From NCBI GenBank assembly GCA_964486025.1, contig CAZAKL010000002.1, positions 2,312-66,311 on the forward strand: a stretch of 64,000 bases of DNA. Direction: 5' to 3'. The notes beneath the pieces were generated by a model. The model did no database searches, had not been told where the DNA came from, and worked only from the letters and a program-made list of their open reading frames with translations. Each line of letters begins with the position of its first letter. The first letter of the stretch is position 1. The position numbers were made by a program, and so were the translations under genes. Positions 1 through 64,000 of this stretch are shown piece by piece. This DNA is from an uncultured archaeon (GTDB lineage: Archaea; Iainarchaeota; Iainarchaeia; JAADDC01).

Positions 1-93
1 ACCGTGACGGACATGAGCTTTGGCTCGGAGGACGTGTTCTTTACCGTAACCTCGAGAATTACTGGCTTGCGCTCGGAGAGAACGAGTTTATAG
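1..93 (+). CDS. 3' end of an unidentified CDS truncated by the window edge
   Basis: Frame 1 is open from nt 1 to the TAG at 91-93 (TVTDMSFGSEDVFFTVTSRITGLRSERTSL). Too short to identify. Confidence 0.2.
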   Translation, partial: TVTDMSFGSEDVFFTVTSRITGLRSERTSL

Positions 94-233
94 GGGACGA
101 ACATTGTCGATATGCGCACCATCGCTAATACTACGAAGAACTCAAATAAAAACCTTTGAGCGTGGGAGTGCTGGAGGTGAGGGGATGAGTGTCCCCTCGC
201 CCTCCAGAGCCTCGAGAGGTGAGGCGTATGATG

Positions 234-446
234 TCAGAACTGTATCACCGCCAGTTCCAGCGCCAGCTTCTCCCTCCTGGCAGGTACCTCCTTGTGCATT
301 TTCTTTTTCAGGCAAGTGGTGCAAATCCACTTACCACCGTAATATCGGATGTGCTCCCTGCACACTATGTGCCCGCACTCCGAACATCTCCTCGCTTCCT
401 CGGGGCGAAGAGGAACGCCACATACCGCGCATGTGAGTATCTTCAT
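234..446 (-). CDS. small zinc-ribbon protein (CxxC...CxxC...CxxC), hypothetical
   Basis: 70-aa ORF with three paired-cysteine motifs (CAVCG, CSECG, CTTC). The region also carries overlapping ORFs in other frames, so coding status is uncertain. Confidence 0.3.
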   Translation of the reverse strand: MKILTCAVCGVPLRPEEARRCSECGHIVCREHIRYYGGKWICTTCLKKKMHKEVPARREKLALELAVIQF

Positions 447-497
447 GGCCTTTCATCCTCCTCGCCCCCCTCGCCCGTGGGTATAAGGTTGAGGTCA

Positions 498-505
498 TTT
501 AAATA
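498..505 (+). promoter_or_regulatory. TATA-like box (tttaaata) upstream of the 546 CDS
   Basis: AT-rich octamer about 40 nt upstream of the ATG at 546 in an otherwise GC-rich context. GGAG lies at 538-541. Confidence 0.4.
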
Positions 506-545
506 GTTTTCGCAAGTAAAGTTTTTCTATAGTAAACGGAGCTGT

Positions 546-1064
546 TTGGGGATGATGTTTATGTATAAGCGTTCAAAGAGCGTTCATCCAGAGGCTGCAC
601 TCATACGCAAGGAGTGGACCATCCGTCTTCTGGACCTCCCCCCTGAGATACTCACACGGCGCAGGCAGCTCCTTCGCTGGATTGCTATTTCCCTCGGGCT
701 TATATCTCCGGGTGATGAGCGGGATGCCGTGATAGACGTTCTCGATGCCCTTTTCCACTATATTTATGGCAAGGATGTGGAGCCTAACGTACAGCAAATA
801 CAGTTATTTGTGAACCGGCGCAGGCAGGAGCGCGGGGAAAAGCCCGTTGTCACGGAGGCTATACGTTATCATCTCCGCCGCATAGAGGCCGCTGGAATCA
901 TAGAGAAGACGAAGGCGCGCGGTGGCTCCTACCGCTTTTCCAAGGGCTTTGAGTCTTCCTACGGGGACCCCGCATCCTTTGTCGACGCGGTGTTTCAGGA
1001 CGTCCTCGCGTCGAAGCAGCTCATTGAGAAGGCTGTGCGAAACCTCGCATCGCTTTACAAATGA
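546..1064 (+). CDS. hypothetical protein, possible winged-helix DNA-binding protein
   Basis: 172-aa ORF with an upstream TATA box and a GGAG. C-terminal half (EAIRYHLRRIEAAGIIEK) is wHTH-like. No confident family. Confidence 0.5.
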   Translation: MGMMFMYKRSKSVHPEAALIRKEWTIRLLDLPPEILTRRRQLLRWIAISLGLISPGDERDAVIDVLDALFHYIYGKDVEPNVQQIQLFVNRRRQERGEKPVVTEAIRYHLRRIEAAGIIEKTKARGGSYRFSKGFESSYGDPASFVDAVFQDVLASKQLIEKAVRNLASLYK

Positions 1065-1311
1065 TTGCAGTGAGAATTACAACGGCAGCGGATACGAGAA
1101 GATTCACGTCGTGGGGGAGCATTACATAGGCGAGCGTGAGCGCGGATACAAACAGGGCATGCTCTGTTCTCCTTATTTCTCCCGCTGCTGCGACTCCCAG
1201 TACTGCTGAGACCGCAAAATATCCGTACGGCAGTATTGCGGAAGCGAGACCTGCCACCGCACCCAAGAGCGTCAATACCCCGTAAACCGCCCATCTTTTC
1301 CACGGAATCAT
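1021..1311 (-). CDS. small membrane protein (2-3 TM), hypothetical
   Basis: 96-aa hydrophobic ORF. Its ATG overlaps the stop of the upstream minus-strand gene (ATGA at 1308-1311), suggesting translational coupling. Confidence 0.45.
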   Translation of the reverse strand: MIPWKRWAVYGVLTLLGAVAGLASAILPYGYFAVSAVLGVAAAGEIRRTEHALFVSALTLAYVMLPHDVNLLVSAAVVILTAIICKAMRGFAQPSQ

Positions 1312-1715
1312 CTTGCCCTCACCGTTGCGGCGTTCCCCGCGCGTACATCTAAGATTACGAAGTCAACGCTCGATATTCTTTTTACTGCGTCGATGATTGA
1401 GGATATCGGCTTTAGTGGATTGCTAGCAGTCACCAGAACTCCAATCTCGGGATTCGCTACAAGAATCTCGGCAACGGCGCCGAGTATTTCTCTTTCACTC
1501 CCGTACTCCACGTTTATGGCAAGGAATAGGGTGTTTCCGTCTTTCCACCCGCAGTCCACCTTTGCTCCGTTGTGCCGCAGATTCTTCACGCCCTTGAACC
1601 CCATTTCCTCCGCCAGCTTGCAGAAGTAATCCATGACTGCCTCTTTGTCAAAGGGATTGCTTACCTCGTTTCTAAGCCGCCTTACGTCTGAGAGCATCCT
1701 GACGAGCGGGTCCAT
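1308..1715 (-). CDS. hypothetical protein (135 aa)
   Basis: Clean ORF divergent from the AMMECR1 gene, coupled to the downstream small membrane ORF. No recognisable family. Confidence 0.55.
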   Translation of the reverse strand: MDPLVRMLSDVRRLRNEVSNPFDKEAVMDYFCKLAEEMGFKGVKNLRHNGAKVDCGWKDGNTLFLAINVEYGSEREILGAVAEILVANPEIGVLVTASNPLKPISSIIDAVKRISSVDFVILDVRAGNAATVRAR

Positions 1716-1746
1716 GTTTTAATGGTGTTCACCCCATTTTATATTC

Positions 1747-2346
1747 GTGGCACACTTCAGCGATTCTGAGGGCGAGTGGCTGGTTCGGACAGCGCGCAGG
1801 GTGCTGGAGCGATTTTTTGAGACAGGAAGTGTGGAGTATTATGAACCACCCACGGAAAAGCTCAAGCAGCCGTCTGGCGTCTTCACGACAATCAAGAAAT
1901 TCCCCTCTGGCGAGTTGAGGGGTTGTATTGGTTATCCCGAACCTATAAAACCTCTTTACGAAGCTTTATCGGAGACAGCAGTCCTTGCCGCCACTGATGA
2001 CCCCCGTTTCCCGCCCATGACTGAGGATGAGCTGGGCCGCGTTGTCATTGAGGTCAGCGCCCTGACGCCGCCGAGGCGTCTGGATGTACCGAGGGAAGAG
2101 CTCCCCAAGCACATACAGATTGGAAGGGATGGTCTCATATTGCGCTATGGTCCGTACTCTGGTCTACTTCTTCCCCAGGTTCCCGTGGAAGAGGGCTGGA
2201 ACGCGGAGGAGTTTTTGGCGTATACTGCCCTTAAGGCGGGCCTCCCCCCCGATGCGTGGATGTGGCCCGACACGCATATATATGTCTTTCAAGCAGAGGT
2301 ATTTGCCGAGGAGAAGCCAAAGGGTCCCGTCAAGAGGGTGATGTGA
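1747..2346 (+). CDS. AMMECR1 domain protein
   Basis: RGCIGYPEP motif and overall AMMECR1 signature. GTG start at 1747. 199 aa. Confidence 0.85.
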   Translation: MAHFSDSEGEWLVRTARRVLERFFETGSVEYYEPPTEKLKQPSGVFTTIKKFPSGELRGCIGYPEPIKPLYEALSETAVLAATDDPRFPPMTEDELGRVVIEVSALTPPRRLDVPREELPKHIQIGRDGLILRYGPYSGLLLPQVPVEEGWNAEEFLAYTALKAGLPPDAWMWPDTHIYVFQAEVFAEEKPKGPVKRVM

Positions 2347-2792
2347 TGAGAAGAGACAGGGTTCTAAACCTCGTAGCTCTTATTACCCTTGTATTCATCA
2401 CGCTTGACCTTTTCCTCATAGCCCTGGAGCTTTGGGGGATTCACACAGGCTTTGTGCAGGTGTTTGAGAAGGAGGGGCACATTACGCTGGTGGGCAGTGA
2501 TTTAATCGTCTTCATTTTCTCCGTACCGATTGCCATACTGCTCGAGCAGCTCTGGGAGCGGGAGAAGTGGGCGTGGTTTGGAGAGGGCAAGCACCCGAGA
2601 AAGAACGTGTTTGCCATCTTTCTGGTGCTAATACTCATTCTGTCCTTCGCTGTGCTCATAGGGGGCTTCAACGCCTGTGCCGATGCGTGCCAGCAGGTAA
2701 GCGGCTGCACCGTTGGCTACTATCCTTTCAAGGTCGAGATTATATATTCCTGCAGGCAGATTATTCAGCCACAAGGACTACCCGCAGGATAG
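2346..2792 (+). CDS. integral membrane protein (4 TM), hypothetical
   Basis: ATG at 2346 overlaps the AMMECR1 stop (TGATG). Hydrophobic segments throughout. Confidence 0.6.
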   Translation: MRRDRVLNLVALITLVFITLDLFLIALELWGIHTGFVQVFEKEGHITLVGSDLIVFIFSVPIAILLEQLWEREKWAWFGEGKHPRKNVFAIFLVLILILSFAVLIGGFNACADACQQVSGCTVGYYPFKVEIIYSCRQIIQPQGLPAG

Positions 2793-3324
2793 CGTTCCCG
2801 TCGATGGTTATCGTTGCATCGGAGGCAATGTCCTGCAGGTTTCCGCACACCTGCACTTTTCTTGACTCGCCTGAGTACAGGGTCGTTTTCTTCGCATCTC
2901 CGCTTACGCCCTTCCCTACAATCTGGATTGTAAACGTCTTCTGCACGTTTGTCGTGTTCTCCATCATCACGTCTATACAGAACCGCCCGCTCACAATGTA
3001 CAGAGCCTGTGCCTCCACCCTTATTCCATCGTACTCAGCGGAGACGTGCACGTCCTTGATGCTGTCGTAAACGGTGTTCAGAATCTTTGTCAAGTTCCTC
3101 ACGGTTGCCTCTAGGTACGCTATTCTGCTTTCCAGCTCCTGATTCTTATTTATTTGCACTTCCAGGGCTTTTTTTGCAAGCCCATACTTTGTTTCCATAG
3201 CTTTAATGCGGTTCGCGGCGCTGGACTCCGCTATCGAGTAGCCCAGAGCGTAGAATACGGGGGCTGCTATGAGCAGCCCTGCGACGAAGTATGCCAGTGG
3301 TTGACGGAACTTACTGACCTCCAC
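2761..3324 (-). CDS. membrane-anchored coiled-coil protein, hypothetical
   Basis: N-terminal TM (YFVAGLLIAAPVFYALGY) followed by a heptad-like coiled-coil region. 187 aa. Confidence 0.55.
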   Translation of the reverse strand: MEVSKFRQPLAYFVAGLLIAAPVFYALGYSIAESSAANRIKAMETKYGLAKKALEVQINKNQELESRIAYLEATVRNLTKILNTVYDSIKDVHVSAEYDGIRVEAQALYIVSGRFCIDVMMENTTNVQKTFTIQIVGKGVSGDAKKTTLYSGESRKVQVCGNLQDIASDATITIDGNAILRVVLVAE

Positions 3325-3574
3325 CTACCTCTTCCTCCGACGGTATTTCTCCCACCGGAATTTCAATCGTCCTAACGTCTCCGTCTGGTGTCTTGTAGAT
3401 GACTGTGATTGTGCCGACTGCCTCCTTCGCGTCGGCGAGCTGCTGCAGCCAGTCGAGCTGGCTCTTTTTCATGACCGTTATCATGCCCTTGAATATCGCG
3501 TCGACCGGCTCAAATCCCGCGCTCTTGAGCATCTCAAGCGTCTTGATTACCTCTTCACTTGCCTTCATATTCAT
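3311..3574 (-). CDS. small hypothetical protein (about 87 aa)
   Basis: Internal ATG at 3574 (MNMKASEEVIK...) is preferred over the upstream alternative start. A shared AT-rich divergent promoter region lies at 3580-3610. Confidence 0.4.
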   Translation of the reverse strand: MNMKASEEVIKTLEMLKSAGFEPVDAIFKGMITVMKKSQLDWLQQLADAKEAVGTITVIYKTPDGDVRTIEIPVGEIPSEEEVGGGQ

Positions 3575-3626
3575 CCCCAAATAAAATACGCGTCTTCTCC
3601 TTAAAACCTTCCACTCATGAACATTC

Positions 3627-5009
3627 GTGGACGGCTTCTTTCGCCTGGCCGAGCGGTTGGCAGACGTGGTGCGCAAGTGGGACGATATTTTGGTTGTTGG
3701 GCACTACGACGCCGATGGAATCACGTCAACGGCAATCCTCGTCTCTGCATTGCGCTCCTTGGGGAAGGAAGTGCGATTCGTGAACCTAAAGCAGCTCTAC
3801 TCCGACGAGCTGGACCGTGTTGCGGACGCAGGAGAATACTTTATCTTCGCGGATATGGGCGTCGGGCAGCTACCTCTCCTGCGCGAACGCCTCGAAAAGC
3901 CCTTCATCATATTAGACCATCACCAGATTCCGCCGGGAGAGGACTATCCACTCCTTTTGCACCCTCACATCTTTGGAATGGACGGGGCACGCGAAATCAG
4001 CGGGGCGGGCGTTGCATATGCCCTCTACCGTGCCCTTACAGGGAAAACAGACATGGCACATGTGGCGGTTGTTGGTGCCGTTGGAGATGTGCAGCTGGTG
4101 GGCAATCAGCTCGTTGGCTTTAACCGGGAGGTTCTTCTCCGCGATGCCATAGCCTCTGGGAAGCTCTTTGCCTACAGGGACCTCGCTCTCTACGGACGCG
4201 CATCCCGCCCACTCCCCTACATGTTCCTCTACTCCTCCGACCCGATACTTCCCGGCCTGACGGCCAACGAAGAAGCGGTTTTTGACTTTCTCCGTTCTGC
4301 TGGTATAGAGTACGTTCGAGACGGCGTCTGGAGACATTACGTGGACTTAAGCGAGGACGAGAGAAGGCGATTGTTCTCGGAGTTGGCAGTGTACCTTTCG
4401 CGGGTTGGCTGGAGTGAGGAGAGGATTCTGCGGCTTATAGGCGAGGTCTACGAGCTGAGCGGAGAGGACAGGCATTCTCCCCTCTTCGATGTTAGGGAGT
4501 ACGCAACGCTTCTCAACGCCTGCGGTCGTCACGGCCAGCCGGAGATAGGGGTGGAGGTCGCCCTCGGGGACAGGGATGAGTGGTATAGAAAGGCACTCCA
4601 CCTCCTCTCTGAGCACCGTGAGGCTTTGCGGAGGGGGATAGAGTGGGTTGAGCGCTCGGGTCTGGATGAGCTCCCTCACTTATACTACTTCCACGCAAGG
4701 GACGCCATTCCCCCATCTCTGGTGGGCATTGTGGCGGGTATGCTCTACGGTTCCGGTATCGTCCCTGCCGACAGACCCATCGTTGGCTTTGCCTATGACG
4801 AGGGGGAGTACGTGAAGGTATCTGCCCGTGCCAGTGGCGACCTCGTCAGAAAGGGCGTAGACCTATCCGTTGCTGTGCGGCGGGCTGCGGAAGCGGTTGG
4901 CGGCGAGGCGGGCGGGCACAAGCCGGCGGCAGGTGCCAGAATAAGGAGGGGGGAGGAGGAAGAGTTCCTGCGTGCTCTTGATGAAGAGATTGGAAAACAG
5001 ATTACTTGA
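3627..5009 (+). CDS. archaeal RecJ-like DHH phosphoesterase (GAN/Cdc45-like 5'-3' exonuclease)
   Basis: DHH family motifs are present: HYDADG, DHHQIP and a C-terminal GGH. 460 aa matches archaeal GAN/RecJ size. GTG start. Confidence 0.85.
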   Translation: MDGFFRLAERLADVVRKWDDILVVGHYDADGITSTAILVSALRSLGKEVRFVNLKQLYSDELDRVADAGEYFIFADMGVGQLPLLRERLEKPFIILDHHQIPPGEDYPLLLHPHIFGMDGAREISGAGVAYALYRALTGKTDMAHVAVVGAVGDVQLVGNQLVGFNREVLLRDAIASGKLFAYRDLALYGRASRPLPYMFLYSSDPILPGLTANEEAVFDFLRSAGIEYVRDGVWRHYVDLSEDERRRLFSELAVYLSRVGWSEERILRLIGEVYELSGEDRHSPLFDVREYATLLNACGRHGQPEIGVEVALGDRDEWYRKALHLLSEHREALRRGIEWVERSGLDELPHLYYFHARDAIPPSLVGIVAGMLYGSGIVPADRPIVGFAYDEGEYVKVSARASGDLVRKGVDLSVAVRRAAEAVGGEAGGHKPAAGARIRRGEEEEFLRALDEEIGKQIT

Positions 5010-5781
5010 TACGCTCCAGCCCGTATTCCTCTACGATTTCCGCCAGAATCTTTTTTATTTCGTCGGGGACTCCGTGCATCGCGTAGTACCTCGGTTTCGG
5101 GACGGTTCTTTCCACGGCTTTTCGTAGCATGTACTCGTCCGCGAAGGGGAATGCATACTTTGGGAGCATGTGCCCGAATGCCACTCCCTTTTTAAGGGCA
5201 ATCTGTGTGAACCTTGGCGCGTAGTGCCCCCCGCCGATGCCAATTGCCGCGGGCGCATTTATGGGGTTCAACGCAGCCATGATTGCCTCGCCCACAATTT
5301 CTGCAGCATCTTCTCTTACCCACTGCTCCTCAGTACTGCCAATTTCGACGAACATTACAGGGGTATCCAGCGTCGGCCCGTGGTGCGTTACCTCGTACGA
5401 GACGGAGAACCCTTCGAGGGGGTGCCCCGCCAGGTACTTGAGTGCTGCGAGCATGTGCTGGGCAGGGGCATAGGACAGGGTTCTGCTCTGTCCACCGTAG
5501 AGGGCATCGCCCCAGTTTCCCGTTGTGTGGACTGTGAGGCATGGAATACCCGATTCTGCGGAGTGTCGGGACGCTACGATGTATAGGTCGGAGGGATACC
5601 TTTCTTCCAGCCAGTCGGCGTATATGTGCTCCGAATCGATGATTATGAGGTCTGCGTTCCCGTACTTAAAGACGTGGTAGTTGCCGAAGGTCTTGTCCGT
5701 CTTTTCGAAGTAGTTTTCGGTCAGATATTCGCCTATATTGACGGACGCCGGGTCCTTCTTTGAAACGACGATGGTGGGCAT
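5002..5781 (-). CDS. dtdA: D-aminoacyl-tRNA deacylase, archaeal type (DTD2/DtdA)
   Basis: Full-length similarity to archaeal DTD2 (about 260 aa; DPASVNIGE N-terminus, GGGHYAP motif). Start placed at the internal ATG (MPTIVVSKKDPASVNI), which avoids a divergent start-codon overlap. Confidence 0.8.
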   Translation of the reverse strand: MPTIVVSKKDPASVNIGEYLTENYFEKTDKTFGNYHVFKYGNADLIIIDSEHIYADWLEERYPSDLYIVASRHSAESGIPCLTVHTTGNWGDALYGGQSRTLSYAPAQHMLAALKYLAGHPLEGFSVSYEVTHHGPTLDTPVMFVEIGSTEEQWVREDAAEIVGEAIMAALNPINAPAAIGIGGGHYAPRFTQIALKKGVAFGHMLPKYAFPFADEYMLRKAVERTVPKPRYYAMHGVPDEIKKILAEIVEEYGLERIK

Positions 5782-5831
5782 GTAGGGAAGATAAACCGAA
5801 ACCCTTTGAAATGGGGATGCCATATTTCTGT

Positions 5832-6260
5832 ATGCACGTGCCCCGCATCGTAAAGATACTCTTCGTCGTCGTTATTCTCCTTGGGGCTTGGCAGTTTCTA
5901 CATTCCCGAGGTAACGCTTCCGAGCCAGAGTCCGAGGGGGAGGGCGGTGTACGACTCACCGCGCCACTCGAGGTGTTTGCAGACGGCGTTGTTCATGATA
6001 TCTACTCCGAGGCCGTTCTTTTCATGCACCACGGCTCTCCAGTAGGGGGAAGAATGGCGTATTTCCTCTATTATCGGCCGATTCCCGATTCTCCGCACAG
6101 GATAATCGAGTACCTCCGTTCTGCAGATGCGAATATACTGAGAAGCGTTTCTGGGGATAATTGGTACGTTTCTGCCACTCTGCCCTTCGAGGGAAACTCG
6201 GTAACCGTGGATTTCTACCCTGACCGCGAAAAGAACGCCCTTGTGGTCATGGTGCGCTGA
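5832..6260 (+). CDS. signal-anchored hypothetical protein
   Basis: N-terminal hydrophobic segment IVKILFVVVILLGAWQFL. No recognisable family. Confidence 0.4.
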   Translation: MHVPRIVKILFVVVILLGAWQFLHSRGNASEPESEGEGGVRLTAPLEVFADGVVHDIYSEAVLFMHHGSPVGGRMAYFLYYRPIPDSPHRIIEYLRSADANILRSVSGDNWYVSATLPFEGNSVTVDFYPDREKNALVVMVR

Positions 6261-6262
6261 TT

Positions 6263-9007
6263 TTAACCCCAAAACATCTTAGTCCTGTAGTAGTTCCTCT
6301 CAGCCTCCAGCAGCGCCCGCCAGAACTCTTCCTCGCTATACGGTACCCGCAGTATCCTTGCAGCCGTTTGGGAGCCGATTCCCGTCACCGCCATCGCTAT
6401 TACAGCCTTCTTTCCAAAGGACTTGACGAGCTCAGCGCTGCGTATGAGCTCCGTCATCTTTCTCTCCTCGGATTTCTTCAGTCTCTTCTTCTTAAGGAGC
6501 TCCCTCGCCTTTTCTACGTCATATACCACTGCCATTAGAGGTGAGCCGCACCTTGGGCATCTCGGATGCTCGGGGACGTCCTTGACTGTGTATACGTGTT
6601 CTGCACCGCAGGATATGCACATGAGCGTCACTTTCTTCTCAAGGACGCGATTCTTGAAAAGTTCCAGTATTGTGTGCTCCGGTGTGTCCGGGTTAACGAG
6701 TTCCGGTACCTGAAGCGCCTTTGAGAGCTCCATTTTGCCCAGTTTGCCTATTCCCTTTCTTACTGTTATACGTGTCCTGCCCGAGCGTACGCTGTCGAGC
6801 ATTTCCTTTACGGATTCTACGTCGAGCTTCTCCGTGTAGAGCTCTTTCAGCGTTTCCCTGTAGACGGGAGAGTCGACGAGGGCATCGATAAGGCGCCTCA
6901 CGTTTATTTTATCCAGCTTTGCACTCTTCGATATGAGGCCGAAACGCTTCGCCACGTGTATGAATCGCCACTTGAAAAGGTTCGTCTTCGTTATGTGGTT
7001 TTCAAGTATGATTTCAAGTACCTCGGGGTCCACAGTTCGCAGTATCTTCTCAATTTCCCCTGCGTCGAAGCCCGGTGTGGGGAATTCAAGAACTATTGCG
7101 TAGGGCGATGAGAACACGCGTATAGGGATGCCGTAGCGCCTCGATATCTCCGCCGCTAAGAGCCGGGATAGGGTGGTGTTTCCCCTTGAGCCAAGGGGAA
7201 CGTGTATTACGACGTACTCTTCGCTTTGCTCTATTATGATTTCGTTCTCACCGGGGACGTTCTTGAAGACGTCTCTAACGTGCTCGATGTCCCTTACATC
7301 CGCGACATCCCCTATCGTTTCCATCTTGTTTGCAATCCTCCGCCGCTCTCGCCAGACTTCCTCTGCCACGCTTTTGTGGACGGGTATCATCTCGCCTATC
7401 CATGCGGGAATTGCACCGACAAGGCTCTCCGACGGCTCAACGTATACCTTTTGCTCCTCTATGGAGACGACGCGCCACGGCCTGCCCTTTACCACAAAGA
7501 CCGTTCCACTCTCCAAGTACGACGTAACGAAATCCTCGTCAAGGAATGCCACTCTCTTCTGCGATACCGTGTCTATGACAGAGAAGCGCTCCTGGTCGGG
7601 TATCATGCTTAGGTTGTAGTAATAGTAGCGCCAGCTGTCCCTCGACTTTGTTATGCGGTCTCCGCGTATGCGCAGGAAGCGTTCCGATTCCAGCTGCTTG
7701 ACAACCTCCCAGAACTCCTCTTCTGATAATTTCTCGTACGGTTGTGCCCGTGTTACAATCTCGTAGGCATCTCTTAGGCTAATTTCACCCCAGTCCATGA
7801 GTATTCCGACAATCTGGTGTGCCAAAACGTCATATGCCTTCTCTTCCTGCTCTATTGGCTCCAAACGCTTGCTCTGGGCAAGCTTGGCTATCACCGACGA
7901 CTCCACGAAGTCGTTTTCGTCCAGCGCTATGATGTATCCTATGGACGGCCTGTCCCAGCGGTGCCCCGAGCGGCCGACCCTCTGTATGAGGCGTGCCACT
8001 TGCCTCGGCGAGCCGTACTGAACAACCGCGTCCACCTCTCCAACGTCTATGCCGAGTTCCATGCTGCTCGTGGCGATGAGGTGCTTTATCTCGCCCGACT
8101 TGAACGTTTTCTCAACGGAAAGGCGCACGTCTTTTGACAGCGAGGAGTGGTGGACATCGGTCCTGTCGTGGAATGCAGAGAAGTAGAGGGAGAGCTGCTC
8201 CGCCATGTTTCGCGTGTTTACGAACGTGATGACCTGCTTGTGCCTGTCCACGATTTCCTTCAGCACCTTTACGCGCGCAAGCACGTCTGGCGACATTCCC
8301 AGCGACTGTGCCTCTCTCCTCGTCCTCCCGTCCGGAATGGGGTAGAATACGTGGATACGGTAATCCTTGCGCATGGACACGTCTATAATCTCTGCCGTCC
8401 TACCCTTTCCCGCCAGAAACCGCGCTACGAGCTCGGGGGAACCCACCGTGGCAGAGAGGCCTATGCGCTGGAATTCCCTGCCGGTCTTTTCGCGTAAGCG
8501 TTCCAAGGCTATCGCGAGCTGGTATCCTCTTTTCTCTGCTACAAGCTCGTGTATCTCGTCAATTATGACGTATCTTACGTTCTCAAGATGTTTGCCCATC
8601 TTCTCTGCGGGCAGCATTGCCTGGAGGGATTCTGGAGTGGTTATGAGTATGTGAGGAGGCTCATTGGCCTGCTTCGACCTCCTGTACTGGGATGTGTCCC
8701 CGTGGCGGACGTCTACTTTGAACCCGAGCTGCTCCCCCCACCACTTTATTCGCTCGAGCATGTCGCGGTTGAGGGCACGGAGCGGCGTTATGTATAGCAA
8801 CGTTACCGGCTTTGCATCCTTTTCGAGCATCTCGGCGAGAACAGGAATTAACGCAGCCTCCGTTTTTCCAGAACCTGTCGGTGCGATTATGAGGACGTTT
8901 TTACCGTCGCGAATGGGCTGGTATGCCTTCTTTTGCACCTCTGTGGGCTCCTTTAATCCTTTCTTCCGCCAGAGCTCCAGTATCTTTTCCTCAGCCATCC
9001 GCACCAT
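6263..9007 (-). CDS. lhr: Lhr-family ATP-dependent helicase (superfamily 2)
   Basis: 914 aa. Walker A PTGSGKT, DEIH box, SAT, and a long C-terminal extension typical of Lhr-core helicases. Confidence 0.9.
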   Translation of the reverse strand: MVRMAEEKILELWRKKGLKEPTEVQKKAYQPIRDGKNVLIIAPTGSGKTEAALIPVLAEMLEKDAKPVTLLYITPLRALNRDMLERIKWWGEQLGFKVDVRHGDTSQYRRSKQANEPPHILITTPESLQAMLPAEKMGKHLENVRYVIIDEIHELVAEKRGYQLAIALERLREKTGREFQRIGLSATVGSPELVARFLAGKGRTAEIIDVSMRKDYRIHVFYPIPDGRTRREAQSLGMSPDVLARVKVLKEIVDRHKQVITFVNTRNMAEQLSLYFSAFHDRTDVHHSSLSKDVRLSVEKTFKSGEIKHLIATSSMELGIDVGEVDAVVQYGSPRQVARLIQRVGRSGHRWDRPSIGYIIALDENDFVESSVIAKLAQSKRLEPIEQEEKAYDVLAHQIVGILMDWGEISLRDAYEIVTRAQPYEKLSEEEFWEVVKQLESERFLRIRGDRITKSRDSWRYYYYNLSMIPDQERFSVIDTVSQKRVAFLDEDFVTSYLESGTVFVVKGRPWRVVSIEEQKVYVEPSESLVGAIPAWIGEMIPVHKSVAEEVWRERRRIANKMETIGDVADVRDIEHVRDVFKNVPGENEIIIEQSEEYVVIHVPLGSRGNTTLSRLLAAEISRRYGIPIRVFSSPYAIVLEFPTPGFDAGEIEKILRTVDPEVLEIILENHITKTNLFKWRFIHVAKRFGLISKSAKLDKINVRRLIDALVDSPVYRETLKELYTEKLDVESVKEMLDSVRSGRTRITVRKGIGKLGKMELSKALQVPELVNPDTPEHTILELFKNRVLEKKVTLMCISCGAEHVYTVKDVPEHPRCPRCGSPLMAVVYDVEKARELLKKKRLKKSEERKMTELIRSAELVKSFGKKAVIAMAVTGIGSQTAARILRVPYSEEEFWRALLEAERNYYRTKMFWG

Positions 9008-9115
9008 ATATATTCCTCCTCCAAAACCATTATCTACGTGCCACCCTCATCGCTCAAAGAGCGGCGCCGCTTCTACAGCTCCTTTGACGCTAGTTCTGCC
9101 TTCTCTTGGGCAAAG

Positions 9116-9757
9116 ATGGTAACGCCCCGACCCGTTTTTGCCATAAACCCGGGATGGAACACGCGTATCGTTCACCCTCGCCTGCGTGCCCTCGTCTTCA
9201 AGCGAAACGTACGTATGATATGGTTGCGGGACGTTTCGTCTCCGGAGGACCTGCGCCGCAAACTGCTCAAATATCTGCCAGAGGGTGTATACTACTGGCG
9301 CAACGTAGTTTCTGACCCATCTCTATGTGCTGGATGCTCCCTGAGATTCTTCCGCCGCCACAACCTTTGTGCGAACTGTCCAAATTTTCTGGGGCAGGAG
9401 CTCATGTTTGACATTGACCCTGAGCGCATACCCTCGCAGCGATTCGAGGATTTAAAGGCTGCGGTCCTCGGGGCATACGATTACCTTTCTGAGATGTTTT
9501 CAGACCTGCGGGTCGTTTTCTCCGGCCGCGGTTTTCATATACACGTCTTTGACCCCGATGCCTTTTTGCTCCCCATATCCGAGCGGAGACGGCTCGTTGA
9601 TGAGCTACGGATGTACGGGGTTGATTCGCAGGTAACCGCTGGCGGCGCGTCTCTTGCCAGACTTCCCTTTACGTTGAACGGGAGGTCGGGGTTCGTTGTA
9701 CAGCCGCTGGAAGTGGAAAAAATAGATGGTTTTGACCCTTACCATTCTTCATCGTAA
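9116..9757 (+). CDS. minimal archaeo-eukaryotic primase (AEP) paralog, PriS-like catalytic core with zinc ribbon
   Basis: AEP motif I LMFDIDPE, motif II VFSGRGFHIHV and motif III VDSQ...LARLPFTLNGRSG each align with the PriS in this window. CAGC...CANC zinc motif. ATG at 9116; the alternative GTG at 9038 is also possible. Confidence 0.6.
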   Translation: MVTPRPVFAINPGWNTRIVHPRLRALVFKRNVRMIWLRDVSSPEDLRRKLLKYLPEGVYYWRNVVSDPSLCAGCSLRFFRRHNLCANCPNFLGQELMFDIDPERIPSQRFEDLKAAVLGAYDYLSEMFSDLRVVFSGRGFHIHVFDPDAFLLPISERRRLVDELRMYGVDSQVTAGGASLARLPFTLNGRSGFVVQPLEVEKIDGFDPYHSSS

Positions 9758-9798
9758 TCTTCATCGTCTAAGTCCTCGTCTTCGTCCCAGTCCTCGTC

Positions 9799-9900
9799 CT
9801 ATTCATCTTCGTCCCAGTCTTCCTCTTCCCACTCCTCTTCGTCGATTTCCTCGCCCTCGTAGTAGTCTTCGTCCTTGAGCTCCTCCTTCTCCTCCACCAT
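9799..9900 (-). CDS. acidic mini-ORF (33 aa, MVEEKEELKDEDYYEGEEIDEEEWEEEDWDEDE), hypothetical
   Basis: ATG at 9900 with a TATA box (9929-9937 on this strand) about 30 nt upstream. An in-frame TAG is followed by 19 more acidic codons running to a TAA at 9739. Confidence 0.25.
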   Translation of the reverse strand: MVEEKEELKDEDYYEGEEIDEEEWEEEDWDEDE

Positions 9901-9928
9901 GGCAATCGCTATGAACGGTTAAGTAGGG

Positions 9929-9958
9929 TTTATAAATCTCGTGCTTGCGCATTTAAAT
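9929..9958. promoter_or_regulatory. pair of TATA boxes (tttataaat / atttaaata) serving divergent leaderless genes
   Basis: 9929-9937 lies about 30 nt upstream of the minus-strand ATG at 9900. 9951-9958 lies about 27 nt upstream of the plus-strand ATG at 9982. Confidence 0.45.
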
Positions 9959-9981
9959 ACTTCCAGGGCGTATTTTCTCTG

Positions 9982-10743
9982 ATGGCTCTGTTCAAGAGGG
10001 TTCTGGCGGACGCTGCAGATGTGGGCCTCCTTGTGCTTGTAATTCTATTCCTCTACGGCCTCTTCTACGCGTTCGGCTCGGTCCTTTCATCCGTTCAGTC
10101 TGCATACGTTCTCACCATTCTCAGCTCTTCGAATCCGATTCTATCCATGCGGCCAGCGTTTTACGATGCTCTCTCTTCCCTGAGTGACCCCCTGACGCTT
10201 CTTTCCATGCTCATTTATGGCATACTTCTGACGTACCTCTCGCTCGTTGTCATTGGCTGGATAGGTAAAAAACGCATTGGCTACCCCGAGAATCCATTCA
10301 AACGGGCAGTGGAAGCGATTATACCGTTCATTATACTTGGAATCGTTGTATTTGCGCCCATTCTCCTGCTTTTCTCCCTCATGCTCTACTTCTCCTCAAA
10401 CGTTACCCTTCTGGTGACCTTTTTCGTGCTATTCCTCGTCTTTTTGCTTGTCTACGTCCCAATCGTGTCCCCTTCCATGGTTTCCCTCGTTCTCGACGCC
10501 GATTCTGTCTCCAAGGCCCTGAGGAATGGTGTGCTCGTGGGTCGGCGGAGGTGGATACGCATACTCATTTACATGTTTGGTGTGGCGGTTGTCACATCCC
10601 TCTTTCTGTATCTCTTCAACGCGATTGCGATGTACTTCCCGCCGCTCTCCGATTTCCTCCTTGTTCTCTACCAGGCGATATCCTTCGTCCTGCCACTGGC
10701 CGTGCTGACAGAGGTGTATGTGGCGGACACTTACGGTGAGTAG
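9982..10743 (+). CDS. integral membrane protein (about 7 TM), hypothetical
   Basis: 253 aa, highly hydrophobic. The stop abuts the tmcA start. Confidence 0.6.
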   Translation: MALFKRVLADAADVGLLVLVILFLYGLFYAFGSVLSSVQSAYVLTILSSSNPILSMRPAFYDALSSLSDPLTLLSMLIYGILLTYLSLVVIGWIGKKRIGYPENPFKRAVEAIIPFIILGIVVFAPILLLFSLMLYFSSNVTLLVTFFVLFLVFLLVYVPIVSPSMVSLVLDADSVSKALRNGVLVGRRRWIRILIYMFGVAVVTSLFLYLFNAIAMYFPPLSDFLLVLYQAISFVLPLAVLTEVYVADTYGE

Positions 10744-10744
10744 A

Positions 10745-13018
10745 ATGGATTTTGTCAGGGAGGCACTTGAGGCGGCAAAGGTCACTCGTCAGCGTCGGCT
10801 CTTCGTGGTCTCCGGCGACTGGAAGAGGGGCATGAAGGTAGTGGGCAACATACTTCAAGAAGCGAAGAATTACGTGGGGAAGGACCTTCTCTACTTTGCG
10901 GAGTTTCCGAAGGAATCGGATATTGGCGAGCGCCGCTTCAAGGAGTTTGCCAGAAACATACACGGGCTTGGCTACCTCGTCCAGAAGAAGCCCTTTGCCA
11001 TGGCCAACACCGTGCTTGGCAGGACCTATGACGTCCTCGTCCTTGATGCCTATGAGAACTTCCCCCCACGGGACATAGGCATCATAGTGGAGACGGTCCG
11101 CGGTCCGGGTGTCATAATCCTCCTCGTTCCCGAGCTTCCGAAGTGGGTATCCTCTAAGCTTTACTTCCACGGGCAGTACGTCGTCACGCCGCCGTACTCC
11201 GTCGAGGACTGCAGGAACATATTCCTCAACCGGGTTGTGAAGAAGCTCTTCGAGCACGACGGCATATACATTCTCTCCGACGACGGGAAGCTCGTAAAGA
11301 AGCCAAAGGAGAAAAAGGCAAAGAAGAAGGTAAAGAGGCTGAAAATACCGAAGGACAGGGAGTTCCCCGAGGAGATATACAAACTGGCGGTTACTCAGGA
11401 CCAGATTAACGTCATACACGCCCTTGAATCCGTTCCAAAGAATAAGAAGCATGCGTACGTTGTTCTTGCAGATAGGGGGCGTGGCAAGTCTGCCGCTATA
11501 GGTCTTACCCTGGCGGGCATACTTTCCCAGAAAAAATGGGAGGTCATTGTAACCGCACCATCCTTTCAGAACGCTGAAGAGGTCTTCAAATTCATAAAAA
11601 TAGGTCTTGATGCCCTCGGAGTGGAGTATAAAGATAAGAAACGGGAGATAAGGGTCAAATCCGGCGGCGAGGTGGCATTTCTTGAACCGCTGGATACAGT
11701 GGAGCGCAAGGCGGACATACTCGTGGTTGACGAGGCAGCAGGTATTTACGTGTCTATTTTGAAGGCGTTCCTGCGGCGCTACAAGCGCATTATATTCTCC
11801 ACGACTACCCACGGCTATGAGGGAACCGGCCGCCTCTTCCAGTACCGCTTCCTCCCGGCGCTGGAGAAAAAGTTCGAGGTGCACCAGCTCCGTATGAGTG
11901 AGCCCATTCGCTACGGCGAGGGGGACCCCATTGAATCCTGGCTCTATGACGTTTTCCTCCTCGATGCAGAGCCGGCAGACCTTACAAAGAAAGACCTGAA
12001 GGAAATAGAGCAGGGTAAGCTTGTTTTCGAGAAACTGGATGTGGAGAAGCTGTTTCTTGAGGACGAGAAGACGTTGCGCCAGTTTATCGGTATTTACGTC
12101 TACGCGCATTACCGGAACAACCCGCGCGATATTGCAATCCTTGCGGATGCGCCGAACCAGAATGCCTTCGTCGTCAAGACGGAGTCCGGAAAGGTTGTGT
12201 GCTCCCTTCAGGTGGCGGAGGAGGGGGGGCTGCCAAAGGCGGTTATCGACCTGCTTAAGGAGGGAGAAATTGTCCAGGGGAACATTGTCCCCGACCTCAT
12301 GCTCAAGTACTACGGCTACGACAACTTTGCCCGCGCAAAGGGGCTGCGTGTCGTCCGAATTGCAACCCATCCTGAGCTTCAGGGGAGGGGTATCGGTTCC
12401 TTCGGCCTCAAAAACCTCATAAGCTATGCGGTGGAAAACGAGTATGCATGGGTGGGCGCAGTCTTCGGAGCATCCGAGCAGCTTCTCCGATTCTGGCTCA
12501 AGAACGGCTTTATACCTGTCCACGTTTCGCCCAAGCGCAACCCAGAGTCCGGGGAGTATTCTACGGCGGTCCTGCACCCGCTCAGACAGGCAATCAAAGA
12601 TATAATCAATGTATCGAACTTCGGTATGAAGCTGCGCCTTGCCTACGAGCTCGATAATTTCTACAGGAACATGGACCCAGAGGTTGCCCTTCAGCTTTTC
12701 GCATCGGGGGAGCGCAGGGACGTCCCGCTCGACCTCACGACGCCGGAGAAGAGAAAGCTCAAACGCATGGTGGAGGGCGGTCTGCACTACGACGCCGTCT
12801 CGGAGGTCGTATACCGCATGACGATAAACTACTTCATCGGGCGCATGGAGCCGCCCATGGAGGACAAGGACCGCCTGTATCTCATAGAGAAGGTGCTCAA
12901 GAAGCGCACGTGGAAGGGTGTGGGGGACGTGTTCAATAAGGATCCCATGAAGGTCGCGCGGCGGCTGGACAGAATCCTCTACGGGCTTGCCCGCTGGTAT
13001 CTGGGTGAGCTCTCTTGA
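10745..13018 (+). CDS. tmcA: tRNA/rRNA cytidine N4-acetyltransferase (TmcA/Nat10 homolog)
   Basis: DUF1726-like N-terminus, helicase-type Walker A ADRGRGKS, VVDEAA, and a C-terminal GNAT motif QGRGIGS. About 758 aa. Confidence 0.9.
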   Translation: MDFVREALEAAKVTRQRRLFVVSGDWKRGMKVVGNILQEAKNYVGKDLLYFAEFPKESDIGERRFKEFARNIHGLGYLVQKKPFAMANTVLGRTYDVLVLDAYENFPPRDIGIIVETVRGPGVIILLVPELPKWVSSKLYFHGQYVVTPPYSVEDCRNIFLNRVVKKLFEHDGIYILSDDGKLVKKPKEKKAKKKVKRLKIPKDREFPEEIYKLAVTQDQINVIHALESVPKNKKHAYVVLADRGRGKSAAIGLTLAGILSQKKWEVIVTAPSFQNAEEVFKFIKIGLDALGVEYKDKKREIRVKSGGEVAFLEPLDTVERKADILVVDEAAGIYVSILKAFLRRYKRIIFSTTTHGYEGTGRLFQYRFLPALEKKFEVHQLRMSEPIRYGEGDPIESWLYDVFLLDAEPADLTKKDLKEIEQGKLVFEKLDVEKLFLEDEKTLRQFIGIYVYAHYRNNPRDIAILADAPNQNAFVVKTESGKVVCSLQVAEEGGLPKAVIDLLKEGEIVQGNIVPDLMLKYYGYDNFARAKGLRVVRIATHPELQGRGIGSFGLKNLISYAVENEYAWVGAVFGASEQLLRFWLKNGFIPVHVSPKRNPESGEYSTAVLHPLRQAIKDIINVSNFGMKLRLAYELDNFYRNMDPEVALQLFASGERRDVPLDLTTPEKRKLKRMVEGGLHYDAVSEVVYRMTINYFIGRMEPPMEDKDRLYLIEKVLKKRTWKGVGDVFNKDPMKVARRLDRILYGLARWYLGELS

Positions 13019-13326
13019 TGCTCCACTTCCGTCCGGAGTATGAGAAGGATGTGCTCACCGGAAGGAAGAGAATCACCATACGCTACGGCAGGAAATACGA
13101 TGTGCGGCCCGGCAACATCGTTTATCTTGCTGTCCGCGGGAAGCCAATCGCCCGTGCAAAGATTACCCACGTCTACGTTAAAAAACTGAGGGAACTGAGC
13201 GAGCATGAGATAAAGATGGAGGGGTTCAAATCTCTCCATGCCCTCATAAAGCATCTGCGCAGGATATACCCAGATATCGGCCCGGACTCATACGTAACAG
13301 TCCTCCGCTGGAAACTCCTCCGATAG
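13018..13326 (+). CDS. ASCH-domain protein, YqfB-like (putative N4-acylcytidine amidohydrolase)
   Basis: 103 aa. GRKRITIR ASCH signature and a C-terminal IYPD...YVTVLRW region align with E. coli YqfB. The start overlaps the tmcA stop (TGATG). Confidence 0.75.
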   Translation: MLHFRPEYEKDVLTGRKRITIRYGRKYDVRPGNIVYLAVRGKPIARAKITHVYVKKLRELSEHEIKMEGFKSLHALIKHLRRIYPDIGPDSYVTVLRWKLLR

Positions 13327-13365
13327 GTATTTATACGAGGTGTCCCTTCTTTTCAGGGTGATAGC

Positions 13366-13671
13366 ATGTGCAAGGACGCGTATACGCTTGCAATATGGAC
13401 GCTCCTGGTTGTTTCTGCCCTTGTTGGCGCGTACCAGATATATAATATAGCCATCAATCCACAGCTCGCGCCTCAGGCCATTCTGCTCTTGGCGTACGTA
13501 GCTTACGCCATGCCCATTGTCGCACTGGTTCTGTACGCCATAAAGCAGGTACGCTGGCTCTCAGCAGTCGCAGCAGCCCTTGCGGTGGCGCTTGCAAATT
13601 CCATACCAATGGCCACGTTCCTTATACTCTACATTTACGGGACGGTCAGCGGAAAGGAGCAGCGCCACTAA
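13366..13671 (+). CDS. small membrane protein (3 TM), hypothetical
   Basis: 101 aa, hydrophobic. Confidence 0.5.
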   Translation: MCKDAYTLAIWTLLVVSALVGAYQIYNIAINPQLAPQAILLLAYVAYAMPIVALVLYAIKQVRWLSAVAAALAVALANSIPMATFLILYIYGTVSGKEQRH

Positions 13672-13680
13672 TTTATAAAC
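13671..13680 (+). promoter_or_regulatory. TATA box (atttataaac) upstream of orc1/cdc6
   Basis: Lies about 25 nt upstream of the ATG at 13700. Confidence 0.4.
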
Positions 13681-13699
13681 TCCCTTCCCTTTTTCTCTG

Positions 13700-14752
13700 A
13701 TGGGCCTCTTTGATGCGCCGAGTGCCGACATACTTCTCCGTCCCGAAGTCCTCGATACTGACTACATTCCCGATGTTCTCCCCCACAGAGAGGCCCAGAT
13801 GAGAGACATTGCATCTACAATTTCGTATGCCCTCGAGTCGGGCCGCTCTTCCAACGTATTCATTGTTGGTCCGCCCGGAACGGGTAAGACTGCCTCTGTA
13901 CGTTACGTTCTCCGGGAGCTGTCTTCGTACTCCCCGCTGACTTTCCAGACGTACGTAAACTGCTGGGTTTACCGCACACGTTACTCCATTATTTCCTTTC
14001 TCGCCAAGGAGCTGCGTGTGCCCGTCCCGCGGCGGGGGGTGGCACCGGATGAGGCATACGACCGCATATTCTCCCGTCTGAACGACTCAAGAGGCGCAGT
14101 CATAGTCCTTGACGAGGTGGACCGCCTCTCTCGCGAGTCTTCGGAGGTTCTTTACGACTTTTCACGTCTGCACGAGTTTCTGGAAATACCGGCGGTCATC
14201 ATAACGATAGCGAACACCGAATCCTTCGTGTACAGGCTGGACCCGCGCATATACTCCACGCTCTTCTCTAGGAAGATAGAGTACAAACCGTACACCGTCC
14301 CGCAGCTGAAGGACATCCTCCGCGAGCGTGCAAAGCTCGCCCTCGCCGACGGGAGCTATGACGATAACATCCTCGGCCTGTGTGCAGCCATAGGATGGAA
14401 ACGTGGGGGAGATGCCCGTGCTGCCATCTCCTGTCTTTACGAGGCGGCGGTTCTTGCCGAGCGGAGTGGGGCAGACAGGATAACTCCCGAGCATGTGCGC
14501 AGCGTTGCACCGCAAATCGTATCCTCCCGCCACGAGCATCTCGAGCCGAAGTACGTTCCCATTGTCGAGATACTCAGGGCGGAAGGGGAGCTGACCGTTC
14601 GCGAGCTCTATGAGCGTTACGTGCGCAGAGTGGGGAAGATTACCCTCCGCGCATTCCGTAACTATCTGAGGGAGCTTGAGGCCTTGGGGGTTATAGAAAT
14701 GCGCCGTCTGAATGTGCGGGGGTACGTTCGGGCGGTCCGCTTGAAGGAATGA
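13700..14752 (+). CDS. orc1: Orc1/Cdc6 replication initiator (AAA+ plus winged helix)
   Basis: Walker A GPPGTGKT, Walker B VLDEVD, sensor motifs, and a C-terminal wH domain. 350 aa. Confidence 0.9.
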   Translation: MGLFDAPSADILLRPEVLDTDYIPDVLPHREAQMRDIASTISYALESGRSSNVFIVGPPGTGKTASVRYVLRELSSYSPLTFQTYVNCWVYRTRYSIISFLAKELRVPVPRRGVAPDEAYDRIFSRLNDSRGAVIVLDEVDRLSRESSEVLYDFSRLHEFLEIPAVIITIANTESFVYRLDPRIYSTLFSRKIEYKPYTVPQLKDILRERAKLALADGSYDDNILGLCAAIGWKRGGDARAAISCLYEAAVLAERSGADRITPEHVRSVAPQIVSSRHEHLEPKYVPIVEILRAEGELTVRELYERYVRRVGKITLRAFRNYLRELEALGVIEMRRLNVRGYVRAVRLKE

Positions 14753-14780
14753 TTATAAATGAGCAGGGCGTTTTAACCAC

Positions 14781-15023
14781 ATGGACAACCGCGAAGTTGC
14801 CCTGGAACTGCTGAAAATATTTTTGGAGACACACAGGGAGAAGGTGGAACTGGATGAGCTTGTTGATGCGTATCTTTACATACTGGATATACTCGAGCAC
14901 GGGCACCCGGCGGAGCAGCAGGGAAATGCGCCAGCACCGGAGGGTCCCGCGCCCGGCGACAGCGGGGACGACTCTCTCTTCGACTTTAAGCAGCCGTTGA
15001 GCGTTTCTGACAAGGAAGTGTGA
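14781..15023 (+). CDS. small hypothetical protein (80 aa)
   Basis: ORF with a TATA box (ttataaat) at about 14754. Acidic, Pro-rich C-terminus. Confidence 0.4.
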   Translation: MDNREVALELLKIFLETHREKVELDELVDAYLYILDILEHGHPAEQQGNAPAPEGPAPGDSGDDSLFDFKQPLSVSDKEV

Positions 15024-15761
15024 TTAGAGCCCCTCTATGGGGTACACCACTATTCCCCTTTCTCTCGTTATTTCCAGCGGGTGGACGAACTCCGAGTGCT
15101 TTGTGCCGCGCATCTTACGAACCTGTAGTGTTCTCGTTGCCCTTCCGCCAAGAGAACCGTATCTCAGAACAATTAGCCCATCTGCGACATACTCTTCCAC
15201 GCCATACTTCGAGTACACGCCTGCGTTCTCCGGAATCTCTGTCGTGACAATTGATGTGACCCCCGTCTTTGCCAGGACGTACGACATCTTCAGAATTGCC
15301 TTTCGCACCTCCACTTCCGTGTCGTACTTGAAGCCCAGCGCGGGAAGAGAGTCTACGACGAGACGCTTCGCTCCCATTTCCTTCACGGCCTTTATGACTT
15401 CCACAAGGAGTTTATCTAGGCTGAAGCCCGTCTCGGGGAGCGCGTATTCCTCCTCGGACGGTATACCCACCTTCGTAACCGTCCCGTCAATAATACGTAT
15501 CATGCCCTTGTCCTCAAGCGCCTTGAAGTCCCAGCCAAACTGGAGCATGTCTTCGCGAATCGTGGCAGGTCTCTCATCAAGAGTTACAAAGACCCCCGGC
15601 TCGCCGTAATCCACTGCTCCCCTGTATATGAACTGTGCGGAGAAAATCGTTTTCCCAGTTCCCGTGGACCCTGATACGAGGACCATCCTCCTTCTCGGTA
15701 TTCCGCCCTCTATCAGCTCATCGAGACCGTCTATTCCCGTGGGTGCGCGTTCCATGCTCAT
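15024..15761 (-). CDS. KaiC-like RecA-superfamily ATPase (single domain)
   Basis: PTGIDGLDELIEGGIP...GSTGTGKTIFSAQFIYRG closely matches the KaiC N-domain Walker A context. 245 aa. Confidence 0.8.
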   Translation of the reverse strand: MSMERAPTGIDGLDELIEGGIPRRRMVLVSGSTGTGKTIFSAQFIYRGAVDYGEPGVFVTLDERPATIREDMLQFGWDFKALEDKGMIRIIDGTVTKVGIPSEEEYALPETGFSLDKLLVEVIKAVKEMGAKRLVVDSLPALGFKYDTEVEVRKAILKMSYVLAKTGVTSIVTTEIPENAGVYSKYGVEEYVADGLIVLRYGSLGGRATRTLQVRKMRGTKHSEFVHPLEITRERGIVVYPIEGL

Positions 15762-15821
15762 AGATGGAAGAGGTCATTTATATGCCCTTTGCCCCCAGAG
15801 TATATCGTGGCTTCCCGTCGC

Positions 15822-16151
15822 ATGCATGCAAAGGATTTAACGATTTCTGAGGTTTCCGGCGACGGCGAGCGTGTTGCAGTTCTGTGCACGGTTGTCGAAT
15901 TCGAGCCGAATAGAATGGAGGGAAAGATTGACGACGGAACGGGTATGGCCACCTTTATACTTGAAGACTCGCTCTTCGCCGAGAAAATTCGGGAAGGCGG
16001 CCTCGTTCGCGTTGTAGGCAGGGCTTATAAATCGGAGGATGGACTATTAATTAGGGCGGAAGTCATTCAGGATATGAGCGAGGTTGACCCGGCTCTTTAC
16101 GCTCAAATACGCGAACTGGAAAGGAGGGTTTACAATGAAAGTGGTGTTTGA
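15822..16151 (+). CDS. small OB-fold nucleic-acid-binding protein (RPA/tRNA_anti-like)
   Basis: About 109 aa from the ATG at 15822 (the TTG at 15789 is less likely). The pattern GERVAVLCTVVEF...DDGTG...VRVVG is typical of RPA-type OB folds. Confidence 0.5.
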   Translation: MHAKDLTISEVSGDGERVAVLCTVVEFEPNRMEGKIDDGTGMATFILEDSLFAEKIREGGLVRVVGRAYKSEDGLLIRAEVIQDMSEVDPALYAQIRELERRVYNESGV

Positions 16152-16884
16152 TAGCGCAGATGTTCTTAAGAAGAGTGTGAAGGCTCTTTCAGCTCTTATC
16201 GACGAAGGGGAGTTCATATTCGATGAGGAGGGCATGAAGCTGCGCGCGACTGACCCATCTAAGATTGCGATGGTGGATTTCTCCCTTCCAAAGCATGCCT
16301 TCCGCGAGTACGATGTTCCCGGTCCTGTGAAGGTGGGCCTGAATCTCTCCGACCTTCAGGACGTCTTCAAGAAGGCGAAGTCCTCAGAGTCCGTTGAAAT
16401 GTCACTTTCCGAGGACGGTTCCCGCTTCACGATTGAGCTCGTCGGCCGTGCGCGCCGCCGTTTCGTCCTGTCGGTCCTCGACCTCGGCGGTATGGAGCTT
16501 CCGCTCCCGAAGATACCATTCACCGCCACCGCAAAGGTTATAGCGGACGTATTCGCATCTGCGCTGGACGACGCATCTTCCTTCTCTACGCACGTGACCA
16601 TAGAAGTCACGCCAGAGGAATTCACGATGCGGGCGTCTGGCAGCAAGGGCGAGTACGCCCTTGAGCTGAAGAAGGACGTTCACGATGCGCTCCTCGACCT
16701 GAATGTCTCCGAGCGTGCAAGGGCATCGTACCCGCTTGACTACCTGGAGGACATGGTCTCACAGGCAAACAAGAGCGCTGCAATAACCATTTCCCTCTCG
16801 ACGGATGCGCCCCTGAAGCTGGCGTATGCGATAGGTGATGCAAACTTTGTATACTTCCTGGCGCCCAGAATAGAGACGGGTTGA
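16135..16884 (+). CDS. pcnA: DNA polymerase sliding clamp PCNA (paralog A)
   Basis: 250 aa, PCNA fold signature throughout, C-terminal LAPRIE. GGAGG lies 7 nt upstream of the ATG. Confidence 0.9.
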   Translation: MKVVFDSADVLKKSVKALSALIDEGEFIFDEEGMKLRATDPSKIAMVDFSLPKHAFREYDVPGPVKVGLNLSDLQDVFKKAKSSESVEMSLSEDGSRFTIELVGRARRRFVLSVLDLGGMELPLPKIPFTATAKVIADVFASALDDASSFSTHVTIEVTPEEFTMRASGSKGEYALELKKDVHDALLDLNVSERARASYPLDYLEDMVSQANKSAAITISLSTDAPLKLAYAIGDANFVYFLAPRIETG

Positions 16885-16888
16885 TAGC

Positions 16889-17638
16889 ATGGAGCAGCTA
16901 CACGTCCTCCTTGAAGACCCGAAGCCGTGGAAGCAGGCGGTGGATGCCCTCTACTCCTTTCTTCCCGAGGGTGTTTTTTACTTCGGGGAAGATGGCGTCC
17001 GCCTGCGGGCGATAGACCCATCTCAAGTCGTCTTTGTGGACTTCTTTGCTCCGCGTTCCATATTTTCCAGATATGAGCTGGCGAGCTCCCCCATACGTGT
17101 TCCCCTTGACCTCAATGAGTATGCAAAGATTCTGGCGCGCGTTTCTGGAGGGGAACGGCTGAGCATGGTGCTTGAGGACGTTAATCTCTCTGTTGTCCTT
17201 GAACGACCGGACGGTTCTCTCCGCAGGGAGTTCTACGTCCCTCTTATGGATATCCCGGACCACGATGTGGAAATGTCCCCCGTTGAGGGGGCGGTCACTG
17301 TCCAAATCCTCGGCAAGATTATGAAGGATGCCCTGAAGGACGCTGGCATATTCTCGTCCTCCGCCGTCATTGTAGCACGTGACGACATATTCATGGTGGA
17401 GGCAAAGGGACAGGCGGGCGTGACGAGGACTGTTGCCAGGAAGGGCGACGCCGTCAGAATAGAGGGCGGTCCGGAGGCAGTCTCTCGTTATTCCCTCTCA
17501 TTCCTGCAGAATATTATACGTCCGGCGGACCCGGACAGCTTTGTGACGCTTTCCTTCGGCAACGACACGCCCCTGAGCATATCCTACAAGATAGGGGACA
17601 TATCGCTCCGTTTCTATCTCGCACATATGATACTCTGA
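16889..17638 (+). CDS. PCNA paralog B (divergent)
   Basis: 249 aa with PCNA-like architecture (both N and C domains). Only distant identity to paralog A. Confidence 0.8.
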   Translation: MEQLHVLLEDPKPWKQAVDALYSFLPEGVFYFGEDGVRLRAIDPSQVVFVDFFAPRSIFSRYELASSPIRVPLDLNEYAKILARVSGGERLSMVLEDVNLSVVLERPDGSLRREFYVPLMDIPDHDVEMSPVEGAVTVQILGKIMKDALKDAGIFSSSAVIVARDDIFMVEAKGQAGVTRTVARKGDAVRIEGGPEAVSRYSLSFLQNIIRPADPDSFVTLSFGNDTPLSISYKIGDISLRFYLAHMIL

Positions 17639-17639
17639 C

Positions 17640-17670
17640 GGTTCACATTTCGAACCTTTTCTCTTTTTGT
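17640..17670 (+). terminator. hairpin (GGTTC-7nt-GAACC) followed by a T-rich tract
   Basis: Seen directly after the PCNA-B stop: ggttcacatttcgaacc, then ttttctcttttt. Confidence 0.4.
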
Positions 17671-17692
17671 AGCGTTTCCCCCAAGTTATACC

Positions 17693-18562
17693 GTGGAGTC
17701 CTTTTACGCCGTGTACCCGTTTCTCCCTTCTGCTGCAAGGAGGGCGGAACGTCTTGGTATAGACCCCACTGCCCTCGACGACGCTACCCTCTCGTCTGCG
17801 TCCGACCGTTTCCGACAGATTCTCCTGAAGCACTTTGACCTTCCCGTCTTAGATGAGCGGACGGAGCTTCTGCACTTCATTCTTTTCCGCATGTTTGCGT
17901 CAGCGTTGGGGAGCGACTACTATTATGAGCTGCTCGGGAAGTTCTATGCGGAGAGGGCGCGGCGTTACGACCCCGTGGAATTCTTTGTGGAGCTGGGAAT
18001 AGACCCCTCTGCGATTCCGCTTCCTGAGTATATGAAATACAGCCACATCTACCCGGAAACGAAGCTCTACTACGTTGATGTTGAAAGGGGTATTGTGCAT
18101 CTTGACGACGAGCGTGCACGGCTGTTCGCCGGCGATATCGCGTATACATTGTCCATACGGGGGCTCCCCCTCGACCCGTCGAAGATACCGAAGGCGTACG
18201 TGGACTATGCACGGCGGGCAGTGCCTGTTCGCCGTTCATCTTCTCCAAAGACAGCGAAGGGCTACTCGTTCATAGAGTCCATCCTTTCCACCTCTGGCAT
18301 TCCTGACGGAAGGAAACGCATCATTTTCTACTGGTTAGCGCCGTATCTCGTAAACATAAAGGGTCTGACACCTGAAGAGGCAGTCTCCGTCCTTAACGAG
18401 TGGCTCTCTCGGCAGGGAGGTGGCAAAATACCTCCATCGTGGGTGAAGGATGAAGCGCTCCTTGCGAAGAGGAAGGGTATACGGCCGTGGGGCCTGAAGA
18501 AGGTGGAATCCACCGACCCGGGTCTCGTCAAGATGCTCCGTGGCATGGGGGTGCTTGAATGA
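17693..18562 (+). CDS. cysteine-free helical protein co-translated with PriS (PriL-NTD/PriX-like candidate)
   Basis: 289 aa, GTG start, stop overlaps the priS ATG (ATGA). The motif DGRKRIIFYWLAPYLVNIKGLTPEEAVSVLNEWL resembles PriCT/PriX-type helical modules. No Cys, so no Fe-S ligands. Confidence 0.5.
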   Translation: MESFYAVYPFLPSAARRAERLGIDPTALDDATLSSASDRFRQILLKHFDLPVLDERTELLHFILFRMFASALGSDYYYELLGKFYAERARRYDPVEFFVELGIDPSAIPLPEYMKYSHIYPETKLYYVDVERGIVHLDDERARLFAGDIAYTLSIRGLPLDPSKIPKAYVDYARRAVPVRRSSSPKTAKGYSFIESILSTSGIPDGRKRIIFYWLAPYLVNIKGLTPEEAVSVLNEWLSRQGGGKIPPSWVKDEALLAKRKGIRPWGLKKVESTDPGLVKMLRGMGVLE

Positions 18563-19809
18563 GTGAGCAAATCGCGAGGATACTCAGGGACGCGTTTCGC
18601 CGATATTACAGGTCTCACGACGTTCCGCCGCCCCCGGCTCTGGAGCAGAGGGAGTTTGGCGTCGGTGACTATGGCAGGAAGATTGTGAGGCGGCACATGG
18701 CCTTTGTATCGCGTCGCGAGTTCCGTAACTACCTCAGAGAGGAGGCCCCCCTCTACATTTCGTACTCCGTGGGATACTTTGAGCGCCCCGATGCCACGCC
18801 CATGGAGGCGAAGGGCCTTCTCGGTGCGGATATGATATTCGAGTTCGATGCGGACGAGCTCGGGCTGTTCTCACCAAACGATGTATGGGTCTGCCCCCAC
18901 TGCGGTGCAAAGGGCCTCGTCTCCGAGCTTAGGGGATTCAAAGTGGGGATATGCCCCAAGTGTGGCGACCCTGCAAAGGTTATCATGTTTCCCGACCCTG
19001 AGAGGGAAGAGAAACTGAAGGAAGAGGTCGATACCCTTGTAAAGGATTTCCTAATGAACGATTTCGGCATATCTTCCAAGGAGATATCTATAAACTTCTC
19101 GGGGAACAGGGGATACCATATACATGTCCGCTCCCCTGCGCTGCGAGAGCTGGACAAGGAAGCGCGCATAGAGATTGTCGAGTACGTCACGGGCCAGAAC
19201 ATAGACGTTCGCTACTTCTTCGATGTGTCTAGGGTTCCCCCGCGGGGTCCAAAGCCCACGGACCCCGCATGGAAGGGCAGAATTGCCCGGAACATCATAG
19301 AGATTATTTCGAGGGTGAGCGACGCGTCCGAGCTTGTGCGCATGGGCGTACATCCCGGTGTCGCACGCAGGATTGCACGTGACAGGGGGCAAATCGTCGA
19401 GATGATAGAGAACGGGGTGTGGCCATTCATCGATACGAAGGGTGATGACGCCTTTGCCTCCCTCTCCGCCCTTGTGAAGACGCTGTCGCCATTCATGGGC
19501 AAGGAAATAGATACGAATACGTCTGTGGATATTCACCGCCTCATACGTGTTCCCGACTCTATACACGGAAGCACAGGGCTTCTTGCCAAGAGTATAACTA
19601 ATCTGAAGGCCTTCGACCCGTATAGAGACGCGGTGGCGCTTCCCGAGCGCCCGTACCTGTCTCTGCACGTGGACTATGCACCCGAATTCGAGTTTGCCGG
19701 CGAGACCTGGGGACCGTTTCAGGATATAAATGTGGAGTTACCTCTTCATGTTAGTATATTCCTTTTGAGCAAGGGGGTCGCGCATTGGAGATTAACTACT
19801 CGAGGTTGA
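18559..19809 (+). CDS. priS: DNA primase small (catalytic) subunit PriS
   Basis: AEP motifs FEFDADE, SGNRGYHIHV and IDTNTSVDIHRLIRVPDSIHGSTG. Zinc knuckle CPHC...CPKC. 416 aa. Confidence 0.9.
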   Translation: MSEQIARILRDAFRRYYRSHDVPPPPALEQREFGVGDYGRKIVRRHMAFVSRREFRNYLREEAPLYISYSVGYFERPDATPMEAKGLLGADMIFEFDADELGLFSPNDVWVCPHCGAKGLVSELRGFKVGICPKCGDPAKVIMFPDPEREEKLKEEVDTLVKDFLMNDFGISSKEISINFSGNRGYHIHVRSPALRELDKEARIEIVEYVTGQNIDVRYFFDVSRVPPRGPKPTDPAWKGRIARNIIEIISRVSDASELVRMGVHPGVARRIARDRGQIVEMIENGVWPFIDTKGDDAFASLSALVKTLSPFMGKEIDTNTSVDIHRLIRVPDSIHGSTGLLAKSITNLKAFDPYRDAVALPERPYLSLHVDYAPEFEFAGETWGPFQDINVELPLHVSIFLLSKGVAHWRLTTRG

Positions 19810-20402
19810 GGAACCTTTACCGGCTGGAGAAGCAATCTCATACGCGTCTAACGCGCGTGGAACCCGATTTCTACAGCCTTCTGAAGAAGTATATAGACGA
19901 GGAGAAGAAGGAAGTGGAGCGTGCCTGGCGTGAGCAGGATATACAGCGTCTCGTGCTCTTCGCGAACCTTGTCAAGCTCGTGAACGACATCATATCAATC
20001 CGCCAGCGCAAAATCGTAACGCTCGCCCTTGCCAGCATGTTTGACGAGGCATGGGAGCCGGAGAACATCGTGGGCTGGGAGAAGGACCTTTACCGGGACG
20101 TTGTCGAGACAGTTCGGCGTTACAGGGAGCGGGCCCTTGTGGACGTCGGGCTGAAGGAGGGTGCAGAGCCGCCCGTGGAGAAGGTGACAGAGAGCAGGCA
20201 GTTAGAAGAGAAGCGTTTAAAGACCGTTCGGGTTAAAATCTTAAAAGCGGTCCCGGAGTTTGTAGGTACGGACTTCAAAACATACGGTCCGTACGCTGCA
20301 GGGGAGACCGCGGAGCTGCCAGAAGAGATTGCTAACATCCTGCTGGTCAGGAACTTCGCAGAGGTGATTCAAGATGAAGAGGATTCCAATGCCGAGGTCT
20401 AG
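19785..20402 (+). CDS. gins15: GINS subunit Gins15 (Gins51)
   Basis: N-terminal A-domain pattern ([19 protein letters not shown]) plus the conserved gene position immediately downstream of priS. Confidence 0.7.
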
Positions 20403-20559
20403 GTTCCTCGTGGTTAAGTGCCCCAACTGCGGGAACGAGCAGATTGTTTTCAACAAGGCTGCCATGCATGTAAAGTGCCTCACCTGTGGCGAAACGATTG
20501 CGATTCCCACGGGTGGTAAGGCAAAAATACTAGGAAAAGTGGTGGAGACGTTAACATGA
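20374..20559 (+). CDS. rps27e: ribosomal protein S27e
   Basis: C4 zinc ribbon: [13 protein letters not shown]...CLTCG. Confidence 0.85.
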
Positions 20560-21344
20560 GCGCGGAAGGACCCAACGCCGGGGATTACGTCATAGTAGTC
20601 ATAAAGGACATTGTGCCCTACGGGGTGTTCGTTGAGCTCCCAGAGTACCCCGGGTACCGCGGATTCATCCACATATCGGAGATTTCCAACTCATGGGTTA
20701 AGAACATCCGCCACCACGTCAAGGAGGGCCAGATGCGAGTAGCAAAGGTTCTCAACGTTTCCCACCATAAGAAGATGTGTGATTTATCCCTCAAGCGTGT
20801 TTCCGGCGCCATTGAGAAGAGAAAGCTCGATGAGCTTCGCAGGAAGAAGAGGGGCCGTGGTTTGCTTCGTGCGGCGGCGAAGATGGCTGCGCGCCCCGAG
20901 TCTGAAATTCCAGATATAGAAAAGAAGCTTGCAGACGTCTTCGGGGATGCCCTGACCGCCTTTGAGGAGGTCGTTTTCACGGGCAAGCATGTTCTGGACG
21001 ACGTTGACCTCCCTGCTGACTGGAAGGCTGCAATTATCGCTGTTGCCCAGAAGAGCATTGAGATACCGAGGAAGACGGTGCGGGCGAACGTGAACATCCG
21101 TGTTCCCGGTCCGTTCGGTGCAAGAATCATCAGGGAAGCACTTCTCCGTGCGAAGGAGAGGATTCTTGGCCAGGAGCATGCAGAGGCAAAGATATACTAC
21201 GTTGGCGCCCCCACCTACGCAATAGAGGTTACTACGACGGACTATAAGAGTGCGGAGAAGCTTCTCGCGTCTGTCTGCGAAGATTTGCAAGAGTTTGTCC
21301 GGAAGCACGGTGGCGAGGCATCTTGGGAGCGTGTTGAGGCATGA
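20556..21344 (+). CDS. eif2a: translation initiation factor aIF2 alpha subunit
   Basis: N-terminal S1 domain plus a helical and alpha/beta C-domain. Sits in the conserved S27e-aIF2a-Nop10 order. Confidence 0.9.
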
Positions 21345-21508
21345 GACTGCGTCTGCGCAAATGCCCCAAGTGTGGAAGGTATACCCTCAAAGATGTATGC
21401 CCTGTGTGCGGGGAAAGAACAGTTTCTGCCCATCCTCCCCGTTTTTCCCCAGAGGACAGATGGGGCGAGTACCGTCGAAGGGCAAAGCTCCAGTGGGGCC
21501 TGATTTAA
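21341..21508 (+). CDS. nop10: H/ACA RNP protein Nop10
   Basis: 55 aa, [26 protein letters not shown]. Start overlaps the eif2a stop (ATGA). Below the ORF-track size cutoff. Confidence 0.8.
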   Translation: MRLRLRKCPKCGRYTLKDVCPVCGERTVSAHPPRFSPEDRWGEYRRRAKLQWGLI

Positions 21509-21533
21509 ACGAACAAGTATCCTCTATTTCTGT

Positions 21534-22283
21534 ATGCGTGCAATCTTCCACGACGAGGAAAAAAGGGCGAGGTATCTCGTAACTGGCCTGCCGGGAATAG
21601 GCAGGGTTGGCCACGTCGCCGCCGCCTACATCATTAACAAGGCAAATCCGGTGCTCGTTGCAGATATATTCTCTGAGTACTTCCCTCAGCAGGTCGTTAT
21701 AGAGGAGAACGGCGTTCTCCGACTCATTAGGAATCAATTATACTATGTGGATGCGAAAGACCCCTTCTTTCTTCTGACAGGTGATTCGCAGCCCGTTGGC
21801 TCATCCCCTGCCGAGTTCTACGAGTACGCCGCCGAGATTTTGAACCTTGCAAGGCAGCTGGGCGTCGAGGAGATATATACGCTTGCAGGCATAGACCGCG
21901 GTGCCCAGCGGCTGAGCGAGAAGCCCGGGGTTGTCGTTGCGGGTACTGATGAGGAGATTGTCAAGCGTTTCGTCGAGCTGGGCGCGAAGGTGGACAAGGG
22001 AGGAGCAATCACGGGGCTGGCAGGTATGCTTCTTGGCCTCGGCAAGCTGGAGGGATTCCGCGGCGCCTGTCTCATGGGCGAGACATCCGCGCAACTCACG
22101 ATGCACGGAGACCCAGGAGCTGCCCTTGCAGTAACGAGGATGATTCTTTCGTATCTGGGGAACGAATTAGACCTTTCGGATTTGGAGAACGCGGCGCAGG
22201 GCTTTGAGGCGCTCCTGCAGAAGATGCTCGCTCCTCCAAAGGAAGAGCCCAAGCCTCCCGAGCCCACGGACTACATACGTTAA
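21534..22283 (+). CDS. PAC2-family (proteasome assembly chaperone-like, COG1938) protein
   Basis: GLPGIGRVG N-terminal motif. Conserved archaeal neighbour of nop10. Confidence 0.7.
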   Translation: MRAIFHDEEKRARYLVTGLPGIGRVGHVAAAYIINKANPVLVADIFSEYFPQQVVIEENGVLRLIRNQLYYVDAKDPFFLLTGDSQPVGSSPAEFYEYAAEILNLARQLGVEEIYTLAGIDRGAQRLSEKPGVVVAGTDEEIVKRFVELGAKVDKGGAITGLAGMLLGLGKLEGFRGACLMGETSAQLTMHGDPGAALAVTRMILSYLGNELDLSDLENAAQGFEALLQKMLAPPKEEPKPPEPTDYIR

Positions 22284-22307
22284 ACCCTTTTTCTTCCATT
22301 TTCTCCC

Positions 22308-22781
22308 ATGGCGTTCCAGCAACCGAAGATATATACTCTTGTTTACGTAATTCGAGATGAAAAAATCCTCCTTATACGCAAGAAAAGGGGTTTTGGGGAG
22401 GGATACTTTAACGGCGCTGGCGGAAAGGTCCACGACGACGAAACGCTTGAGGAGGCGGCGGTCCGCGAGTTCAGGGAGGAACTCTGTGCCGCTCCGGGTC
22501 CGCTCGAGTGGCGCGGCGCACTGGAATTCTACAACAACGACCGCCTGGAGATGGTAGTCCACGTCTTTGTCACGGATTCCTACGAGGGCGAGCTCTGTGA
22601 GAGCGACGAGGCGGAGCCCCATTGGTTCGATTTGGATGGCATCCCCTACGATAATATGTGGGCGGATGACCGGCACTGGTTCCCCCTTCTCCTGGCTGGT
22701 GAGCTGTTCTACGGGCGTTTCTGGTTCAGGAACTGGGAAAAGGTAGAGAACTACTGCGTATATAAACTGCGAAGAACATAA
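22308..22781 (+). CDS. NUDIX hydrolase (MutT-like)
   Basis: Nudix box GGKVHDDETLEEAAVREFREE. Confidence 0.85.
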   Translation: MAFQQPKIYTLVYVIRDEKILLIRKKRGFGEGYFNGAGGKVHDDETLEEAAVREFREELCAAPGPLEWRGALEFYNNDRLEMVVHVFVTDSYEGELCESDEAEPHWFDLDGIPYDNMWADDRHWFPLLLAGELFYGRFWFRNWEKVENYCVYKLRRT

Positions 22782-22787
22782 TTAATT

Positions 22788-25625
22788 GTGGGGCGGGGGC
22801 TGGCGGTCAGTCTGGCGCAGCTTCTTCTTTTTGGTGCAGCCATTATATACCTTTATTCCTGCCATCTTGGAAATCTCGTCACCTTTGACGTGCCGCCATG
22901 CTCTTCCGTCTCTTCATGCACGAAGGCCACCGGTGTTATGGATACGGCTCCTTGGTACGCAAACCTTGTCGGTCGTTCTTGGTACTACTCTAACCGCGCC
23001 CTGAAGCTCTACGATGCTGCCAAGGACATATGTGAGGGCGAGTTTAACGTCAGCGCGGTCCCCGAGCTCGTTTCCTCTGCAACTTCCAAGACTGCACCCG
23101 ATGCGGCGAATGCCCTCCACTACGCCAACGAGTCTGTTTCCAAACTCGTGGGCAAAGCGGGGGCGATAGCTGACGAGATGTATCGCGGTGGCGTAACGTA
23201 CGTTCCCTATGCGGACCTTCGCTCTGTGTACTCGACCGCCGTCGACGCTGTGCGTGCCTACGAGGGCAATACGCCTTCTACTGCTCTTGGCGTGGCGATT
23301 TCCCGGTACAAGGATACGCATCCTGCGATTCGCACAGTCTTTACCGCGGCAGGTGTGGAGGTTCCCCGTGTTCTGGTATATGTGGGGAAATTTGGCAGGG
23401 TTATCGCCCCCAATCTCTCCCGGGAGATACTTGCAGGAGTGTCTACAGTGTTTCAGGGAATATTCAGTAAGCTGGACCCAGGGGATGTCGTGAATTCCGC
23501 CGTGGGCACGCGCGATTCGGTGTATTCAGAGGCTGTTCGCTTTTTAGATGAGTATTATGCTGTCGTGAACGGGTATGACAGGTCTGCGCAGGGCATTCTT
23601 GAAGATGCGCGAAGGACGTACGATGCTGTCGTAAAACTGTCCTCCGATGTTGAGTATCGTTCATCGCAGCTATCCCCCGAAATGCTTTCCTTTTTCTCAT
23701 CTGACCGTGGCCTCGAAGTTTCTGTTGCGGATGAGCCGTCTTCCCTGCCCGCTGATGCCCGCATACGTGCGGCAAAACTGAAGAAATTCATAGAGGGGAA
23801 CGTTTATGCGTACATTCGCAGGGAGAACAACTACCTAGTTGCGTACTGGCGTGCGGAAAGAGCTTTCAAAGAATTGGCGAAGGTAAAGGGCGACCTCGAG
23901 CGGTACTCGAATGAAATCTCAGCCCTTGCTGAGTCCTGCTACAAAACCGTGTCGAAATACCGTCCCCGTTCCGGATACTTGAAATCCGTTCTCCCCGGCT
24001 ACGCTGCAGCGCTGAAGGAAAACCCTGATTTTTCCCTCTGTGTTCAGGCACTTCAGTTGATGGCCCTCGATGCAAACTATGCGCGCGACGAGGCAATCCT
24101 TGCTTCCTGCGAGTCCGCCGTTTCCTGTGGCTCTGTGCTTCCCGAGGACTATCCCTGCGTTGGTGGCGAAATTGGGGACCGTATCGACTGCTGTCTCCGT
24201 TACCGTGAGAGAAAGCACTCGGAAATACTTTCATCCGAGCTTTATTCTCAGTATTTGCAGCTGAGGAGGTCTGTGGAAGCGTTGTTATCAATATACGACG
24301 ACCCATCTCTCCGCTCGGAGCATCTTGCCAACCCGGTAGACTTTATCTGCGATTCAGACCTTGCAAAGGCCATTTCCCGGGAAACCAAAATTTATCTGAA
24401 ACTGCGCAAGGCTGCAGAGGGCATGGTAAAGCCGGAGGTCCTTGTTGACGGATATCTTAACGCTAAAACGGTTTCCTCTGTAAGGGTTCGTTTTCTCCTG
24501 GACGCCGGCGGTGCTGACCTCCTTGTGAATTACGACCTGCCCTTCCAGGTGCTTGCGTATCGCGTCGTCGAGTCTAACGGGCTGTGGATATCAATATCTG
24601 CCAATGGAAGGACGGCAAGTCTGAGGGGAAGCGGCTCTGTTCTCATCGATGCAGAAGTTATGCCCGTGGAGCTTGAGGTTGAAGAGTGGGGCGCATCCAT
24701 GGGTCACAAGTACCTAAGGGTCAGGAACAGACTTCCCATCCCTGTCAAGTATCCATTTAGCGGGGATGTTGTTTCCGCGAGCGATAATGTTTCGTACGAC
24801 GGGAAATACGTGTATTTTGATGGTGTGGGGGAAGTGCTCCTTGCAGTGCCCGCCGTGGAGGTGAACTATGTCATTCATGGTGATACTGCCACAGTCTCTA
24901 TTCGCAACGCTTCCGAGTACGAGTATAAGGGAGAAGTGGTTATCCCGTTATCTGGAAGGAAGCTTCCACGTGGTTGCAAGCCTCTCGGGGACGTTAGTGT
25001 TTGCTCTGTCAACTTAGACCCTTTCTCTGAGGACGTGATTGAGATTGAGGGGGTGTCTTCGGATTTAAACTTTGCCTTTGAGGAATCTGTAAGTTCATTT
25101 TCCACCGTAAGCGAATTTGGCAGTTCAAAACTCTACGAAACTGCTGTTTTGTCCGACACGTCGGGGACAGTTAATGACATGCGCGATAAGATATTTCGGC
25201 GGCTTGAAGAACTGCAGAAACTGTTTGAGCGGGCGGAGGAGCTCAATGTGGTGAACCTTCTTCCGTATTCTTCTGAATTCCTTGACAGTATGAACTCGAG
25301 GATATCGGAGACGAACGACTCCGTCGTTTTGGCGGTGTACGAGTCCGTCCTTAACAGTATTTATAACGACGTTGTCTCACGCGCCCGTGCACTTGTGTTC
25401 TCCGTGCCGCCGGATACGGATGTGCGTGCCCTTGCAGAGCGTGCCCTGAATTCCGGTGACTATATGTTGGCCATGGCACTTGCAGCCTCTTACCATCCCA
25501 AGCGGGCTCCCGGCACATCTGTTCCCTACGCATCGCTGGCTCTTGGCGTCCTGTCGCTCGGCCTTCTCGTTTATTACCTGCGCACACAGAAACCGAAAAA
25601 GCGCCGCCGGATTCCAAAAATATAA
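22788..25625 (+). CDS. large surface/envelope protein (945 aa), hypothetical
   Basis: N-terminal signal-anchor, long Ser/Ala/Val/Tyr-rich ectodomain with several Cys pairs, C-terminal TM followed by a basic tail (KPKKRRRIPKI). TATA box at about 22760, GTG start. Confidence 0.6.
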   Translation: MGRGLAVSLAQLLLFGAAIIYLYSCHLGNLVTFDVPPCSSVSSCTKATGVMDTAPWYANLVGRSWYYSNRALKLYDAAKDICEGEFNVSAVPELVSSATSKTAPDAANALHYANESVSKLVGKAGAIADEMYRGGVTYVPYADLRSVYSTAVDAVRAYEGNTPSTALGVAISRYKDTHPAIRTVFTAAGVEVPRVLVYVGKFGRVIAPNLSREILAGVSTVFQGIFSKLDPGDVVNSAVGTRDSVYSEAVRFLDEYYAVVNGYDRSAQGILEDARRTYDAVVKLSSDVEYRSSQLSPEMLSFFSSDRGLEVSVADEPSSLPADARIRAAKLKKFIEGNVYAYIRRENNYLVAYWRAERAFKELAKVKGDLERYSNEISALAESCYKTVSKYRPRSGYLKSVLPGYAAALKENPDFSLCVQALQLMALDANYARDEAILASCESAVSCGSVLPEDYPCVGGEIGDRIDCCLRYRERKHSEILSSELYSQYLQLRRSVEALLSIYDDPSLRSEHLANPVDFICDSDLAKAISRETKIYLKLRKAAEGMVKPEVLVDGYLNAKTVSSVRVRFLLDAGGADLLVNYDLPFQVLAYRVVESNGLWISISANGRTASLRGSGSVLIDAEVMPVELEVEEWGASMGHKYLRVRNRLPIPVKYPFSGDVVSASDNVSYDGKYVYFDGVGEVLLAVPAVEVNYVIHGDTATVSIRNASEYEYKGEVVIPLSGRKLPRGCKPLGDVSVCSVNLDPFSEDVIEIEGVSSDLNFAFEESVSSFSTVSEFGSSKLYETAVLSDTSGTVNDMRDKIFRRLEELQKLFERAEELNVVNLLPYSSEFLDSMNSRISETNDSVVLAVYESVLNSIYNDVVSRARALVFSVPPDTDVRALAERALNSGDYMLAMALAASYHPKRAPGTSVPYASLALGVLSLGLLVYYLRTQKPKKRRRIPKI

Positions 25626-25643
25626 GAATGGGGGAAACAACCC

Positions 25644-25856
25644 TCAACCGAGGAGCTGCTTTGCAGCGAGCTTGACGTCCTCTGCCTGCACACCCTTCCT
25701 GCCGGAGTGGTGCGCAATCTCGACTGCGAGGCCTGCAACCTCAAGGGCGACTTCCTCGAGGATTTCGCGAAGGGCCTCCTTAGCCTCTGCAGAGACGCGC
25801 TGAGCGCCCGCTTTCCTCATAATTCTCTCAATCTGTGCAAGCTTCAACTCTGCCAT
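25644..25856 (-). CDS. archaeal histone (HMf-type histone fold)
   Basis: MAELKLAQIERIMRKAGAQRVS...LAVEIAHHSGRKGVQAEDVKLAAKQL over about 70 aa. Internal ATG preferred over the upstream TTG. Confidence 0.85.
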   Translation of the reverse strand: MAELKLAQIERIMRKAGAQRVSAEAKEALREILEEVALEVAGLAVEIAHHSGRKGVQAEDVKLAAKQLLG

Positions 25857-25886
25857 CGGGATCCACCTCCTTTTTGGTCGCAAATA

Positions 25887-26846
25887 TTACGCTTTACTGG
25901 TTTTTAATCTTTTCTCTGATACCGTGATGCCAATAATTCCCAGCAGCGTCAAAATCAGCGCATAATAGACGGGCTCGTCTCCAATTTCCTTGAACGGTAC
26001 TTTTTGTATTTTTACGGCGATTACGCAATTTTGCACTTGGCTTGCCCCCTTGCTCTCCAACAAATGGCTATCTCTCGGCAACAGTTCTTTGCCCATACTC
26101 TCTGTTGGCAGGTATCCAATGTTAAATGCTTCGATTTTGCCATCTCTTGATATACATGCAAGTGGCACGTTTTTCTCTGCTCTGAACGTTGTGCTGTCTG
26201 TACATGCAATGCTCTGTCCGTACTTGTCGGAATATTCGAAACAGAGCTTTGGGAAGAGCACTTTTGTATCTTCCTTTGCCGTGAGCATGGTTATGTTATA
26301 TTCGACGGTTTTACCTGCCGGCACCCGGAGCTTCTTCAGCGGGTCGCGGGGCGCGGCATTGTAGGGGTTTTTCAGGATAAGAATTCCTTCGGCGTCTGCT
26401 GTTCCGGCGTTCCTGAGCGTAATCTGCACCGTTGTGTACCCCCCCACCTTCCACACATCGGGGGATATGCGGTTGAGCTCTATGACTGGGACGCGGTCGC
26501 AGGCGATGAACGAGCCCCCGTCGATTTCTGCCCTTTCATCTCCCTCCAGTTTCGACAGCGTTATTTTCAGTAATCCCTCTCTGTTCAGCAGGACACGGTA
26601 CCGTCCCGGACGCTTCGTTTTGAGGACGATTTCATTGTTATCTATCACCACGAGCTGTCCAGAAACCAGTTTAACGGAGAAGAAAGGGGTGCAGTTGCCT
26701 TCAAACTGGTATGGTATTTCCCACGTCCCGCTTTTCTTTACTGGGCCGACAACCGCATCGATGCCCATGTCTGCAAGTGTCTGCACCTCTGCATTTGCGA
26801 GACCGATTAGAAGGAGCATGAGGAGCAGGGTGGTTGTGGAACGCAT
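25887..26846 (-). CDS. secreted/membrane-anchored protein with CARDB-like beta domain, hypothetical
   Basis: Signal peptide MRSTTTLLLMLLLIGLANA. C-terminal TM plus a basic tail. Confidence 0.55.
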   Translation of the reverse strand: MRSTTTLLLMLLLIGLANAEVQTLADMGIDAVVGPVKKSGTWEIPYQFEGNCTPFFSVKLVSGQLVVIDNNEIVLKTKRPGRYRVLLNREGLLKITLSKLEGDERAEIDGGSFIACDRVPVIELNRISPDVWKVGGYTTVQITLRNAGTADAEGILILKNPYNAAPRDPLKKLRVPAGKTVEYNITMLTAKEDTKVLFPKLCFEYSDKYGQSIACTDSTTFRAEKNVPLACISRDGKIEAFNIGYLPTESMGKELLPRDSHLLESKGASQVQNCVIAVKIQKVPFKEIGDEPVYYALILTLLGIIGITVSEKRLKTSKA

Positions 26847-26862
26847 GAAAGAATATGGGGTT

Positions 26863-27375
26863 TCACTCTATATATCCCTTTCTGAGCCAGTCTTCGAGGA
26901 TTGGGGACCAGTCCACGTGGTCATATATGTCGATACCCCTCTCCAACGCTTTAATAATTCTCTGGGCGGTTTCTTCGGGTGTCTTTCCCGTGGTATCTAC
27001 CTGCCACACGTCATCATATCTCTCTTCTGCCTTCGTCAGGCAGTAGTCAACGAACTCGGCCATGAGATTCTCCCTTACCTTCTTCTCGGGGTAGTTTCTC
27101 GACTCGAGACGCTTCCTTAGCTCGTCTGGGTGTGTTCTGAGCACGATGACGAGGTCTACAGGTATCTTTACCTCGCAGAAAAGATGTCCCTCCAGTATGA
27201 CATCTTCCATGTCCTTTGTTGCCCACATGGCCTTCAGGCGAAGCTTTCTCGTGTCCACGTACTCTTCCTTAACGAGGTCCTTCACGGTTATGACGGGATA
27301 ATTGAGCTTTTCGGACAGTATTTTTGCAACGCTCGTCTTTCCCGTGCCTGGAACACCCGTCAGTATTATTCTCAT
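26863..27375 (-). CDS. adenylate-kinase-like NTPase (Fap7/AK6 homolog)
   Basis: P-loop MRIILTGVPGTGKTS. 170 aa. COG1936-type. Confidence 0.8.
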   Translation of the reverse strand: MRIILTGVPGTGKTSVAKILSEKLNYPVITVKDLVKEEYVDTRKLRLKAMWATKDMEDVILEGHLFCEVKIPVDLVIVLRTHPDELRKRLESRNYPEKKVRENLMAEFVDYCLTKAEERYDDVWQVDTTGKTPEETAQRIIKALERGIDIYDHVDWSPILEDWLRKGYIE

Positions 27376-27572
27376 CGGAACTCCCAGCCCGTCTTTTTCT
27401 CTTTTTTCCCGTAACGCCTCCTCGCCAGGATGTATCCGATACCCATGGTTAGTATGCCGAGGCCAATGAGTACGGTGCCCTTCTTAACGGGGTCCGCGGG
27501 GTAATTGGAGGCAACGAGGTATGCCCCGTAAAGAAAGAAGAGGTATCCCGTGGTTGCGAGGAGCTGGTCCAT
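27372..27572 (-). CDS. small membrane protein (66 aa)
   Basis: Two TM segments. Stop overlaps the Fap7 start (ATGA). Lies between fttA and fap7 in the same orientation. Confidence 0.45.
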   Translation of the reverse strand: MDQLLATTGYLFFLYGAYLVASNYPADPVKKGTVLIGLGILTMGIGYILARRRYGKKEKKTGWEFR

Positions 27573-27576
27573 TTCC

Positions 27577-29466
27577 TCACCTCAGGCGGAGCACATCGAG
27601 GAGGCGCGGGGCGTAGGATTCTGTCTTTATGGACCTGCCCAGGTCCCGCGCGAGGGAAACGCATTTCTCCTCCTCACCGTGCACGGTAAGGATTCTCGAG
27701 GGTTTCTGCGGGAGGTGGCGGACGAACGCCTCCAGCTGGCGCCTGTCCGAGTGCCCCGAGAAACCGTGGAGTGTTTCTACCTTTGCCGCAACGTGGAGCG
27801 CTTTCATTTTGCCCCCGTTCATCTTAACTGGTATCTCCCGTATGCCCTTCTGGAGTTTTCTACCGAGGGAACCTTCAAACTGGTATCCTACGAGCGCAAT
27901 GGCATTTCTTTCATCCTCTGCTATGCGCTGGAAGTAATCCACTGCGGGGCCCCCTGTGAGGGAACCTGAGGGTGCTATGATGATTGCGGGCCCGCCTTCG
28001 ACAATTTCGTCGCGCTTTGCATATGAATCCACGTATATGAAGTGTTCCATTTCGAAGGGGGAATCGTTGGACAGTATCCTCCTCTGGACGTCGCGTTTCA
28101 GGTACTCCGGATACGCTGTGTATATCGCGGATGCCTCCTTTATCATGCCATCCACGTATATGGGCCAGTCGTAACCATTCCTGCGGTACATGGCCTCCAG
28201 TGTGAGCATAATCTCCTGGGCGCGCCCCACCGCGAACGCCGGGATGAGGAGCTTGCCGCCCTTTTCCATTGTCTCAACGAGCAGTTTCTCGAGGGCTGCT
28301 TCTGTCTCCTTTCTCGGCGGGTGCACGTCATTGCGGCCACCGTACGTTGATTCGATTATTAGCGTCTCCACGCGAGGATACTTCGTGTCTGCAGGGTTGT
28401 GAAGCCGCGAGAATCCAAATTTCAGGTCACCTGTGAACACAATATTGTGGAAGCCCTGCCCAATGTGCATATGAACCGTTGCAGAGCCAAGTATGTGGCC
28501 AGCGTTGTGGAAGGTTATCCTCACGTCCGGGGCAATGTCCGTGACTTCCCCGTAGTTCCTTGTTATTGTCTGGAGCGCAGCCTCCTTCACCCACCTCTCA
28601 GAGTATGGCGGCTCCCTGTTATCCTTTACGAGAACGTCGACGAAATCAAACTGCAGGAGCGCGGAAAGGTCTCTTGTCGGCGGAGTTGCATATATCGGAC
28701 CCTTGTAGCCGAGTTTCACGAGGTAAGGAACCATTCCGGAGTGGTCCAGGTGCGCGTGCGTCACAACTATCGCGTCTATCTCATCCAACGGTATACGAAG
28801 GACGTCGAGCTCGGGGAACATTGCACCGCTGCCCGATACATCCACACCCGCGTCGACGAGTATCTTGCTCTCGGGAGTCTCTACAAGGTACGCGGAGCGG
28901 CCAACGAAGCGTGCTGCGCCGAGGAAGTGAACACGAACCCATTCCTTGGCGCTTTTTTTCGGTCTGTTTATACGTGCGAAGACCTGTTTGTAGAACCTTT
29001 TTCTGTCCTTCACGTGCTTGATGAGGACCTTTCGCACGCCCTTCAGGATGTTACTCTCCATTGCCGGAGCCCGCTGAACGTTTGGTAGCCACCCAATCTG
29101 CTCGACGATTCTCCGGAGCGTTTCACCGCCCTTTCCTATGATTAGGCCGGGTTTCTTTGCCTCTATGAACACGGTGCCGAGCTCAGGAACAAACTCTATG
29201 TTTGTTATGCCCGCCTCTTCGGGAACGGTCGCGAGTATAACCTCCTTCGCGTGCTCAGGGGGTGTAAGTATGGATGAATCGCTGCGTATGTTCACGCGCT
29301 TTTTCAATGCGGCGGCAATCCTTGCAACGGCATCTTCATGGTCCAGGAAGTAGACTGGGTTGCGTGTGTAAATCCCTATTTCAGGCCCTTCGGGCTCTAC
29401 CTTCGTCACGCCTGCTTCCTTGTCAACAATCTCCACTACCCTCTTTAGAAGCTCTTTATCTGCCAA
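27577..29466 (-). CDS. fttA: aCPSF1/FttA, KH-KH-metallo-beta-lactamase-beta-CASP ribonuclease (transcription termination factor)
   Basis: Two N-terminal KH domains, HAHLDHSG MBL motif, and beta-CASP motifs. 629 aa. Confidence 0.9.
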   Translation of the reverse strand: MADKELLKRVVEIVDKEAGVTKVEPEGPEIGIYTRNPVYFLDHEDAVARIAAALKKRVNIRSDSSILTPPEHAKEVILATVPEEAGITNIEFVPELGTVFIEAKKPGLIIGKGGETLRRIVEQIGWLPNVQRAPAMESNILKGVRKVLIKHVKDRKRFYKQVFARINRPKKSAKEWVRVHFLGAARFVGRSAYLVETPESKILVDAGVDVSGSGAMFPELDVLRIPLDEIDAIVVTHAHLDHSGMVPYLVKLGYKGPIYATPPTRDLSALLQFDFVDVLVKDNREPPYSERWVKEAALQTITRNYGEVTDIAPDVRITFHNAGHILGSATVHMHIGQGFHNIVFTGDLKFGFSRLHNPADTKYPRVETLIIESTYGGRNDVHPPRKETEAALEKLLVETMEKGGKLLIPAFAVGRAQEIMLTLEAMYRRNGYDWPIYVDGMIKEASAIYTAYPEYLKRDVQRRILSNDSPFEMEHFIYVDSYAKRDEIVEGGPAIIIAPSGSLTGGPAVDYFQRIAEDERNAIALVGYQFEGSLGRKLQKGIREIPVKMNGGKMKALHVAAKVETLHGFSGHSDRRQLEAFVRHLPQKPSRILTVHGEEEKCVSLARDLGRSIKTESYAPRLLDVLRLR

Positions 29467-29481
29467 TTCTACCCCTCCGTT

Positions 29482-30114
29482 TTACTTGAGGGACTTTTTG
29501 ATTTTTGCGACATCTTCTGGGGTGAGCATGCGCACGCCGCTCTTATCAATGACTGCCACGTCTATGCCCGGCTCCCTGCCGCCTGTAAATGTATTTCTCA
29601 TCCTTGCTGCCTCAACTGCTTGTACTGCCAGCTTGATTGCCTCCTTCTCTGTCATGCCCTCTTTGTAGTTCGCCTCAAGCACACCGTATGCGACGGGGCT
29701 TCCCGAGCCGGTTGCCATTATTGGTTCCGTGTCTGTGACACCGCCGGCCATGTCAACACTTGCAAGGTATGGCTCGCCCTTGTACCCCCCGAGGAGCAGC
29801 TGGACAATGTAGGGAGAAGTGTATTTGTTCTTATTCAGGATGGTGCCGAGATAAATGGCTATTCTGCGAGGGTGAGGCTCTTCCCCTTCCTCTATGGTCA
29901 TGCGTTTTATTCTTGCGCGGAGGAAACGGGTTAGAATCTGCAGGTCTCCAACCATTCCTGCAGTTGTTAATGCCATGTGGTCTGAAATTGGATGAACCTT
30001 CTGCGTGTTCAAATCAGCGGTCAAATCGCCCATGGAAGCCATCTTGTCTGCAGCGAGAACTACGAAGTCTTTACCCTTTATTCCTACCGTTGTAGTGCCT
30101 TTCTTTGCCTCCAT
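29482..30114 (-). CDS. psmB: 20S proteasome beta subunit
   Basis: Propeptide followed by a TTVGIKG N-terminal Thr context. Conserved fttA-psmB adjacency. Confidence 0.9.
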   Translation of the reverse strand: MEAKKGTTTVGIKGKDFVVLAADKMASMGDLTADLNTQKVHPISDHMALTTAGMVGDLQILTRFLRARIKRMTIEEGEEPHPRRIAIYLGTILNKNKYTSPYIVQLLLGGYKGEPYLASVDMAGGVTDTEPIMATGSGSPVAYGVLEANYKEGMTEKEAIKLAVQAVEAARMRNTFTGGREPGIDVAVIDKSGVRMLTPEDVAKIKKSLK

Positions 30115-30186
30115 AAGAACACCTCAGAAAACGACGTATTGATGAAGTGGGGTAATTGTTTTAAACGATGTCTACCATTTCCCCTC

Positions 30187-30708
30187 ATGATTCTCGGCAG
30201 GAAGGCGATACTCGAACTCATGGAGCGTGGAGATATCCGTATAGACCCTTTTAACGATAAAGCCCTTGGTCCTGCATCATATGACCTTGCGCTGAGTTCG
30301 AAATTCCGCATATTCGATCATTACGACGAGTTTATCGATATACGGGACGATGCCTTTGATCCTGCCGTTTATGGGAGCCTTGTAGATACGGGGGGTGGCC
30401 CAATAGAGATTCAACCGGGCCAGCTTGTCCTTGGGATGAGTGCCGAGCGGATTACCCTGTCAGAGAATGTTATGGGGTGGATTTCGGGCCGCTCCCGCTT
30501 CGCACGCATTGGTCTCCTTGTCCACGTCTCTTCGAATCTCATTCAGCCGGGCGTTTCCAACCACCAGATATTCGAAATTGTTAACCTCTCCCCCCGTCCC
30601 ATACGTCTCTGGCCAGGGGTTAGGATAGCACAGGTGGTGTTTGAGGAGGTAAAAGAAGCAGAGGAGGGGCCTGTGGACAGGCGTTACTTCACTCAGGATT
30701 CTCCTTAG
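30187..30708 (+). CDS. dcd: dCTP deaminase / dUTPase-fold protein
   Basis: MILGRKAILELMERGDIRIDPF N-terminus, trimeric dUTPase-like fold motifs. 173 aa. Confidence 0.75.
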   Translation: MILGRKAILELMERGDIRIDPFNDKALGPASYDLALSSKFRIFDHYDEFIDIRDDAFDPAVYGSLVDTGGGPIEIQPGQLVLGMSAERITLSENVMGWISGRSRFARIGLLVHVSSNLIQPGVSNHQIFEIVNLSPRPIRLWPGVRIAQVVFEEVKEAEEGPVDRRYFTQDSP

Positions 30709-31327
30709 CTTCTTTCCTGATGTATCGTTCCGTTATTCTGACTTCCTTTATGTCCGGCAGTGTTTTCAGCAGCGTTGCGACGTAGAGGAGCTTCTGCATG
30801 TTCTTGTCCTTGGTGTCCTTTGGCTGGTAGACGACCTCCAGTATTCCGTCCTTGAATACAACGCCGTCCAGCTTTGTCCTCATGTATCTACGGAAGAGCG
30901 CCTCTGCAATTTCCTCAACGTCCTTCAACTCTGCGAGGACCTTCACCCTGTATATGACGGTCTTGCCCGCCAGTTCGTGGTTGAAGTCCACCTGCACCCG
31001 GCCACCGGACACAGAGAGCACGCGGCCGGGACGCCCGTCCGCCTCTATAACGAGGCCAGGAACCGGGACGATGCCCCTCTTGCGGAACTCCTTCTCGGGA
31101 ATGATTGCAATGAGCTCCTTCTTTCTCTCCCCGAACGCCTTCTCGGGGGGCAGCTCTATCTCGCGCTCCTCACCTTCTTTCATTTCTTCCAGAGCCTCTG
31201 CGAGGCCGGGAATAAGCGAGTCCTCACCGAGGATGACAGCATACGGCTCTTCCTCTTCTACCTTGTCAAAGACTCTCCCAGTATCCTTTTCCCTTCCCTC
31301 GTAGGCGATTAGCAGAACTCTTGCCAT
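30689..31327 (-). CDS. FKBP-type peptidyl-prolyl cis-trans isomerase (long type with IF and C-terminal domains)
   Basis: FKBP core (GRVFDK...ILGEDSLIPGLAEALEEMKEGE) with a chaperone-type extension. The ATG at 31327 is preferred. Confidence 0.8.
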   Translation of the reverse strand: MARVLLIAYEGREKDTGRVFDKVEEEEPYAVILGEDSLIPGLAEALEEMKEGEEREIELPPEKAFGERKKELIAIIPEKEFRKRGIVPVPGLVIEADGRPGRVLSVSGGRVQVDFNHELAGKTVIYRVKVLAELKDVEEIAEALFRRYMRTKLDGVVFKDGILEVVYQPKDTKDKNMQKLLYVATLLKTLPDIKEVRITERYIRKEAKENPE

Positions 31328-31365
31328 AATACTCACCTTAAAACGTTTTGACTAAGCATACTTAC

Positions 31366-31851
31366 ATGGAAAGGAATAAAATGGTTGGTTTGATTATCGC
31401 TTTGACCATTGCTTTCTCCTCTGCGGCCATATTCGTCTATGCTCCTTCTGTTCCTCGCCCCATCGGGCCAGGGACGTACAATGGAAAGGCATTCGGTAGA
31501 ATCGTGCGCTTTGTCGATGAGCAGTGGGCGCTGGTTTCCCCCGAAGACACAAACGGTCTTTCTGTCGTCTCCTCTAATCCCCCCTTCGTGTTCATCGCTC
31601 CCGGCGACGTGAATGAGACGGCAAGAATCCTTGCAGAGCGCGGCATTGTCTGGTACCGCGATGCCGTGGTCGAGCTGAATGGGATAGAAATTGACGGCCG
31701 CCGCCTCGATCTCAACGTCTACGGCTTCGTCCTGCCAACGCACGAGCTTGGCGACGTCGTTCCAGTACAGTGGCAGGTTACGATAAACGAGGACGGGTCG
31801 TATACAGCCATCGCTCAGGAGGTTGTTACGGAGGCGGCTGTCAGCCCATGA
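31366..31851 (+). CDS. secreted hypothetical protein
   Basis: Signal peptide MVGLIIALTIAFSSAAIFVYA. Confidence 0.45.
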   Translation: MERNKMVGLIIALTIAFSSAAIFVYAPSVPRPIGPGTYNGKAFGRIVRFVDEQWALVSPEDTNGLSVVSSNPPFVFIAPGDVNETARILAERGIVWYRDAVVELNGIEIDGRRLDLNVYGFVLPTHELGDVVPVQWQVTINEDGSYTAIAQEVVTEAAVSP

Positions 31852-32158
31852 GCTTCAGTATTGCCTCCGCGATGTCTCCGTTAGCTTCTTTCAACGCCTT
31901 TACCGCCTCTTCTCTTGACGCCCCCGTCTTCTGCATAACGAGCTCTATATCCTCCTCCTTGATGTCTTCCTCCACCTTCGGCGTCCCAATAATCTGGTAG
32001 GCCGCCTGCCCCTGCATCACCGTTTTCATAACCTGTGGTTCTTCAAAAACGAGCTTTGTCCCGTCTTCCTGCTCAATAACTACGCGCTTCGCCTTTATCT
32101 CCTCAACTTTCAGCCCCATGCGCTGTAGCATCTTCATGGCGTTCTTGTCGAAGTACAT
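31841..32158 (-). CDS. nac: nascent polypeptide-associated complex protein (alpha-NAC) with UBA domain
   Basis: NAC domain MKMLQRMGLKVEEI...VMQGQAAYQIIG and a C-terminal UBA (EEDIELVMQKTGASREEAVKALKEANGDIAEAI). Confidence 0.8.
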   Translation of the reverse strand: MYFDKNAMKMLQRMGLKVEEIKAKRVVIEQEDGTKLVFEEPQVMKTVMQGQAAYQIIGTPKVEEDIKEEDIELVMQKTGASREEAVKALKEANGDIAEAILKLMG

Positions 32159-32187
32159 GATTTGATGATGAGAAGAAGATGTTAAAA

Positions 32188-33123
32188 TCAGGACCGGGTA
32201 ATGTTCAGGTCGCAGCAACCCTTTGTGTCCAGCGGCCTACAGTCCACCACGATTTCTGCCATGAATGGGTTATTTCCCACGTATTTAACCACGTTGTTTT
32301 CGTATCTGAACAGCCCGTTCAGTTCCTCTGAAACGTGCGTGCACAGCTTCATTGCAACCATCATTTCCACTGCTGTCACGTTCAGATCTTCCCCCGGCAG
32401 AAACACCATGCTAGCTTGAGTGATGCCTACGCCTATTGCTACCTTTACTTCGCCCGCTACGGCGTCTTCCATGCTGCTTGGGTGCGGGACGTACGGCTTA
32501 TGGGGAGCTGCGTTCATCGCGTAGATGGCTGCCGCGTAAATGATGGCTATCCCTACTGCAGCGGCTGTTGCAATTTTTACTGCCCTATTATCTACCTTGA
32601 ACGCAAATACCATTCCAATGATCCCCGGAATCAGCCCTAGAATATAGATGATCGTCCCCATTCCTCTGAAGATCCAGAGTGCAGCGAGTGAGATGGTGAT
32701 TGATGCCATGTTTGCAGCCACCGACACAACAACGGCGTCCCTTCTCCTCATTCCTGCCTGCTCGAACACCCATGCCTCTATTGCAATCGCTGCAAGCTCT
32801 GCCACAGCCTTTGCGGCTAGGAACTGCCAGGTGATCTGGTTTCCTCCGAAGAACATCATTCCAAGGAACGGTACGAGCATAACAATCGGCACGCTTATCG
32901 CGTTGGCTGCGCACACGCATTTCCACAAGTCTTTCGTCTGCCGCTGTTTCCATCTCGCCAGCGCCAGCACAACGGGGAGTTCAATTATGATGTTCATTCC
33001 CACGATCGCGAGGTATGCCCAGAACACGAAAACTCCGATTTCGGGACCAACCACGATGTCCGCGTGTGCGAGTGGGATCGCAAGAATCGCCGCGAGCACC
33101 ATTGCGAGGTACTTGTTCTCCAT
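32188..33123 (-). CDS. polytopic membrane protein (about 9 TM), hypothetical
   Basis: 311 aa, hydrophobic throughout. Confidence 0.55.
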   Translation of the reverse strand: MENKYLAMVLAAILAIPLAHADIVVGPEIGVFVFWAYLAIVGMNIIIELPVVLALARWKQRQTKDLWKCVCAANAISVPIVMLVPFLGMMFFGGNQITWQFLAAKAVAELAAIAIEAWVFEQAGMRRRDAVVVSVAANMASITISLAALWIFRGMGTIIYILGLIPGIIGMVFAFKVDNRAVKIATAAAVGIAIIYAAAIYAMNAAPHKPYVPHPSSMEDAVAGEVKVAIGVGITQASMVFLPGEDLNVTAVEMMVAMKLCTHVSEELNGLFRYENNVVKYVGNNPFMAEIVVDCRPLDTKGCCDLNITRS

Positions 33124-33186
33124 GTAGTTTGTTAATTTTTCCCTCCTTTATATTCGTTGCTTCTCGCGAGCCAGGAGAACTTGAAG

Positions 33187-33297
33187 TGGGGCCGCGGGGA
33201 TTTGAACCCCGGACCTTCGGTTTTCCTCAACCCGTGGCAGTGTTGCCAGAGCGGGTCTTATAAGACCGACGCTCTGACCAGGCTGAGCTACGGCCCC
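33187..33297 (-). tRNA. intron-containing tRNA, anticodon UAU (tRNA-Ile, AUA-decoding) as read by hand
   Basis: Acceptor GGGGCCG/CGGCCCC with A73. D-arm GCTC-AGCCTGGTCA-GAGC. Anticodon stem TCGGT/ACCGA with loop CUUAUAA. A roughly 36-nt intron sits at the canonical 37/38 position. T-arm CGGGG-TTCAAAT-CCCCG. No encoded CCA. Confidence 0.75.
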
Positions 33298-33334
33298 GTC
33301 TGCAAAAGAGTAATATAGAGAAAGTTAAAAAGGG

Positions 33335-33988
33335 TTAGATATTTAGTTCCTCTCCCGGCGCTAGGATTTCTACCCTCGCCGTCTCCCCCACGAGCTGCTT
33401 GAACTCCTCTGGGTTCTGGCGAATCGGCGGGAACGTGTTGTAGTGCATCGGGACGACGATTCTGGGTTTGAGCAACTCCACAGCCTTCGCAGCCTCCCTT
33501 GGGCCCATTGTGAAGTAGCCGCCGATGGGCAGAAGCGCCACGTCTATTGGTCCGTAGAGTTCGCTGAGGAGTGCCATGTCGCCGAATACGAAGGTGTCTC
33601 CGGCATGGTATACCGTTTTTCCGTCCATTTTTACGATGTATCCCGCCGCGTTTCCGATTTCCTGCCCATTCATGGACGAAGAGTGCCAGGCGGGTACCAT
33701 GACGATGTCCACTCCCTCAATTCTCGCCGGCCCATAGTTCATGCCGTAGACGTTGACGCCGCGCAGGTGCTGGGCAATGTCGTACATGCATACAACGGGG
33801 GCGTTGAATCGCTTCGAGAGCTCTACTGCGTCCCCCATGTGGTCACCGTGCGCGTGGGTCACGAGGATGATGTCAGGTTTCCCCTCAAGCTCTGCTGCCA
33901 TTGGGTTACCGGTTAGGAAGGGGTCTATGACGACATTCTTCGACCCCATAATCTGGAAAGCGGCATGCCCGAGATACCTTATCTTCAT
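33335..33988 (-). CDS. metallo-beta-lactamase-fold hydrolase (UPF0173 family)
   Basis: HAHGDH motif. 217 aa. Confidence 0.8.
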   Translation of the reverse strand: MKIRYLGHAAFQIMGSKNVVIDPFLTGNPMAAELEGKPDIILVTHAHGDHMGDAVELSKRFNAPVVCMYDIAQHLRGVNVYGMNYGPARIEGVDIVMVPAWHSSSMNGQEIGNAAGYIVKMDGKTVYHAGDTFVFGDMALLSELYGPIDVALLPIGGYFTMGPREAAKAVELLKPRIVVPMHYNTFPPIRQNPEEFKQLVGETARVEILAPGEELNI

Positions 33989-35376
33989 GCTCTCACCCCC
34001 TCACAGATTTCCTTGGGCGGGAACGACAGCATCTTACAGAGCACATTGGCAATGTCCTGTATCCGTGGGTCCAGAACGTACCACCCGTTTATTATTGCAA
34101 GCGTTTGCCCAACGCCTGACCTCGCACTGTCCTGCACGAAGAAAGACACAATCTGGTTTGCGGAAGACGAGTAGCACGTCTTCACCCTGTCCACGTTAAT
34201 GTTTGCGTCCTCCGCAGCGGTTTCGATGCAGGATTCTGTGGCTCCGCATTCCCTGAATGAAAGCGCAAAGCTGGTCCATTTCATAGGCCCGCCGTTCAGG
34301 TATGCGCAGTACTCCGCGACCATTTCCCGCAGCCCTGTGTCGCCCCCCGGGATTATTGGCTTTCCCGATGCGTCAAAGCGAACAATGTAGTGCGGATTAA
34401 CTGTTATTCTGCCGTCTGCCGCGTATAGTATTCTGTTGAGCTCCTCAAGCAATGGTTCAGCGTTCTCTGCAAGGTATACATCCACCGTGGCGGTTTCATC
34501 CCTTGTCAGCACCACTCCGTCTGGGTAGTATTTGCTGCCCGGGAAGAGCTCTGCGACTATGTCCGGATAGTCTGTCACTATTTTTGCAAGCACATACTCC
34601 CCGTATTGAACTATGTTCACATCTGCGGGTATTCCAGCCCTCTCGAGGCGTGCCTTCACTGCTTCTGCAAAGTCCGGGCGGGAGAGCACCGTTGCCCGCA
34701 TCTTTGGCACTTCCAGAACACCGTCGGCTATCCTGGACAGCGGATAGTACTGTGCCACGGTCTTCACAATCTCCGGCGTTGCCTCTACGAGAATGTAATA
34801 ATCGTTTGTCTCGTGCTCGGTTACAATAACGTTGTCCGCTGCCAGGTAGAGGATGGATTTGAGCCTGTCCACATTCACATTTTTATCGGCGTAGAGCGTT
34901 ACCTTCGTTTCTCCCTTTCCGGGCACGTAGCGGCGCGTCGGCCAGAGGGGCCGGAGTGCGTAGTAGTTCCTGAGCTCAATGATGTTCGTGCGTATCCCTC
35001 CCCTTTGGCTCAGGGCTTTGTTCAGGTCTTCGAAAAACTTCGTGCCCTTTACGTCTTTTGTCATGAGGATAAGTGGAACAACGTTCACATTCTCCTCGCG
35101 GAGCCTCGCGTATATCTCCTTGCCGATTCCCCTGTACACGCTTGTCTTTACGATGCGGACGCCCGACGTGTCGGCGTTGTTCTCAATGAAGCTGACAAAC
35201 TGCTCAAAGGGAGCCGAGCAGATGTCGCATTTTTCATCAGACAGTACGTATACTGTCTTTGAGCTTTTTTCGACTCCGCTCGGCACGTGTCCACCGAAAT
35301 ACGCTGCAAAGGCCAACCCCAAAATGAATCCGATTACGACGAAGACAATTCCTGAGACGTTTTTGTTTTTGGACAT
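33985..35376 (-). CDS. membrane-anchored extracytoplasmic protein with N-terminal thioredoxin-like CxxC domain and C-terminal DsbA-like domain (paralog 1)
   Basis: N-terminal TM; DEKCDICS CxxC motif; segment VNVVPLI...YYALRPLWPTRRY shared with paralog 2; C-terminal ...GVGQTLAIINGWY resembles the DsbA cis-Pro region. Confidence 0.5.
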   Translation of the reverse strand: MSKNKNVSGIVFVVIGFILGLAFAAYFGGHVPSGVEKSSKTVYVLSDEKCDICSAPFEQFVSFIENNADTSGVRIVKTSVYRGIGKEIYARLREENVNVVPLILMTKDVKGTKFFEDLNKALSQRGGIRTNIIELRNYYALRPLWPTRRYVPGKGETKVTLYADKNVNVDRLKSILYLAADNVIVTEHETNDYYILVEATPEIVKTVAQYYPLSRIADGVLEVPKMRATVLSRPDFAEAVKARLERAGIPADVNIVQYGEYVLAKIVTDYPDIVAELFPGSKYYPDGVVLTRDETATVDVYLAENAEPLLEELNRILYAADGRITVNPHYIVRFDASGKPIIPGGDTGLREMVAEYCAYLNGGPMKWTSFALSFRECGATESCIETAAEDANINVDRVKTCYSSSANQIVSFFVQDSARSGVGQTLAIINGWYVLDPRIQDIANVLCKMLSFPPKEICEGVRA

Positions 35377-35410
35377 AAAAAGAAAGAGGGGCGTTTGTTG
35401 TTAAAAGCCC

Positions 35411-36781
35411 TTAACCACAGCTGCCAGATGCGGCGCTCGCCTGGAGTTCCGTTTCACAGGCGCCCTCTGGCGGATTCTTCATGAATGCGCAGACGAGTTC
35501 AGGGAATTTCGAGTTTCTCACGTCTGCCTTGAACCAGCCATCGATGAGCGTCGTTGGGGAGCCGGTAACTCCCTTCGCTGCGCTTATGGCAGCCTCCCGT
35601 GCCGCGATACTGTTGAACTCCGTGTCGTAGCACTGCTTTATTGCATTAACGTCAAGGTTCATGTCCTTCGCCACGCCCTCCCAGCAGCTGTCGGCGTTGC
35701 TGGCGCTACAATTCTTGTTTATTGCAAGAACGAAGTCCAGCCACGCATCCTCTCCGAAAAGCTTGTAGACACAGGCCTCTCTGATGTCCTGATGGAGCTC
35801 CTGGTCTCCGTGCAGCGAACGGAATTGGTTGTTGCCGAGGTCAGATATAATGTAGTGCGGTACAATGTGTATGCGGTCCCCGAAGGTCTCCTTTAGCTGC
35901 GGTATTAGCCCTTCGGCCTGATTCCCGAATGGGCAGAAGCTCATTACGTAGAGCTCAACGTCTACCGTTTCCTTCTTCGGGACGAGGAGCGCATTGCCTT
36001 CAACCATTGCCCCGCTGAACGCTGTTTTCATGGAATCTATGAGTGTCTTCGGTCCCTCGAGCTTGAGTACGTAGTCTTTGCTGGGTTCCTCTTCAATAAT
36101 CTTTGCGTTCTCGACTGTCTGGTAGACGTATGGTGCTATAATTGAGCGAATCGTGTCCGTTGCCCATATCCTAACGGGGGTTTCTGGTTTGTTGGGGTCG
36201 TACTTCCTGGTTGGCCAGTCGGGAAGGAGGATGTAGTACTTGTCTGCTTTCAGGAGGACTCTCTGTGCGCCGCCGTACTGGGCGAGCATTTTGTCAAGCG
36301 TCTTGTAGAACGCGGTATCTTCTATGTTTCCCTCGAGAACGATGAGCGGGACTACGTTGATGTTGTTTTCCAACAGCACGTTGTAGATTTTCCTACCTTC
36401 GTCGCTCTGCACGCTAACCTCTTCCCTCGGTATGCTCGCGAACTGGAAACGGTCGTCAAGTATGGAGACAACCTGCTTCATTGTATCGCCGCAGCTGTTG
36501 CAGCCATCGTCCATAAGCAGTATTGCTCTGGTTGTGTTCTGGGTGCCTTCCGGTGCGCCGGCACTTGTGTTCGCTACAAAGTAGCCCACTCCGATTCCAA
36601 GGAGCAGCACGGCTAGCACAACCCCTATGAACGGCCAGTAATTCTTTGGAACTGTTTTTGCCGTCTTTTCAACATTGTCCGCTTTCATCTCCTCAGCTTT
36701 CTTCTTCTTTGCAGTTTTTTCCACGTGCTCTTTCTTTGGGGCAGCTGATTTGCGCGAGCTCTTTCTTGGCATACTTACCAC
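35411..36781 (-). CDS. paralog 2 of the membrane-anchored double thioredoxin-fold protein
   Basis: Lys-rich cytoplasmic tail and TM; DDGCNSCGD CxxC motif; INVVPLI...YYILLPDWPTRKY; SFCPFG; GVTGSPTTLIDGWF DsbA-like motif. Similar to the upstream gene over the full length. Confidence 0.5.
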   Translation of the reverse strand: MVSMPRKSSRKSAAPKKEHVEKTAKKKKAEEMKADNVEKTAKTVPKNYWPFIGVVLAVLLLGIGVGYFVANTSAGAPEGTQNTTRAILLMDDGCNSCGDTMKQVVSILDDRFQFASIPREEVSVQSDEGRKIYNVLLENNINVVPLIVLEGNIEDTAFYKTLDKMLAQYGGAQRVLLKADKYYILLPDWPTRKYDPNKPETPVRIWATDTIRSIIAPYVYQTVENAKIIEEEPSKDYVLKLEGPKTLIDSMKTAFSGAMVEGNALLVPKKETVDVELYVMSFCPFGNQAEGLIPQLKETFGDRIHIVPHYIISDLGNNQFRSLHGDQELHQDIREACVYKLFGEDAWLDFVLAINKNCSASNADSCWEGVAKDMNLDVNAIKQCYDTEFNSIAAREAAISAAKGVTGSPTTLIDGWFKADVRNSKFPELVCAFMKNPPEGACETELQASAASGSCG

Positions 36782-36837
36782 CTGTTCTATTGAGTTGTCT
36801 GGAACATCTTATTAACATATTTTGCCGATTTTTCACC

Positions 36838-37386
36838 ATGGAGCCACAGATTATAGAGGGCGGGCTCTGCCCTGCCTGCGGAAAGAAGACGCTGAGGACA
36901 GTTGTCGTTGAAAAGAGCCTTCCCCATTTTGGACGGGCAGTTATAATGACGTCCAAGTGCTCATCGTGCGGATATACACATACAGATGTCATAGAGCTGG
37001 AGGATAAGGGGCACAAGGTTCTTGAGCTAAAGGTGGACAGCCCCGAGAAGTTAAACTACGTTGTTGTTCGCTCCTCATCGGCTTCTCTTCGCATACCGGA
37101 GTTAGATTTGGAACTGCACCCCGGGCCCTTTTCTAACGGGTTTATTACCACTGTAGAGGGAGTTCTGGACCGTTTTGAGGACGCAACCAAAAAGTGGAAC
37201 CCGAGCACGGAGGAGGAGCGCGTACTGAGGGAGAAGGCGCTGAAGGAGATAGCAGATGCAAAGGAAGGGAAAATACCCTTTACGGTCGTACTGGAGGACC
37301 CCCGCGGAGTTTCTGGTATTATACCGCCCGATGACGTACCTTCGCTGCGGGAACGTGGGGAATCTCAGCAATCTCGCGGGGAGTGA
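36838..37386 (+). CDS. ZPR1-type C4 zinc-finger protein (COG1779)
   Basis: CPACGKK...CSSCGY zinc ribbon plus a ZPR1-like beta domain. 182 aa. Confidence 0.7.
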   Translation: MEPQIIEGGLCPACGKKTLRTVVVEKSLPHFGRAVIMTSKCSSCGYTHTDVIELEDKGHKVLELKVDSPEKLNYVVVRSSSASLRIPELDLELHPGPFSNGFITTVEGVLDRFEDATKKWNPSTEEERVLREKALKEIADAKEGKIPFTVVLEDPRGVSGIIPPDDVPSLRERGESQQSRGE

Positions 37387-38839
37387 GCGTCGCCTTCCCC
37401 GTGGCAAGGACGTTGTCGTTCTCGTCGACGATTATAATCTCCATGTTCGGGCGCATCTCTGGGTCGCTGTCCAAGACATGGTCTGTGAGGGGCGAACGCT
37501 TCTTTTCTATTGCTTCCCTCCCGTCCTCGTCCACCACTATCCGTGTGCGGGGGGAGGGTATTAGAGCTACAAGCCACTTTGCCCCGTCAACGCTCGGCAC
37601 AAAGAAGCCATCTTCATAGCGAATAAGCCCGATGTACGTTTCGCCCCTGTATATCTTCCTCGGAATTCCTCTCTTTACCTCCCAGCGGAGCTCCGAGACG
37701 TCCACATCCACACCGTACTGATACTTGAATACCGCCCGTATGACCTCCTCTGGAGACGGCCGTTCCTCGAAGAGCGGCGGGTAGGTTTGGCCAAAGGGGT
37801 ACGTGAACGCGAGGTGTTTGATGTTGACTGCCCTCTCCTTTGCCAGCTTTTTCCCCAGCGCGATTTCAGGTCTGTACTCTTTTTCAAAGAGGTATATGCT
37901 GCTCTGCTTCGGGAAAGGCATGCTCTCAAGCACGTGGTCTGAGTGGACAATGTGTTCAAACCGCTTGAACATGTCGGGATGTGTTAGCGCTCGCCTCCGT
38001 GCATACTCGTAGAGACGGCCCTCCCGTATCGCGTTTCTCGTTCTCCTTATCTCTCCCATAAACTGGAGGAGATTGTGTTCAACGAGAAGCTCTTTATTTC
38101 TTTCAAGGTCGTCCCTCTCCCTGTCTGCGCAGATTTTGCAGGCGCAGGGAAGCTCCTCTATCTCGCGGAGGGGACGGATGGAGGACTCCGTTATGTATAA
38201 TCCCTTGCCCGCGTAGCGTGCATGCGCCCCCGACGCGAAGACGTCCACGCCGAGGGCGGCAAGGAGGGGAATGGTGGCGGGGTGGTGTATTCCGAGGACT
38301 GCGATGCGTTTCGAGCGGGGGGCAATTGCGAGTATTTTCTCGAGGAATTCAGGGTGGTCGGAGTGCGTTCCGTATCCCCATGCCCATTCCTTTGTTGCCT
38401 CCACGAATGCGACGATTTCCTTCTCTGTCCAGCTTGCAGGGATTTCCAGGAAGAGTTCCTTATCGACAATCTCACGTGCTATTTCTGCGTTGACTATTGC
38501 ATCCTCTACACGGGAAGAAGGAAGGGGAGCGATAACGGGGAAGCCCATTTTTGCCTGAACTTCCACGATGTCCTCGCTGGTCACGTCCTCGTCCCCGTAC
38601 TTATCTATCTGCTTCCACCCACTCTCTGGGAGAACAAAGCCGTCGAATTTGAGATAATCCTTCACGTTCTTGCCCAGAATCTGGCGGTAATTCCTGTCTG
38701 TCCATATCCGATAGACGTTGACGAGGATTCCGTCTGTATCTGGAGCGGGTGGGCCGTATACGGAGGGGAAGAATGCCGGATATGTGATTCCATCCGCTTC
38801 CATGAGCCTCGCTGCCAGGTCGCGGGCACGAATCTTCAT
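37319..38839 (-). CDS. tgtA: archaeosine tRNA-guanine transglycosylase (ArcTGT) with C-terminal PUA domain
   Basis: TGT TIM-barrel with the zinc site CACKIC...H and C-terminal PUA-like extensions. 506 aa. Confidence 0.85.
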   Translation of the reverse strand: MKIRARDLAARLMEADGITYPAFFPSVYGPPAPDTDGILVNVYRIWTDRNYRQILGKNVKDYLKFDGFVLPESGWKQIDKYGDEDVTSEDIVEVQAKMGFPVIAPLPSSRVEDAIVNAEIAREIVDKELFLEIPASWTEKEIVAFVEATKEWAWGYGTHSDHPEFLEKILAIAPRSKRIAVLGIHHPATIPLLAALGVDVFASGAHARYAGKGLYITESSIRPLREIEELPCACKICADRERDDLERNKELLVEHNLLQFMGEIRRTRNAIREGRLYEYARRRALTHPDMFKRFEHIVHSDHVLESMPFPKQSSIYLFEKEYRPEIALGKKLAKERAVNIKHLAFTYPFGQTYPPLFEERPSPEEVIRAVFKYQYGVDVDVSELRWEVKRGIPRKIYRGETYIGLIRYEDGFFVPSVDGAKWLVALIPSPRTRIVVDEDGREAIEKKRSPLTDHVLDSDPEMRPNMEIIIVDENDNVLATGKATLTPREIAEIPHVPAAKVRHRAV

Positions 38840-40047
38840 ACCTTATACCTCAGTATTGCCCCGACACCGCCGAACCCGCGGGCCATTTTCTGGCCCTCCT
38901 CGGTGTCAGGGGATATGAAGAAAATCTTTGCACCTGTATCCTCTGCCATCTTTATCATTTCCTCAATCGCGTCCTCTATGACGTCGAGTTCCATTTCTGC
39001 ACCGCAGTTGGGGCATTTGTATGGCTTTTTCAGGTCCTCTGCATTCTTTGCAACGCGTTCCTCCTCGTGGCCACACTTCGGGCAGACGTACTTCCCCAGC
39101 CAGGCCTCCGCGTTTTCCACCACGAGAAGCGTGTCCACTCGCCCCTCCTTCAGGGCCTTGTATACGTTGTTCAAGCCGTAGTCCGCGAGGCCTCCCTTGA
39201 CGATTTCGCCGATGAACTTTTCCACGGCCTTTTTCTGGCGTACGATTTCGGCGTCCCTCAGGATTTCCTCTGCGCTGTCTATCGCCTCGCGTATGCCGTA
39301 CTCGTTTGTGTAACCCGTGTCGATTATACCGAGAATTTTCTGCTTGAGGCGGGGATCGAGATAGTCCTTGTTGTAGAACTCGTTCTTCTTCGGTCCGGGG
39401 CCCGCGAGTATGATGCCCTTCAGCTTATCCCCCAGCTCGAGAAAGACTTCCTTCGCCTCTTCAGCCACCTTCTTCATGTACTCGTGGTCCGCTATTTCCC
39501 GCAGTCGCTCAAATCGACGGGCGGACTGACCACCCGCGTGGTGCTTTCCCGGCGCGAGGGACCTTATTCGGGCGACGATGTCAAAAGTGTTGCCCTTTAT
39601 GAGCGCGAGCGTTGCTTCTTTTCCATCCATTGCGATTACGCCGTAGTACTCCGTTGGCTTTATCATCTCCTTCAGGGGCTCGAGGTAGAATGTCGAATCG
39701 CATCGATAAATCTTGGAAACCGGCTGGGGTGGCGCCACGGAGAATAGACGGATATCCTGCTCCCCCGGCTTGGGAGAGATGTTTCCGCAGAATATGACGA
39801 GGCCATTTTCGGGGAGCTTGTAGTCGATAGCCTTCAGATAGTTCATTATCTTTGCAAGGGCTGCCTGAACATTTTTTCTGGTTGTTTTGTCCTTTATGTT
39901 TCCCGCCTTGCTGTGCTCGTCCGTCAGCATGCTCATTATGTCGCCTCTCGGGTACTTTGGTGGGATGTACAGTGAGATTAGTTGTGTTCCGGTGCCGCGA
40001 ATGTTCTCTAGCTCCCTTACGAGGCGCTTTAGAAACGCGTCATCCAT
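38836..40047 (-). CDS. prf1: peptide chain release factor aRF1
   Basis: NIKD (NIKS-like) and GGQ motifs. C-terminal domain carries a CxxC...CxxC mini zinc ribbon. Stop overlaps the tgtA start. Confidence 0.9.
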   Translation of the reverse strand: MDDAFLKRLVRELENIRGTGTQLISLYIPPKYPRGDIMSMLTDEHSKAGNIKDKTTRKNVQAALAKIMNYLKAIDYKLPENGLVIFCGNISPKPGEQDIRLFSVAPPQPVSKIYRCDSTFYLEPLKEMIKPTEYYGVIAMDGKEATLALIKGNTFDIVARIRSLAPGKHHAGGQSARRFERLREIADHEYMKKVAEEAKEVFLELGDKLKGIILAGPGPKKNEFYNKDYLDPRLKQKILGIIDTGYTNEYGIREAIDSAEEILRDAEIVRQKKAVEKFIGEIVKGGLADYGLNNVYKALKEGRVDTLLVVENAEAWLGKYVCPKCGHEEERVAKNAEDLKKPYKCPNCGAEMELDVIEDAIEEMIKMAEDTGAKIFFISPDTEEGQKMARGFGGVGAILRYKV

Positions 40048-40091
40048 GCTGGCTCCCCTTCCTTTTTATAGTGGGGGAACGTTTTTTATGC

Positions 40092-40775
40092 ATGCCCGAG
40101 CGCTACGTAATCTCCGTTGGCGGTTCCGTTATGGTGCCTGACCGGATAGACGTCCAGTGGGTACGGAAGTTCGGGCGCGTCATCGACTACTTCTTTGACC
40201 ATGGTGTGCATTTCGCGCTCGTTGCCGGCGGCGGTCGGACTGCGAGGGACTACGCATGGGCTGTCCGCCTTCTCGGAGGCTCCAAGACGCTTCAGGACCA
40301 GGCGGGCATACTCGCCACGAAGATGAACGCCTGGCTCCTTATATCTGCCCTTGAATCTGCGTATCCCGAGCCGCTCTCGGATATATGGCGCGCCAAGGCA
40401 TACATGGGGAGGTGGATACCCGTCGTGCACGGGGCCATTCCGGGCGTGACGTCAGACTATGCGGCAGCCCTTATAGCCGAGGCGACGAACGCTGCTCTCA
40501 TCAACATCACCAACGTGGACGGCGTCTTCGACAAAAACCCTTTCAAGAGCCCGGATGCTCGCCTGTTGGAGCGGCTAACGCATGAGGAGTTTGTATCGCT
40601 CGTTGAATCGGTTGATACGAGGGACCCCGGTGCCCACACGCCAATGGACATCGCCGCCGCGAAAATCCTGCAGAGATCCAAGATAAAGACGTACGTTGTG
40701 GGGAAGGACCTGCACAATCTGCACCGTCTCCTTGAGGGAAAGAGTTTCAAAGGGACGACAATATCAAGCCAGTAG
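40092..40775 (+). CDS. pyrH: uridylate (UMP) kinase
   Basis: Amino-acid-kinase fold MPERYVISVGGSVM...VVHGA. 227 aa. Confidence 0.85.
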   Translation: MPERYVISVGGSVMVPDRIDVQWVRKFGRVIDYFFDHGVHFALVAGGGRTARDYAWAVRLLGGSKTLQDQAGILATKMNAWLLISALESAYPEPLSDIWRAKAYMGRWIPVVHGAIPGVTSDYAAALIAEATNAALINITNVDGVFDKNPFKSPDARLLERLTHEEFVSLVESVDTRDPGAHTPMDIAAAKILQRSKIKTYVVGKDLHNLHRLLEGKSFKGTTISSQ

Positions 40776-41529
40776 CTGCAAAGAGCAGCTCGGGAAGCGC
40801 TATGCTAGGTATCGCGGGGAGGACACGCTTCCACCTTTTTGCCAGGCGCATTGTCCATACAAGCCCGAGCGTTGCCCCTGCCGCTGCTAGTATTGCCGGT
40901 AGAAGTCCGACCCTTAGGAGTGATACGGCAAATATCCCCGGAATCGCAACATCTCCCGCCCCGAGCATGTGTACCCTGCTTTCCTTTGCTACCCTTCCAT
41001 CCCTGTCCGCTGTTGCTCCCAGCGCCCGCGCAAGTGTGACCATGTGTTTTGTTATGAAGACGGAGATGTAGTCGTAAACTGCGAAGAGGGCAATCAAGAG
41101 TGCTGCGACCGTGGGTTCCAGCGACGTACCCACGACCGCGGTGGCCACGGAGATTATTGTGATTGTGGAGATGTTCTGGACCAGGGTGCTTCGCCACCAT
41201 ATAATTCTTGACACCACTGCGAGAAATGGCAGCGTGCTGGGCAAATTGTAGCTCAATGTAATTACGGAAGTCGTTGCGAAGAGGAAGAACAGCTCGAGGG
41301 CATCTATGATGTATTTCAGGAGCCATGGCCAGAGCCTTATGATTATGAGGAAGAATGCGGTTGCAAGGATGACGTATATGAAGAACATTCCAGCAGTTTC
41401 CGGCTCTCTTCCCTCTGCAGGCACTTCTGAGGGCGGCGGCCAGGCGAAAAGAAGGGAAAGGGCCATTGCTACGATGTATAGCACTACAATTGTCCTGAAA
41501 CTGCCCTTGAGTGCCAGCACGTTAGACAC
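40747..41529 (-). CDS. presenilin/signal-peptide-peptidase family intramembrane aspartyl protease homolog
   Basis: YD (AVYDYISVF), GxGD (LGAGDVAIPG) and PAL-like (LPAIPSIALP) motifs in successive TM helices. 260 aa. Confidence 0.6.
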   Translation of the reverse strand: MSNVLALKGSFRTIVVLYIVAMALSLLFAWPPPSEVPAEGREPETAGMFFIYVILATAFFLIIIRLWPWLLKYIIDALELFFLFATTSVITLSYNLPSTLPFLAVVSRIIWWRSTLVQNISTITIISVATAVVGTSLEPTVAALLIALFAVYDYISVFITKHMVTLARALGATADRDGRVAKESRVHMLGAGDVAIPGIFAVSLLRVGLLPAILAAAGATLGLVWTMRLAKRWKRVLPAIPSIALPELLFAATGLILSSL

Positions 41530-42727
41530 CGACCGTTACGCCACGCTGGTTGACTGAGACCTTGTCGATGGGGACGCGAATCTGCTTTTTACCGGCGGAA
41601 ATGATTATTGCCCTTCCCTCCGGGTCCAAAGCTTTAACCTTTCCCAGGCGAACGCCGTTCTTGCTGTAGGCCTCCACCCCAACGATTTTCCTTGACTGCT
41701 TTATGCTTTCCTCAAATATTGACGCTATCTGGGACACCACGAGGTAGAAGAAGATACTTGTTAGCGACACAACGTAGAGCTCAGTCATAGTCGCGCTCTG
41801 GGACAGTATTCGCATCGTGGCATCCACAATTACCCAGAAAATGGTGACGACTGCCATGTACCTTACGTATTTACCGATGAGGAACGCCTTCTTGTGTGTG
41901 TGGGCATCCATGCCACGGCCGAAAAGGTACAGAATTGCAGAGAGCGATGCGAATCCCGTTATGGACCGTATTGCCTCGTATATGCCCGCCTCGCCCGGGA
42001 GGGCAATGATGTTTCTGTATCCAGAGTATGCTGCCATGACGAGGAGCGCAAGGGAGATTATGTAGAATGGAGCTCCCGGGCCACGCAGGGAAATCCCCTT
42101 TATGATTGAGCGCGCCCAATCGCCTATGGCCGTGTCTGCACCTGTTGCAATTGCCAGAAAGTAGATGCCAACGATTCCAAGTATTATCTTTACGGCTAGG
42201 TCTCCCAGCAATGCCCAGAGGATGAATGCAATGCCCGGGACGCCAAAGAGGATTGCGGCGATATCCTTGTCGCGGATGGCATTCTTTATTACGTAGTACG
42301 TGCGCTCCAGCTGAACGGCCTGTTTCACCACAACTGTCTTTTTCGATATGATTGGCGCGTACGAGACTATTATGGGGATGACTTGGTCGTCCTCCGCGCC
42401 GTCCGTGACGAAGACAACGCCGTCCGCGGGGAACTCCTGGAACACGTGTTTCAGTTGATTATTAATGTTCTGGTCCGCTATGAATCCGAGATTTTTGTGT
42501 CCGGTGACCGTGGCGACCTCTACATTCTTCCCCTCTTTCCTCAGCTCCCGAGCAAGTTTGACAGCTGCGAATATTGTGTTCGCGTCGCTATCCTCTGGGT
42601 CTGCAAGTGCAAGTTTCATGGCTGCATCTATGTTGGCGTCATCGCCCAAGATTGGGCCCCTTACCCCTGCTTTCACGCCCAAATCGTCGTCCCGGTCCAC
42701 TGCGAGAACGAGGATTTTCTCGGCCAT
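41522..42727 (-). CDS. DUF373-type archaeal membrane protein, hypothetical
   Basis: Soluble N-terminal domain followed by about 7 TM. 401 aa. Confidence 0.5.
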   Translation of the reverse strand: MAEKILVLAVDRDDDLGVKAGVRGPILGDDANIDAAMKLALADPEDSDANTIFAAVKLARELRKEGKNVEVATVTGHKNLGFIADQNINNQLKHVFQEFPADGVVFVTDGAEDDQVIPIIVSYAPIISKKTVVVKQAVQLERTYYVIKNAIRDKDIAAILFGVPGIAFILWALLGDLAVKIILGIVGIYFLAIATGADTAIGDWARSIIKGISLRGPGAPFYIISLALLVMAAYSGYRNIIALPGEAGIYEAIRSITGFASLSAILYLFGRGMDAHTHKKAFLIGKYVRYMAVVTIFWVIVDATMRILSQSATMTELYVVSLTSIFFYLVVSQIASIFEESIKQSRKIVGVEAYSKNGVRLGKVKALDPEGRAIIISAGKKQIRVPIDKVSVNQRGVTVGV

Positions 42728-42762
42728 GATAATTAAAATATCCCCTTATCCTCTTTTTAAGT

Positions 42763-43725
42763 ATGGATCAGCAGGCGAAAAAGGCGCTCATTTTTGGTGT
42801 GATACTCGTAATCACACTTCTAGCAATCGTTGGCGTCGTTTATGCTGCCACAACGCAGGAGTATGTCTATTTAGTTGTAGGGGTTCTTATTCTGCTCCTC
42901 GTTATCGGCTCAATGAAGTACGATGTCCTCCTCCAGCTGAATGAATACGAGCGTGCAGTCGTATTCCGCTTCGGTCATTTTCACAGTGTTCGTGGCCCGG
43001 GATGGACGTTTATCATTCCCTTCGTGGAGAGCTACGTAAAGGTCGATATGCGTACCGAGACACTTGACGTGGCACCCCAGAAGGTTATCACAAAGGACAA
43101 CATCGAGGTAACCGTCGACGCAGTGGTCTACTTGAAGGTTACGGACCCTGCAAAGGCTGTTCTCAAAGTTCAGGACTACAAAACCGCAGCAGTCCTCTAT
43201 GTTGAATCCACTCTGCGTGAGATTGCCGGCCGCATGACTGCAGAGGAGATAATATCCAACGTGGACAAGATAAACTCTCAGCTGCGCGACGATTTACAAA
43301 GGGTCGCGAGGGACTGGGGCGTCAGCATCGTTTCTGTTGAGTTGAAGCGTGTTGAACTGCCCTCCGAGCTTATGGAGGCTATGCACCAGCGCAGGGAGGC
43401 GGAGCAGAGGAAATACGCTGCAATGCAGGAGGCAGAGGCGGAGAAAGTAAAGATAGAGGCAGTAAAGGCTGCTGCAGGGGAACTGAATGAAAAGGCCCTC
43501 GCGTACTACTATCTCAAGGCGCTGGAGCAAATCGCGTCGGGAAAGGCGACGAAGATTGTCCTCCCCCTCGAGGTATCTTCCCTTGCCCAGAGCATATCTG
43601 CGGCCCTTGGCGGCGCAGTGAGTCCGCAGAAGGTGGAGAAGGATTTAGAGGGGAAGTACTCATACCTCCTCGAAGAATACAGGAAGTTGCTTGAAACGAA
43701 GAGGTCAGCTTCCGGGAAGAAATGA
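42763..43725 (+). CDS. SPFH/band-7 (stomatin-like) protein
   Basis: N-terminal TM followed by an SPFH domain and a C-terminal coiled coil. Confidence 0.85.
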   Translation: MDQQAKKALIFGVILVITLLAIVGVVYAATTQEYVYLVVGVLILLLVIGSMKYDVLLQLNEYERAVVFRFGHFHSVRGPGWTFIIPFVESYVKVDMRTETLDVAPQKVITKDNIEVTVDAVVYLKVTDPAKAVLKVQDYKTAAVLYVESTLREIAGRMTAEEIISNVDKINSQLRDDLQRVARDWGVSIVSVELKRVELPSELMEAMHQRREAEQRKYAAMQEAEAEKVKIEAVKAAAGELNEKALAYYYLKALEQIASGKATKIVLPLEVSSLAQSISAALGGAVSPQKVEKDLEGKYSYLLEEYRKLLETKRSASGKK

Positions 43726-44499
43726 TGACTCTATAGCGGCCCCCAGGTAGAGCAACAGAATGCCCGTTATGAGAAATATGAGCGCGTCGCGTATCAGGTG
43801 GCCGTTCCATCCCTTTTGGAGTATGGCGAGCGATATCAGGGCGCCCGTGAACCCTGCTATTACGTATGCGCCATACTCTATTATGCCGTGGGGTAGAATA
43901 CCTAGGAAGTGGATAATTCCGCTTAGAATCGAGCCGCTTTCCTGAATTTTCGACGCGAGAAGCGTGGCGATGACGGAAGCATTCCAAGTAAGTATGAATA
44001 CGCCGCCCGTCCCGTATATGAACGAGAGTAGGACGCCTATGGTGTAAACGCGCATGTTGTTCCAGAATATGATGTTGAAAACTCTCGGGGAGACAGCATT
44101 TCCGGTTATACTCGATCTGACGCTCTCTACAAATCCCAGGTCTTTCATCTGGAAGTCAGTCGCCGCTGCAAACTCAGACGGAGATAGCATGAGGTACGCC
44201 GTCGTGAATCCGGCGATCTCTCCAAAGAAGAACCAGAGATATAGAGCAACGACACGCGCCTCTCGCGTAAATACGCTCTTGGGATAGAGGTCAAGCATGT
44301 CGCTCTCGAACTCGACAATCTTGAGTATGAGCGGGACACCTGCAATTGTTGCGAGGGAAACTGCGAGTATGCTTGCTGCTGAGCTGTGTAGAAGGAGCGC
44401 AAGGGGCACCGATATTACGGTGTATACAAATCCGGCGGCGAACATGAGCATCGGGCGCCCTTCGACATCCCTTGCGCCGAAGATGTATTCAAAAACCAC
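43705..44499 (-). CDS. SpoIIM/DUF95-like integral membrane protein
   Basis: 264 aa, about 6 TM. Confidence 0.5.
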   Translation of the reverse strand: MVFEYIFGARDVEGRPMLMFAAGFVYTVISVPLALLLHSSAASILAVSLATIAGVPLILKIVEFESDMLDLYPKSVFTREARVVALYLWFFFGEIAGFTTAYLMLSPSEFAAATDFQMKDLGFVESVRSSITGNAVSPRVFNIIFWNNMRVYTIGVLLSFIYGTGGVFILTWNASVIATLLASKIQESGSILSGIIHFLGILPHGIIEYGAYVIAGFTGALISLAILQKGWNGHLIRDALIFLITGILLLYLGAAIESSFLPGS

Positions 44500-44546
44500 G
44501 TGAAAATATGATCACCTTTATTAAAATTCGTGGGCATCTTTTCTTC

Positions 44547-44837
44547 ATGGCAGATCTGTCCTATGTTAAGGGTCGTCTCGAGGGCCTCTTTGAGCTGGTA
44601 ACGCTTCTGAAGGATATGGCGCACGGCGATGTTTCTGGAAGCCCGGAGATGCTTCAGAAGATGGTTGATCACATTTACGTCGAGCTCGGCGAGATACTTG
44701 ACGTTCTGGGGTCCAATGCAGCTGCAGATGCCAGAAAAACCGTGCCCATAGTTTCAAAGGCGGCCAAGAAGGAGTCCGGGAGCGCTGTCAAGGCAAAGGA
44801 CGTGCTCTCGGAACTGCTCACAAAGGAAGACGAGTGA
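44547..44837 (+). CDS. small hypothetical protein (about 96 aa)
   Basis: ATG at 44547. Stop overlaps the csl4 GTG start. Confidence 0.4.
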   Translation: MADLSYVKGRLEGLFELVTLLKDMAHGDVSGSPEMLQKMVDHIYVELGEILDVLGSNAAADARKTVPIVSKAAKKESGSAVKAKDVLSELLTKEDE

Positions 44838-45415
44838 AGGTGGTTGGTTTGTTTGTTACCCCCGGCGAGAAGCTCGCGGAAGTAGAGGAGTTCATGCCCT
44901 CTGACGGTGCCTATGAGGAAGAGGGTATTGTGTATGCGTCGACGATTGGAGAGCCACGTTTCGACGAACTGGAGCACGAGGTACGCGTAGATGCACCGGT
45001 AAAGGTCCCTCGGCTCAACGTTGTGAATTCCATAGTTTACGGGAGGATTGTCCAGACCTTTGATCAGTACGCTGTCGTTGAACTCTTTCCATACAAGACG
45101 AGGCGGTTCCGTCTCGTTCCACCCTCCAAGTTTGCCACTATTCACATATCCAATGTGGCCAAGCGTTACGTGGAGAACGTCAGACAGGAGTTTGGCGTTG
45201 GGGACTGGATCCGCGCCAAGATTGTCGGCATCCAGAAGCGCCGCTTCGTTCAGCTCTCCACGGAGGGAGCTAACTACGGCATAATTAAGGCATACTGTCC
45301 ACATTGCAGGCGGCCCCTTTCGAGAAGGGGTGCGGTGCTCTACTGCCCACGTTGTAAGCGTACGTTCAAGAGGAAAATTGCGCAGGATTACGGCATGCCG
45401 AAGCTTCCGAGGTGA
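44834..45415 (+). CDS. csl4: exosome subunit Csl4 (S1 domain plus zinc ribbon)
   Basis: N-domain, S1 domain and C-terminal CPHC...CPRC. Conserved csl4-rpoL linkage. Confidence 0.85.
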   Translation: MKVVGLFVTPGEKLAEVEEFMPSDGAYEEEGIVYASTIGEPRFDELEHEVRVDAPVKVPRLNVVNSIVYGRIVQTFDQYAVVELFPYKTRRFRLVPPSKFATIHISNVAKRYVENVRQEFGVGDWIRAKIVGIQKRRFVQLSTEGANYGIIKAYCPHCRRPLSRRGAVLYCPRCKRTFKRKIAQDYGMPKLPR

Positions 45416-45419
45416 TTGT

Positions 45420-45692
45420 ATGGATGTAAAAATCCTCAAGGAGACGGATAAGGAACTGGAGATTGAGATTACAGGTGATAAGACGATTCCTGTCCTTCTG
45501 AAGTCATATCTGGTTCAGGATGAGAATGTGGAATTCGCGGCATTCGCTCTTGGGCATCCTCTTGAGGGCAAGACGAAGCTCTTTGTCCGCGTGAAGTCTG
45601 GGAACCCGAGAGAAGTTGTGAAGGCAGCCGTAGAGCGTGCAAAGGCAGACTTTATTACATTCAGGACTGCCTTTGAAGAGGCTCTGAAATGA
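45420..45692 (+). CDS. rpoL: RNA polymerase subunit L (Rpo11)
   Basis: 90 aa: MDVKILKETDKELEIEITGD... Confidence 0.85.
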   Translation: MDVKILKETDKELEIEITGDKTIPVLLKSYLVQDENVEFAAFALGHPLEGKTKLFVRVKSGNPREVVKAAVERAKADFITFRTAFEEALK

Positions 45693-46240
45693 TCCGCGCG
45701 GTTGGCGTGGATGACGGGTTCTTCAGACGACCGGGGCCGAGGGCCCCCCTTGTTGCCATTCTCATGCGCGGGACGCTTGTGGAGGGCGTTTTATACAGGG
45801 AGGTCAGCGTTGACGGAAACGATGTTACCGATGTTCTGGCTGACGCGTTAACACATTCAAAGTATGCTGGTCAGGCAGGGGTGGTGTTTACCTCCGGTAC
45901 AATGTTTGCCGGTACGAATGTTCTCGATCTTGCGCGTTTGCATGAGCGCGTTGGTGTCCCCGTGGTCGCCGTTCTTAGAAGGGGGCCGTCCGAGCGTTTC
46001 AACGCACTTGTTTCACACCTTTCCGATGAGAAAAGGAAAATATTGCGGAGCAACCCTCCCCTTTCACCCCTTGAGACCAAGAAGGGGACGCTCTACGTCT
46101 CTGTCGTGGGCATAGACTACCCCTCCGTTAAAAGGGTTGTGGAGGATTATCAGATATACTCCGTGCTGCCGGAACCACTTCGGCTGGCGCATATCGTGGC
46201 ATCGGCTATAGGGCTGGGTGAGTCTCGTGGGCGTCCTTGA
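45689..46240 (+). CDS. DUF99/UPF0215-family protein
   Basis: Conserved archaeal family found downstream of rpoL. ATGA overlap with rpoL. Confidence 0.65.
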   Translation: MIRAVGVDDGFFRRPGPRAPLVAILMRGTLVEGVLYREVSVDGNDVTDVLADALTHSKYAGQAGVVFTSGTMFAGTNVLDLARLHERVGVPVVAVLRRGPSERFNALVSHLSDEKRKILRSNPPLSPLETKKGTLYVSVVGIDYPSVKRVVEDYQIYSVLPEPLRLAHIVASAIGLGESRGRP

Positions 46241-46880
46241 GAAGCTGGATCCATTTTACTGGTTTGACCGCTTTTGGTTTCGCTTCGTCGGCAAACCCTC
46301 CACCACAGGCGAGAAGGTAGTGTACCACGCCGCAGAAGTGTTCTATGCGGTCATAGTTGCGTATGTCATTTACATGCTTCTTGGAGTTCTCTTCAACACG
46401 CCCAAGCCCGCTGTCATCGTCGCGTCCCAGTCCATGGTTCCGACGCTGCAGGTGGGGGATATAGTCCTCGTCCGCGGTGGCGATATCTCTGCACCCACCG
46501 TGGAGGTAAACGTCCCCCTCTACGGAAAACCCCTTGCCGAGACGCCCATCCACCTCATTCACAGGGGAGTTGCAATAGCGGGCTTCGAGGTGGACGGAAA
46601 CTACGTCCCCCTCGAGCGTAACGGCGATATCATCGTGTACTACAACGATATATACCACGTTGACATCGTTCACCGCGCAGTTCTGAAAATAATAGCTCCT
46701 GACGGCGTTTTCTTCCTGACGAAGGGAGACAACGACGCAACGAACCCCACAATTGACCAGGACTGTGAGTTGGGAAAATGCATATACCTTTACCCTATTC
46801 CCGAGCAGCAGGTTTATGGCAAGGTCTTCTTCAGAATACCCCGCATCGGTATTATCAAGCTATGGCTCTTCGGCAGGTAA
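46218..46880 (+). CDS. signal peptidase I (archaeal/Sec11 type, S26B)
   Basis: N-terminal TM and the catalytic Ser motif SQSMVPTL. Confidence 0.75.
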   Translation: MSLVGVLEKLDPFYWFDRFWFRFVGKPSTTGEKVVYHAAEVFYAVIVAYVIYMLLGVLFNTPKPAVIVASQSMVPTLQVGDIVLVRGGDISAPTVEVNVPLYGKPLAETPIHLIHRGVAIAGFEVDGNYVPLERNGDIIVYYNDIYHVDIVHRAVLKIIAPDGVFFLTKGDNDATNPTIDQDCELGKCIYLYPIPEQQVYGKVFFRIPRIGIIKLWLFGR

Positions 46881-46892
46881 AAAGAGAGGGAG

Positions 46893-48431
46893 TTACTCCC
46901 TCCTGCCTACTGTGTACCTGATTATCTCTGCGAATGCCGGACGGGTTATGGTTATGCCCACGAGGATTCCCACTATCGTTGTGAGGGCGAATCCCGTGAG
47001 TGCCGGTATGTTGGAGAAGAACACCGGTATCATGGAGAACCCCAGTGCCCCTGCCGTTGCGAAGACGATGAAGAACGCATTGCGTATTCTCTTCAGTATG
47101 CCGCGCTCCTTCTTGCTCTCCTCTCCGGTCTTTCCGTGCAGAATCTCATCGGTTATGACTATCTGGTCGTCCACGCCGGTACCTGTTGATGCTATCATGC
47201 CAATCATTGACGCCACGTCTATCTTCCAGTTTATGAGCGCCGCGAAGCCAAATATCAGCAGTATCTCGGAGAAAATCGTCAGTATAATGGGTCCCGAAAT
47301 CTTCCAGACACGGTAGCGCCAGGCGATGTATAGAGACACGGCAATCATTGACGCAAACATCGCTGCGAGGAACGTCCAGAACGCGTACTGCCCGTATGTT
47401 GACGGGACACTCTGCTCGGACTCGAGGCGTATGCCTGCAGGCAGAGCACCTGAGCGCAGGATTATGGACAGTTCCTCAACTCTCTGCTCTGCCTCTTTCC
47501 TGTTCTTTGCCCAGCCGGTTATGAGAAGCGTGTTCGTTGCGTGCTCCGGGTCCGTGTTGGTGACGCTCGGCGTGAGCCGGACGATGGAGCGGAGGTTCGT
47601 CGCCCTCCATACCCAGGACATGCCCTCCTCAGGTGGAACGACGCGGTAGGGTATGTTGTGCTCCTCCAGGAAGGGGATAAAGCGGTTGTCCTCCGGGTGG
47701 AGTATGACGAGGGGTGCGTTGAGCTCGAGTATATTATCTATGTCGAAGTTCTCGTCCGTTACGAACGCACGGACCCCGGCATTTGTTATGAACTCGCTGA
47801 GGGGAATGTCCCTCTCGGGAGCGTCAAGCGCGGGGAGCGATGAGAGCATGTTTTCCTCTTCGGCCACATCTGGCGGTATGAGGAGGATTGCGTTGACAGG
47901 GCGGTCAATGTACATGAACGTATATTTGCAGTTGCCTGCAGCGTCGCACTTGCCGTGGACACCCGTGTAAAAGTCTTTCACGCCCTCTGGGGAGAGAACG
48001 AATGGCAGCTGCCATTTATAGCCCTGTGTGAGCGGTGTGTATGTGGCAGGCTTGACTGCGACTATTTCGTCTCCGGTGAGAACGACGTTTCCATCAACCA
48101 CCGTTTCGAACTTTCCCTGACGGAGGATTGACTCCTTCATGTATTCGATTTCCCTCGGGTCAGAGGTGGACAGCTCGACAAAGACGTACTGGTCTCCCCA
48201 GCCCCGTACGTCAACGCTCGCAAGGCCGGTCCAGTTCACACGCTGAGATATTATCTGCACGGCCTGCTGCATCTCGTCAGGGGTGAGCGGGCGGTCGAAG
48301 CGGAATATGAGGACAGTTCCGCCGCTGAAGTCCACACCGAGCTGGATGCCCTTCACTGCTATGATTACGACTGAGAGTAGGAGTGCGCCTATGAGTACCC
48401 TTACCTTCCAGTTCTTAAGCAGAGGATGCAT
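46893..48431 (-). CDS. secD: protein-export membrane protein SecD
   Basis: 512 aa. Periplasmic domain plus a C-terminal 6-TM bundle. Confidence 0.85.
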   Translation of the reverse strand: MHPLLKNWKVRVLIGALLLSVVIIAVKGIQLGVDFSGGTVLIFRFDRPLTPDEMQQAVQIISQRVNWTGLASVDVRGWGDQYVFVELSTSDPREIEYMKESILRQGKFETVVDGNVVLTGDEIVAVKPATYTPLTQGYKWQLPFVLSPEGVKDFYTGVHGKCDAAGNCKYTFMYIDRPVNAILLIPPDVAEEENMLSSLPALDAPERDIPLSEFITNAGVRAFVTDENFDIDNILELNAPLVILHPEDNRFIPFLEEHNIPYRVVPPEEGMSWVWRATNLRSIVRLTPSVTNTDPEHATNTLLITGWAKNRKEAEQRVEELSIILRSGALPAGIRLESEQSVPSTYGQYAFWTFLAAMFASMIAVSLYIAWRYRVWKISGPIILTIFSEILLIFGFAALINWKIDVASMIGMIASTGTGVDDQIVITDEILHGKTGEESKKERGILKRIRNAFFIVFATAGALGFSMIPVFFSNIPALTGFALTTIVGILVGITITRPAFAEIIRYTVGRRE

Positions 48432-49518
48432 GCTTTCTCACCCACGCTATCATTACAGGAGCGTTGAAGAGCCATGTTATGATTACGTCCGACAGAACAC
48501 CGAATATCATAACGGAACCGACGCGTATGACGTCGGGGTTTCTCGTGAGGTATCCCACGCCGAGGATGAATAGCATTGAGACAAGGGTCGTTCCGCTCAT
48601 GTGGAGGCCCGTGTCTGCTGCACGCCCCGCGCGCTCGTACTCGTCACCCTCTTCCTTGCCTCGCTTGAGCAGGTGTGTCGAAAGGACAATGTCCGTGTCT
48701 ATGGAGTATCCGACCATCATGAGGAGAATCGTCATTGTCTGGAGCGTGAGGGGGACGTGGAAGAGTGCCATGAGCGCCAGCATGCCAAGCGCGTCGAAGA
48801 CTGCGGAACCGAGCATAATGATGGTCGGTGTGGCGTCGGCAGATGCCGTCATGAGGAGTAGTGTGTCGAGGAGGATGAGCGCGAGCGCTATGGCTGGCTG
48901 TCCCATGCCGCGACCGACGGCCGCCGCTATAATTATGTCAAGGAATATAACGCCGAAGACCTTCGCGAGCGAGAGCCTGCGGCGGAAAGCAACAAGGACG
49001 ACCATCTTGAGGAGCACGACTGCCCAGAGGAGCATGTTAAGGGCTAGGCCCCAGAATGTGCTGCCCAGTGTCGGGGCAACGTCGCGCACGACCATGTCTG
49101 ACGCGTCGGGCACCTCTTCCTTTATTATCTGGACAATCTTCCTCTTGAACTCCTCTGTCATGTTTGTGGCGTTTACGTCACCGGCGCTCAGGACCGCGGT
49201 GCCTGGAATGTTCGCCTCGCTGGCCACGCCTTCTGGATACACCGCCTCGACGAAGCCACCGTACCTGCCCGTTCCGGGTATGACCGTGGGGGTTACGCTC
49301 ACGTCGGAGACCCCGAGCTCGCTCCGTATGCGCTCCGCTATCTTGTCTGCGGGAACTGGCTGAGAAGATGAGAATGATACCATTACACCGCCGCGAAAGT
49401 CGATACCGTATGAAATCCCCGGATAAACGAACGCGAGGTACGCGAAGACGGCAAATGCAATGATGGGTATTATCAATATTTTCGTGCCATACTTCCTATA
49501 AGTCCCCGTCAGATTCAT
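48415..49518 (-). CDS. secF: protein-export membrane protein SecF
   Basis: 367 aa, upstream of and overlapping secD (archaeal secF-secD order). GIDFRGG motif. Confidence 0.85.
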   Translation of the reverse strand: MNLTGTYRKYGTKILIIPIIAFAVFAYLAFVYPGISYGIDFRGGVMVSFSSSQPVPADKIAERIRSELGVSDVSVTPTVIPGTGRYGGFVEAVYPEGVASEANIPGTAVLSAGDVNATNMTEEFKRKIVQIIKEEVPDASDMVVRDVAPTLGSTFWGLALNMLLWAVVLLKMVVLVAFRRRLSLAKVFGVIFLDIIIAAAVGRGMGQPAIALALILLDTLLLMTASADATPTIIMLGSAVFDALGMLALMALFHVPLTLQTMTILLMMVGYSIDTDIVLSTHLLKRGKEEGDEYERAGRAADTGLHMSGTTLVSMLFILGVGYLTRNPDVIRVGSVMIFGVLSDVIITWLFNAPVMIAWVRKHASSA

Positions 49519-49529
49519 GCTAACACCCG

Positions 49530-49763
49530 GTGATTGCGATGGATTGGCTCTTGATAGGACTCCTGCTAATAGTATTGGGAATGCTTTTTATTGCTATAGG
49601 TATTCTCCATGCAGCCGCTTCCGATGCCCATGTTGAGGGTGCGGCGGTTTTATTTATAGGTCCTATCCCCATAGTGTTGGGTACGAGCCGACGCGCAGTT
49701 ATGGCAGCGCTTCTAATGGCTGTAACAATGCTGATACTGGTGATTTTATGGTTAAGACCGTAG
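49530..49763 (+). CDS. small hydrophobic protein (77 aa)
   Basis: Two TM segments. Overlaps the nog1 start. Confidence 0.35.
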   Translation: MIAMDWLLIGLLLIVLGMLFIAIGILHAAASDAHVEGAAVLFIGPIPIVLGTSRRAVMAALLMAVTMLILVILWLRP

Positions 49764-50719
49764 ATGCGATTTACGGAACGGTGGTGCGGAAGACGAACAA
49801 GTATATGGGGACGGTGAAGCTTCCCGGGCCCTTCTCTGTCGATAAGGCGAGGAAACTGGAGCATATTCGCATAAAGACGTATGATAGATACTTTGCAGAG
49901 GAACTCCGCTCCATTCCAAAGCGTTTCCCCGATTTGAATCGCCTCAACGAGTTTCAGAGGGCGCTTCTTGAAGCGTATGCTCCCATAGATAGAATACGCG
50001 AGGAAATCGGCCGCATACGGGCGATAATGAAGATACTTGCATCTATACGCGACGACGCCCTCTTCCGCATAACCCGTGCTCGAAATGTCTCCGAGCTGAA
50101 GAAAATACGGAGAATGTACCTTGGACGTGTCTGGGATGTCCTGCACAAGAACAAGAAGAGCTTTGACTTCCTGCGGAAGCTATATCGGACCATCCGCCGC
50201 TTTCCAAAGGTTGACCCGAGAAAGAAAACGGTTGTTCTCGCCGGTTTTCCCAACGCCGGTAAATCCACCCTTCTCCGCGCGCTTACTGGCTCAGAACCTG
50301 AGATTGCGCCCTATCCCTTCACGACGCAGGACATACGCATAGGCCACTTCGAGCACCGCTGGGAAAAGATACAGGTGATTGACACCCCCGGCCTCCTTGA
50401 CCGCCCGGTGGATGAGATGAATCCCGTGGAGCTGAAGGCCGTGGCCGCACTTCAGCACCTTGCAGATGTCATAGTCTTCCTTTACGACCCCCTCCAGGAT
50501 AGGGATATGCAAAGGGATTTATTAACTAAGGTTAAGCATCTTATTCGGGCACCCGTTATAACCGTGGTGAACAAAGGGGACTTGGTGGAGGACCCCGGCG
50601 CCGTTAGGGAATCGTTTGGCGCCGATATGGTCATTTCCGCGCAGACCGGCGCAGGGGTCGATGAACTGAGGGCAAAAATCCTTGAAAAGTTGGGGTGGTC
50701 TCATGGACGCCGAGATTGA
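49748..50719 (+). CDS. Nog1-family GTPase (Obg-like)
   Basis: NOG1-type N-domain followed by G1 GFPNAGKST, G3 DTPG and G4 NKGD. Confidence 0.85.
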   Translation: MVKTVDAIYGTVVRKTNKYMGTVKLPGPFSVDKARKLEHIRIKTYDRYFAEELRSIPKRFPDLNRLNEFQRALLEAYAPIDRIREEIGRIRAIMKILASIRDDALFRITRARNVSELKKIRRMYLGRVWDVLHKNKKSFDFLRKLYRTIRRFPKVDPRKKTVVLAGFPNAGKSTLLRALTGSEPEIAPYPFTTQDIRIGHFEHRWEKIQVIDTPGLLDRPVDEMNPVELKAVAALQHLADVIVFLYDPLQDRDMQRDLLTKVKHLIRAPVITVVNKGDLVEDPGAVRESFGADMVISAQTGAGVDELRAKILEKLGWSHGRRD

Positions 50720-50966
50720 AGCGATTGTGCAAATTATGGACGATATTATAAATGATACATCTGTCCCGCGGAACATCCGCCGCTCCGTGGCGCAGGCGAA
50801 GGAACTCGTTCTCAAAAAGGAGGGCGACCCTGTTGTCAATATCACCGAGGCGATATACCTGCTCGATGAGGCGAGCAACGACATAAACATGCCCATGCAC
50901 ACCAGAACGCAGGTCTGGCAGATTATGGGCGCTCTGGAGAGTTACAGGGAGAAGATTAAGGGTTAA
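50703..50966 (+). CDS. UPF0147-family small protein
   Basis: 87 aa. Overlaps the nog1 3' end by 17 nt. Confidence 0.65.
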   Translation: MDAEIEAIVQIMDDIINDTSVPRNIRRSVAQAKELVLKKEGDPVVNITEAIYLLDEASNDINMPMHTRTQVWQIMGALESYREKIKG

Positions 50967-51030
50967 TTTTTACATATTCTTTTCCGGTTACAATGCCCCT
51001 TTTTTACTTCAACGTTGCAGCGTATTATAG

Positions 51031-52596
51031 ATGGATGTTACGGCGGGTCAGCGAGACGAAATTCTCAGTTACGTGCTTTCCAAGAAGGTTATAATCACTC
51101 CGGAGGCGCTGGCAGCTCTCTCGACCCGCGCAGACTATAGAGAAATTGTTGATTCCATTGTTTCCCGCGGCGTTTTCGTCATAGATGCCGACCTCGTGCG
51201 TTCCGAGATTCTTGCCCGCGAACCGGGCGAGAAGGTAGAAGAGGAGATTACAGAGGAAAATGAGGCTGCGGAGCAGCAGGAAGAGCGAAAGGAGGTTGTA
51301 GTTGAAAAAACAAGCTTCAAACCCCTTGCAAAGGAGTATGATGGACGAATAAGGGTATTTGACGAGTTCGACGTTACTGGAAAGTCATACTGTGAGGGGA
51401 CCGTTGAAGACTTTGTTCGCTATTTCAGGGACCGCTTTGAGCGGCTGGCAAGCATACTGAAGAGGCGCCCCAGTCTGAACCTGAAGCCCCTCTCCCGCCT
51501 GCCGCGGCTTGCGGGGGAGGAAGTGGATATTCTCGCAATGGTTTACGACATTCGAGAAAGCAGAAAGGGCAACCTTATCGCCACGGTTGAGGATTTGGAT
51601 GATTATGCAACCGTTGTGATTCCCAAGAATGACAAGAAGCTCGCTGCGAAGGCGGAATCGCTACTACCGGATGATGTCGTTGTTCTCCGCGGACGAGTAT
51701 CATCCAACGGAATGCTCATTGTCCATGACATCTTCTGGCCAGACGTTTCTGAGCACACCCCCCACTACGCTGACGTCCCCCTCTCCGTTGCCATAACCTC
51801 CGACTGGCACGTTGGTAGCCGCCTGCACGTGGAGAAAGCAGTAAAGCGCTTTATTGACTGGCTGCACGGACGTGTTGGCAATGAGAAATCCCGTGAGCTT
51901 GCGGGAACGGTGAAGTATATCATAGTAAACGGGGATGTCGTTGACGGTGTCGGCGTGTACCCTCAACAGATAGACGAGCTTGCAATAAAGGATATATACA
52001 AACAGTACGATGCCTTCGCCAAGTACCTTGACGAGATACCCGACTACATAGAGGTCATCATTGGACCGGGCAACCACGATGCTGTTCGTCGTCTCGAGCC
52101 CCAGCCAGCCCTTTCGAAGGATATCGCCGCGCCGCTCTACGAGAGGGACAACGTCACGCTCGTTGGCTCCCCGTCCTACTTCTCCCTTGAGGGTGTGGAG
52201 TTCCTGACGTACCACGGGACATCCATGGATGACACAATATCCAGAATCCCATACCTTGACTACACGGAGCCGCAGGAGGCTTTGAAGGAGTATTTGAAGC
52301 ACCGGGTGCTTGCCATCCAGTACGGGCTGAAGAATCCACTCGTTCCTGAGAAGAGGGACTACATGGTCATAGAGCGCGTTCCCGACGTGCTCACGGCGGG
52401 CCACGTACACAAGAACGGCTATGGACGGTACAAGGATGTGGAGCTTGTCGTTTCCGGCACCTTCCAGGAGCAGACACCCTTCCAGTTGGAGCACGGCCAC
52501 GTTCCGACACCGGGAGTGATTCCCATCATGGATTTAAGCACACACAAGGTCCACGAGATTATAACGTACAGGGGGAACGGCAATGGAAAGGCCTGA
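51031..52596 (+). CDS. dp1: DNA polymerase D small subunit DP1 (calcineurin-like 3'-5' exonuclease)
   Basis: OB domain plus phosphodiesterase motifs (GNHD, GHVH). 521 aa. Confidence 0.9.
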   Translation: MDVTAGQRDEILSYVLSKKVIITPEALAALSTRADYREIVDSIVSRGVFVIDADLVRSEILAREPGEKVEEEITEENEAAEQQEERKEVVVEKTSFKPLAKEYDGRIRVFDEFDVTGKSYCEGTVEDFVRYFRDRFERLASILKRRPSLNLKPLSRLPRLAGEEVDILAMVYDIRESRKGNLIATVEDLDDYATVVIPKNDKKLAAKAESLLPDDVVVLRGRVSSNGMLIVHDIFWPDVSEHTPHYADVPLSVAITSDWHVGSRLHVEKAVKRFIDWLHGRVGNEKSRELAGTVKYIIVNGDVVDGVGVYPQQIDELAIKDIYKQYDAFAKYLDEIPDYIEVIIGPGNHDAVRRLEPQPALSKDIAAPLYERDNVTLVGSPSYFSLEGVEFLTYHGTSMDDTISRIPYLDYTEPQEALKEYLKHRVLAIQYGLKNPLVPEKRDYMVIERVPDVLTAGHVHKNGYGRYKDVELVVSGTFQEQTPFQLEHGHVPTPGVIPIMDLSTHKVHEIITYRGNGNGKA

Positions 52597-55500
52597 CTAC
52601 AGCCACATCCCTATTGGCCGCCCGGAGATAAAGGAGTACTTCGACCGCCTCATAGACAAGGCAATGCGTGAATGGGAGATAGCGGAGCGTGCCCGTGCCC
52701 TTGGACTCGACCCCACGGATGAGGTGGAGGTGAAGCCTGCCGTCCGCATGTCCGAGCGTGCAGAGGCCCTTCTTGGCGTTCCAGGTCTTGCCAAGCGGTA
52801 TGAGGAGCTCGTGGCCGAAATCGGAGACAAGTTCATGACCTCCGTTCGTCTCATGGAGGAAATCGTGGACGGGAAGCTTGGCTCTTTCTCTTCCCTCGAC
52901 GAGCGTTTGGAGTACGCGTTGAAGGCGGCTCTCCTCATATACACTGATGCGGTCGTGGTCGCCCCCATAGAGGGCATTACGGACGTCAAGGTGCTTGAAA
53001 ACGCAGACGGGAGTAGATACATATCGGTCGGCTTCGCGGGACCCATTCGCTCGGCCGGCGGTACCGCTGCTGCCCTCGCCCTTGTTCTTGCAGATTACCT
53101 GCGCCGGAAGGTCGGTCTGGACAGGTGGAAACCCACCGAGAAGGAAAAGGTAAGATGGGTGGAGGAAACATCATTATACTTCCGTGTTTACTCCCGTCAG
53201 TACCGTCCTTCCAAGGGGGAGCTCGAAATAGTCTACGATAATATACCTGTCCGCCCGGACGGTGAGCCAACAGAGGACTTCGAAGTTTCTGCCAACCGCG
53301 ACATGCCCGGGCTGCCGAACCGCGTTCGTGGAGGTCTTGCCATAGCGGTCGGTGAGTCCCTCCTCCTCAAGGCGAAAAAGATAGCGAAGATTGCCAAGAA
53401 GCTCGGTCTGGACTGGGACTGGGTTCTCGAGGCGAAGAAGCACCACAAGGCGGAGGGGGGCGGTTCATCCCTTGCAGTGTATCTCGAAGGTCTCGTGGCG
53501 GGCAGGCCCGTTTTCTCCTATCCCGGACGCTGGGGCGGGTTCCGTGTTCGTTACGGGCGCGCCAGGAACGTAGGCGTCATGGCCTCCGGTGTTCACCCTG
53601 CCACCATGGTACTTACGGGCGAGTTCATAGCGACGGGAACTCAGCTGAAGCGGGAACTTCCCGGAAAGGCGATGGGCGCCGTTCCTGTTGATGGTATAGA
53701 GGGGCCCATCGTCCTCCTTGATAATGGAGACGTAATCAAGGTCGAGGACGTCGAAACGGCGTACAGAATCCGGGACCGCGTGAAAAAGATTCTTTTCCTC
53801 GGAGACGCACTCATTGCGTACGGTGACTTCCGCAAGGCAGGGGAAAAGCTCGTTCCCTCTGGCTACGTCGAGGAGTGGTGGGCCCGCGAGCTTGAGCGGA
53901 AGATAGAAAACGGCGAGGCACCTCAGGAGTTCAGGAAGTACGTGGATAATCCATTCAACGTCGGCCCCTACGAGGCCGTTAAGATTTCACAGAAGGCGGG
54001 CGTGCCATTGCACCCCAAGTACATTCATTACTATCGCATCCTGTCGGAGGAAGACGCAGAAAGGATTATATCCGCTGTGAAGCGGGCGGAGGTGCAAAGG
54101 AGCGACGGCAAGATTGTTGAGGCGCACCTTGAGCCGTCCGTAAAAGAGCTCTTGGAAAACTGTGGTGTCCCCCACATATTCAGGGATGGAAGGATTGTCC
54201 TCACAGAGCCATACGTTTATCCCTTCCTTCTCACCTTTGGCTTCTTCAACCCCTCTGCCCTTCAGGACTTTGAACGCGCGGAGGGCGATGTTCTGGCAAA
54301 ACTTTCCAGGATATCCGGCGTTGAGATACGTGACAAGGCGGGGACGTTTATAGGTGTGCGTATGGCCCGCCCTGAGGCCGCAAAACCGCGTAAGATGAGC
54401 CCTCCGCCCCACGGCCTGTTCCCCGTCGGCAATGCAGGTGGCTCCCAGCGTCTCATAAACAAGGCTGCCCACGAGATGCCGGAGGTGGAGGTTGCAGCGT
54501 ACTACTGCCCGCGCTGTGATAGGTTCGTTCCATACAGACGCTGTCCATTCTGCGGGGAAAGGACGGTGCAGAAGAGATGGTGCCCCAAGTGTGGGCGGGT
54601 GGCGGAGGCGGACGAGGACATCTGCAGGAACTGCGGTGCGAAGACAAAGCCGTACATGCTGATGAAGTTTCCAGTGGGGGATTTGCTCAGGGCAGCCATG
54701 GAGAACATTGGCATGCCGCGCCCCCCCGAGACAATAAAGGGAGTCATAGGCATCACGAACCCCACGCGCACGCCCGAGCGGCTTGAGAAGGCGCTTCTCC
54801 GTGCGAAGCATGACGTTTACGTGTTCAAGGATGGAACAATCCGTGTTGACCTGTCCAACCTTCCGCTCACGCACTTCCGCCCCTTTGAGATAGGCGTATC
54901 TGTCAAGAAGCTGAGGGAGCTCGGGTACACGAAGGATATATATGGAAACCCCCTCGAGCGGGATGACCAGATTGTTGAGCTATTCCCCTCCGACGTTATC
55001 ATCTCGGATAAGGTGGCAGACTATCTGGTCCGCGCCTGCCAGTTTGTGGATGACCTTCTCGTTAGCTTCTACCACCTGCCGCCGTACTACAACGTCAGGA
55101 AAAAGGAGGACCTTGCAGGCGTTCTCGTCATAGGCCTTGCTCCGCACACATCTGCAGGCATTCTCGGGCGGATAATTGGGTTTACGCGGGCGCACGCGCA
55201 GTACTGCCACCCATACTACATGCTTGCAAGGAGGAGAAACGCGGACGGTGATGAGGACGCGTACATACTTCTTCTTGATGCGCTCCTCAACTTCTCCGTG
55301 GAGTATCTGCCCGAAAAGCGCGGTGGAAAGATGGACGCACCCCTTGTCGTCACGGTTATCCTCAACCCCGCGGAGGTGGACGACGAGGTATTCGAGATGG
55401 AGTATGACGCAAGGTATCCCCTGGAGTTCTACGAGGCCACGTTACAGAGGAAGGATGCGGGGGAGGTGGACCTCCCCATTGTGGACAAGATTGTTGGCAC

Positions 55501-55990
55501 GCCCGAGCAGTTCCGTGAGTTTGTTTTCTCCCACCATACGAGCCGCTTCGATGCAGGTCCCGAGCACACAGCGTACTCGCGTCTGAATAACATGATTGAG
55601 AAGATAGAGACGCAGTTAGAGGTGCAGAGTAAAATAGCGGCAGTGGATAACGCCGACGCTGCCGAGAGAGTCCTCGTTTATCACTTCCTCAAGGACATCA
55701 TGGGGAACGCCCGCGCATTTGGCCGCCAGGAGTTCCGCTGCGTTAAGTGCAATGCAAAGTACAGGCGTGTCCCGCTCCGCGGTGTATGCAGGAAATGTGG
55801 TGGCCGCCTCGTCCTCACAGTTTCACGCGGTAGCGTTGAGAAGTATCTTGAGGTTTCCAAGCACGTGGTGGAGCGTTACGGTCTGACGGATTACACGAAG
55901 CAGCGTTTACTCATCTTGGAGAAGGAAATAAAGTCTGTCTTTGAGAGTGAGGGCAAGGAACAGAAGACGCTGGCTGATTTCTGGGCATGA
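52583..55990 (+). CDS. dp2: DNA polymerase D large catalytic subunit DP2
   Basis: 1135 aa with colinear DP2 features and C-terminal Zn fingers. Size is consistent with no intein. Confidence 0.95.
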   Translation: MERPDYSHIPIGRPEIKEYFDRLIDKAMREWEIAERARALGLDPTDEVEVKPAVRMSERAEALLGVPGLAKRYEELVAEIGDKFMTSVRLMEEIVDGKLGSFSSLDERLEYALKAALLIYTDAVVVAPIEGITDVKVLENADGSRYISVGFAGPIRSAGGTAAALALVLADYLRRKVGLDRWKPTEKEKVRWVEETSLYFRVYSRQYRPSKGELEIVYDNIPVRPDGEPTEDFEVSANRDMPGLPNRVRGGLAIAVGESLLLKAKKIAKIAKKLGLDWDWVLEAKKHHKAEGGGSSLAVYLEGLVAGRPVFSYPGRWGGFRVRYGRARNVGVMASGVHPATMVLTGEFIATGTQLKRELPGKAMGAVPVDGIEGPIVLLDNGDVIKVEDVETAYRIRDRVKKILFLGDALIAYGDFRKAGEKLVPSGYVEEWWARELERKIENGEAPQEFRKYVDNPFNVGPYEAVKISQKAGVPLHPKYIHYYRILSEEDAERIISAVKRAEVQRSDGKIVEAHLEPSVKELLENCGVPHIFRDGRIVLTEPYVYPFLLTFGFFNPSALQDFERAEGDVLAKLSRISGVEIRDKAGTFIGVRMARPEAAKPRKMSPPPHGLFPVGNAGGSQRLINKAAHEMPEVEVAAYYCPRCDRFVPYRRCPFCGERTVQKRWCPKCGRVAEADEDICRNCGAKTKPYMLMKFPVGDLLRAAMENIGMPRPPETIKGVIGITNPTRTPERLEKALLRAKHDVYVFKDGTIRVDLSNLPLTHFRPFEIGVSVKKLRELGYTKDIYGNPLERDDQIVELFPSDVIISDKVADYLVRACQFVDDLLVSFYHLPPYYNVRKKEDLAGVLVIGLAPHTSAGILGRIIGFTRAHAQYCHPYYMLARRRNADGDEDAYILLLDALLNFSVEYLPEKRGGKMDAPLVVTVILNPAEVDDEVFEMEYDARYPLEFYEATLQRKDAGEVDLPIVDKIVGTPEQFREFVFSHHTSRFDAGPEHTAYSRLNNMIEKIETQLEVQSKIAAVDNADAAERVLVYHFLKDIMGNARAFGRQEFRCVKCNAKYRRVPLRGVCRKCGGRLVLTVSRGSVEKYLEVSKHVVERYGLTDYTKQRLLILEKEIKSVFESEGKEQKTLADFWA

Positions 55991-56049
55991 TTCTCGGCAA
56001 TCGTCGGCGAGCGTAACCCCTTATTAAATTCATTTCTCCTTATTCTGCC

Positions 56050-57057
56050 GTGAATCAGAGAGAGATAGACCTTCCTGCCCGCATCGTTACGCGCCCCGGT
56101 ATCGTATCCGAGCTGAATGACTATTTGCTTTCCCTCGGCTTTGAGCAGCCCCTTTACGTGGTTAACCATTTTACAAGGGAGCAGTTTCTTCCAGAGGGCG
56201 CGGAGTACTTCGATGCTGTTGAGGCTACAATGCAATACGCGGAGGCAGCCGTTAGGGCGTCAGAGGGACATGACGTCGTTGTGGGGCTCGGTGGCGGGAA
56301 GAACATAGACATTGCCAAGTTTGTGGGCTGGAGGAGGAACATCCCCGTCGTGTCTGTTCCCACCATTCCCTCGCACGATGGCATCGCGTCCCCCATGATT
56401 TCCCTTTCTGACTCGGGCAAACCGTATTCCCAGTACTTCCGGCCGCCCCACTACGTGCTTATAGACCCAGATGTTCTCGTCAACGCTCCCGACGTGTTTG
56501 TTCAGTCGGGTTTTGGGGACGTTATAGGGAAGTACACATCTGTTTACGACTGGTGGCTGGCGCACGTGGACGTGGGTGAGTATTTCGGGGATTACTCCGC
56601 CTCTCTCGCCCGCCTCACTTTCAAGCACGTCGTTAGATTCAGACGGGCCATTGCGCGGAAAACGTACGAGGGTATAAATGTCCTCATGGAGGCGCTGGTA
56701 ACGAACGGCATAGTTATGGGTATTCAGCACTCGTCACGTCCCGCCTCTGGCTCGGAGCACCTTATATCCCATGCTCTCGACTATTTGCGCGGGCGCAAGG
56801 GTCCCCACGGCCTTCAGGTCGGTGTGGGCACCATCATTGCCGCGTACTTTCAGGGCAGGGACTGGGAGAGGATAAGGAAGTATTTGGAGGATATCGGTGC
56901 GCCGACGACTGCCGAAGCCCTTGGAATTCCGGAGGAGATGATGATAAGGGCTGTCGCCATTGCCCGGACGTTGAGGGACAGATATACCATTCTTCACCGT
57001 CTCAAGGTGGATGAGAAAATGGCAGAGAACGCTCTTCGCGCTACAGGGGTGATTTGA
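56050..57057 (+). CDS. egsA: glycerol-1-phosphate dehydrogenase [NAD(P)+]
   Basis: DHQS-like fold with GLGGGKNIDIAK and the G1PDH signature. Confidence 0.85.
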   Translation: MNQREIDLPARIVTRPGIVSELNDYLLSLGFEQPLYVVNHFTREQFLPEGAEYFDAVEATMQYAEAAVRASEGHDVVVGLGGGKNIDIAKFVGWRRNIPVVSVPTIPSHDGIASPMISLSDSGKPYSQYFRPPHYVLIDPDVLVNAPDVFVQSGFGDVIGKYTSVYDWWLAHVDVGEYFGDYSASLARLTFKHVVRFRRAIARKTYEGINVLMEALVTNGIVMGIQHSSRPASGSEHLISHALDYLRGRKGPHGLQVGVGTIIAAYFQGRDWERIRKYLEDIGAPTTAEALGIPEEMMIRAVAIARTLRDRYTILHRLKVDEKMAENALRATGVI

Positions 57058-57821
57058 TGGGCGTTTACGAGGATTTGAGGAAGAAGATGGAAAAAGAGGC
57101 ACTTCATTTTTCCCTTATAGACCCGGATGAAATCGGATACGAGAACGCTGCCCGTTTCGCCGCCGCCGCAGAGGATGCGGGGACGGACGCAATCCTCGTT
57201 GGCGGAACGGTCGGTGTGCAGGGGGAACTCCTCGACGAGACCGTTAAGGACATACATAGCGCGGTGAAAATACCTGTTATTCTTTTCCCCGGGGATATTT
57301 CTGGCATATCCCCCTTCGCTGATGCCATTCTTTACCTCTCCCTCCTTAACTCGAGAAATCCTTACTATATCTCCGGGGTTCAGGCCCTCTCTGCCCCCAT
57401 AATAAGGCGCTGGGGGCTGGAGGTCATCCCCACGGCGTACCTCATAACTGAGCCGGGGGGAGAGACTGCTGCAGGGTGGGTTGGCGATGCACGTCCGCTC
57501 CCCGTCCGAAAGCCGTCCATCACGTACGCCTATGCCCTCTCCGCCCGCTTTATAGGCTACAGGTTCGTTTACCTCGAGGCCGGCTCGGGTGCGGCGTACC
57601 CCGTGGATGACCGCCTAATCATGGCTGCGAGGAAGGCACTTGACAGGGAGTTGCCGCTCATTGTGGGTGGAGGGATTAGAGACCCGGAGACTGCGGCCCG
57701 GAAGGTGCGGGCAGGTGCGGACGTTATAGTTACCGGCACCGCTCTCGAGAATACGGGGGATGTCGAGCGAACAGTGCGGTCATTCGTCGAGGCAATAAAA
57801 GCAGAGGAACGTGTTTTCTAA
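57057..57821 (+). CDS. geranylgeranylglyceryl phosphate synthase (GGGPS, PcrB family)
   Basis: TIM-barrel GGGPS motifs. Start overlaps the egsA stop (TGATG). Confidence 0.85.
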   Translation: MGVYEDLRKKMEKEALHFSLIDPDEIGYENAARFAAAAEDAGTDAILVGGTVGVQGELLDETVKDIHSAVKIPVILFPGDISGISPFADAILYLSLLNSRNPYYISGVQALSAPIIRRWGLEVIPTAYLITEPGGETAAGWVGDARPLPVRKPSITYAYALSARFIGYRFVYLEAGSGAAYPVDDRLIMAARKALDRELPLIVGGGIRDPETAARKVRAGADVIVTGTALENTGDVERTVRSFVEAIKAEERVF

Positions 57822-57841
57822 ACGTTTTTCCATATTATTTT

Positions 57842-58906
57842 ATGGACGAAGTTCTCACAATCGATGGTTCGTACGGTGAGGGTGGCGGACAGGTTCTGCG
57901 CACTTCCCTCGCGTTCTCTGCACTTCTCGGAAAGCCAATTCGCGTGACGAAGATTCGCGCCCGCCGGCCTCGTCCCGGTCTGCAGCCGCAGCACCTTGCG
58001 TGTGTCCAGGCGCTCCAGAGGATAACCAATGCAAGGGTGAAGGGCGCCGCTCTTGATTCTACGGAACTTGAATTCATTCCCGGACATGTGCGGGCGGGAA
58101 ATTATACGATAAATATTGGAACTGCCGGCTCCATAACGCTTATCCTCCAATGTCTTATCCCTCCGCTCCTGTTTGCTCCTGAGCCTTCGACTTTACGTAT
58201 AATCGGCGGAACCGATGTGGAGCATGCCCCCACGTATGACTACTTTGCCCGCGTCTTTGTTCCGTGGGTGTCTCGCATGGGGGCAGCCATATCTGTTCGC
58301 CTGAAGCGGAGGGGTTACTATCCAAAGGGCGGCGGAGAGGTGATTGTCAGCATCCAGCCAGTCTCGCATCTTTCTCCAATACGCTTGGAGCGCTTTGAGG
58401 AGCCGTCTGTCATAAAGGGCATATCCCATGCGGGTGCTCTTCCAGAGCACGTTGCCAGACGGCAGGCGGAGGCGGCTGCGAAACGTCTCGAGGGGACGGG
58501 CTACGAAGCTGACATCGACGTGGTGACATACTCCCGTTCGGAAGTTCTCTGTCCCGGTTCCGGAATAACGCTCTGGACGGAGAATATGGCTGTAGGCGCG
58601 TCATCCCTTGGTGCGAAGGGCGTTCTTGCAGAGGTTGTGGGTAAGAGGGCAGCAAACTATCTCATACATCAGCTCGACGCGAGGAGGCCCGTGGATATGC
58701 ACATGGCTGACCAGCTCATACCGTACATGGCTATAGCGGACGGGGAGTCTCATATTAGGGCCACAGAAGCGACAATGCATCTCGTGACGAACCTCTGGGT
58801 CGTTGAGCAGTTTCTGGGCATTTCAGCCGACGTTCAGAAAGAAGAGGGGCGTAGCGTATCTGTACGCCTCAGAGGGATTGGCTTCAAGGTAGAGGAGAAG
58901 GAGTAG
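57842..58906 (+). CDS. rtcA: RNA 3'-terminal phosphate cyclase
   Basis: Full-length RtcA, including the catalytic His context. Confidence 0.9.
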   Translation: MDEVLTIDGSYGEGGGQVLRTSLAFSALLGKPIRVTKIRARRPRPGLQPQHLACVQALQRITNARVKGAALDSTELEFIPGHVRAGNYTINIGTAGSITLILQCLIPPLLFAPEPSTLRIIGGTDVEHAPTYDYFARVFVPWVSRMGAAISVRLKRRGYYPKGGGEVIVSIQPVSHLSPIRLERFEEPSVIKGISHAGALPEHVARRQAEAAAKRLEGTGYEADIDVVTYSRSEVLCPGSGITLWTENMAVGASSLGAKGVLAEVVGKRAANYLIHQLDARRPVDMHMADQLIPYMAIADGESHIRATEATMHLVTNLWVVEQFLGISADVQKEEGRSVSVRLRGIGFKVEEKE

Positions 58907-59575
58907 TGCAAGGAGTATGAAGGGGCCGAAGCGGGGGAGATTGTCAAGTACCTTCACGGTTTCCACGCCCTTCTCCTTCAGCAGCTCTATATCCTTTTTC
59001 TCAAGCACCTTCTTTCCGGGCGGAAGGGCGTCCACAGGCTCTGCAAGCACGTCCTCTGGAACCAGGTCTTCCACTTTCCTTTCCCTGACGAAGAGCTCTT
59101 CCCTGTATCTCTGTCCAAGGTACGCCGTTACAATAGAGCCGTAGACTCCTGCCAGAAGGGGGGGAGTGAAGGCGTAGGGTACGGGGACAATCCGAAGCCA
59201 CCATAGTTTCCTCCCGAGGTAGAGCGAGTAGTATACGGAGAAGAAGATGGATGAGAGAATGAGGCCGAGTACGAGGATTGGAAGGGGCGATGGCACAGAG
59301 AACCCGGCAACGCCTATGAATGGCTTCCACGCGGCTATTCCCGCCAGTAGGAGGACGTCGCCGCCTCCCAGCTCGCCTGTGTAGTAGAGCAGGTACCCGA
59401 TTCCCAGCGTAGCCACCGAAACGAGGAGGGCGGTCCAGAAGAACCCTGAAAACCAGGCATATGCAAGCCCGAGGAATATGAGGGGAATTGTTAGCCATTC
59501 GGGAATCTCTCCCGTGTACGCGTCGATGATTGCTGCCACAGCCGACGCACCGACGATTGCAACCACGTCTAACAT
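58823..59575 (-). CDS. A24-family prepilin/preflagellin peptidase (FlaK/PibD-like)
   Basis: IIDAYTGEIP and GELGGGDVLLLAGIAA match the two catalytic Asp motifs of FlaK. Confidence 0.65.
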   Translation of the reverse strand: MLDVVAIVGASAVAAIIDAYTGEIPEWLTIPLIFLGLAYAWFSGFFWTALLVSVATLGIGYLLYYTGELGGGDVLLLAGIAAWKPFIGVAGFSVPSPLPILVLGLILSSIFFSVYYSLYLGRKLWWLRIVPVPYAFTPPLLAGVYGSIVTAYLGQRYREELFVRERKVEDLVPEDVLAEPVDALPPGKKVLEKKDIELLKEKGVETVKVLDNLPRFGPFILLALLLLLYLEANPSEAYRYATPLFFLNVG

Positions 59576-60783
59576 TCCTCTCCCCCGTGTATCTCCATTA
59601 CGTCGAGCTGGGTTACCCTGCAGGGTACGCCCAGAATCTCGGAAACGGATGGTTTTGTCCGTCCGTCATCCCCGCTGACGAGCTCCTTGATGTAGAGACC
59701 GGACTCCGTGGTTATGTATAATATTATGTGGTGCTCGTCCTGCCACTCGCCCGTTATGTATATTACCTTTTTCTTGCGGAGCAAATCTGCACGGCGGTGG
59801 GATACACGTCTGGGCGTCCTCTGAAAAATTGTTCTGCCCTCCAGCTCTTTTAATCGCCCCAAGTCTTCCTTCGATACGGGTTTTTCGCACTCAACGAATG
59901 CCCTGTATGTTTTCGGGAATGCAGATGACTTGAGTGCCCTCGCCGTTTTCCTGTCCGACGGTTTAAGGCAGAGCACCTCCATCTTACCTGCTCCATGCTT
60001 GTTTATCTCTTCCCTCACCCACTCCCAGTCGTCGTAGCGTATTCTAGGCTCTACAACTTCAATTACAAACGGGCGCCCGCTTCCCAGCATCCGTGCATCT
60101 ATGTCTTCCCTTCCCGCTGCGTGGAGCTTCGTTTCCTTCCCCATGGTCACGCCGAGGAGCACATCAGCCATATAGTATTCAACGCTCTCTCTCCACTGCC
60201 GTCCGGTGTAATCGCATTTCTCGCAGCCCCTTCCTCCGCAGTAGCGGCAGGGCCACTTGCTCTGTGGCATCTCCGCGTACTTTCTGTAGCGGCCGTAGAG
60301 GTAGAGGGGATTGGACTTCACATAAACTTTTCCTGCCTCTGTATCGACGATTACGTCAACGTCCGGGCTCTCTGCATCGTATTCCTTGCCCGTTTTCTTA
60401 CGCAGTGCTTTGCCCACCTCTCTGTTTATGTGCTTCTTTATGGTTTCCGTGTTTTTGACACCCACAACCTCCCAGAGCTCTTCTTCCCGCCTTATTATTT
60501 CCTTGGATACGCGCGAGCCGACCCTGAATGTTTTGAAGACGTATCCTCGCATCTCCCTTTCAGCCGCGGACACATATTCGTCCAGTTTTGCGAATATGCC
60601 CATGCAGAAGTAGCATTTCTCCGGCGGGACTTCCTTTGCGCCGAGCGCCTCCCGTATTTTTCTGCCCCTCTCTGCGTTGTCCTTTCCGTCCACTTCGAGA
60701 AACGCCCTGCCCAGACAGTGGTCGCACACAGGATATCTTTCGACGAGCAACTTTGCTCTCTCCACCACGTCCTCCGGAATCAT
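59569..60783 (-). CDS. pus10: tRNA pseudouridine synthase Pus10 (Psi54/55)
   Basis: N-terminal zinc ribbon CDHCLGR, THUMP-like domain and catalytic domain. 404 aa. Confidence 0.85.
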   Translation of the reverse strand: MIPEDVVERAKLLVERYPVCDHCLGRAFLEVDGKDNAERGRKIREALGAKEVPPEKCYFCMGIFAKLDEYVSAAEREMRGYVFKTFRVGSRVSKEIIRREEELWEVVGVKNTETIKKHINREVGKALRKKTGKEYDAESPDVDVIVDTEAGKVYVKSNPLYLYGRYRKYAEMPQSKWPCRYCGGRGCEKCDYTGRQWRESVEYYMADVLLGVTMGKETKLHAAGREDIDARMLGSGRPFVIEVVEPRIRYDDWEWVREEINKHGAGKMEVLCLKPSDRKTARALKSSAFPKTYRAFVECEKPVSKEDLGRLKELEGRTIFQRTPRRVSHRRADLLRKKKVIYITGEWQDEHHIILYITTESGLYIKELVSGDDGRTKPSVSEILGVPCRVTQLDVMEIHGGEEC

Positions 60784-61343
60784 TCGCAGACACCGTCCAG
60801 CAAGAGGTTTATTGCACAGACAGTCTGCGATGCGGTGTAAATCCTGGAACCGATTCTTAGCTTGGGGAATTTCTCAAATTTCTCTCTTTCCGCCTCTGGT
60901 ATGCCGTATGGCCCCCCTACAACGTACATGACGTTCTCCCTGACTTTACCTCTCTCTCCATTCTCATCGAGGACAACCACAGGAACTGAAACTTCCTTCA
61001 GAATTTCTTCCACACCTTTCTTGGATACGTAAACGCCGTAATGAACTCGTTTCCACTCTTTGGTTGTGCTCTCCCCCAGCGCCTTTCTTATTATTGCAGC
61101 TACGCTTCTCTCGTCCGGGGATGTTTTCCTCAGCTCTCCCCCCACAAACTTTACTGTCTTCGGCGGGTCTGACGGCCCCGTGAACGTGATGTACAGAACA
61201 ACGTCCCGCCTTATGTCGTGGGACAGCCAGAACGCCATGTTTACGATTCTCGCTGCTTCGTCCATTCGTCCCGCGTTCGGGAGGCCGTTTAGCGACCAGT
61301 CTGCGTCTGTCCGCCCCTCCATTATAGCCCAGAATAGCCTCAC
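60780..61343 (-). CDS. trmY: tRNA (pseudouridine54-N1)-methyltransferase TrmY (SPOUT)
   Basis: DUF358/TrmY family. Canonical position adjacent to pus10, with a 4-nt overlap. Confidence 0.8.
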   Translation of the reverse strand: MRLFWAIMEGRTDADWSLNGLPNAGRMDEAARIVNMAFWLSHDIRRDVVLYITFTGPSDPPKTVKFVGGELRKTSPDERSVAAIIRKALGESTTKEWKRVHYGVYVSKKGVEEILKEVSVPVVVLDENGERGKVRENVMYVVGGPYGIPEAEREKFEKFPKLRIGSRIYTASQTVCAINLLLDGVCE

Positions 61344-62614
61344 TTGAACGCCCCCGGCAGGTTTCCCGAAGCGAGCATTTTTTCTATCCTTTTCCTGCTG
61401 CCCCTGCGCTTTAGCTTCTTCATGAGTTTCTCAGACCGCTTGAAATCTCTCAGAAATTCCCTGACGTCCGCCTCGCTTGTTCCCGAGCCCATTGCAATTC
61501 TGCGTATGCGGGATGGCTCACTCAGCACCTCCGGATGCGCGCGCTCATACTTTGTCATACTCTTGTAAATCGCATCGTATTTCTTGAACTTCTCCTCCGT
61601 CATCTTCTTTACTTCCTTGGGGATGGAGGATATCCCCAGCATCTCAAGTATTTTGTCTATGGGTCCCATTTCCCTTGTGGCCTTAATCTGGGCGTAAAAT
61701 TTGTTTATATCGTACTCTCCTTCCAGTATGTCTTCAATGCTAACGTTGGTTTCCTCTGCCATCTCTGCCAGCTTCTCTATGTCTGGAACGCCGAGAAGCC
61801 GCGATATGAACTTGTTGGCGTCAAATTCCTCAAAATCACGTATATGCTCCCCAGTTCCTATGAAATAGACGGGGACACCGGCGATGGCACAGGCGGAGAG
61901 TGCCCCACCGCCCTTTCCGCTCCCGTCCATCTTTGTTATCACGACACCGTCGACGCCGACCTCTTCCTTGAACCGCTCCGCCTCACGCCCCGCTGCCTGC
62001 CCCATGTCTGCTGGAATTACCAGAAGCGTCTTCTCGGGTATGAGCACGTTCCTGATTCTTTTAATCTCTTGTATCAGGTCTTCGTCCAGCGTGGTCCTTC
62101 CTGCCGTGTCGACGATGTACACATCAGCCTTCTGTCTCAACGCTTCTTCAACGATTTTTACGGGGTCTTTTTCTCCCCTTATGCCGAAGAACTTGAGGTT
62201 TGCCTTCTCTGCCAGCTGTTTCAGCTGGTCATATGCCGCGGGCCTGTGCGTATCCGCTGCAACGAGGATGACATCAAGCCCCCTCTTCTGTAACCAGTGG
62301 CCCAATTTCGCAGCGGTTGTCGTCTTTCCAGAACCGTAGAGCCCGAGGAGCATGATTCTTTGCGGTACGACGGGGAACGGCCGTTTGTTTCCCCCGAGAA
62401 TATCTACAAGCCGGTCATACAGAAGTTTCATAACGTATCTAGACTTTGGAACGCCCTTTGGAATCTCTGCACTTTTTATGTCCTTTACAAGCTTTGCAAC
62501 GACTCCCACATCGACGTCCGCCGCGATGAGTGCCCTCTGGACCTCCTTTAAAGCTCGGTCCACGTCAGCATCCCTTGATAGAATCTGAAACGCGTTTCGT
62601 ATTCTCTCCAGCAT
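61340..62614 (-). CDS. srp54: signal recognition particle protein SRP54
   Basis: N, G (GLYGSGKTTT) and M domains. Confidence 0.9.
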   Translation of the reverse strand: MLERIRNAFQILSRDADVDRALKEVQRALIAADVDVGVVAKLVKDIKSAEIPKGVPKSRYVMKLLYDRLVDILGGNKRPFPVVPQRIMLLGLYGSGKTTTAAKLGHWLQKRGLDVILVAADTHRPAAYDQLKQLAEKANLKFFGIRGEKDPVKIVEEALRQKADVYIVDTAGRTTLDEDLIQEIKRIRNVLIPEKTLLVIPADMGQAAGREAERFKEEVGVDGVVITKMDGSGKGGGALSACAIAGVPVYFIGTGEHIRDFEEFDANKFISRLLGVPDIEKLAEMAEETNVSIEDILEGEYDINKFYAQIKATREMGPIDKILEMLGISSIPKEVKKMTEEKFKKYDAIYKSMTKYERAHPEVLSEPSRIRRIAMGSGTSEADVREFLRDFKRSEKLMKKLKRRGSRKRIEKMLASGNLPGAFK

Positions 62615-62646
62615 CAGAAGAAAGTGATGGATGGTTTAAATAAGGG

Positions 62647-63546
62647 TTATTGCTCGCCCTGCCCGAGTATTGCGTCCACTATCTCCTCGGGATTGAAGGG
62701 TTTGAGGTCGTCCGGACTCTCGCCCAAACCCACGAAGAGTATGGGCTTTCCCGCACCGACGGTTGCCGTGAACGCGGAGCCGCCGCGCGCATCCGTGTCC
62801 AGCTTCGTCAGAACAACCGCGTCGACGCCCACTTCTTCATCAAACCTCCGTATCTGCTCGAGTAGCGCATTCCCCGTTATTGCTTCCCCCACGAATACCG
62901 TTATATGGGGCTTTACGACACGTTTTATCTTCCTCAGTTGCTCCATGAGGTTTTCATTCGTCTCCTGACGCCCGGCGGTGTCTATGAGGACGTAGTCATC
63001 ACCCCTTGCCCGCGCGCTCTTGACCGCGTCGAATGCGACAGCCGCAGGGTCCGCTCCGTAGTCGTGCTTCACGACTCTGACGCCGACCCTCCTTGCCCAT
63101 TCCTCCGTTTGCTCTATGCTCCCTGCCCGGAATGTATCCGAAGCGGATATGACAGAGGAGTATCCCTGCCCTTTCAGAAGGTAGGCAATCTTTGCTATGG
63201 TTGTGGTCTTGCCTACGCCGTTTGGTCCAACGAATAGGAGTATAAATGGTCTTTCCTCTGGCGGAACAATTCGGGGTGCAGGGACGCTCAGGAGCTCTAC
63301 CAGTGCGTCACGTATGGCGCTCAATATCTCTTTTCTGCCGGATACTTTTTTTCCGACGAGCTTTTCCTTCAGAATTTCGCGAAGCCGCTCCACAACCTCG
63401 AGGGCGACATCTGCCTGGAGAAGGGATATTTCGAGGTCGTCCAGGGCCTCCTCTATATGCTCCTCCCGTATTGTGATGCCCACTCCTGTCGCGGACGCCA
63501 CGCTGTCAGTGAACTTCCTCAGCGCCCGCGAGAACGCCTCGAACAT
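62647..63546 (-). CDS. ftsY: SRP receptor FtsY (short archaeal form)
   Basis: NG domain with GPNGVGKTTT. Confidence 0.9.
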   Translation of the reverse strand: MFEAFSRALRKFTDSVASATGVGITIREEHIEEALDDLEISLLQADVALEVVERLREILKEKLVGKKVSGRKEILSAIRDALVELLSVPAPRIVPPEERPFILLFVGPNGVGKTTTIAKIAYLLKGQGYSSVISASDTFRAGSIEQTEEWARRVGVRVVKHDYGADPAAVAFDAVKSARARGDDYVLIDTAGRQETNENLMEQLRKIKRVVKPHITVFVGEAITGNALLEQIRRFDEEVGVDAVVLTKLDTDARGGSAFTATVGAGKPILFVGLGESPDDLKPFNPEEIVDAILGQGEQ

Positions 63547-63878
63547 CAGCGCTGCACCCGTCTTGCCTGCTCCAGCAGTTTAACTCTCTGCTGGCGTGTT
63601 TTCTCGAGGGCGGAACGCACAGCCTCCTTGCGTTTCTGCAGTAGCTCTATTGCGGAGTCGATGTCCCTCTCTGCGAATACGTTGCCGCCGACGTTGACGA
63701 GGATTTTCTCTCCGTTCATCTTTACCGGCACCATGATGCCCGCACCTACGGGCATTAGCGCCTCCCCCCTTTCCTTGAGCTCCTTCAGAGCGCTTATTGT
63801 CGCTTCGGTCTCCTGTACAATGGCCGAGAGGACTGAGATTTGCTCGTCTATTGCCCTCAGCGCTTCCTCCAATCTCAT
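63546..63878 (-). CDS. pfdA: prefoldin alpha subunit
   Basis: Coiled coil, two beta-hairpins (MPVGAGIMVPV, ILVNVGGNVFAE), coiled coil. Confidence 0.7.
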   Translation of the reverse strand: MRLEEALRAIDEQISVLSAIVQETEATISALKELKERGEALMPVGAGIMVPVKMNGEKILVNVGGNVFAERDIDSAIELLQKRKEAVRSALEKTRQQRVKLLEQARRVQR

Positions 63879-64000
63879 TCCTTCACCTCTTCAACAGATT
63901 CAATCACAATCTGAGAGCGCTTAACGTGATGCTTCGAGCCAAGGTCAGAGTACAGAATCTCAAGGGCACGCTCCTTCCTGTCAGCATCGATTACCTTCGT
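63875..64000 (-). CDS. rplX: ribosomal protein LX (L18Ae), 5'-truncated by the window edge
   Basis: The C-terminus ...LYSDLGSKHHVKRSQIVIESVEEVKE matches the LX family. Sits in the conserved rplX-pfdA-ftsY order. Confidence 0.6.
   Translation of the reverse strand, partial: TKVIDADRKERALEILYSDLGSKHHVKRSQIVIESVEEVKE

Follow-up and report, generated by a model that had tools for sequence, protein, structure and literature searches.

The PriS/PriL primase, with or without PriX, is treated as the chromosomal AEP of archaea, while additional AEPs are treated as plasmid or virus genes. The stretch of DNA analysed here, a window of 64,000 nucleotides from an uncultured archaeon of the Iainarchaeota, codes for a canonical PriS and for a second, much smaller AEP, and this raises the question of what the second protein is and what it does. 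An initial annotation had described it as a minimal AEP/PriS paralog and had proposed that it forms a repair or translesion pair with the divergently encoded Lhr helicase. The first part of this description was confirmed: the small ORF matches Pfam family PF01896, has the PriS fold and carries intact, conserved catalytic residues. The gene at positions 9038-9757 probably codes for a stand-alone, PriS-derived nucleotidyltransferase that is catalytically competent, an accessory enzyme from an old and widespread family, as judged from conserved residues and a structural model. The proposed coupling to Lhr was not supported. Many replication genes lie in the window, and the following features surround the small AEP.

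3627-5009, + strand: RecJ/GAN-like DHH protein
5002-5823, - strand: D-aminoacyl-tRNA deacylase
6263-9007, - strand: Lhr-type helicase, 914 aa (Pfam DEAD, Helicase_C, WH_Lhr, DEAD_assoc)
9008-9037, no strand: intergenic region from which lhr and the AEP gene diverge, 30 bp, with ATATATAT by the lhr ATG (9007) and CATTATCTA by the GTG of the AEP gene
9038-9757, + strand: small PriS-like AEP gene, GTG start, TAA stop at 9755-9757, 239 aa
9739-9900, - strand: hyper-acidic small ORF, convergent, overlapping the 3′ end of the AEP gene by 19 nt
9982-10743, + strand: membrane protein
10718-13018, + strand: TmcA
13700-14752, + strand: Orc1/Cdc6
16084-16884 and 16889-17638, + strand: two PCNA genes
17693-18562, + strand: PriX-domain protein
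18559-19809, + strand: canonical PriS, 416 aa
19785-20402, + strand: Gins51

The canonical PriS at 18559-19809 is part of a PCNA / PCNA / PriX-domain / PriS / Gins51 cluster of its own, and the small AEP is indeed a gene separate from it, as had been claimed. PriS is also found near the small AEP in two of the homologous loci (L010 and L012). The convergent acidic ORF, for which a Pfam search gave no match, is interrupted in the window by an in-frame TAG (9799-9801). Close homologs of the AEP carry YHSSS/poly-Ser tails at their C-terminus; these were considered as a functional motif and rejected, as they can be explained as the antisense of a convergent acidic ORF. In the window, the strand opposite the acidic ORF codes for the YHSSS tail of the AEP.

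The reading frame is open and intact on the + strand up to position 9757, as initially annotated, but its start had been set too far downstream, at the ATG at 9116, which gives a protein of about 213 aa. We assign the start to the GTG at 9038. NCBI calls a gene of likewise 239 aa for the identical protein (P0268). In an alignment of the longer version with 18 homologs, its 26 extra residues (MPPSSLKERRRFYSSFDASSAFSW) fall on their conserved N-terminus, which has the consensus M-R-x-S-x-L-E-E-R-x-x-F-Y-x-x-E-F-D...W. The corresponding pattern of the window AEP, MPPSSLKERRRFY..FD..W, aligns with the N-termini of the homologs and of Pyrococcus PriS, and the equivalent start position is exact in the closest homologs (MAPPSLRERYRFY in P0002 and MPPPTLEERRVFY in P0003). 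With the family profile, the 26 residues align with residues 8-30 of P. abyssi PriS, and in the AlphaFold2 model they form two helices (residues 6-14 and 18-26) with pLDDT values of 96-98. The ATG at 9116 is ruled out by homolog alignment, PriS alignment, pLDDT and NCBI call.

Because the AEP starts at the GTG at 9038, only 30 bp separate it from lhr, and not the approximately 108 bp that follow from the ATG; the divergent orientation itself is as described initially. The sequence of this short region is conserved in two homologous loci (L001 and L002). From their positions we infer that ATATATAT and CATTATCTA are putative back-to-back TATA boxes, which would imply leaderless transcripts. Within the corrected gene, the following segments could be assigned.

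9038-9115, + strand: N-terminal 26 residues, SLKERRRFY..FD..W, recognised by homolog conservation, PriS alignment and model
9326-9379, + strand: Cys4 motif CAGC...CANC (C97-x2-C100...C111-x2-C114), a presumed zinc ribbon, located before motif I
9410-9418, + strand: D125-I-D127 of motif I (MFDIDPE), metal-binding aspartates, invariant in 118/118 homologs and matching FDIDA of Pyrococcus PriS
9419-9460, + strand: site of the lost canonical zinc knuckle (CPxHG...C), located by comparing alignment columns and segment lengths
9521-9538, + strand: S162-G-R-G-F-H167 of motif II (FSGRGFHIHV), nucleotide binding, compare SGRGYH of archaeal PriS
9623-9661, + strand: from D196 of motif III (VDSQ) to R208 of motif IV (LARLP), both invariant in 118/118 homologs

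The small ORF is a PriS-type AEP, and the match is far beyond chance. The window protein scores 41.2-41.6 bits against PF01896, where the cut-off is 26.8 bits. A family profile built from 118 members finds P. abyssi PriS (9f26_A) with an E-value of 2.2e-20 in an alignment that runs from the N-terminus through the C-terminus and skips residues ~180-271; Thermococcales PriS structures in general are found at ~2e-20, Sulfolobus PriS at 5e-14, and human and yeast Pri1 at ~1e-9. An AlphaFold2 model computed with the 118-member alignment has a mean pLDDT of 95.4 and a pTM of 0.92. When this model was compared with the PDB by Foldseek, the top 40 matches were all PriS or Pri1, with 1v33 as the best one (E 6.2e-11, TM 0.73 normalised to the query, with a target-normalised TM of only ~0.5 for the window AEP against canonical PriS). 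Structure and profile searches thus place the protein within the AEP fold, with PriS as its closest relative, and none of the solved structures is closer than canonical PriS.

The catalytic residues are equally clear. In all 118 homologs, D125, D127, S162, G163, R164, G165, H167, D196 and R208 are invariant, so that the catalytic aspartates, the conservation of which had been left to be checked, are fully retained in the family. Their codons are 9410-9412 (D125), 9416-9418 (D127), 9623-9625 (D196) and 9659-9661 (R208, within LARLPFTLNG). It had also been stated that all three motifs align with the PriS of the window. By BLASTP, this applies to motif II (E 4e-4, ~30% identity) and motif III (E 1e-3, 23% identity), but for motif I the alignment is limited to one weak segment (E 0.37). 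A role of the Arg/Lys of motif IV and of H324 of human PriS, which helps to bind the NTP, has been described (PMC5862659). The position equivalent to H324 is residue 214, which is Asn in 74 of the 118 members, including the window AEP, and His in the other 44. The Asn in place of the NTP-binding His counts against the favoured reading of the protein, although most of the family shares it.

The small AEPs differ from canonical PriS in two ways, one of which is shared by the whole family. It had been noted that the protein lacks the C-terminal helical region of PriS. The absence of C-terminal parts is real, but the main loss lies further upstream, in a domain of ~90 aa between motifs II and III (residues ~180-271 of 9f26) that has no counterpart in the family. 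The profile alignment to 9f26 spans PriS residues 8-180 and 271-329, and in the window AEP only 28 residues lie between H167 and D196. The NCBIfam equivalogs for PriS are far off, with scores of 45.2 against a threshold of 143.5 bits (TIGR00335), 50.4 against 577 (NF001639) and 43.2 against 326 (NF001641).

The second difference concerns the zinc motifs. The initial annotation had a zinc motif shifted from its position after motif I to a position before it. The Cys4 motif before motif I is real and was correctly placed, but it is not a relocated knuckle. In the profile alignment, nothing in canonical PriS corresponds to it, and the motif is a family-specific addition that is presumed to bind zinc; all four cysteines are present in 64 of the 118 family members, and the region is modelled with a pLDDT of 76-93. 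The canonical knuckle, which the PriS of the window has as CPHCG...CPKCG, has been lost from the window AEP. Most family members keep it after motif I (CPxHG...SFC, in 107 of 118 or 91%). In the column of its first Cys, where these 107 members have Cys, the window AEP has Ser, and the segment at this site has been reduced to 13 residues from the ~33 of most members. The knuckle is missing essentially only in the clade of the window AEP (with P0002-P0007, P0009, P0010 and P0013). To judge by these alignments, the window AEP is a further-reduced member of its family, the inserted domain having been lost family-wide and the knuckle only in the window clade.

The extent of this family was determined in a scan with one genome per GTDB species; the genome of the window is not among these representatives. 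At least 415 archaeal GTDB species have a stretch that encodes a relative. The best 80 of these 415 come from Archaeoglobi, Methanomethylicia, Bathyarchaeia, Thermoplasmata, Methanosarcinales, Altiarchaeales, several DPANN groups, Freyarchaeia and Jordarchaeia. The genomes most closely related to that of the window bear the labels Iainarchaeum/Diapherotrites, "Methanobacteriota archaeon SZUA-1452" or "uncultured archaeon". In an exhaustive search with the family profile, full-length members are 223-295 aa long and reach ~120 bits or more, whereas canonical PriS proteins (300-424 aa) stay below ~95 bits, with the match split into 2-3 stretches. On these alignments, the small AEPs are a separate family of PriS paralogs and not PriS fragments. 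When an Archaeoglobus member was used as query, 2347 clusters were retrieved at E <= 1e-20, a number in which some canonical PriS may be included; a protein of the cultured strain Archaeoglobus veneficus SNP6 is among them.

The family is already recognised automatically by Pfam and by genome annotation: its members are named "DNA primase", "DNA primase small subunit domain-containing protein" or "hypothetical protein", and the member in A. veneficus SNP6 (P0325; CP002588.1, ~254189-255034) is annotated as "DNA primase small subunit". In a literature search we found no paper that describes or characterises the small PriS family, although the AEP classification of Iyer et al. (2005) may mention it. 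An origin from a mobile element, a virus or a defence system was considered and rejected. The window AEP has no PHROG or PADLOC match. Viral contigs gave only partial matches with 24-34% identity, and the two that were inspected code for other types of AEP, judged from sequence: one is fused to a helicase-like C-terminal region, and the other, of 321 aa, adjoins a large DNA-polymerase-like ORF.

The catalytic core of AEPs is complete in the family, with D125, D127 and D196 as the two-metal site and S162, R164, H167 and R208 as the residues for nucleotide binding. The small AEP would add (d)NMPs to a 3′-OH in a metal-dependent reaction directed by a template. As it coexists with a genuine replicative primase, it is probably an accessory enzyme, which would mainly extend primers, fill gaps, bypass lesions or carry out terminal transfer. 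For priming, AEPs need a helix bundle, a PriL-CTD or PriX to hold the initiating nucleotide, while an isolated catalytic domain still extends primers (PMC6393858). The family is devoid of a PriL-CTD, PriX or helix-bundle module, and because such a second module is needed, efficient de novo priming by the small AEP alone would be unlikely, unless PriL or PriX were borrowed in trans. A repair or translesion role is plausible from the architecture alone, and the gene neighbourhood adds no specific support for it.

Borrowing in trans leads to an alternative reading, in which the small AEP is a second catalytic subunit that docks on a PriL- or PriX-type subunit and thereby forms another genuine primase, which might serve in repriming or under particular conditions. 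Its homology to PriS extends over the full length, including the N-terminal helices, its nucleotide-binding site is complete, and the window includes a replication-gene region with Orc1/Cdc6, two PCNA genes, the PriX-domain gene, PriS and Gins51 within 10 kb. There are also loci with an adjacent MCM gene. However, this applies to only six of 80 loci, of which four (Archaeoglobi-type) have MCM divergently adjacent and two (DPANN) have it within 4 kb, and with so few cases MCM was rejected as a partner. Furthermore, the AEP never adjoins a gene for PriL or PriX in the loci examined, and it is devoid of the inserted domain and of C-terminal parts of PriS. We consider such a second primase rather unlikely.

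A different route to priming would not require a borrowed subunit. The enzymes of the small family could be primase-polymerases that work by themselves and do not depend on PriL, and would in effect be the counterpart of PrimPol on archaeal chromosomes. A zinc module of their own would replace the PriL-CTD, PriX or the helix bundle in holding the initiating nucleotide or the template. In most members this module would be the Cys4 motif before motif I, the knuckle after motif I, or both. A zinc-binding element may assist initiation in PrimPol-type enzymes (PMC5934617). If the Cys4 motif were to supply the priming function in cis, by analogy to the zinc finger of human PrimPol, this could make the AEP a true primase. 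It would then allow repriming or lesion bypass at stalled forks in many archaea, and the window clade, left with the Cys4 motif alone, would represent a naturally minimal form of it. We regard this reading as unlikely.

The proposal that the small AEP and Lhr form a pair dedicated to repair or translesion synthesis, and that a divergent promoter common to both co-regulates them, could be tested by comparing gene neighbourhoods. Lhr helicases have been connected with the response to DNA damage, and with only 30 bp between the two start codons the divergent arrangement is a suggestive one. The neighbours of the AEP in the window were searched by tblastn in 80 GTDB loci, supplemented by the annotated contexts of further homologs (85 loci in total). 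A divergent pair of lhr and AEP was found in five of the 85 loci (L001, L002, L003, L081 and L082), in which the arrangement is retained down to an AEP identity of 47% (range 47-72%). However, all five belong to a single Diapherotrites/Iainarchaeum-like lineage, and what they share is not just the pair but a larger block with Lhr, AEP, acidic ORF, membrane protein and TmcA in the same order. Within this block, the adjacency to TmcA reaches further out than that to Lhr: the next relatives (L012-L014 and L024) have kept TmcA and the acidic ORF, but not Lhr. In these four loci, a PIN-like gene, as read from its sequence, is located upstream of the AEP in place of Lhr.

In about 79 loci from other lineages, lhr adjoins the AEP in none, and only L030 has an Lhr-like gene, ~8 kb away. 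The AEP family thus functions without an adjacent Lhr almost everywhere. The arrangement is best explained as a gene order inherited in one DPANN-like lineage, rather than as a conserved functional module, and a dedicated pair is quite improbable. The co-occurrence with lhr in related genomes, which the initial annotation had left as a point to check, is therefore confined to one lineage as far as adjacency is concerned; the idea of a coupling to Lhr is not supported by the comparative data and should not guide annotation.

No universal partner gene emerged in place of Lhr, neither from an unbiased clustering of the neighbour genes within +/-5 kb in the 80 loci nor from the annotated contexts. 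In Methanomethylicia, the commonest neighbour of the AEP is deoxyhypusine synthase. In Archaeoglobi, including A. veneficus, the neighbours are ThiS and an A-type ATPase operon, and on one Archaeoglobus-related contig the AEP is located between the trp and his operons. A neighbour cluster with 22 loci consists of antisense ORFs that overlap the AEP gene and was taken as spurious.

The gene is under purifying selection. Against its orthologs in L001 and L003, dN/dS is 0.09-0.14, an approximate value since dS is saturated. At the same time the AEP evolves faster than its surroundings, with a dN ~3 times that of the neighbouring lhr and an identity to L001 of 72%, compared with 89% for its neighbours. 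Together with the loss of a knuckle that 91% of the family have kept, this faster evolution may indicate that the function has shifted or weakened in the window clade. That the gene is a decaying or non-catalytic priS duplicate, either a pseudogene or a structural remnant, as its shortness, its fast evolution and the lost knuckle might suggest, is highly improbable, given an intact ORF, a dN/dS of ~0.1, catalytic residues invariant in 118 homologs and a fold predicted with high confidence. Nor is it a recent duplicate of the PriS in the window, because the family spans many archaeal phyla; the local identity between the two is only ~30%. The pseudogenised duplicate considered in the initial annotation can thus be set aside on the basis of selection and of the invariant residues.

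In summary, we favour the reading of the small AEP as an accessory, PriS-derived nucleotidyltransferase. A conserved chromosomal second PriS-like enzyme is present across many archaeal phyla, in hundreds of species and in at least one cultured strain. As a natural PriS core of ~240 aa, it is a convenient test of the catalytic core without PriL, PriX and the inserted domain and, in the window clade, also without the knuckle. The family may show how archaea without other specialised polymerases tolerate DNA damage.

Among the known systems, canonical PriS (PF01896; Pyrococcus 1v33, 1g71 and 9f26) is the one with which the window AEP shares its fold, with the elements in the same order from the N-terminal helices through to the C-terminal strand, together with the motifs DxD, SGRG[FY]H and D and the Arg of motif IV. 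The two differ in that canonical PriS has its knuckle after motif I, whereas the window clade has the Cys4 motif before motif I instead. They also differ in context: the PriS of the window is encoded together with Gins51, PCNA and the PriX-domain gene, and the small AEP is not.

A compact PriS-derived domain in DPANN-type archaea is also found in the fused, monomeric PriS-PriL primase (NEQ395 type) of Nanoarchaeota and other DPANN. Primases of this type include a PriL-like Fe-S domain, and their hosts have no other replicative primase (PMC3914693, PMC10250227). The window AEP, in contrast, has no such Fe-S domain and coexists with a canonical PriS of 416 aa. With PrimPol and the Prim-Pol clade (pRN1 ORF904), the window AEP has in common that it is a second, non-replicative AEP beside a replicative primase. 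However, it has neither the UL52-type C-terminal zinc finger of PrimPol nor a helix bundle or helicase domain, it gave no Pfam match to the Prim-Pol family, and both its sequence and its fold group with PriS.

The polymerase domain of LigD (PolDom; 2iry and 3pky) is, like the window AEP, a catalytic core that stands alone; the two are comparable in size, and both lack a helix bundle and an Fe-S module. By Foldseek, the match to this fold is weaker than that to PriS (E ~1e-5, at best 8e-6, and a TM of 0.53-0.57 compared with 0.73). The score against LigD_Prim-Pol (PF21686) is 11.1 bits with a cut-off of 27.4, and no Ku or ligase genes were noted near the AEP among the genes characterised in the window. 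LigD PolDom is a repair polymerase and, for a minimal AEP of this kind, it provides the closest functional analogy.

The region of the window from 3627 to 20402 is a dense cluster of replication genes. It comprises a RecJ/GAN-like DHH protein, Lhr, the small AEP (the short second PriS-like primase gene), the canonical PriS, Gins51 and the following elements:

13700-14752, Orc1/Cdc6
16084-16884 and 16889-17638, two adjoining PCNA paralogs
17693-18562, plus strand, PriX-domain protein of 289 aa (C-terminal PF18689, 78 bits)

A replication origin may lie close to the Orc1/Cdc6 gene. The PriX-domain gene overlaps the canonical PriS gene, the stop of the former with the start of the latter, and the two apparently form one operon in this DPANN-like genome. 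As most work on PriX has been done in Sulfolobus, this arrangement may inform how the primase of the organism is built. The largest unannotated ORF among those scanned in the window codes for 945 aa (22788-25625, plus strand) and has no Pfam match at E <= 0.1.

Replication genes also adjoin relatives of the small AEP elsewhere. In some Archaeoglobi-type loci (L004, L019, and L026), an MCM gene is located directly upstream in divergent orientation, with ORF lengths of 1168 aa in L004 and 1848 aa in L019. Judged from its sequence, the MCM of L026 looks to be broken by a putative intein.

For several members of the small-AEP family, the annotation seems to miss part of the 5′ end or to run on too far at the 3′ end, the latter by poly-Ser read-through. 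The database gene calls for the family proteins P0006 and P0007 (loci L081 and L082, AEP gene starts at 6001) begin at a TTG codon, and this start drops a conserved N-terminal segment (...PSTLEERKNFY), although the segment can be read in the same frame immediately before it. At its 3′ end, the small-AEP gene is overlapped by a conserved, convergent, hyper-acidic small ORF. The YHSSS and poly-Ser C-terminal "tails" of AEP homologs are accounted for by the antisense strand of this ORF, which occurs at the following positions:

Window, 9739-9900, minus strand
L001, 7332-7493
L002, 10723-10896
L003, 5220-5429
L012, 8986-9162
L013, 5190-5369
L014, 3098-3280
L024, 1002-1172

The acidic ORF was seen only in the lineage of the window, in 7 of the 80 best loci that encode small-AEP relatives. 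It codes for about 52-60 aa with 51-66% Asp plus Glu (ORFs as called), carries Trp, Phe, and Tyr at regular spacing and ends in ...DEEW or ...DEDEW. The copy in the window is broken by an in-frame TAG (9799-9801), while L001, L002, and L003 have TGG (Trp) at this position; the TAG may reflect a point mutation, an error in sequencing or an allele that is truncated. A Pfam search with the acidic ORF gave no match. Its composition appears to resemble that of DSS1/Sem1-type acidic DNA-mimic proteins.

Follow-up and report, generated by a model that had tools for sequence, protein, structure and literature searches.

From archaea to humans, the primase large subunit carries a conserved 4Fe-4S cluster whose role is disputed, with views divided between redox or DNA-charge-transport signaling and a purely structural function. 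To our knowledge, the case for its dispensability has so far consisted of an engineered Sulfolobus chimera and in vitro work on Nanoarchaeum equitans mutants. The locus described here, lying in a 64-kb stretch of DNA from an uncultured archaeon (hereafter the window), raises the question of what serves as the large subunit where the gene directly upstream of priS, encoding the catalytic primase small subunit, specifies a protein devoid of Cys. We refer to this gene as priLX.

A Cys-free ORF translationally coupled to priS

In agreement with the original prediction, the ORF encodes 289 aa with no Cys residue, and its product therefore holds no 4Fe-4S cluster. Translation is assigned to a GTG start codon in the ORF list, which is supported by the alignment of the N terminus with the N termini of 24 homologs. 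The proposed overlap with priS, and with it translational coupling, was confirmed, the priLX TGA (18560-18562) overlapping the priS ATG (18559-18561; junction sequence ...CTTGAATGAGTG...). Overlapping or abutting junctions (GTGA, ATGA, or TGATG) were found in 13 related genome loci. The predicted gene order of PriS followed by Gins15 also held (Table 1), and PriS retains its catalytic motifs and scores above curated cut-offs, including 147 bits against the NCBIfam model TIGR00335. Together with Cdc6, two PCNAs, S27e, eIF2a, and Nop10, these genes form a core-gene cluster around priLX.

Where dS was unsaturated, dN/dS was ~0.02 to 0.25, indicating purifying selection on priLX, and homologs with identities as low as 31% kept synteny. 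Given this retained synteny and low dN/dS, priLX is a real, constrained gene. Its two halves evolve at different rates: against L001, dN was 0.055 for the C-terminal domain (CTD) and 0.121 for the N-terminal domain (NTD), making the CTD the better conserved half, while across related loci the NTD (31 to 85% identity) evolves faster than PriS (46 to 91%).

Table 1. Features of the priLX locus and its surroundings, in window coordinates
Feature	Position	Strand	Basis or remark
Second, small AEP gene	9038-9757		Also conserved in L016
Two tandem PCNA paralogs directly upstream of priLX	16084-16884, 16889-17638	+	Pfam PCNA_N, PCNA_C
Intergenic spacer PCNA2/priLX, 54 nt, possible promoter or RBS region	17639-17692	.	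Sequence only
priLX, PriL-NTD plus PriX domain, 289 aa, Cys-free	17693-18562 (stop included)	+	ORF, Pfam/NCBIfam PriX, PDB matches, AF2, Foldseek
PriL N-terminal domain, aa 1-179, predicted PriS-binding module	17693-18229	+	NTD profile, canonical-NTD HMM, Foldseek
Flexible interdomain linker, aa 180-188	18230-18256	+	Sole segment with pLDDT <50; aligns with Chimera junction
PriX-type C-terminal helical domain, aa 189-289, Cys-free	18257-18559	+	PF18689, NF033412, 4wyh
D205-G-R207-K-R209 motif, equivalent of S. solfataricus PriX D70/R72/R74, predicted initiating-NTP site	18305-18319	+	phmmer alignment to 4wyh/5of3_C
ATGA stop/start overlap priLX/priS	18559-18562	+	Seen in sequence
priS, catalytic primase small subunit, 416 aa, Zn-knuckle	18559-19809	+	Pfam DNA_primase_S 1e-13; NCBIfam PriS equivalogs
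gins51 (Gins15/51 family), third gene of conserved cluster	19785-20402	+	Pfam Gins51_C 4.6e-15

PriLX joins a PriL N-terminal domain to a PriX domain

The N-terminal half of PriLX is homologous to the PriL-NTD, the PriS-binding domain of canonical large subunits. An NTD-only family profile, with the PriX part left out, matched residues 7 to 206 of Saccharolobus (Sulfolobus) solfataricus PriL (1zt2_B; E=5.7e-12), and an HMM made solely from canonical PriL NTDs matched PriLX with E=1.4e-16, identity to the Sulfolobus PriL-NTD being only ~19%. The AF2 model (pLDDT 92) consisted of two confident domains and a disordered linker; all of its top 27 Foldseek matches (27/27) were primase large subunits, and its NTD matched four archaeal PriL-NTD structures (S. 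solfataricus, P. abyssi, and P. horikoshii). By analogy with these proteins, the NTD is predicted to bind PriS.

The C-terminal half is a member of the PriX family with a Cys-free helical-bundle fold. Pfam PF18689 matched aa 191 to 282 with 78.3 bits (cut-off 25) and NCBIfam NF033412 scored 82.5 bits (cut-off 50), so that the protein is not, as originally described, unrecognized. PriX (4wyh) was retrieved in a PDB sequence search (E=3e-18) and aligned by Foldseek with a TM score of 0.86 and an rmsd of 1.8 Å over 97 columns at 38% identity. The helical motif singled out beforehand as PriCT/PriX-like, DGRKRIIFYWLAPYLVNIKGL, is the core of this PriX domain, whereas assignment to the PriCT family was rejected, no PriCT Pfam model matching PriLX at E<=1. 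The alternatives offered at the outset, a PriL N-domain-like or a PriX-like subunit, thus apply together, the one domain being joined to the other by the disordered linker; a new primase partner it is not, because both domains belong to known families.

In S. solfataricus PriX, D70, R72, and R74 form the triphosphate-binding site for the initiating NTP (PMC5700102, PMC6393858). In the phmmer alignment they correspond to D205, R207, and R209 of PriLX. Across 25 family members D205 and R209 do not vary and position 207 carries either R or K, and D205/R207/R209 are predicted to form the initiating-NTP site of PriLX.

No match to the canonical Fe-S domain was detected in PriLX by Pfam (PF04104, E<=1) or by canonical Fe-S CTD HMMs, which, with the absence of Cys, supports the original view of a noncanonical primase subunit without 4Fe-4S. 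Comparison of its CTD with canonical CTD profiles was marginal (hhalign probability 3 to 19%), and in a multiple alignment it seems to run collinearly with the Fe-S CTD, except that an ~11-residue loop bearing the last Cys ligands is missing.

priLX occupies the priL slot

The clade carrying priLX comprises DPANN Cluster-1 archaea (Iainarchaeum/Micrarchaeota MAGs) and is represented by 13 genome loci (WGS prefixes CAYZOD01, JASUTF01, DQUH01, CAYVHT01, JALTCQ01, JAADDH01, JALVAT01, JALTNN01, JAADDC01 [GCA_013154145.1], JALUER01, WAPE01, JALTXX01, and CAYZKO01). The order PCNA-PCNA-priLX-priS-gins51-S27e-eIF2a is kept in these loci wherever the contig reaches far enough, and gins51 follows priS in all related loci of sufficient length. 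In 35 metagenomic priS loci, the position immediately ahead of priS held a PriX-type gene in three, all close relatives, and a canonical Fe-S PriL in 27 that are more distant, the two types being mutually exclusive there. Twenty-two of these canonical PriLs were full-length with at least four Cys in the last 150 aa; the remaining five were partial and recognized with the Fe-S CTD HMM. One locus (L022) has the same two-PCNA operon, with priS preceded by a gene for a PF04104 PriL, and the closest canonical NTD relative (P0155) is encoded in the context priL(PF04104)-priS-gins51; the contexts of L022 and L056 agree with the positional pairing of a large-subunit gene and priS. priLX is therefore the positional counterpart of priL, standing next to priS just as priL does in related lineages.

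A canonical PriL adjacent to priS had been reported as lacking, and this was corroborated: family NTD and full-length profiles found no PriL-like ORF other than priLX within the 64 kb, and canonical Fe-S CTD HMMs had no match over the window. No Fe-S-type PriL CTD was found in 215,608 bases of window and clade loci, which cover mostly one and the same region. A hidden PriL after the small AEP gene (window positions 9982-10743) was considered and rejected, the product being a hydrophobic membrane protein. Likewise, P0149 (690 aa) was rejected as a PriLX-PriS fusion; both P0149 and P0205 carry LAGLIDADG inteins.

Long PriX-type proteins elsewhere and a possible domain swap

Proteins combining a PriL-NTD with PriX are common in Nitrososphaerota (Thaumarchaeota) and in other Micrarchaeota (group O), where they are ~305 to 340 aa long, their genes are unlinked to priS, and NCBI auto-annotation labels them DNA primase noncatalytic subunit PriX; a literature search returned no publication on them. 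Group O proteins have two Cys, at nonligand positions. The long PriX-type proteins of Thaumarchaeota and Micrarchaeota may coexist with canonical PriL as third subunits, and therefore the architecture alone is no proof of PriL replacement.

In a bootstrapped distance tree of CTDs, the window clade grouped with Sulfolobales PriX, and the CTDs of Thaumarchaeota and group O formed a separate subgroup (split SD|TO, 100%). An hhalign score of 181 also supports a Sulfolobales-subtype PriX module in the PriLX CTD. In the NTD tree, PriLX branches beside canonical PriLs of relatives with the two-PCNA arrangement. Descent of the three long PriX-type groups from a single ancestral "PriL2" paralog, NTD included, is unsupported, as their NTDs never cluster (0% bootstrap), although this rejection is weak because it comes from neighbor-joining trees at ~19% identity; the NTD of each group resembles canonical PriL NTDs no less than it resembles the NTDs of the other groups. 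We tentatively propose, as a reading somewhat short of an even chance, that this clade as a whole has an Fe-S-free chromosomal primase and that PriS-PriLX arose by a natural swap, in which the resident PriL-NTD was kept and the Fe-S domain exchanged for a Sulfolobales-subtype PriX module, possibly acquired horizontally, e.g., via an AEP-PriX mobile-element primase such as P0024.

Proposed role of PriLX and competing explanations

PriLX is probably the large (noncatalytic) subunit of the replicative primase of this clade, with the Fe-S CTD replaced by a Cys-free PriX-type domain, and most probably the only large subunit, because it fills the slot that relatives use for canonical priL. Homology, coupling, and the precedent of the engineered Chimera suggest that it binds PriS and takes part in primer initiation, and its CTD presumably has the same role in initiation as the Fe-S CTD. 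By analogy with S. solfataricus PriSLX and the Chimera, the NTD (aa 1-179) would dock on PriS in the manner of PriL-NTD, and the flexible linker of ~10 residues would leave the PriX domain (aa 189-289) free to move across the active site of PriS. D205/R207/R209 would then grip the 5'-triphosphate of the initiating NTP while PriS makes the first dinucleotide, after which the PriX domain may stay at the 5' end of the primer and help to set primer length. ATGA coupling would supply PriLX and PriS in stoichiometric amounts, and the PriS-PriLX complex is expected to have no Fe-S cluster.

Alternatively, PriLX could be a third primase subunit, a "long PriX" beside an Fe-S PriL encoded elsewhere, as in the Sulfolobus PriS-PriL-PriX heterotrimer, its NTD either competing for PriS or binding something else. 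We regard this as unlikely. Characterized PriX is always found together with PriL (PMC5700102), and in Thaumarchaeota and group O the genes for long PriX-type proteins are not neighbors of priS, as would fit an accessory gene; priLX, in contrast, sits exactly in the priL slot, where relatives have canonical priL, and is translationally coupled to priS. Moreover, if two such proteins each had a full PriL-NTD, they would compete for a single site on PriS, and the Chimera shows that PriL-NTD plus PriX is sufficient alone. The literature credits DPANN Cluster 1 with canonical priL, but Dombrowski et al. (2020) made their call with arCOG and CD-search, and PriX-type proteins may be among those counted; one PriX-type protein carries the JGI label DNA primase large subunit. 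The lack of any Fe-S CTD in the 215 kb of clade sequence also argues against a third subunit, though mostly for the same region.

The small AEP gene, which gives the organism at least a second primase-like catalytic protein, together with the faster evolution of the PriLX NTD relative to PriS, could instead point to a degenerate or regulatory PriL remnant that binds PriS without supporting initiation, priming being left to the small AEP or an unseen primase. Such a remnant is very improbable: the CTD is the better conserved half, family members show either no change or conservative substitutions at its initiating-NTP residues, PriS keeps its motifs and its scores above curated cut-offs, and the homologous module suffices for initiation in Sulfolobus. 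An origin in an integrated mobile element or virus, with PriLX a PriCT-like helper of a prim-pol outside the chromosomal replisome, draws on the structural relatedness of PriX, PriCT-1/2, and PriL-CTD, PriCT being typical of mobile-element primases (PMC5862659), and on the existence of a single-chain AEP+PriX protein (P0024). With priLX lying inside a conserved core-gene cluster whose synteny holds in all related loci, no mobile-element hallmark genes next to it, and no PriCT Pfam match, we give this origin almost no credence.

Significance

What is new at this locus is a natural PriL-NTD+PriX protein, probably a large subunit, coupled to priS; both domain families were known. A natural lineage with a Cys-free, priS-coupled large subunit would provide an evolutionary test of the need for the Fe-S cluster, and PriS-PriLX would be a compact two-subunit system for expression and assay. 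The literature describes PriX as specific to Sulfolobus, Sulfolobales, or Crenarchaeota, and this accepted picture changes with fusions of PriX-type domains to PriL-like NTDs, which occur in DPANN Cluster 1 and are numerous in Thaumarchaeota. For these lineages, calls of "canonical priL present" in comparative genomics may fail, and PF04104 may be unreliable as a marker gene. If the swap proposed above is true, the Chimera construction of 2017 has been carried out in nature as well; PriX would then not be confined to Sulfolobales and would not have to act as a third subunit.

Comparison with known systems

Canonical PriL/Pri2/p58 (PF04104; 1ZT2, 5OF3 chain B, 2DLA, and 9F26) shares with PriLX a homologous NTD and a gene directly upstream of priS, but its CTD has four Cys ligating 4Fe-4S, whereas PriLX has none. 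The monomeric primase of N. equitans and DPANN Cluster 2 (NEQ395 type) is another DPANN departure from the classical heterodimer, and its Fe-S cluster is dispensable for priming in vitro (PMC10250227). Unlike PriS-PriLX, however, the NEQ395 type is a single chain that keeps a Cys-ligated Fe-S domain and has no PriL-NTD; priLX and priS are separate ORFs in different frames with a 4-nt overlap, and the Fe-S domain is replaced. PriCT-1 and PriCT-2 of plasmid and viral prim-pols (e.g., pRN1 ORF904) are distant structural relatives of PriX and PriL-CTD, helix bundles for which the same role in dinucleotide formation has been proposed (PMC5862659). Their fusion partner is the catalytic AEP of a mobile element, whereas that of the PriLX CTD is a PriL-NTD, and priLX belongs to a chromosomal replisome operon.

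S. solfataricus PriX (4WYH, 5OF3 chain C) has the fold, the Cys-free state, and the D-x-R-x-R motif in common with the PriLX CTD. Characterized PriX is crenarchaeal and stand-alone, with full-length proteins of 144 to 163 aa among 49 Sulfolobales-type matches (the other five being the 129-aa crystal construct or fragments of 55 to 115 aa), and its first ~47 residues provide most of the tether that holds it to the Fe-S CTD of PriL, a separate protein (PMC6393858). In PriLX, of 289 aa, the PriX domain shares one polypeptide with a complete PriL-NTD, and the gene stands in the priL slot, coupled to priS, in a DPANN archaeon.

The closest counterpart is the engineered Chimera PriL(1-211)-PriX(42-154) (5OFN; Holzer et al. 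2017, PMC5700102), which has the same architecture and nearly the same junction and is the best PDB sequence match of PriLX (5ofn_B, E=1e-22), in an alignment unbroken across the fusion point. With PriS, the Chimera supported wild-type primer synthesis without an Fe-S cluster and was fully active also in reconstituted replication (PMC5700102); it therefore provides a functional precedent for the mechanism proposed for PriLX. The Chimera was man-made from two Sulfolobus genes, whereas priLX is natural, under purifying selection, and found in a different archaeal lineage.

Results

PriLX Combines a PriL N-Terminal Domain with a PriX Domain

The ORF upstream of priS (priLX, encoding PriLX) was described correctly in the original prediction, as confirmed by ORF, sequence, and Pfam/NCBIfam analyses: PriLX contains no cysteine, the priLX TGA stop and priS ATG overlap as ATGA, the downstream gene encodes PriS (Pfam DNA_primase_S; NCBIfam PriS equivalogs; TIGR00335 above cut-off), and the Gins51/15 gene comes directly after priS. 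Upstream of priLX, in a window of 53.9% G+C, lie genes encoding two PCNA paralogues, a small OB-fold protein, a KaiC-like ATPase (minus strand), and Cdc6/Orc1. Only the label "unrecognised" required correction, since Pfam PriX (PF18689; residues 191-282, 78 bits) and NCBIfam primase_PriX (82 bits) both match PriLX far above their cut-offs.

Among solved structures, the top sequence match was not PriX itself but chain B of 5OFN (E=1e-22), the engineered PriL(1-211)-PriX(42-154) fusion of S. solfataricus (Chimera), with an alignment that crosses from PriL to PriX without a break (query 82-278, chain 110-313). An N-terminal domain (NTD) profile, made from 22 family members trimmed of their PriX domain and run against the PDB, matched nearly the whole S. 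solfataricus PriL-NTD (1ZT2_B, E=5.7e-12; profile 7-179, PriL 7-206), and an HMM built only from canonical, four-cysteine PriLs also matched PriLX (E=1.4e-16). The AlphaFold2 model, based on the family alignment, was confident (pLDDT 92) and comprised two helical domains (residues 1-179 and 189-289), with disorder confined to the linker between them (180-188). Using Foldseek against the PDB, the C-terminal domain (CTD) matched PriX 4WYH (TM 0.86, rmsd 1.8 Å, 38% identity), the NTD matched the PriL-NTDs of S. solfataricus, P. abyssi, and P. horikoshii, and the top 27 matches were all primase large subunits. PriX residues D70, R72, and R74, the triphosphate-binding residues for the initiating nucleotide (PMC5700102, PMC6393858), correspond in the alignment to PriLX D205, R207, and R209; across 25 family members D205 and R209 were invariant and position 207 was R or K. 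PriLX is almost certainly a PriL-NTD joined to PriX, which both supports and sharpens the predicted non-canonical primase subunit, proposed to be PriL-N-domain-like or PriX-like.

Coordinates of features in the window and in compared loci
Feature	Location	Strand	Details
priLX	17693-18562	+	GTG start, 289 aa
Tandem PCNA paralogues	16084-17638	+	~27% identical, directly 5' of priLX
Second small AEP/PriS-like gene	9038-9757	+	239 aa; Pfam DNA_primase_S 41 bits, above cut-off
Homologue of the small AEP gene	Iainarchaeum locus L016, 1770-2498		matching relative position
Membrane protein, gene after small AEP	9982-10743		
tRNA	33187-33297	-	Rfam 62.9 bits, 111 nt span; probably intron-containing archaeal tRNA
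priLX-priS junction, TAG stop	L008, about 4110-4125		
Group T (thaumarchaeal) example P0113	CP066694.1, locus L014, 10001-10975		group examples P0025-P0147
Group O (second Micrarchaeota) example P0152	L053, 6001-6951		group examples P0152, P0166

The second, small gene of the AEP (catalytic primase) family encodes the motifs 'MFDIDPE' and 'SGRGFHIHVF' and a Cys cluster, CAGCSLRFFRRHNLCANC. ARAGORN reported no tRNA anywhere in the window.

Distribution and Conservation of priLX

Direct PriLX homologues formed a small, exclusively metagenomic family of 28 clusters. Scanning a single genome for each species, we recovered 13 priLX loci, all in DPANN Cluster-1 MAGs labeled Candidatus Iainarchaeum or Candidatus Micrarchaeota, together with three labeled "uncultured archaeon" and one "Methanobacteriota". 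Wherever these contigs reach far enough, the order PCNA-PCNA-priLX-priS-gins51-S27e-eIF2a was kept, and the priLX stop overlapped or abutted the priS start in 13 of 13 loci. Across related loci, identity fell to 31% for PriLX and was at least 46% for PriS. Where dS was unsaturated, priLX dN/dS was ~0.02-0.25, and constraint was greater on the PriX domain than on the NTD.

In loci L008-L011, priLX ends in TAG, no ATG, GTG, or TTG occurs at the expected priS start, and the priS frame opens around ATT/ATA, suggesting that priS uses an unusual start codon or overlaps priLX further. The PCNA pair was present wherever related loci extend far enough upstream, and also in L022 and L057, which have a canonical PriL; possession of more than one PCNA is usually considered a crenarchaeal trait (PMC3914693).

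PriLX Occupies the priL Position

Central to the interpretation is whether PriLX adds to canonical PriL or replaces it, given that PriS, PriL, and PriX coexist in Sulfolobus and that Dombrowski et al. 2020 assign canonical priS and priL to DPANN Cluster 1. We compared the gene 5' of priS in ever more distant relatives, scanning metagenomes with a PriS alignment, which gave 35 loci (PriS identity 24-74%). Three close relatives (PriS 55-74% identical) carried an upstream gene with a cysteine-free, PriX-type CTD, while at 27 more distant loci the upstream gene had a canonical Fe-S-type CTD (22 full-length, at 331-371 aa with at least four cysteines in the last 150 residues, and five partial). The remaining five had neither type, three of them with less than 100 nt upstream; in the Hainich groundwater contigs L023 and L024 no PriL of either type occurred in the 317 and 835 nt 5' of priS, so some relatives lack the priL-priS pairing. 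The downstream order gins51-S27e-eIF2a was common to the compared loci. L022 has the two-PCNA operon of the window but a Pfam DNA_primase_lrg protein in the slot upstream of priS, and P0155, the canonical PriL with the NTD closest to the PriLX family, also sits in a priL-priS-gins51 arrangement. From this comparison, PriLX is the positional counterpart of priL.

A canonical priL could have been relocated elsewhere in the genome, as the Cluster 1 assignment might suggest; canonical Fe-S CTD profiles, run over the window and 215,608 bases of clade loci, gave zero matches. The simplest reading, on strong circumstantial evidence short of proof, is that PriLX is the large subunit of the window's clade, and we consider it likely that it functions free of an Fe-S cluster, probably as the sole large subunit.

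PriX-Type Proteins beyond the Window's Clade

An exhaustive search with the NTD-only profile returned 863 representatives. Among the best 150, 43 had a PriX-type CTD and 83 a CTD with at least four cysteines, the two kinds being interleaved by score. PriX-type proteins fell into three groups: D (the window's clade), T (large, thaumarchaeal, named "PriX" by the NCBI pipeline), and O (a second Micrarchaeota group, with two cysteines, both non-ligand). Genes of T and O do not adjoin priS, and those of O adjoin Rpr2. Hundreds of proteins of ~305-340 aa with a PriL-like NTD and a PriX-type CTD were found in Nitrososphaerota and other Micrarchaeota. Some thaumarchaeal members (P0025, P0028, and others) have a precomputed match to PF26466, which may be a recent Pfam model for their NTD. 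LAGLIDADG-type inteins occur in P0149 (690 aa, thaumarchaeal PriX-type), inside the conserved 'LAPY|..VNVKK' helix just past the NTP-binding motif, and in P0205 (725 aa, canonical PriL), directly downstream of 'PPC', its first Fe-S ligand. The position of the inteins suggests that neither protein is dispensable.

Sulfolobales PriX was nearest to group D (profile score 181 vs. 105-109 for T and O). In a bootstrapped neighbor-joining CTD tree every group was monophyletic, and the split between Sulfolobales plus D and T plus O had 100% support. In the NTD tree, built by a distance method at ~19% identity, D, T, and O never clustered and D lay beside canonical PriLs of two-PCNA loci. These trees suggest a mosaic origin, in which a resident PriL-NTD was combined with a Sulfolobales-subtype PriX module, an idea that we offer as a hypothesis only because of the limits of the NTD tree. 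In the multiple alignment, the PriX-type CTD appears to be collinear with its canonical counterpart, the 'PPC' cysteine being replaced and the loop of the last ligands deleted. On a 3.2-kb JGI contig, P0024 (387 aa) combines in a single chain an AEP-like catalytic part (motif 'IVFSGNRSFHLHF'; weak Pfam DNA_primase_S match) and a C-terminal PriX domain 44% identical to the window CTD. It may be a mobile-element primase, conceivably a vehicle moving PriX modules between lineages.

Discussion

Homology with PriSLX and the Chimera suggests a mechanism in which the PriLX NTD would dock onto PriS and the flexible linker would allow the PriX domain to approach the catalytic site, where D205, R207, and R209 would grip the initiating NTP by its 5'-triphosphate while the dinucleotide is formed. 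A lasting hold on the primer 5' end could then help to define primer length, as in the "caliper" model (PMC6042085), and ATGA coupling would favor co-synthesis of PriLX and PriS.

Databases automatically label such proteins "PriX", hence the PriX domain itself is not new. The literature covered, which does not take in the first description of PriX (Liu et al. 2015), yielded nothing relevant on PriX in Thaumarchaeota, Nitrososphaerota, Micrarchaeota, or DPANN, or on "PriX-like" or "PriLX". The natural PriL-NTD plus PriX architecture appears to be undescribed, as do its occurrence outside Crenarchaeota and its placement in the priL slot of the window's DPANN clade. PriLX offers a natural test of whether a primase needs an Fe-S cluster. 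Published papers call PriX Sulfolobus-, Sulfolobales-, or Crenarchaeota-specific, and characterized Sulfolobales PriX proteins, unlike PriLX, all stand alone (144-163 aa). The sole PriL-PriX fusion mentioned in those papers is the engineered one, and its junction lies within a few residues of the natural domain boundary of PriLX.

Follow-up and report, generated by a model that had tools for sequence, protein, structure and literature searches.

In archaea, the isoleucine codon AUA is canonically read by tRNA-Ile2(CAU), whose C34 is modified to agmatidine by TiaS. The tRNA gene described here, found in a 64-kb stretch of DNA (the whole of which is referred to as the window), very probably serves the same task, which is to read AUA as isoleucine without reading AUG, and does so with an encoded U34 where the tRNA-Ile2(CAU)/TiaS system has a modified C34. 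Archaeal tRNA-Ile(UAU) has been described for Nanoarchaeum equitans and Korarchaeum cryptofilum (PMC6000648, PMC3895270), and these were the 2 of 167 archaeal genomes in which such a gene was reported, that of K. cryptofilum containing an intron (PMC6000648). Both resemble the window in possessing an archaeal genomic tRNA-Ile(UAU), although they belong to different phyla and were compared by description only. The korarchaeal tRNA-Ile(UAU), which also bears an intron, resembles its own tRNA-Ile(GAU).

A further archaeal example is that of ARMAN (Candidatus Micrarchaeum/Parvarchaeum), which shares with the window a DPANN affiliation, a genomic UAU anticodon and a single intron at position 37/38 within a bulge-helix-bulge. 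ARMAN lacks both TiaS and tRNA-Ile(CAU), and its own endonuclease, of the epsilon2 type, cuts the precursor in vitro (PMC3239211). The intron of ARMAN-2 is 25 nt long and has a strict splice motif, whereas the intron in the window is 36 nt long, with an A35.G mismatch in the motif and a distal hairpin.

Outside the archaea, eukaryotic tRNA-Ile(UAU) is similar in its anticodon, its 37/38 intron and a precursor in which the intron pairs with the first two anticodon bases. The yeast intron is required for the pseudouridines at positions 34 and 36, which are made by Pus1 (PMC4090602). The archaeal endonuclease recognises the bulge-helix-bulge and not the mature domain, in contrast to the eukaryotic tRNA-Ile(UAU) system. 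Mycoplasma mobile is likewise a prokaryote that lacks the modified-C system and reads AUA with a UAU anticodon; it differs in being bacterial, in having an intron-less tRNA-Ile2(UAU) and in using an unmodified U34, which works through an arginine of IleRS (Arg865) and a property of the ribosome (PMC3575796). Haloarchaeal U34 mutants gain cnm5U and read AUA, AUU and AUG (PMC3895270).

The tRNA gene and its spliced product

The sole Rfam match in the 64-kb window, and hence its sole tRNA, is a match to RF00005 (tRNA) at 33297..33187 on the minus strand, scoring 62.9 bits with E 2.9e-11 (gathering score 29). The match spans model positions 1-71 (all 71), with a 37-nt insert straight after the CUUAUA of the anticodon loop. 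An earlier note on this DNA had placed a tRNA at identical coordinates without giving its strand. Two orthologous loci were recovered by a genome scan, L028 (Candidatus Iainarchaeum archaeon DJKA99_ANT-F21_bin.46) and L052 ("Methanobacteriota archaeon SZUA-1452"), and these support several of the features listed below.

33187..33297, minus strand: complete pre-tRNA-Ile(UAU), 111 nt, without an encoded CCA (RF00005, ARAGORN -i, same exons in L028 and L052)
33259..33297, minus strand: 5' exon, tRNA positions 1-37, comprising the acceptor strand, D-arm, 5' strand of the anticodon stem and CUUAUA (sequence read, splice-site parsing)
33260..33262, minus strand: anticodon UAU, positions 34-36 (bulge-helix-bulge splice sites, intron-less Micrarchaeota homologues with CUUAUAA)
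33223..33258, minus strand: 36-nt intron at 37/38, AGACCCGCUCUGGCAACACUGCCACGGGUUGAGGAA (RF00005 insert, splice parsing, orthologue alignment)
33187..33222, minus strand: 3' exon, positions 38-73, comprising A38, ACCGA, AGGUC, the T-arm CGGGG-UUCAAAU-CCCCG, the acceptor 3' strand and A73
33325..33331, minus strand: TTTTTAA, TATA-box-like, 28-34 nt upstream of tRNA position 1, equally spaced in L028 and L052

In the RNA sense, with the intron in brackets, the sequence reads GGGGCCG UA GCUC AGCCUGGUCA GAGC G UCGGU CUUAUA [AGACCCGCUCUGGCAACACUGCCACGGGUUGAGGAA] A ACCGA AGGUC CGGGG UUCAAAU CCCCG CGGCCCC A. The spliced product of 75 nt is predicted to adopt a class I cloverleaf as its minimum free energy structure (-33.9 kcal/mol, computed fold), and it carries U8, A14, G18G19, U33, A37, G53-U54-U55-C56, A58 and C61, a variable loop of 5 nt (AGGUC) and the discriminator A73. 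The mature anticodon loop would be CUUAUAA, in which the anticodon UAU is flanked by U33 and the purine A37. The TTTTTAA upstream of the tRNA may serve as the archaeal TATA box of a promoter. Taken as a whole, the gene at 33297..33187 is very probably a functional archaeal tRNA gene that decodes AUA as isoleucine.

Intron position and anticodon

The anticodon of this tRNA depends on where the intron is placed. Several different excisions of 36 nt leave a loop of 7 nt because the flanks of the loop read CUUAUAA and GAGGAAA, and the anticodons that could result are GGA, UGA, UAA or UAU. ARAGORN found no tRNA in the window in its default mode, and with introns allowed (-i) it reported the same gene with a 36-nt intron placed at 34/35, which would make it tRNA-Ser(UGA). 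The mature anticodon might therefore be thought to be UGA or GGA (Ser) or UAA (Leu).

The splice motif points elsewhere. In the archaeal motif, a helix of 4 bp lies between two bulges of 3 nt, and the first two anticodon bases are in the helix (PMC4090602). A hand parse checked by script has the anticodon stem UCGGU/ACCGA adjoining such a bulge-helix-bulge, with a 5' bulge of U36 A37 A and a 3' bulge of A A A38 (both 3 nt, exactly spaced), a central helix made up of C32-G, U33.G, U34-A and A35.G (three pairs and one mismatch) and an outer intron helix, GACCCG/CGGGUU, of 6 bp. Because of the run of A at the intron border, the boundary could equally be drawn one base along, and the product would be the same. 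This is the sole register beside UCGGU/ACCGA that fits the bulge-helix-bulge rule, and it therefore puts the intron at 37/38 and gives the anticodon UAU. The motif is relaxed and not strict because its central helix contains the A35.G mismatch, which is also present in five other loci from the scan (L026, L094, L108, L101 and L077).

Homologous genes agree with this register. It fits 24 archaeal intron-containing tRNA(UAU) homologues, a result that is somewhat favoured because the script picked the 3' site partly by pairing score. The intron strand opposite CUUA varies among the 24 (UAAG, UGAG, UGGG, GAGG, GAAG) with pairing mostly kept. Intron-less tRNA genes of Micrarchaeota are exactly 75 nt long, have the same architecture and the CUUAUAA loop, and are 81-88% identical to the spliced product.

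Serine and leucine tRNAs belong to class II, which has a long variable arm, and a Ser or Leu identity is excluded because the variable loop here has only 5 nt. ARAGORN has no bulge-helix-bulge rule in its intron placement, and in intron mode it called the homologues L017 and L026 Ala(UGC) and Ser(UGA), respectively, where the bulge-helix-bulge gives Ile(UAU) in both; its intron placement is therefore unreliable. The Ser(UGA) call was ruled out on these grounds together, namely the short variable loop, the two 3-nt bulges that lie 4 bases apart beside the anticodon stem in the 37/38 register only, the CUUAUAA loop of the intron-less homologues and the inconsistent and wrong isotypes given to homologous genes. 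That the intron lies elsewhere in the loop and the tRNA is one for Ser or Leu is thus highly improbable. The earlier note had proposed, from hand folding, a canonical cloverleaf after removal of an intron of roughly 36 nt at 37/38, and on this point the RF00005 insert, the splice parsing and the computed fold agree; its loop CUUAUAA with anticodon UAU, U33, A37 and A73 is borne out by the splice register and the intron-less homologues, and the different anticodon that it had named as grounds for refutation was met with in the ARAGORN call alone, which failed on splice geometry, tRNA class and both sets of homologues.

A C/D-box guide within the intron was also considered and dropped, as no C or D box was found in the 36 nt.

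Conservation of the gene in orthologous loci

The tRNA gene occupies the same syntenic site in the window, L028 and L052, just downstream of a gene for a protein with a metallo-beta-lactamase fold. The exons are identical at 75 of 75 positions across the three loci, and all substitutions fall in the intron. By comparison, the flanking DNA is 70-75% identical to that of the orthologous loci, and neighbouring proteins are 50-90% identical in L028 and 31-75% identical in L052. Judged by this alignment, the exons are under very strong constraint. Substitutions in the helices of the intron preserve pairing, an A-U pair in the outer helix being replaced by G-C in L052 and the distal hairpin of L028 having GAGAC/GUCUC instead of UGGCA/UGCCA. 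The TTTTTAA is kept 28-34 nt upstream in all three loci while nearby spacer bases differ.

The pattern of conservation bears on whether the gene might be a pseudogene in decay or resemble a tRNA by chance. Such a reading could draw on its being the only tRNA within 64 kb, on the mismatch in the central helix and on the predicted minimum-energy fold of the precursor, which is not a cloverleaf (see below). Against this are the E value of 2.9e-11 for the Rfam match, exons conserved at 100% at a syntenic site where the neighbouring DNA is 70-75% identical, compensatory changes in the intron and the conserved TATA-like element upstream, and decay or chance resemblance is accordingly very improbable. 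The sequence of L052 is titled "Methanobacteriota" despite tRNA exons identical to those of the window and L028 and a hydrolase gene syntenic with both, and the label looks wrong or very coarse.

Isoleucine identity and the use of AUA

Assignment of the isotype as Ile is supported by the anticodon, the class I shape, A73 and sequence similarity. The mature tRNA is 81% identical to one tRNA-Ile(GAU) and at most 72% identical to 12 tRNA-Met(CAU), in a sample that is small and biased. Among the 24 genes in the window with Pfam support, ATA makes up 386 of 770 Ile codons (50%), or 36.5 per 1000 codons. Where ATA codons of the window could be aligned in orthologues, the corresponding codons were ATA (32), ATT/ATC for Ile (15) or codons for Leu (13), Val (13) and Met (2). 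Given that ATA makes up half of the Ile codons and aligns with Ile, Val and Leu, AUA is a heavily used Ile codon, and the tRNA that decodes it ranks as a major one. Reassignment of AUA to Met was entertained and dropped, Met occurring at so few aligned codons compared with Ile, Val and Leu.

Distribution of tRNA-Ile(UAU) among archaea

A scan of one genome per species, using a permissive pattern that also matches bacteria and yields a lower bound for archaea, recovered at least 30 archaeal genomes with a tRNA(UAU) gene, most of them DPANN. The labels of these genomes include Woese-, Micr-, Iain-, Aenigm- and Nanoarchaeota, and a few are labelled Methanosarcinales, Promethearchaeota or simply archaeon. 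The 37/38 intron is present in 24 of them, and pooling this set with a scan of metagenomes gave 98 unique intron-containing variants. The earlier note had held that a genomic tRNA-Ile(UAU) is rare in archaea. This is true of the classical cultured archaea and is overstated for archaea as a whole, the type being known from Nanoarchaeum, Korarchaeum, ARMAN and the genomes recovered here. Comparison with tRNA-Ile(UAU) from other archaeal lineages, which the note had also raised, came out in its favour, with the same 37/38 register in the 24 intron-containing genes and the same loop in the intron-less ones.

The organism from which the window derives falls among these lineages. NCBI proteins at least 90% identical to those encoded in the window are named Candidatus Diapherotrites archaeon, and L028 carries the label Candidatus Iainarchaeum, in phylum Iainarchaeota of kingdom Nanobdellati (DPANN). 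A gene for tRNA-Ile(UAU) is expected in this host because the lineage is labelled Diapherotrites/Iainarchaeum. The gene is a typical case of the known archaeal tRNA-Ile(UAU) type, and not a new decoding system.

Some of the other genes have features of their own. The tRNA(UAU) genes of L045, L071, L078, L082, L088 and L094 have a second intron in the region of the T-arm besides that at 37/38. Three double-intron genes are in metagenome-assembled genomes (MAGs) with the label Methanosarcinales, whose contigs could be DPANN sequences that were binned wrongly. L066, a 3.7-Mb scaffold of an Asgard-labelled MAG (Promethearchaeota), bears an intron-containing tRNA(UAU) whose intron starts with GUCUCCGCUCUA, as does that of L045.

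AUA decoding and TiaS

A route from the gene to AUA decoding can be proposed. Transcription would start from the TATA-like promoter, the ends of the precursor would be trimmed and CCA would be added, because none is encoded. The exons would be joined by a ligase after removal of the intron, and the mature 75-nt tRNA, with UAU, A37 and A73, would presumably be charged by IleRS and read AUA. Archaea have an IleRS of the eukaryotic type. If ARMAN and Nanoarchaeum are a guide, the tRNA-Ile(UAU) would take the place of the system of tRNA-Ile2(CAU) plus TiaS with its agmatidine. Neither the splicing endonuclease nor RtcB, IleRS or TiaS was found among those open reading frames of the window that were scanned; RtcA is present (57842-58906).

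TiaS was searched for with the Archaeoglobus fulgidus protein, the query being identical to the sequence in PDB 4RVZ/3AMT. No homologue was found by tblastn in the 64-kb window or any fetched locus, and no tRNA-Ile2(CAU) was found in the 64-kb window. In a protein-database search with the same query, the best 120 matches were all from Archaeoglobi.

Alternatively, the tRNA-Ile(UAU) could be real but redundant, in a genome that also has TiaS and tRNA-Ile2(CAU) and thus two AUA decoders, with no switch of strategy. The genome scan also matched MAGs labelled Promethearchaeota and Methanosarcinales, groups that are expected to possess TiaS, and some Firmicutes have a tRNA-Ile(TAT) gene alongside tilS (PMC3575796). 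On the other hand, loss of TiaS accompanies tRNA-Ile(UAU) in all archaeal cases studied, namely Nanoarchaeum, Korarchaeum and ARMAN (PMC3239211, PMC3575796). The reduced state of DPANN genomes, the rank of AUA as the major Ile codon, the very strong constraint on the exons and the failure to find tiaS in the window or any fetched locus together make redundancy of this kind unlikely. Decoding of AUA in this organism is probably independent of TiaS, and replacement of tRNA-Ile2(CAU) plus TiaS by tRNA-Ile(UAU) is the most likely state of affairs here.

An intron segment complementary to the D-arm

The minimum-energy fold predicted for the whole precursor is a rod and not a cloverleaf. In the rod, CUCAGCCUG of the D-arm pairs with CGGGUUGAG of the intron, a second segment of the D-arm pairs with a box near the start of the intron, and the anticodon is placed in a GGUCU-UAUA-AGACC hairpin. 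The box and its partner are as follows.

33245..33253, minus strand: intron box CGCUCUGGC, complementary to GUCAGAGCG of the D-arm (fold prediction, complement counts, covariation)
33270..33278, minus strand: 3' segment of the D-arm, GUCAGAGCG, comprising the end of the D-loop, the 3' strand of the D-stem and G26; predicted partner of the box

In all three orthologues the rod is predicted to be 10-14 kcal/mol more stable than the cloverleaf with its bulge-helix-bulge (about 10 kcal/mol for the precursor in the window), according to nearest-neighbour energies that ignore tRNA tertiary structure. The RNAalifold consensus of the three orthologues is also the rod. CGCUCUG, with which the box begins, does not vary among the window, L028 and L052, though its CUC is unpaired in the splice-competent fold.

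The box recurs in other introns of this type. In the set from the genome scan, whose pattern fixed AGAGCG, a 6-mer complementary to AGAGCG (positions 21-26) is present in 11 of 24 archaeal introns, compared with 2.9% of shuffled introns, and other 6-mers of the 5' exon away from this segment of the D-arm have a complement in 0-4 of the 24. The pooled set, for which the search patterns fixed AGAGC, has a complement of the core in 34 of 98 unique genes, and in 23 of those 34 it starts 4-7 nt into the intron. About a quarter of the tRNA-Ile(UAU) introns, including that of the window, thus bear a CGYUYU(+R) box 4-7 nt from their 5' end that matches the D-arm at about positions 19-26. Other loci with the box are L028, L052, L045, L066, L071, L078, L082, L088, L114, L132, L166, L171, L189, L240 and others. 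Matches to the D-arm farther into the intron (offset of at least 20), which are mostly T-rich and heavy in G.U pairs, were not counted.

Three pairs that extend the core, and that were not used in the selection, are paired in 73% of cells as opposed to 63% in shuffles, a value reached by 2 of 500 shuffles, and their covariation score is 0.49 as opposed to 0.29 in shuffles, which none of 500 reaches; the box-bearing sequences in these comparisons are not independent, being related. Directly beside the core, 11 sequences have U-A and 4 have C-G. The control consisted of 29 further intron-containing tRNAs that ARAGORN called in these loci, of which only 2 could form a 7-bp helix with their own D-arm.

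No description of pairing between an intron box and the D-arm was found in the literature searched, and as an observation the box may be new. It is conceivable, if somewhat doubtful, that the pairing is real and gates a splicing or modification step, the precursor switching between a rod that sequesters the D-arm and a spliceable cloverleaf with the bulge-helix-bulge.

Genes surrounding the tRNA

The window contains archaeal core genes for replication (PolD small and large subunits, Cdc6, two PCNA, PriS/PriX and GINS), for translation, protein handling and export (aIF2-alpha, aRF1, a proteasome subunit, SRP54 and FtsY) and for lipid synthesis (G1P dehydrogenase and GGGP synthase). It is also rich in genes for tRNA and RNA processing, among them FttA, Pus10 and RtcA.

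5002-5823: D-aminoacyl-tRNA deacylase
10718-13018: TmcA/Nat10-type cytidine acetyltransferase
27577-29466: FttA
37319-38839: TGT-like protein with C2 and PUA domains, matching only the C-terminal half of the TGT model (possibly ArcS-like)
57842-58906: RtcA
59569-60783: Pus10

The replication genes are clustered at 13700-20402 and 51031-55990, where Cdc6, two adjacent PCNA paralogues, PriX, the primase small subunit and GINS51 are encoded, with the PolD subunits further along. For a genome labelled DPANN, it is unusual to find PriX together with multiple PCNAs and PolD. In the gene for aRF1 (38836-40047, minus strand), domain 3 contains some 30 inserted residues (~319-351) matching zinc-ribbon families, and this gene gave the sole weak tblastn match to the zinc ribbon of TiaS.

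Near the tRNA are two adjacent paralogues (33985-35376 and 35411-36781, both on the minus strand) encoding proteins of 456-463 amino acids that are about 35% identical to each other and for which Pfam gives nothing or, at most, a weak thioredoxin-like match. At 50-61% identity to L028, these are the fastest-evolving proteins in the syntenic block. An open reading frame of 945 codons (22788-25625, plus strand) has no Pfam match even at E 0.01. Downstream of the tRNA, a membrane protein of 311 amino acids (32188-33123) is only 38% identical to its counterpart in L028. An ENA metagenome contig, k141_204219 (assembly ERZ27262635), is 99.9% identical to the window and ends at 33157, which is 30 nt downstream of the 3' end of the tRNA. 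The region directly 3' of the tRNA seems to be variable.

Implications

A tRNA finder that allows for introns but takes no account of the bulge-helix-bulge rule mis-assigns genes of this kind as Ser or Ala instead of Ile, and a genome annotated in this way would seem to be without an AUA decoder. The box in the intron, if confirmed, would provide a testable handle on the frequent retention of introns in tRNA-Ile(UAU). If the proposed switch between folds is true, it would amount to a conformational checkpoint that is encoded in the intron and specific to tRNA-Ile(UAU) of archaea, and it might order modification (for example of U34 or the D-arm) before splicing, rather like the eukaryotic intron on which pseudouridines 34 and 36 depend. 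For the family as a whole, the gene in the window is a further example, clean and well conserved, of the other way in which archaea solve the AUA/AUG problem, this time from a lineage with the label Iainarchaeota/Diapherotrites, and the number of genomes with such genes suggests that the UAU solution is common among DPANN archaea and is not confined to two or three genomes.
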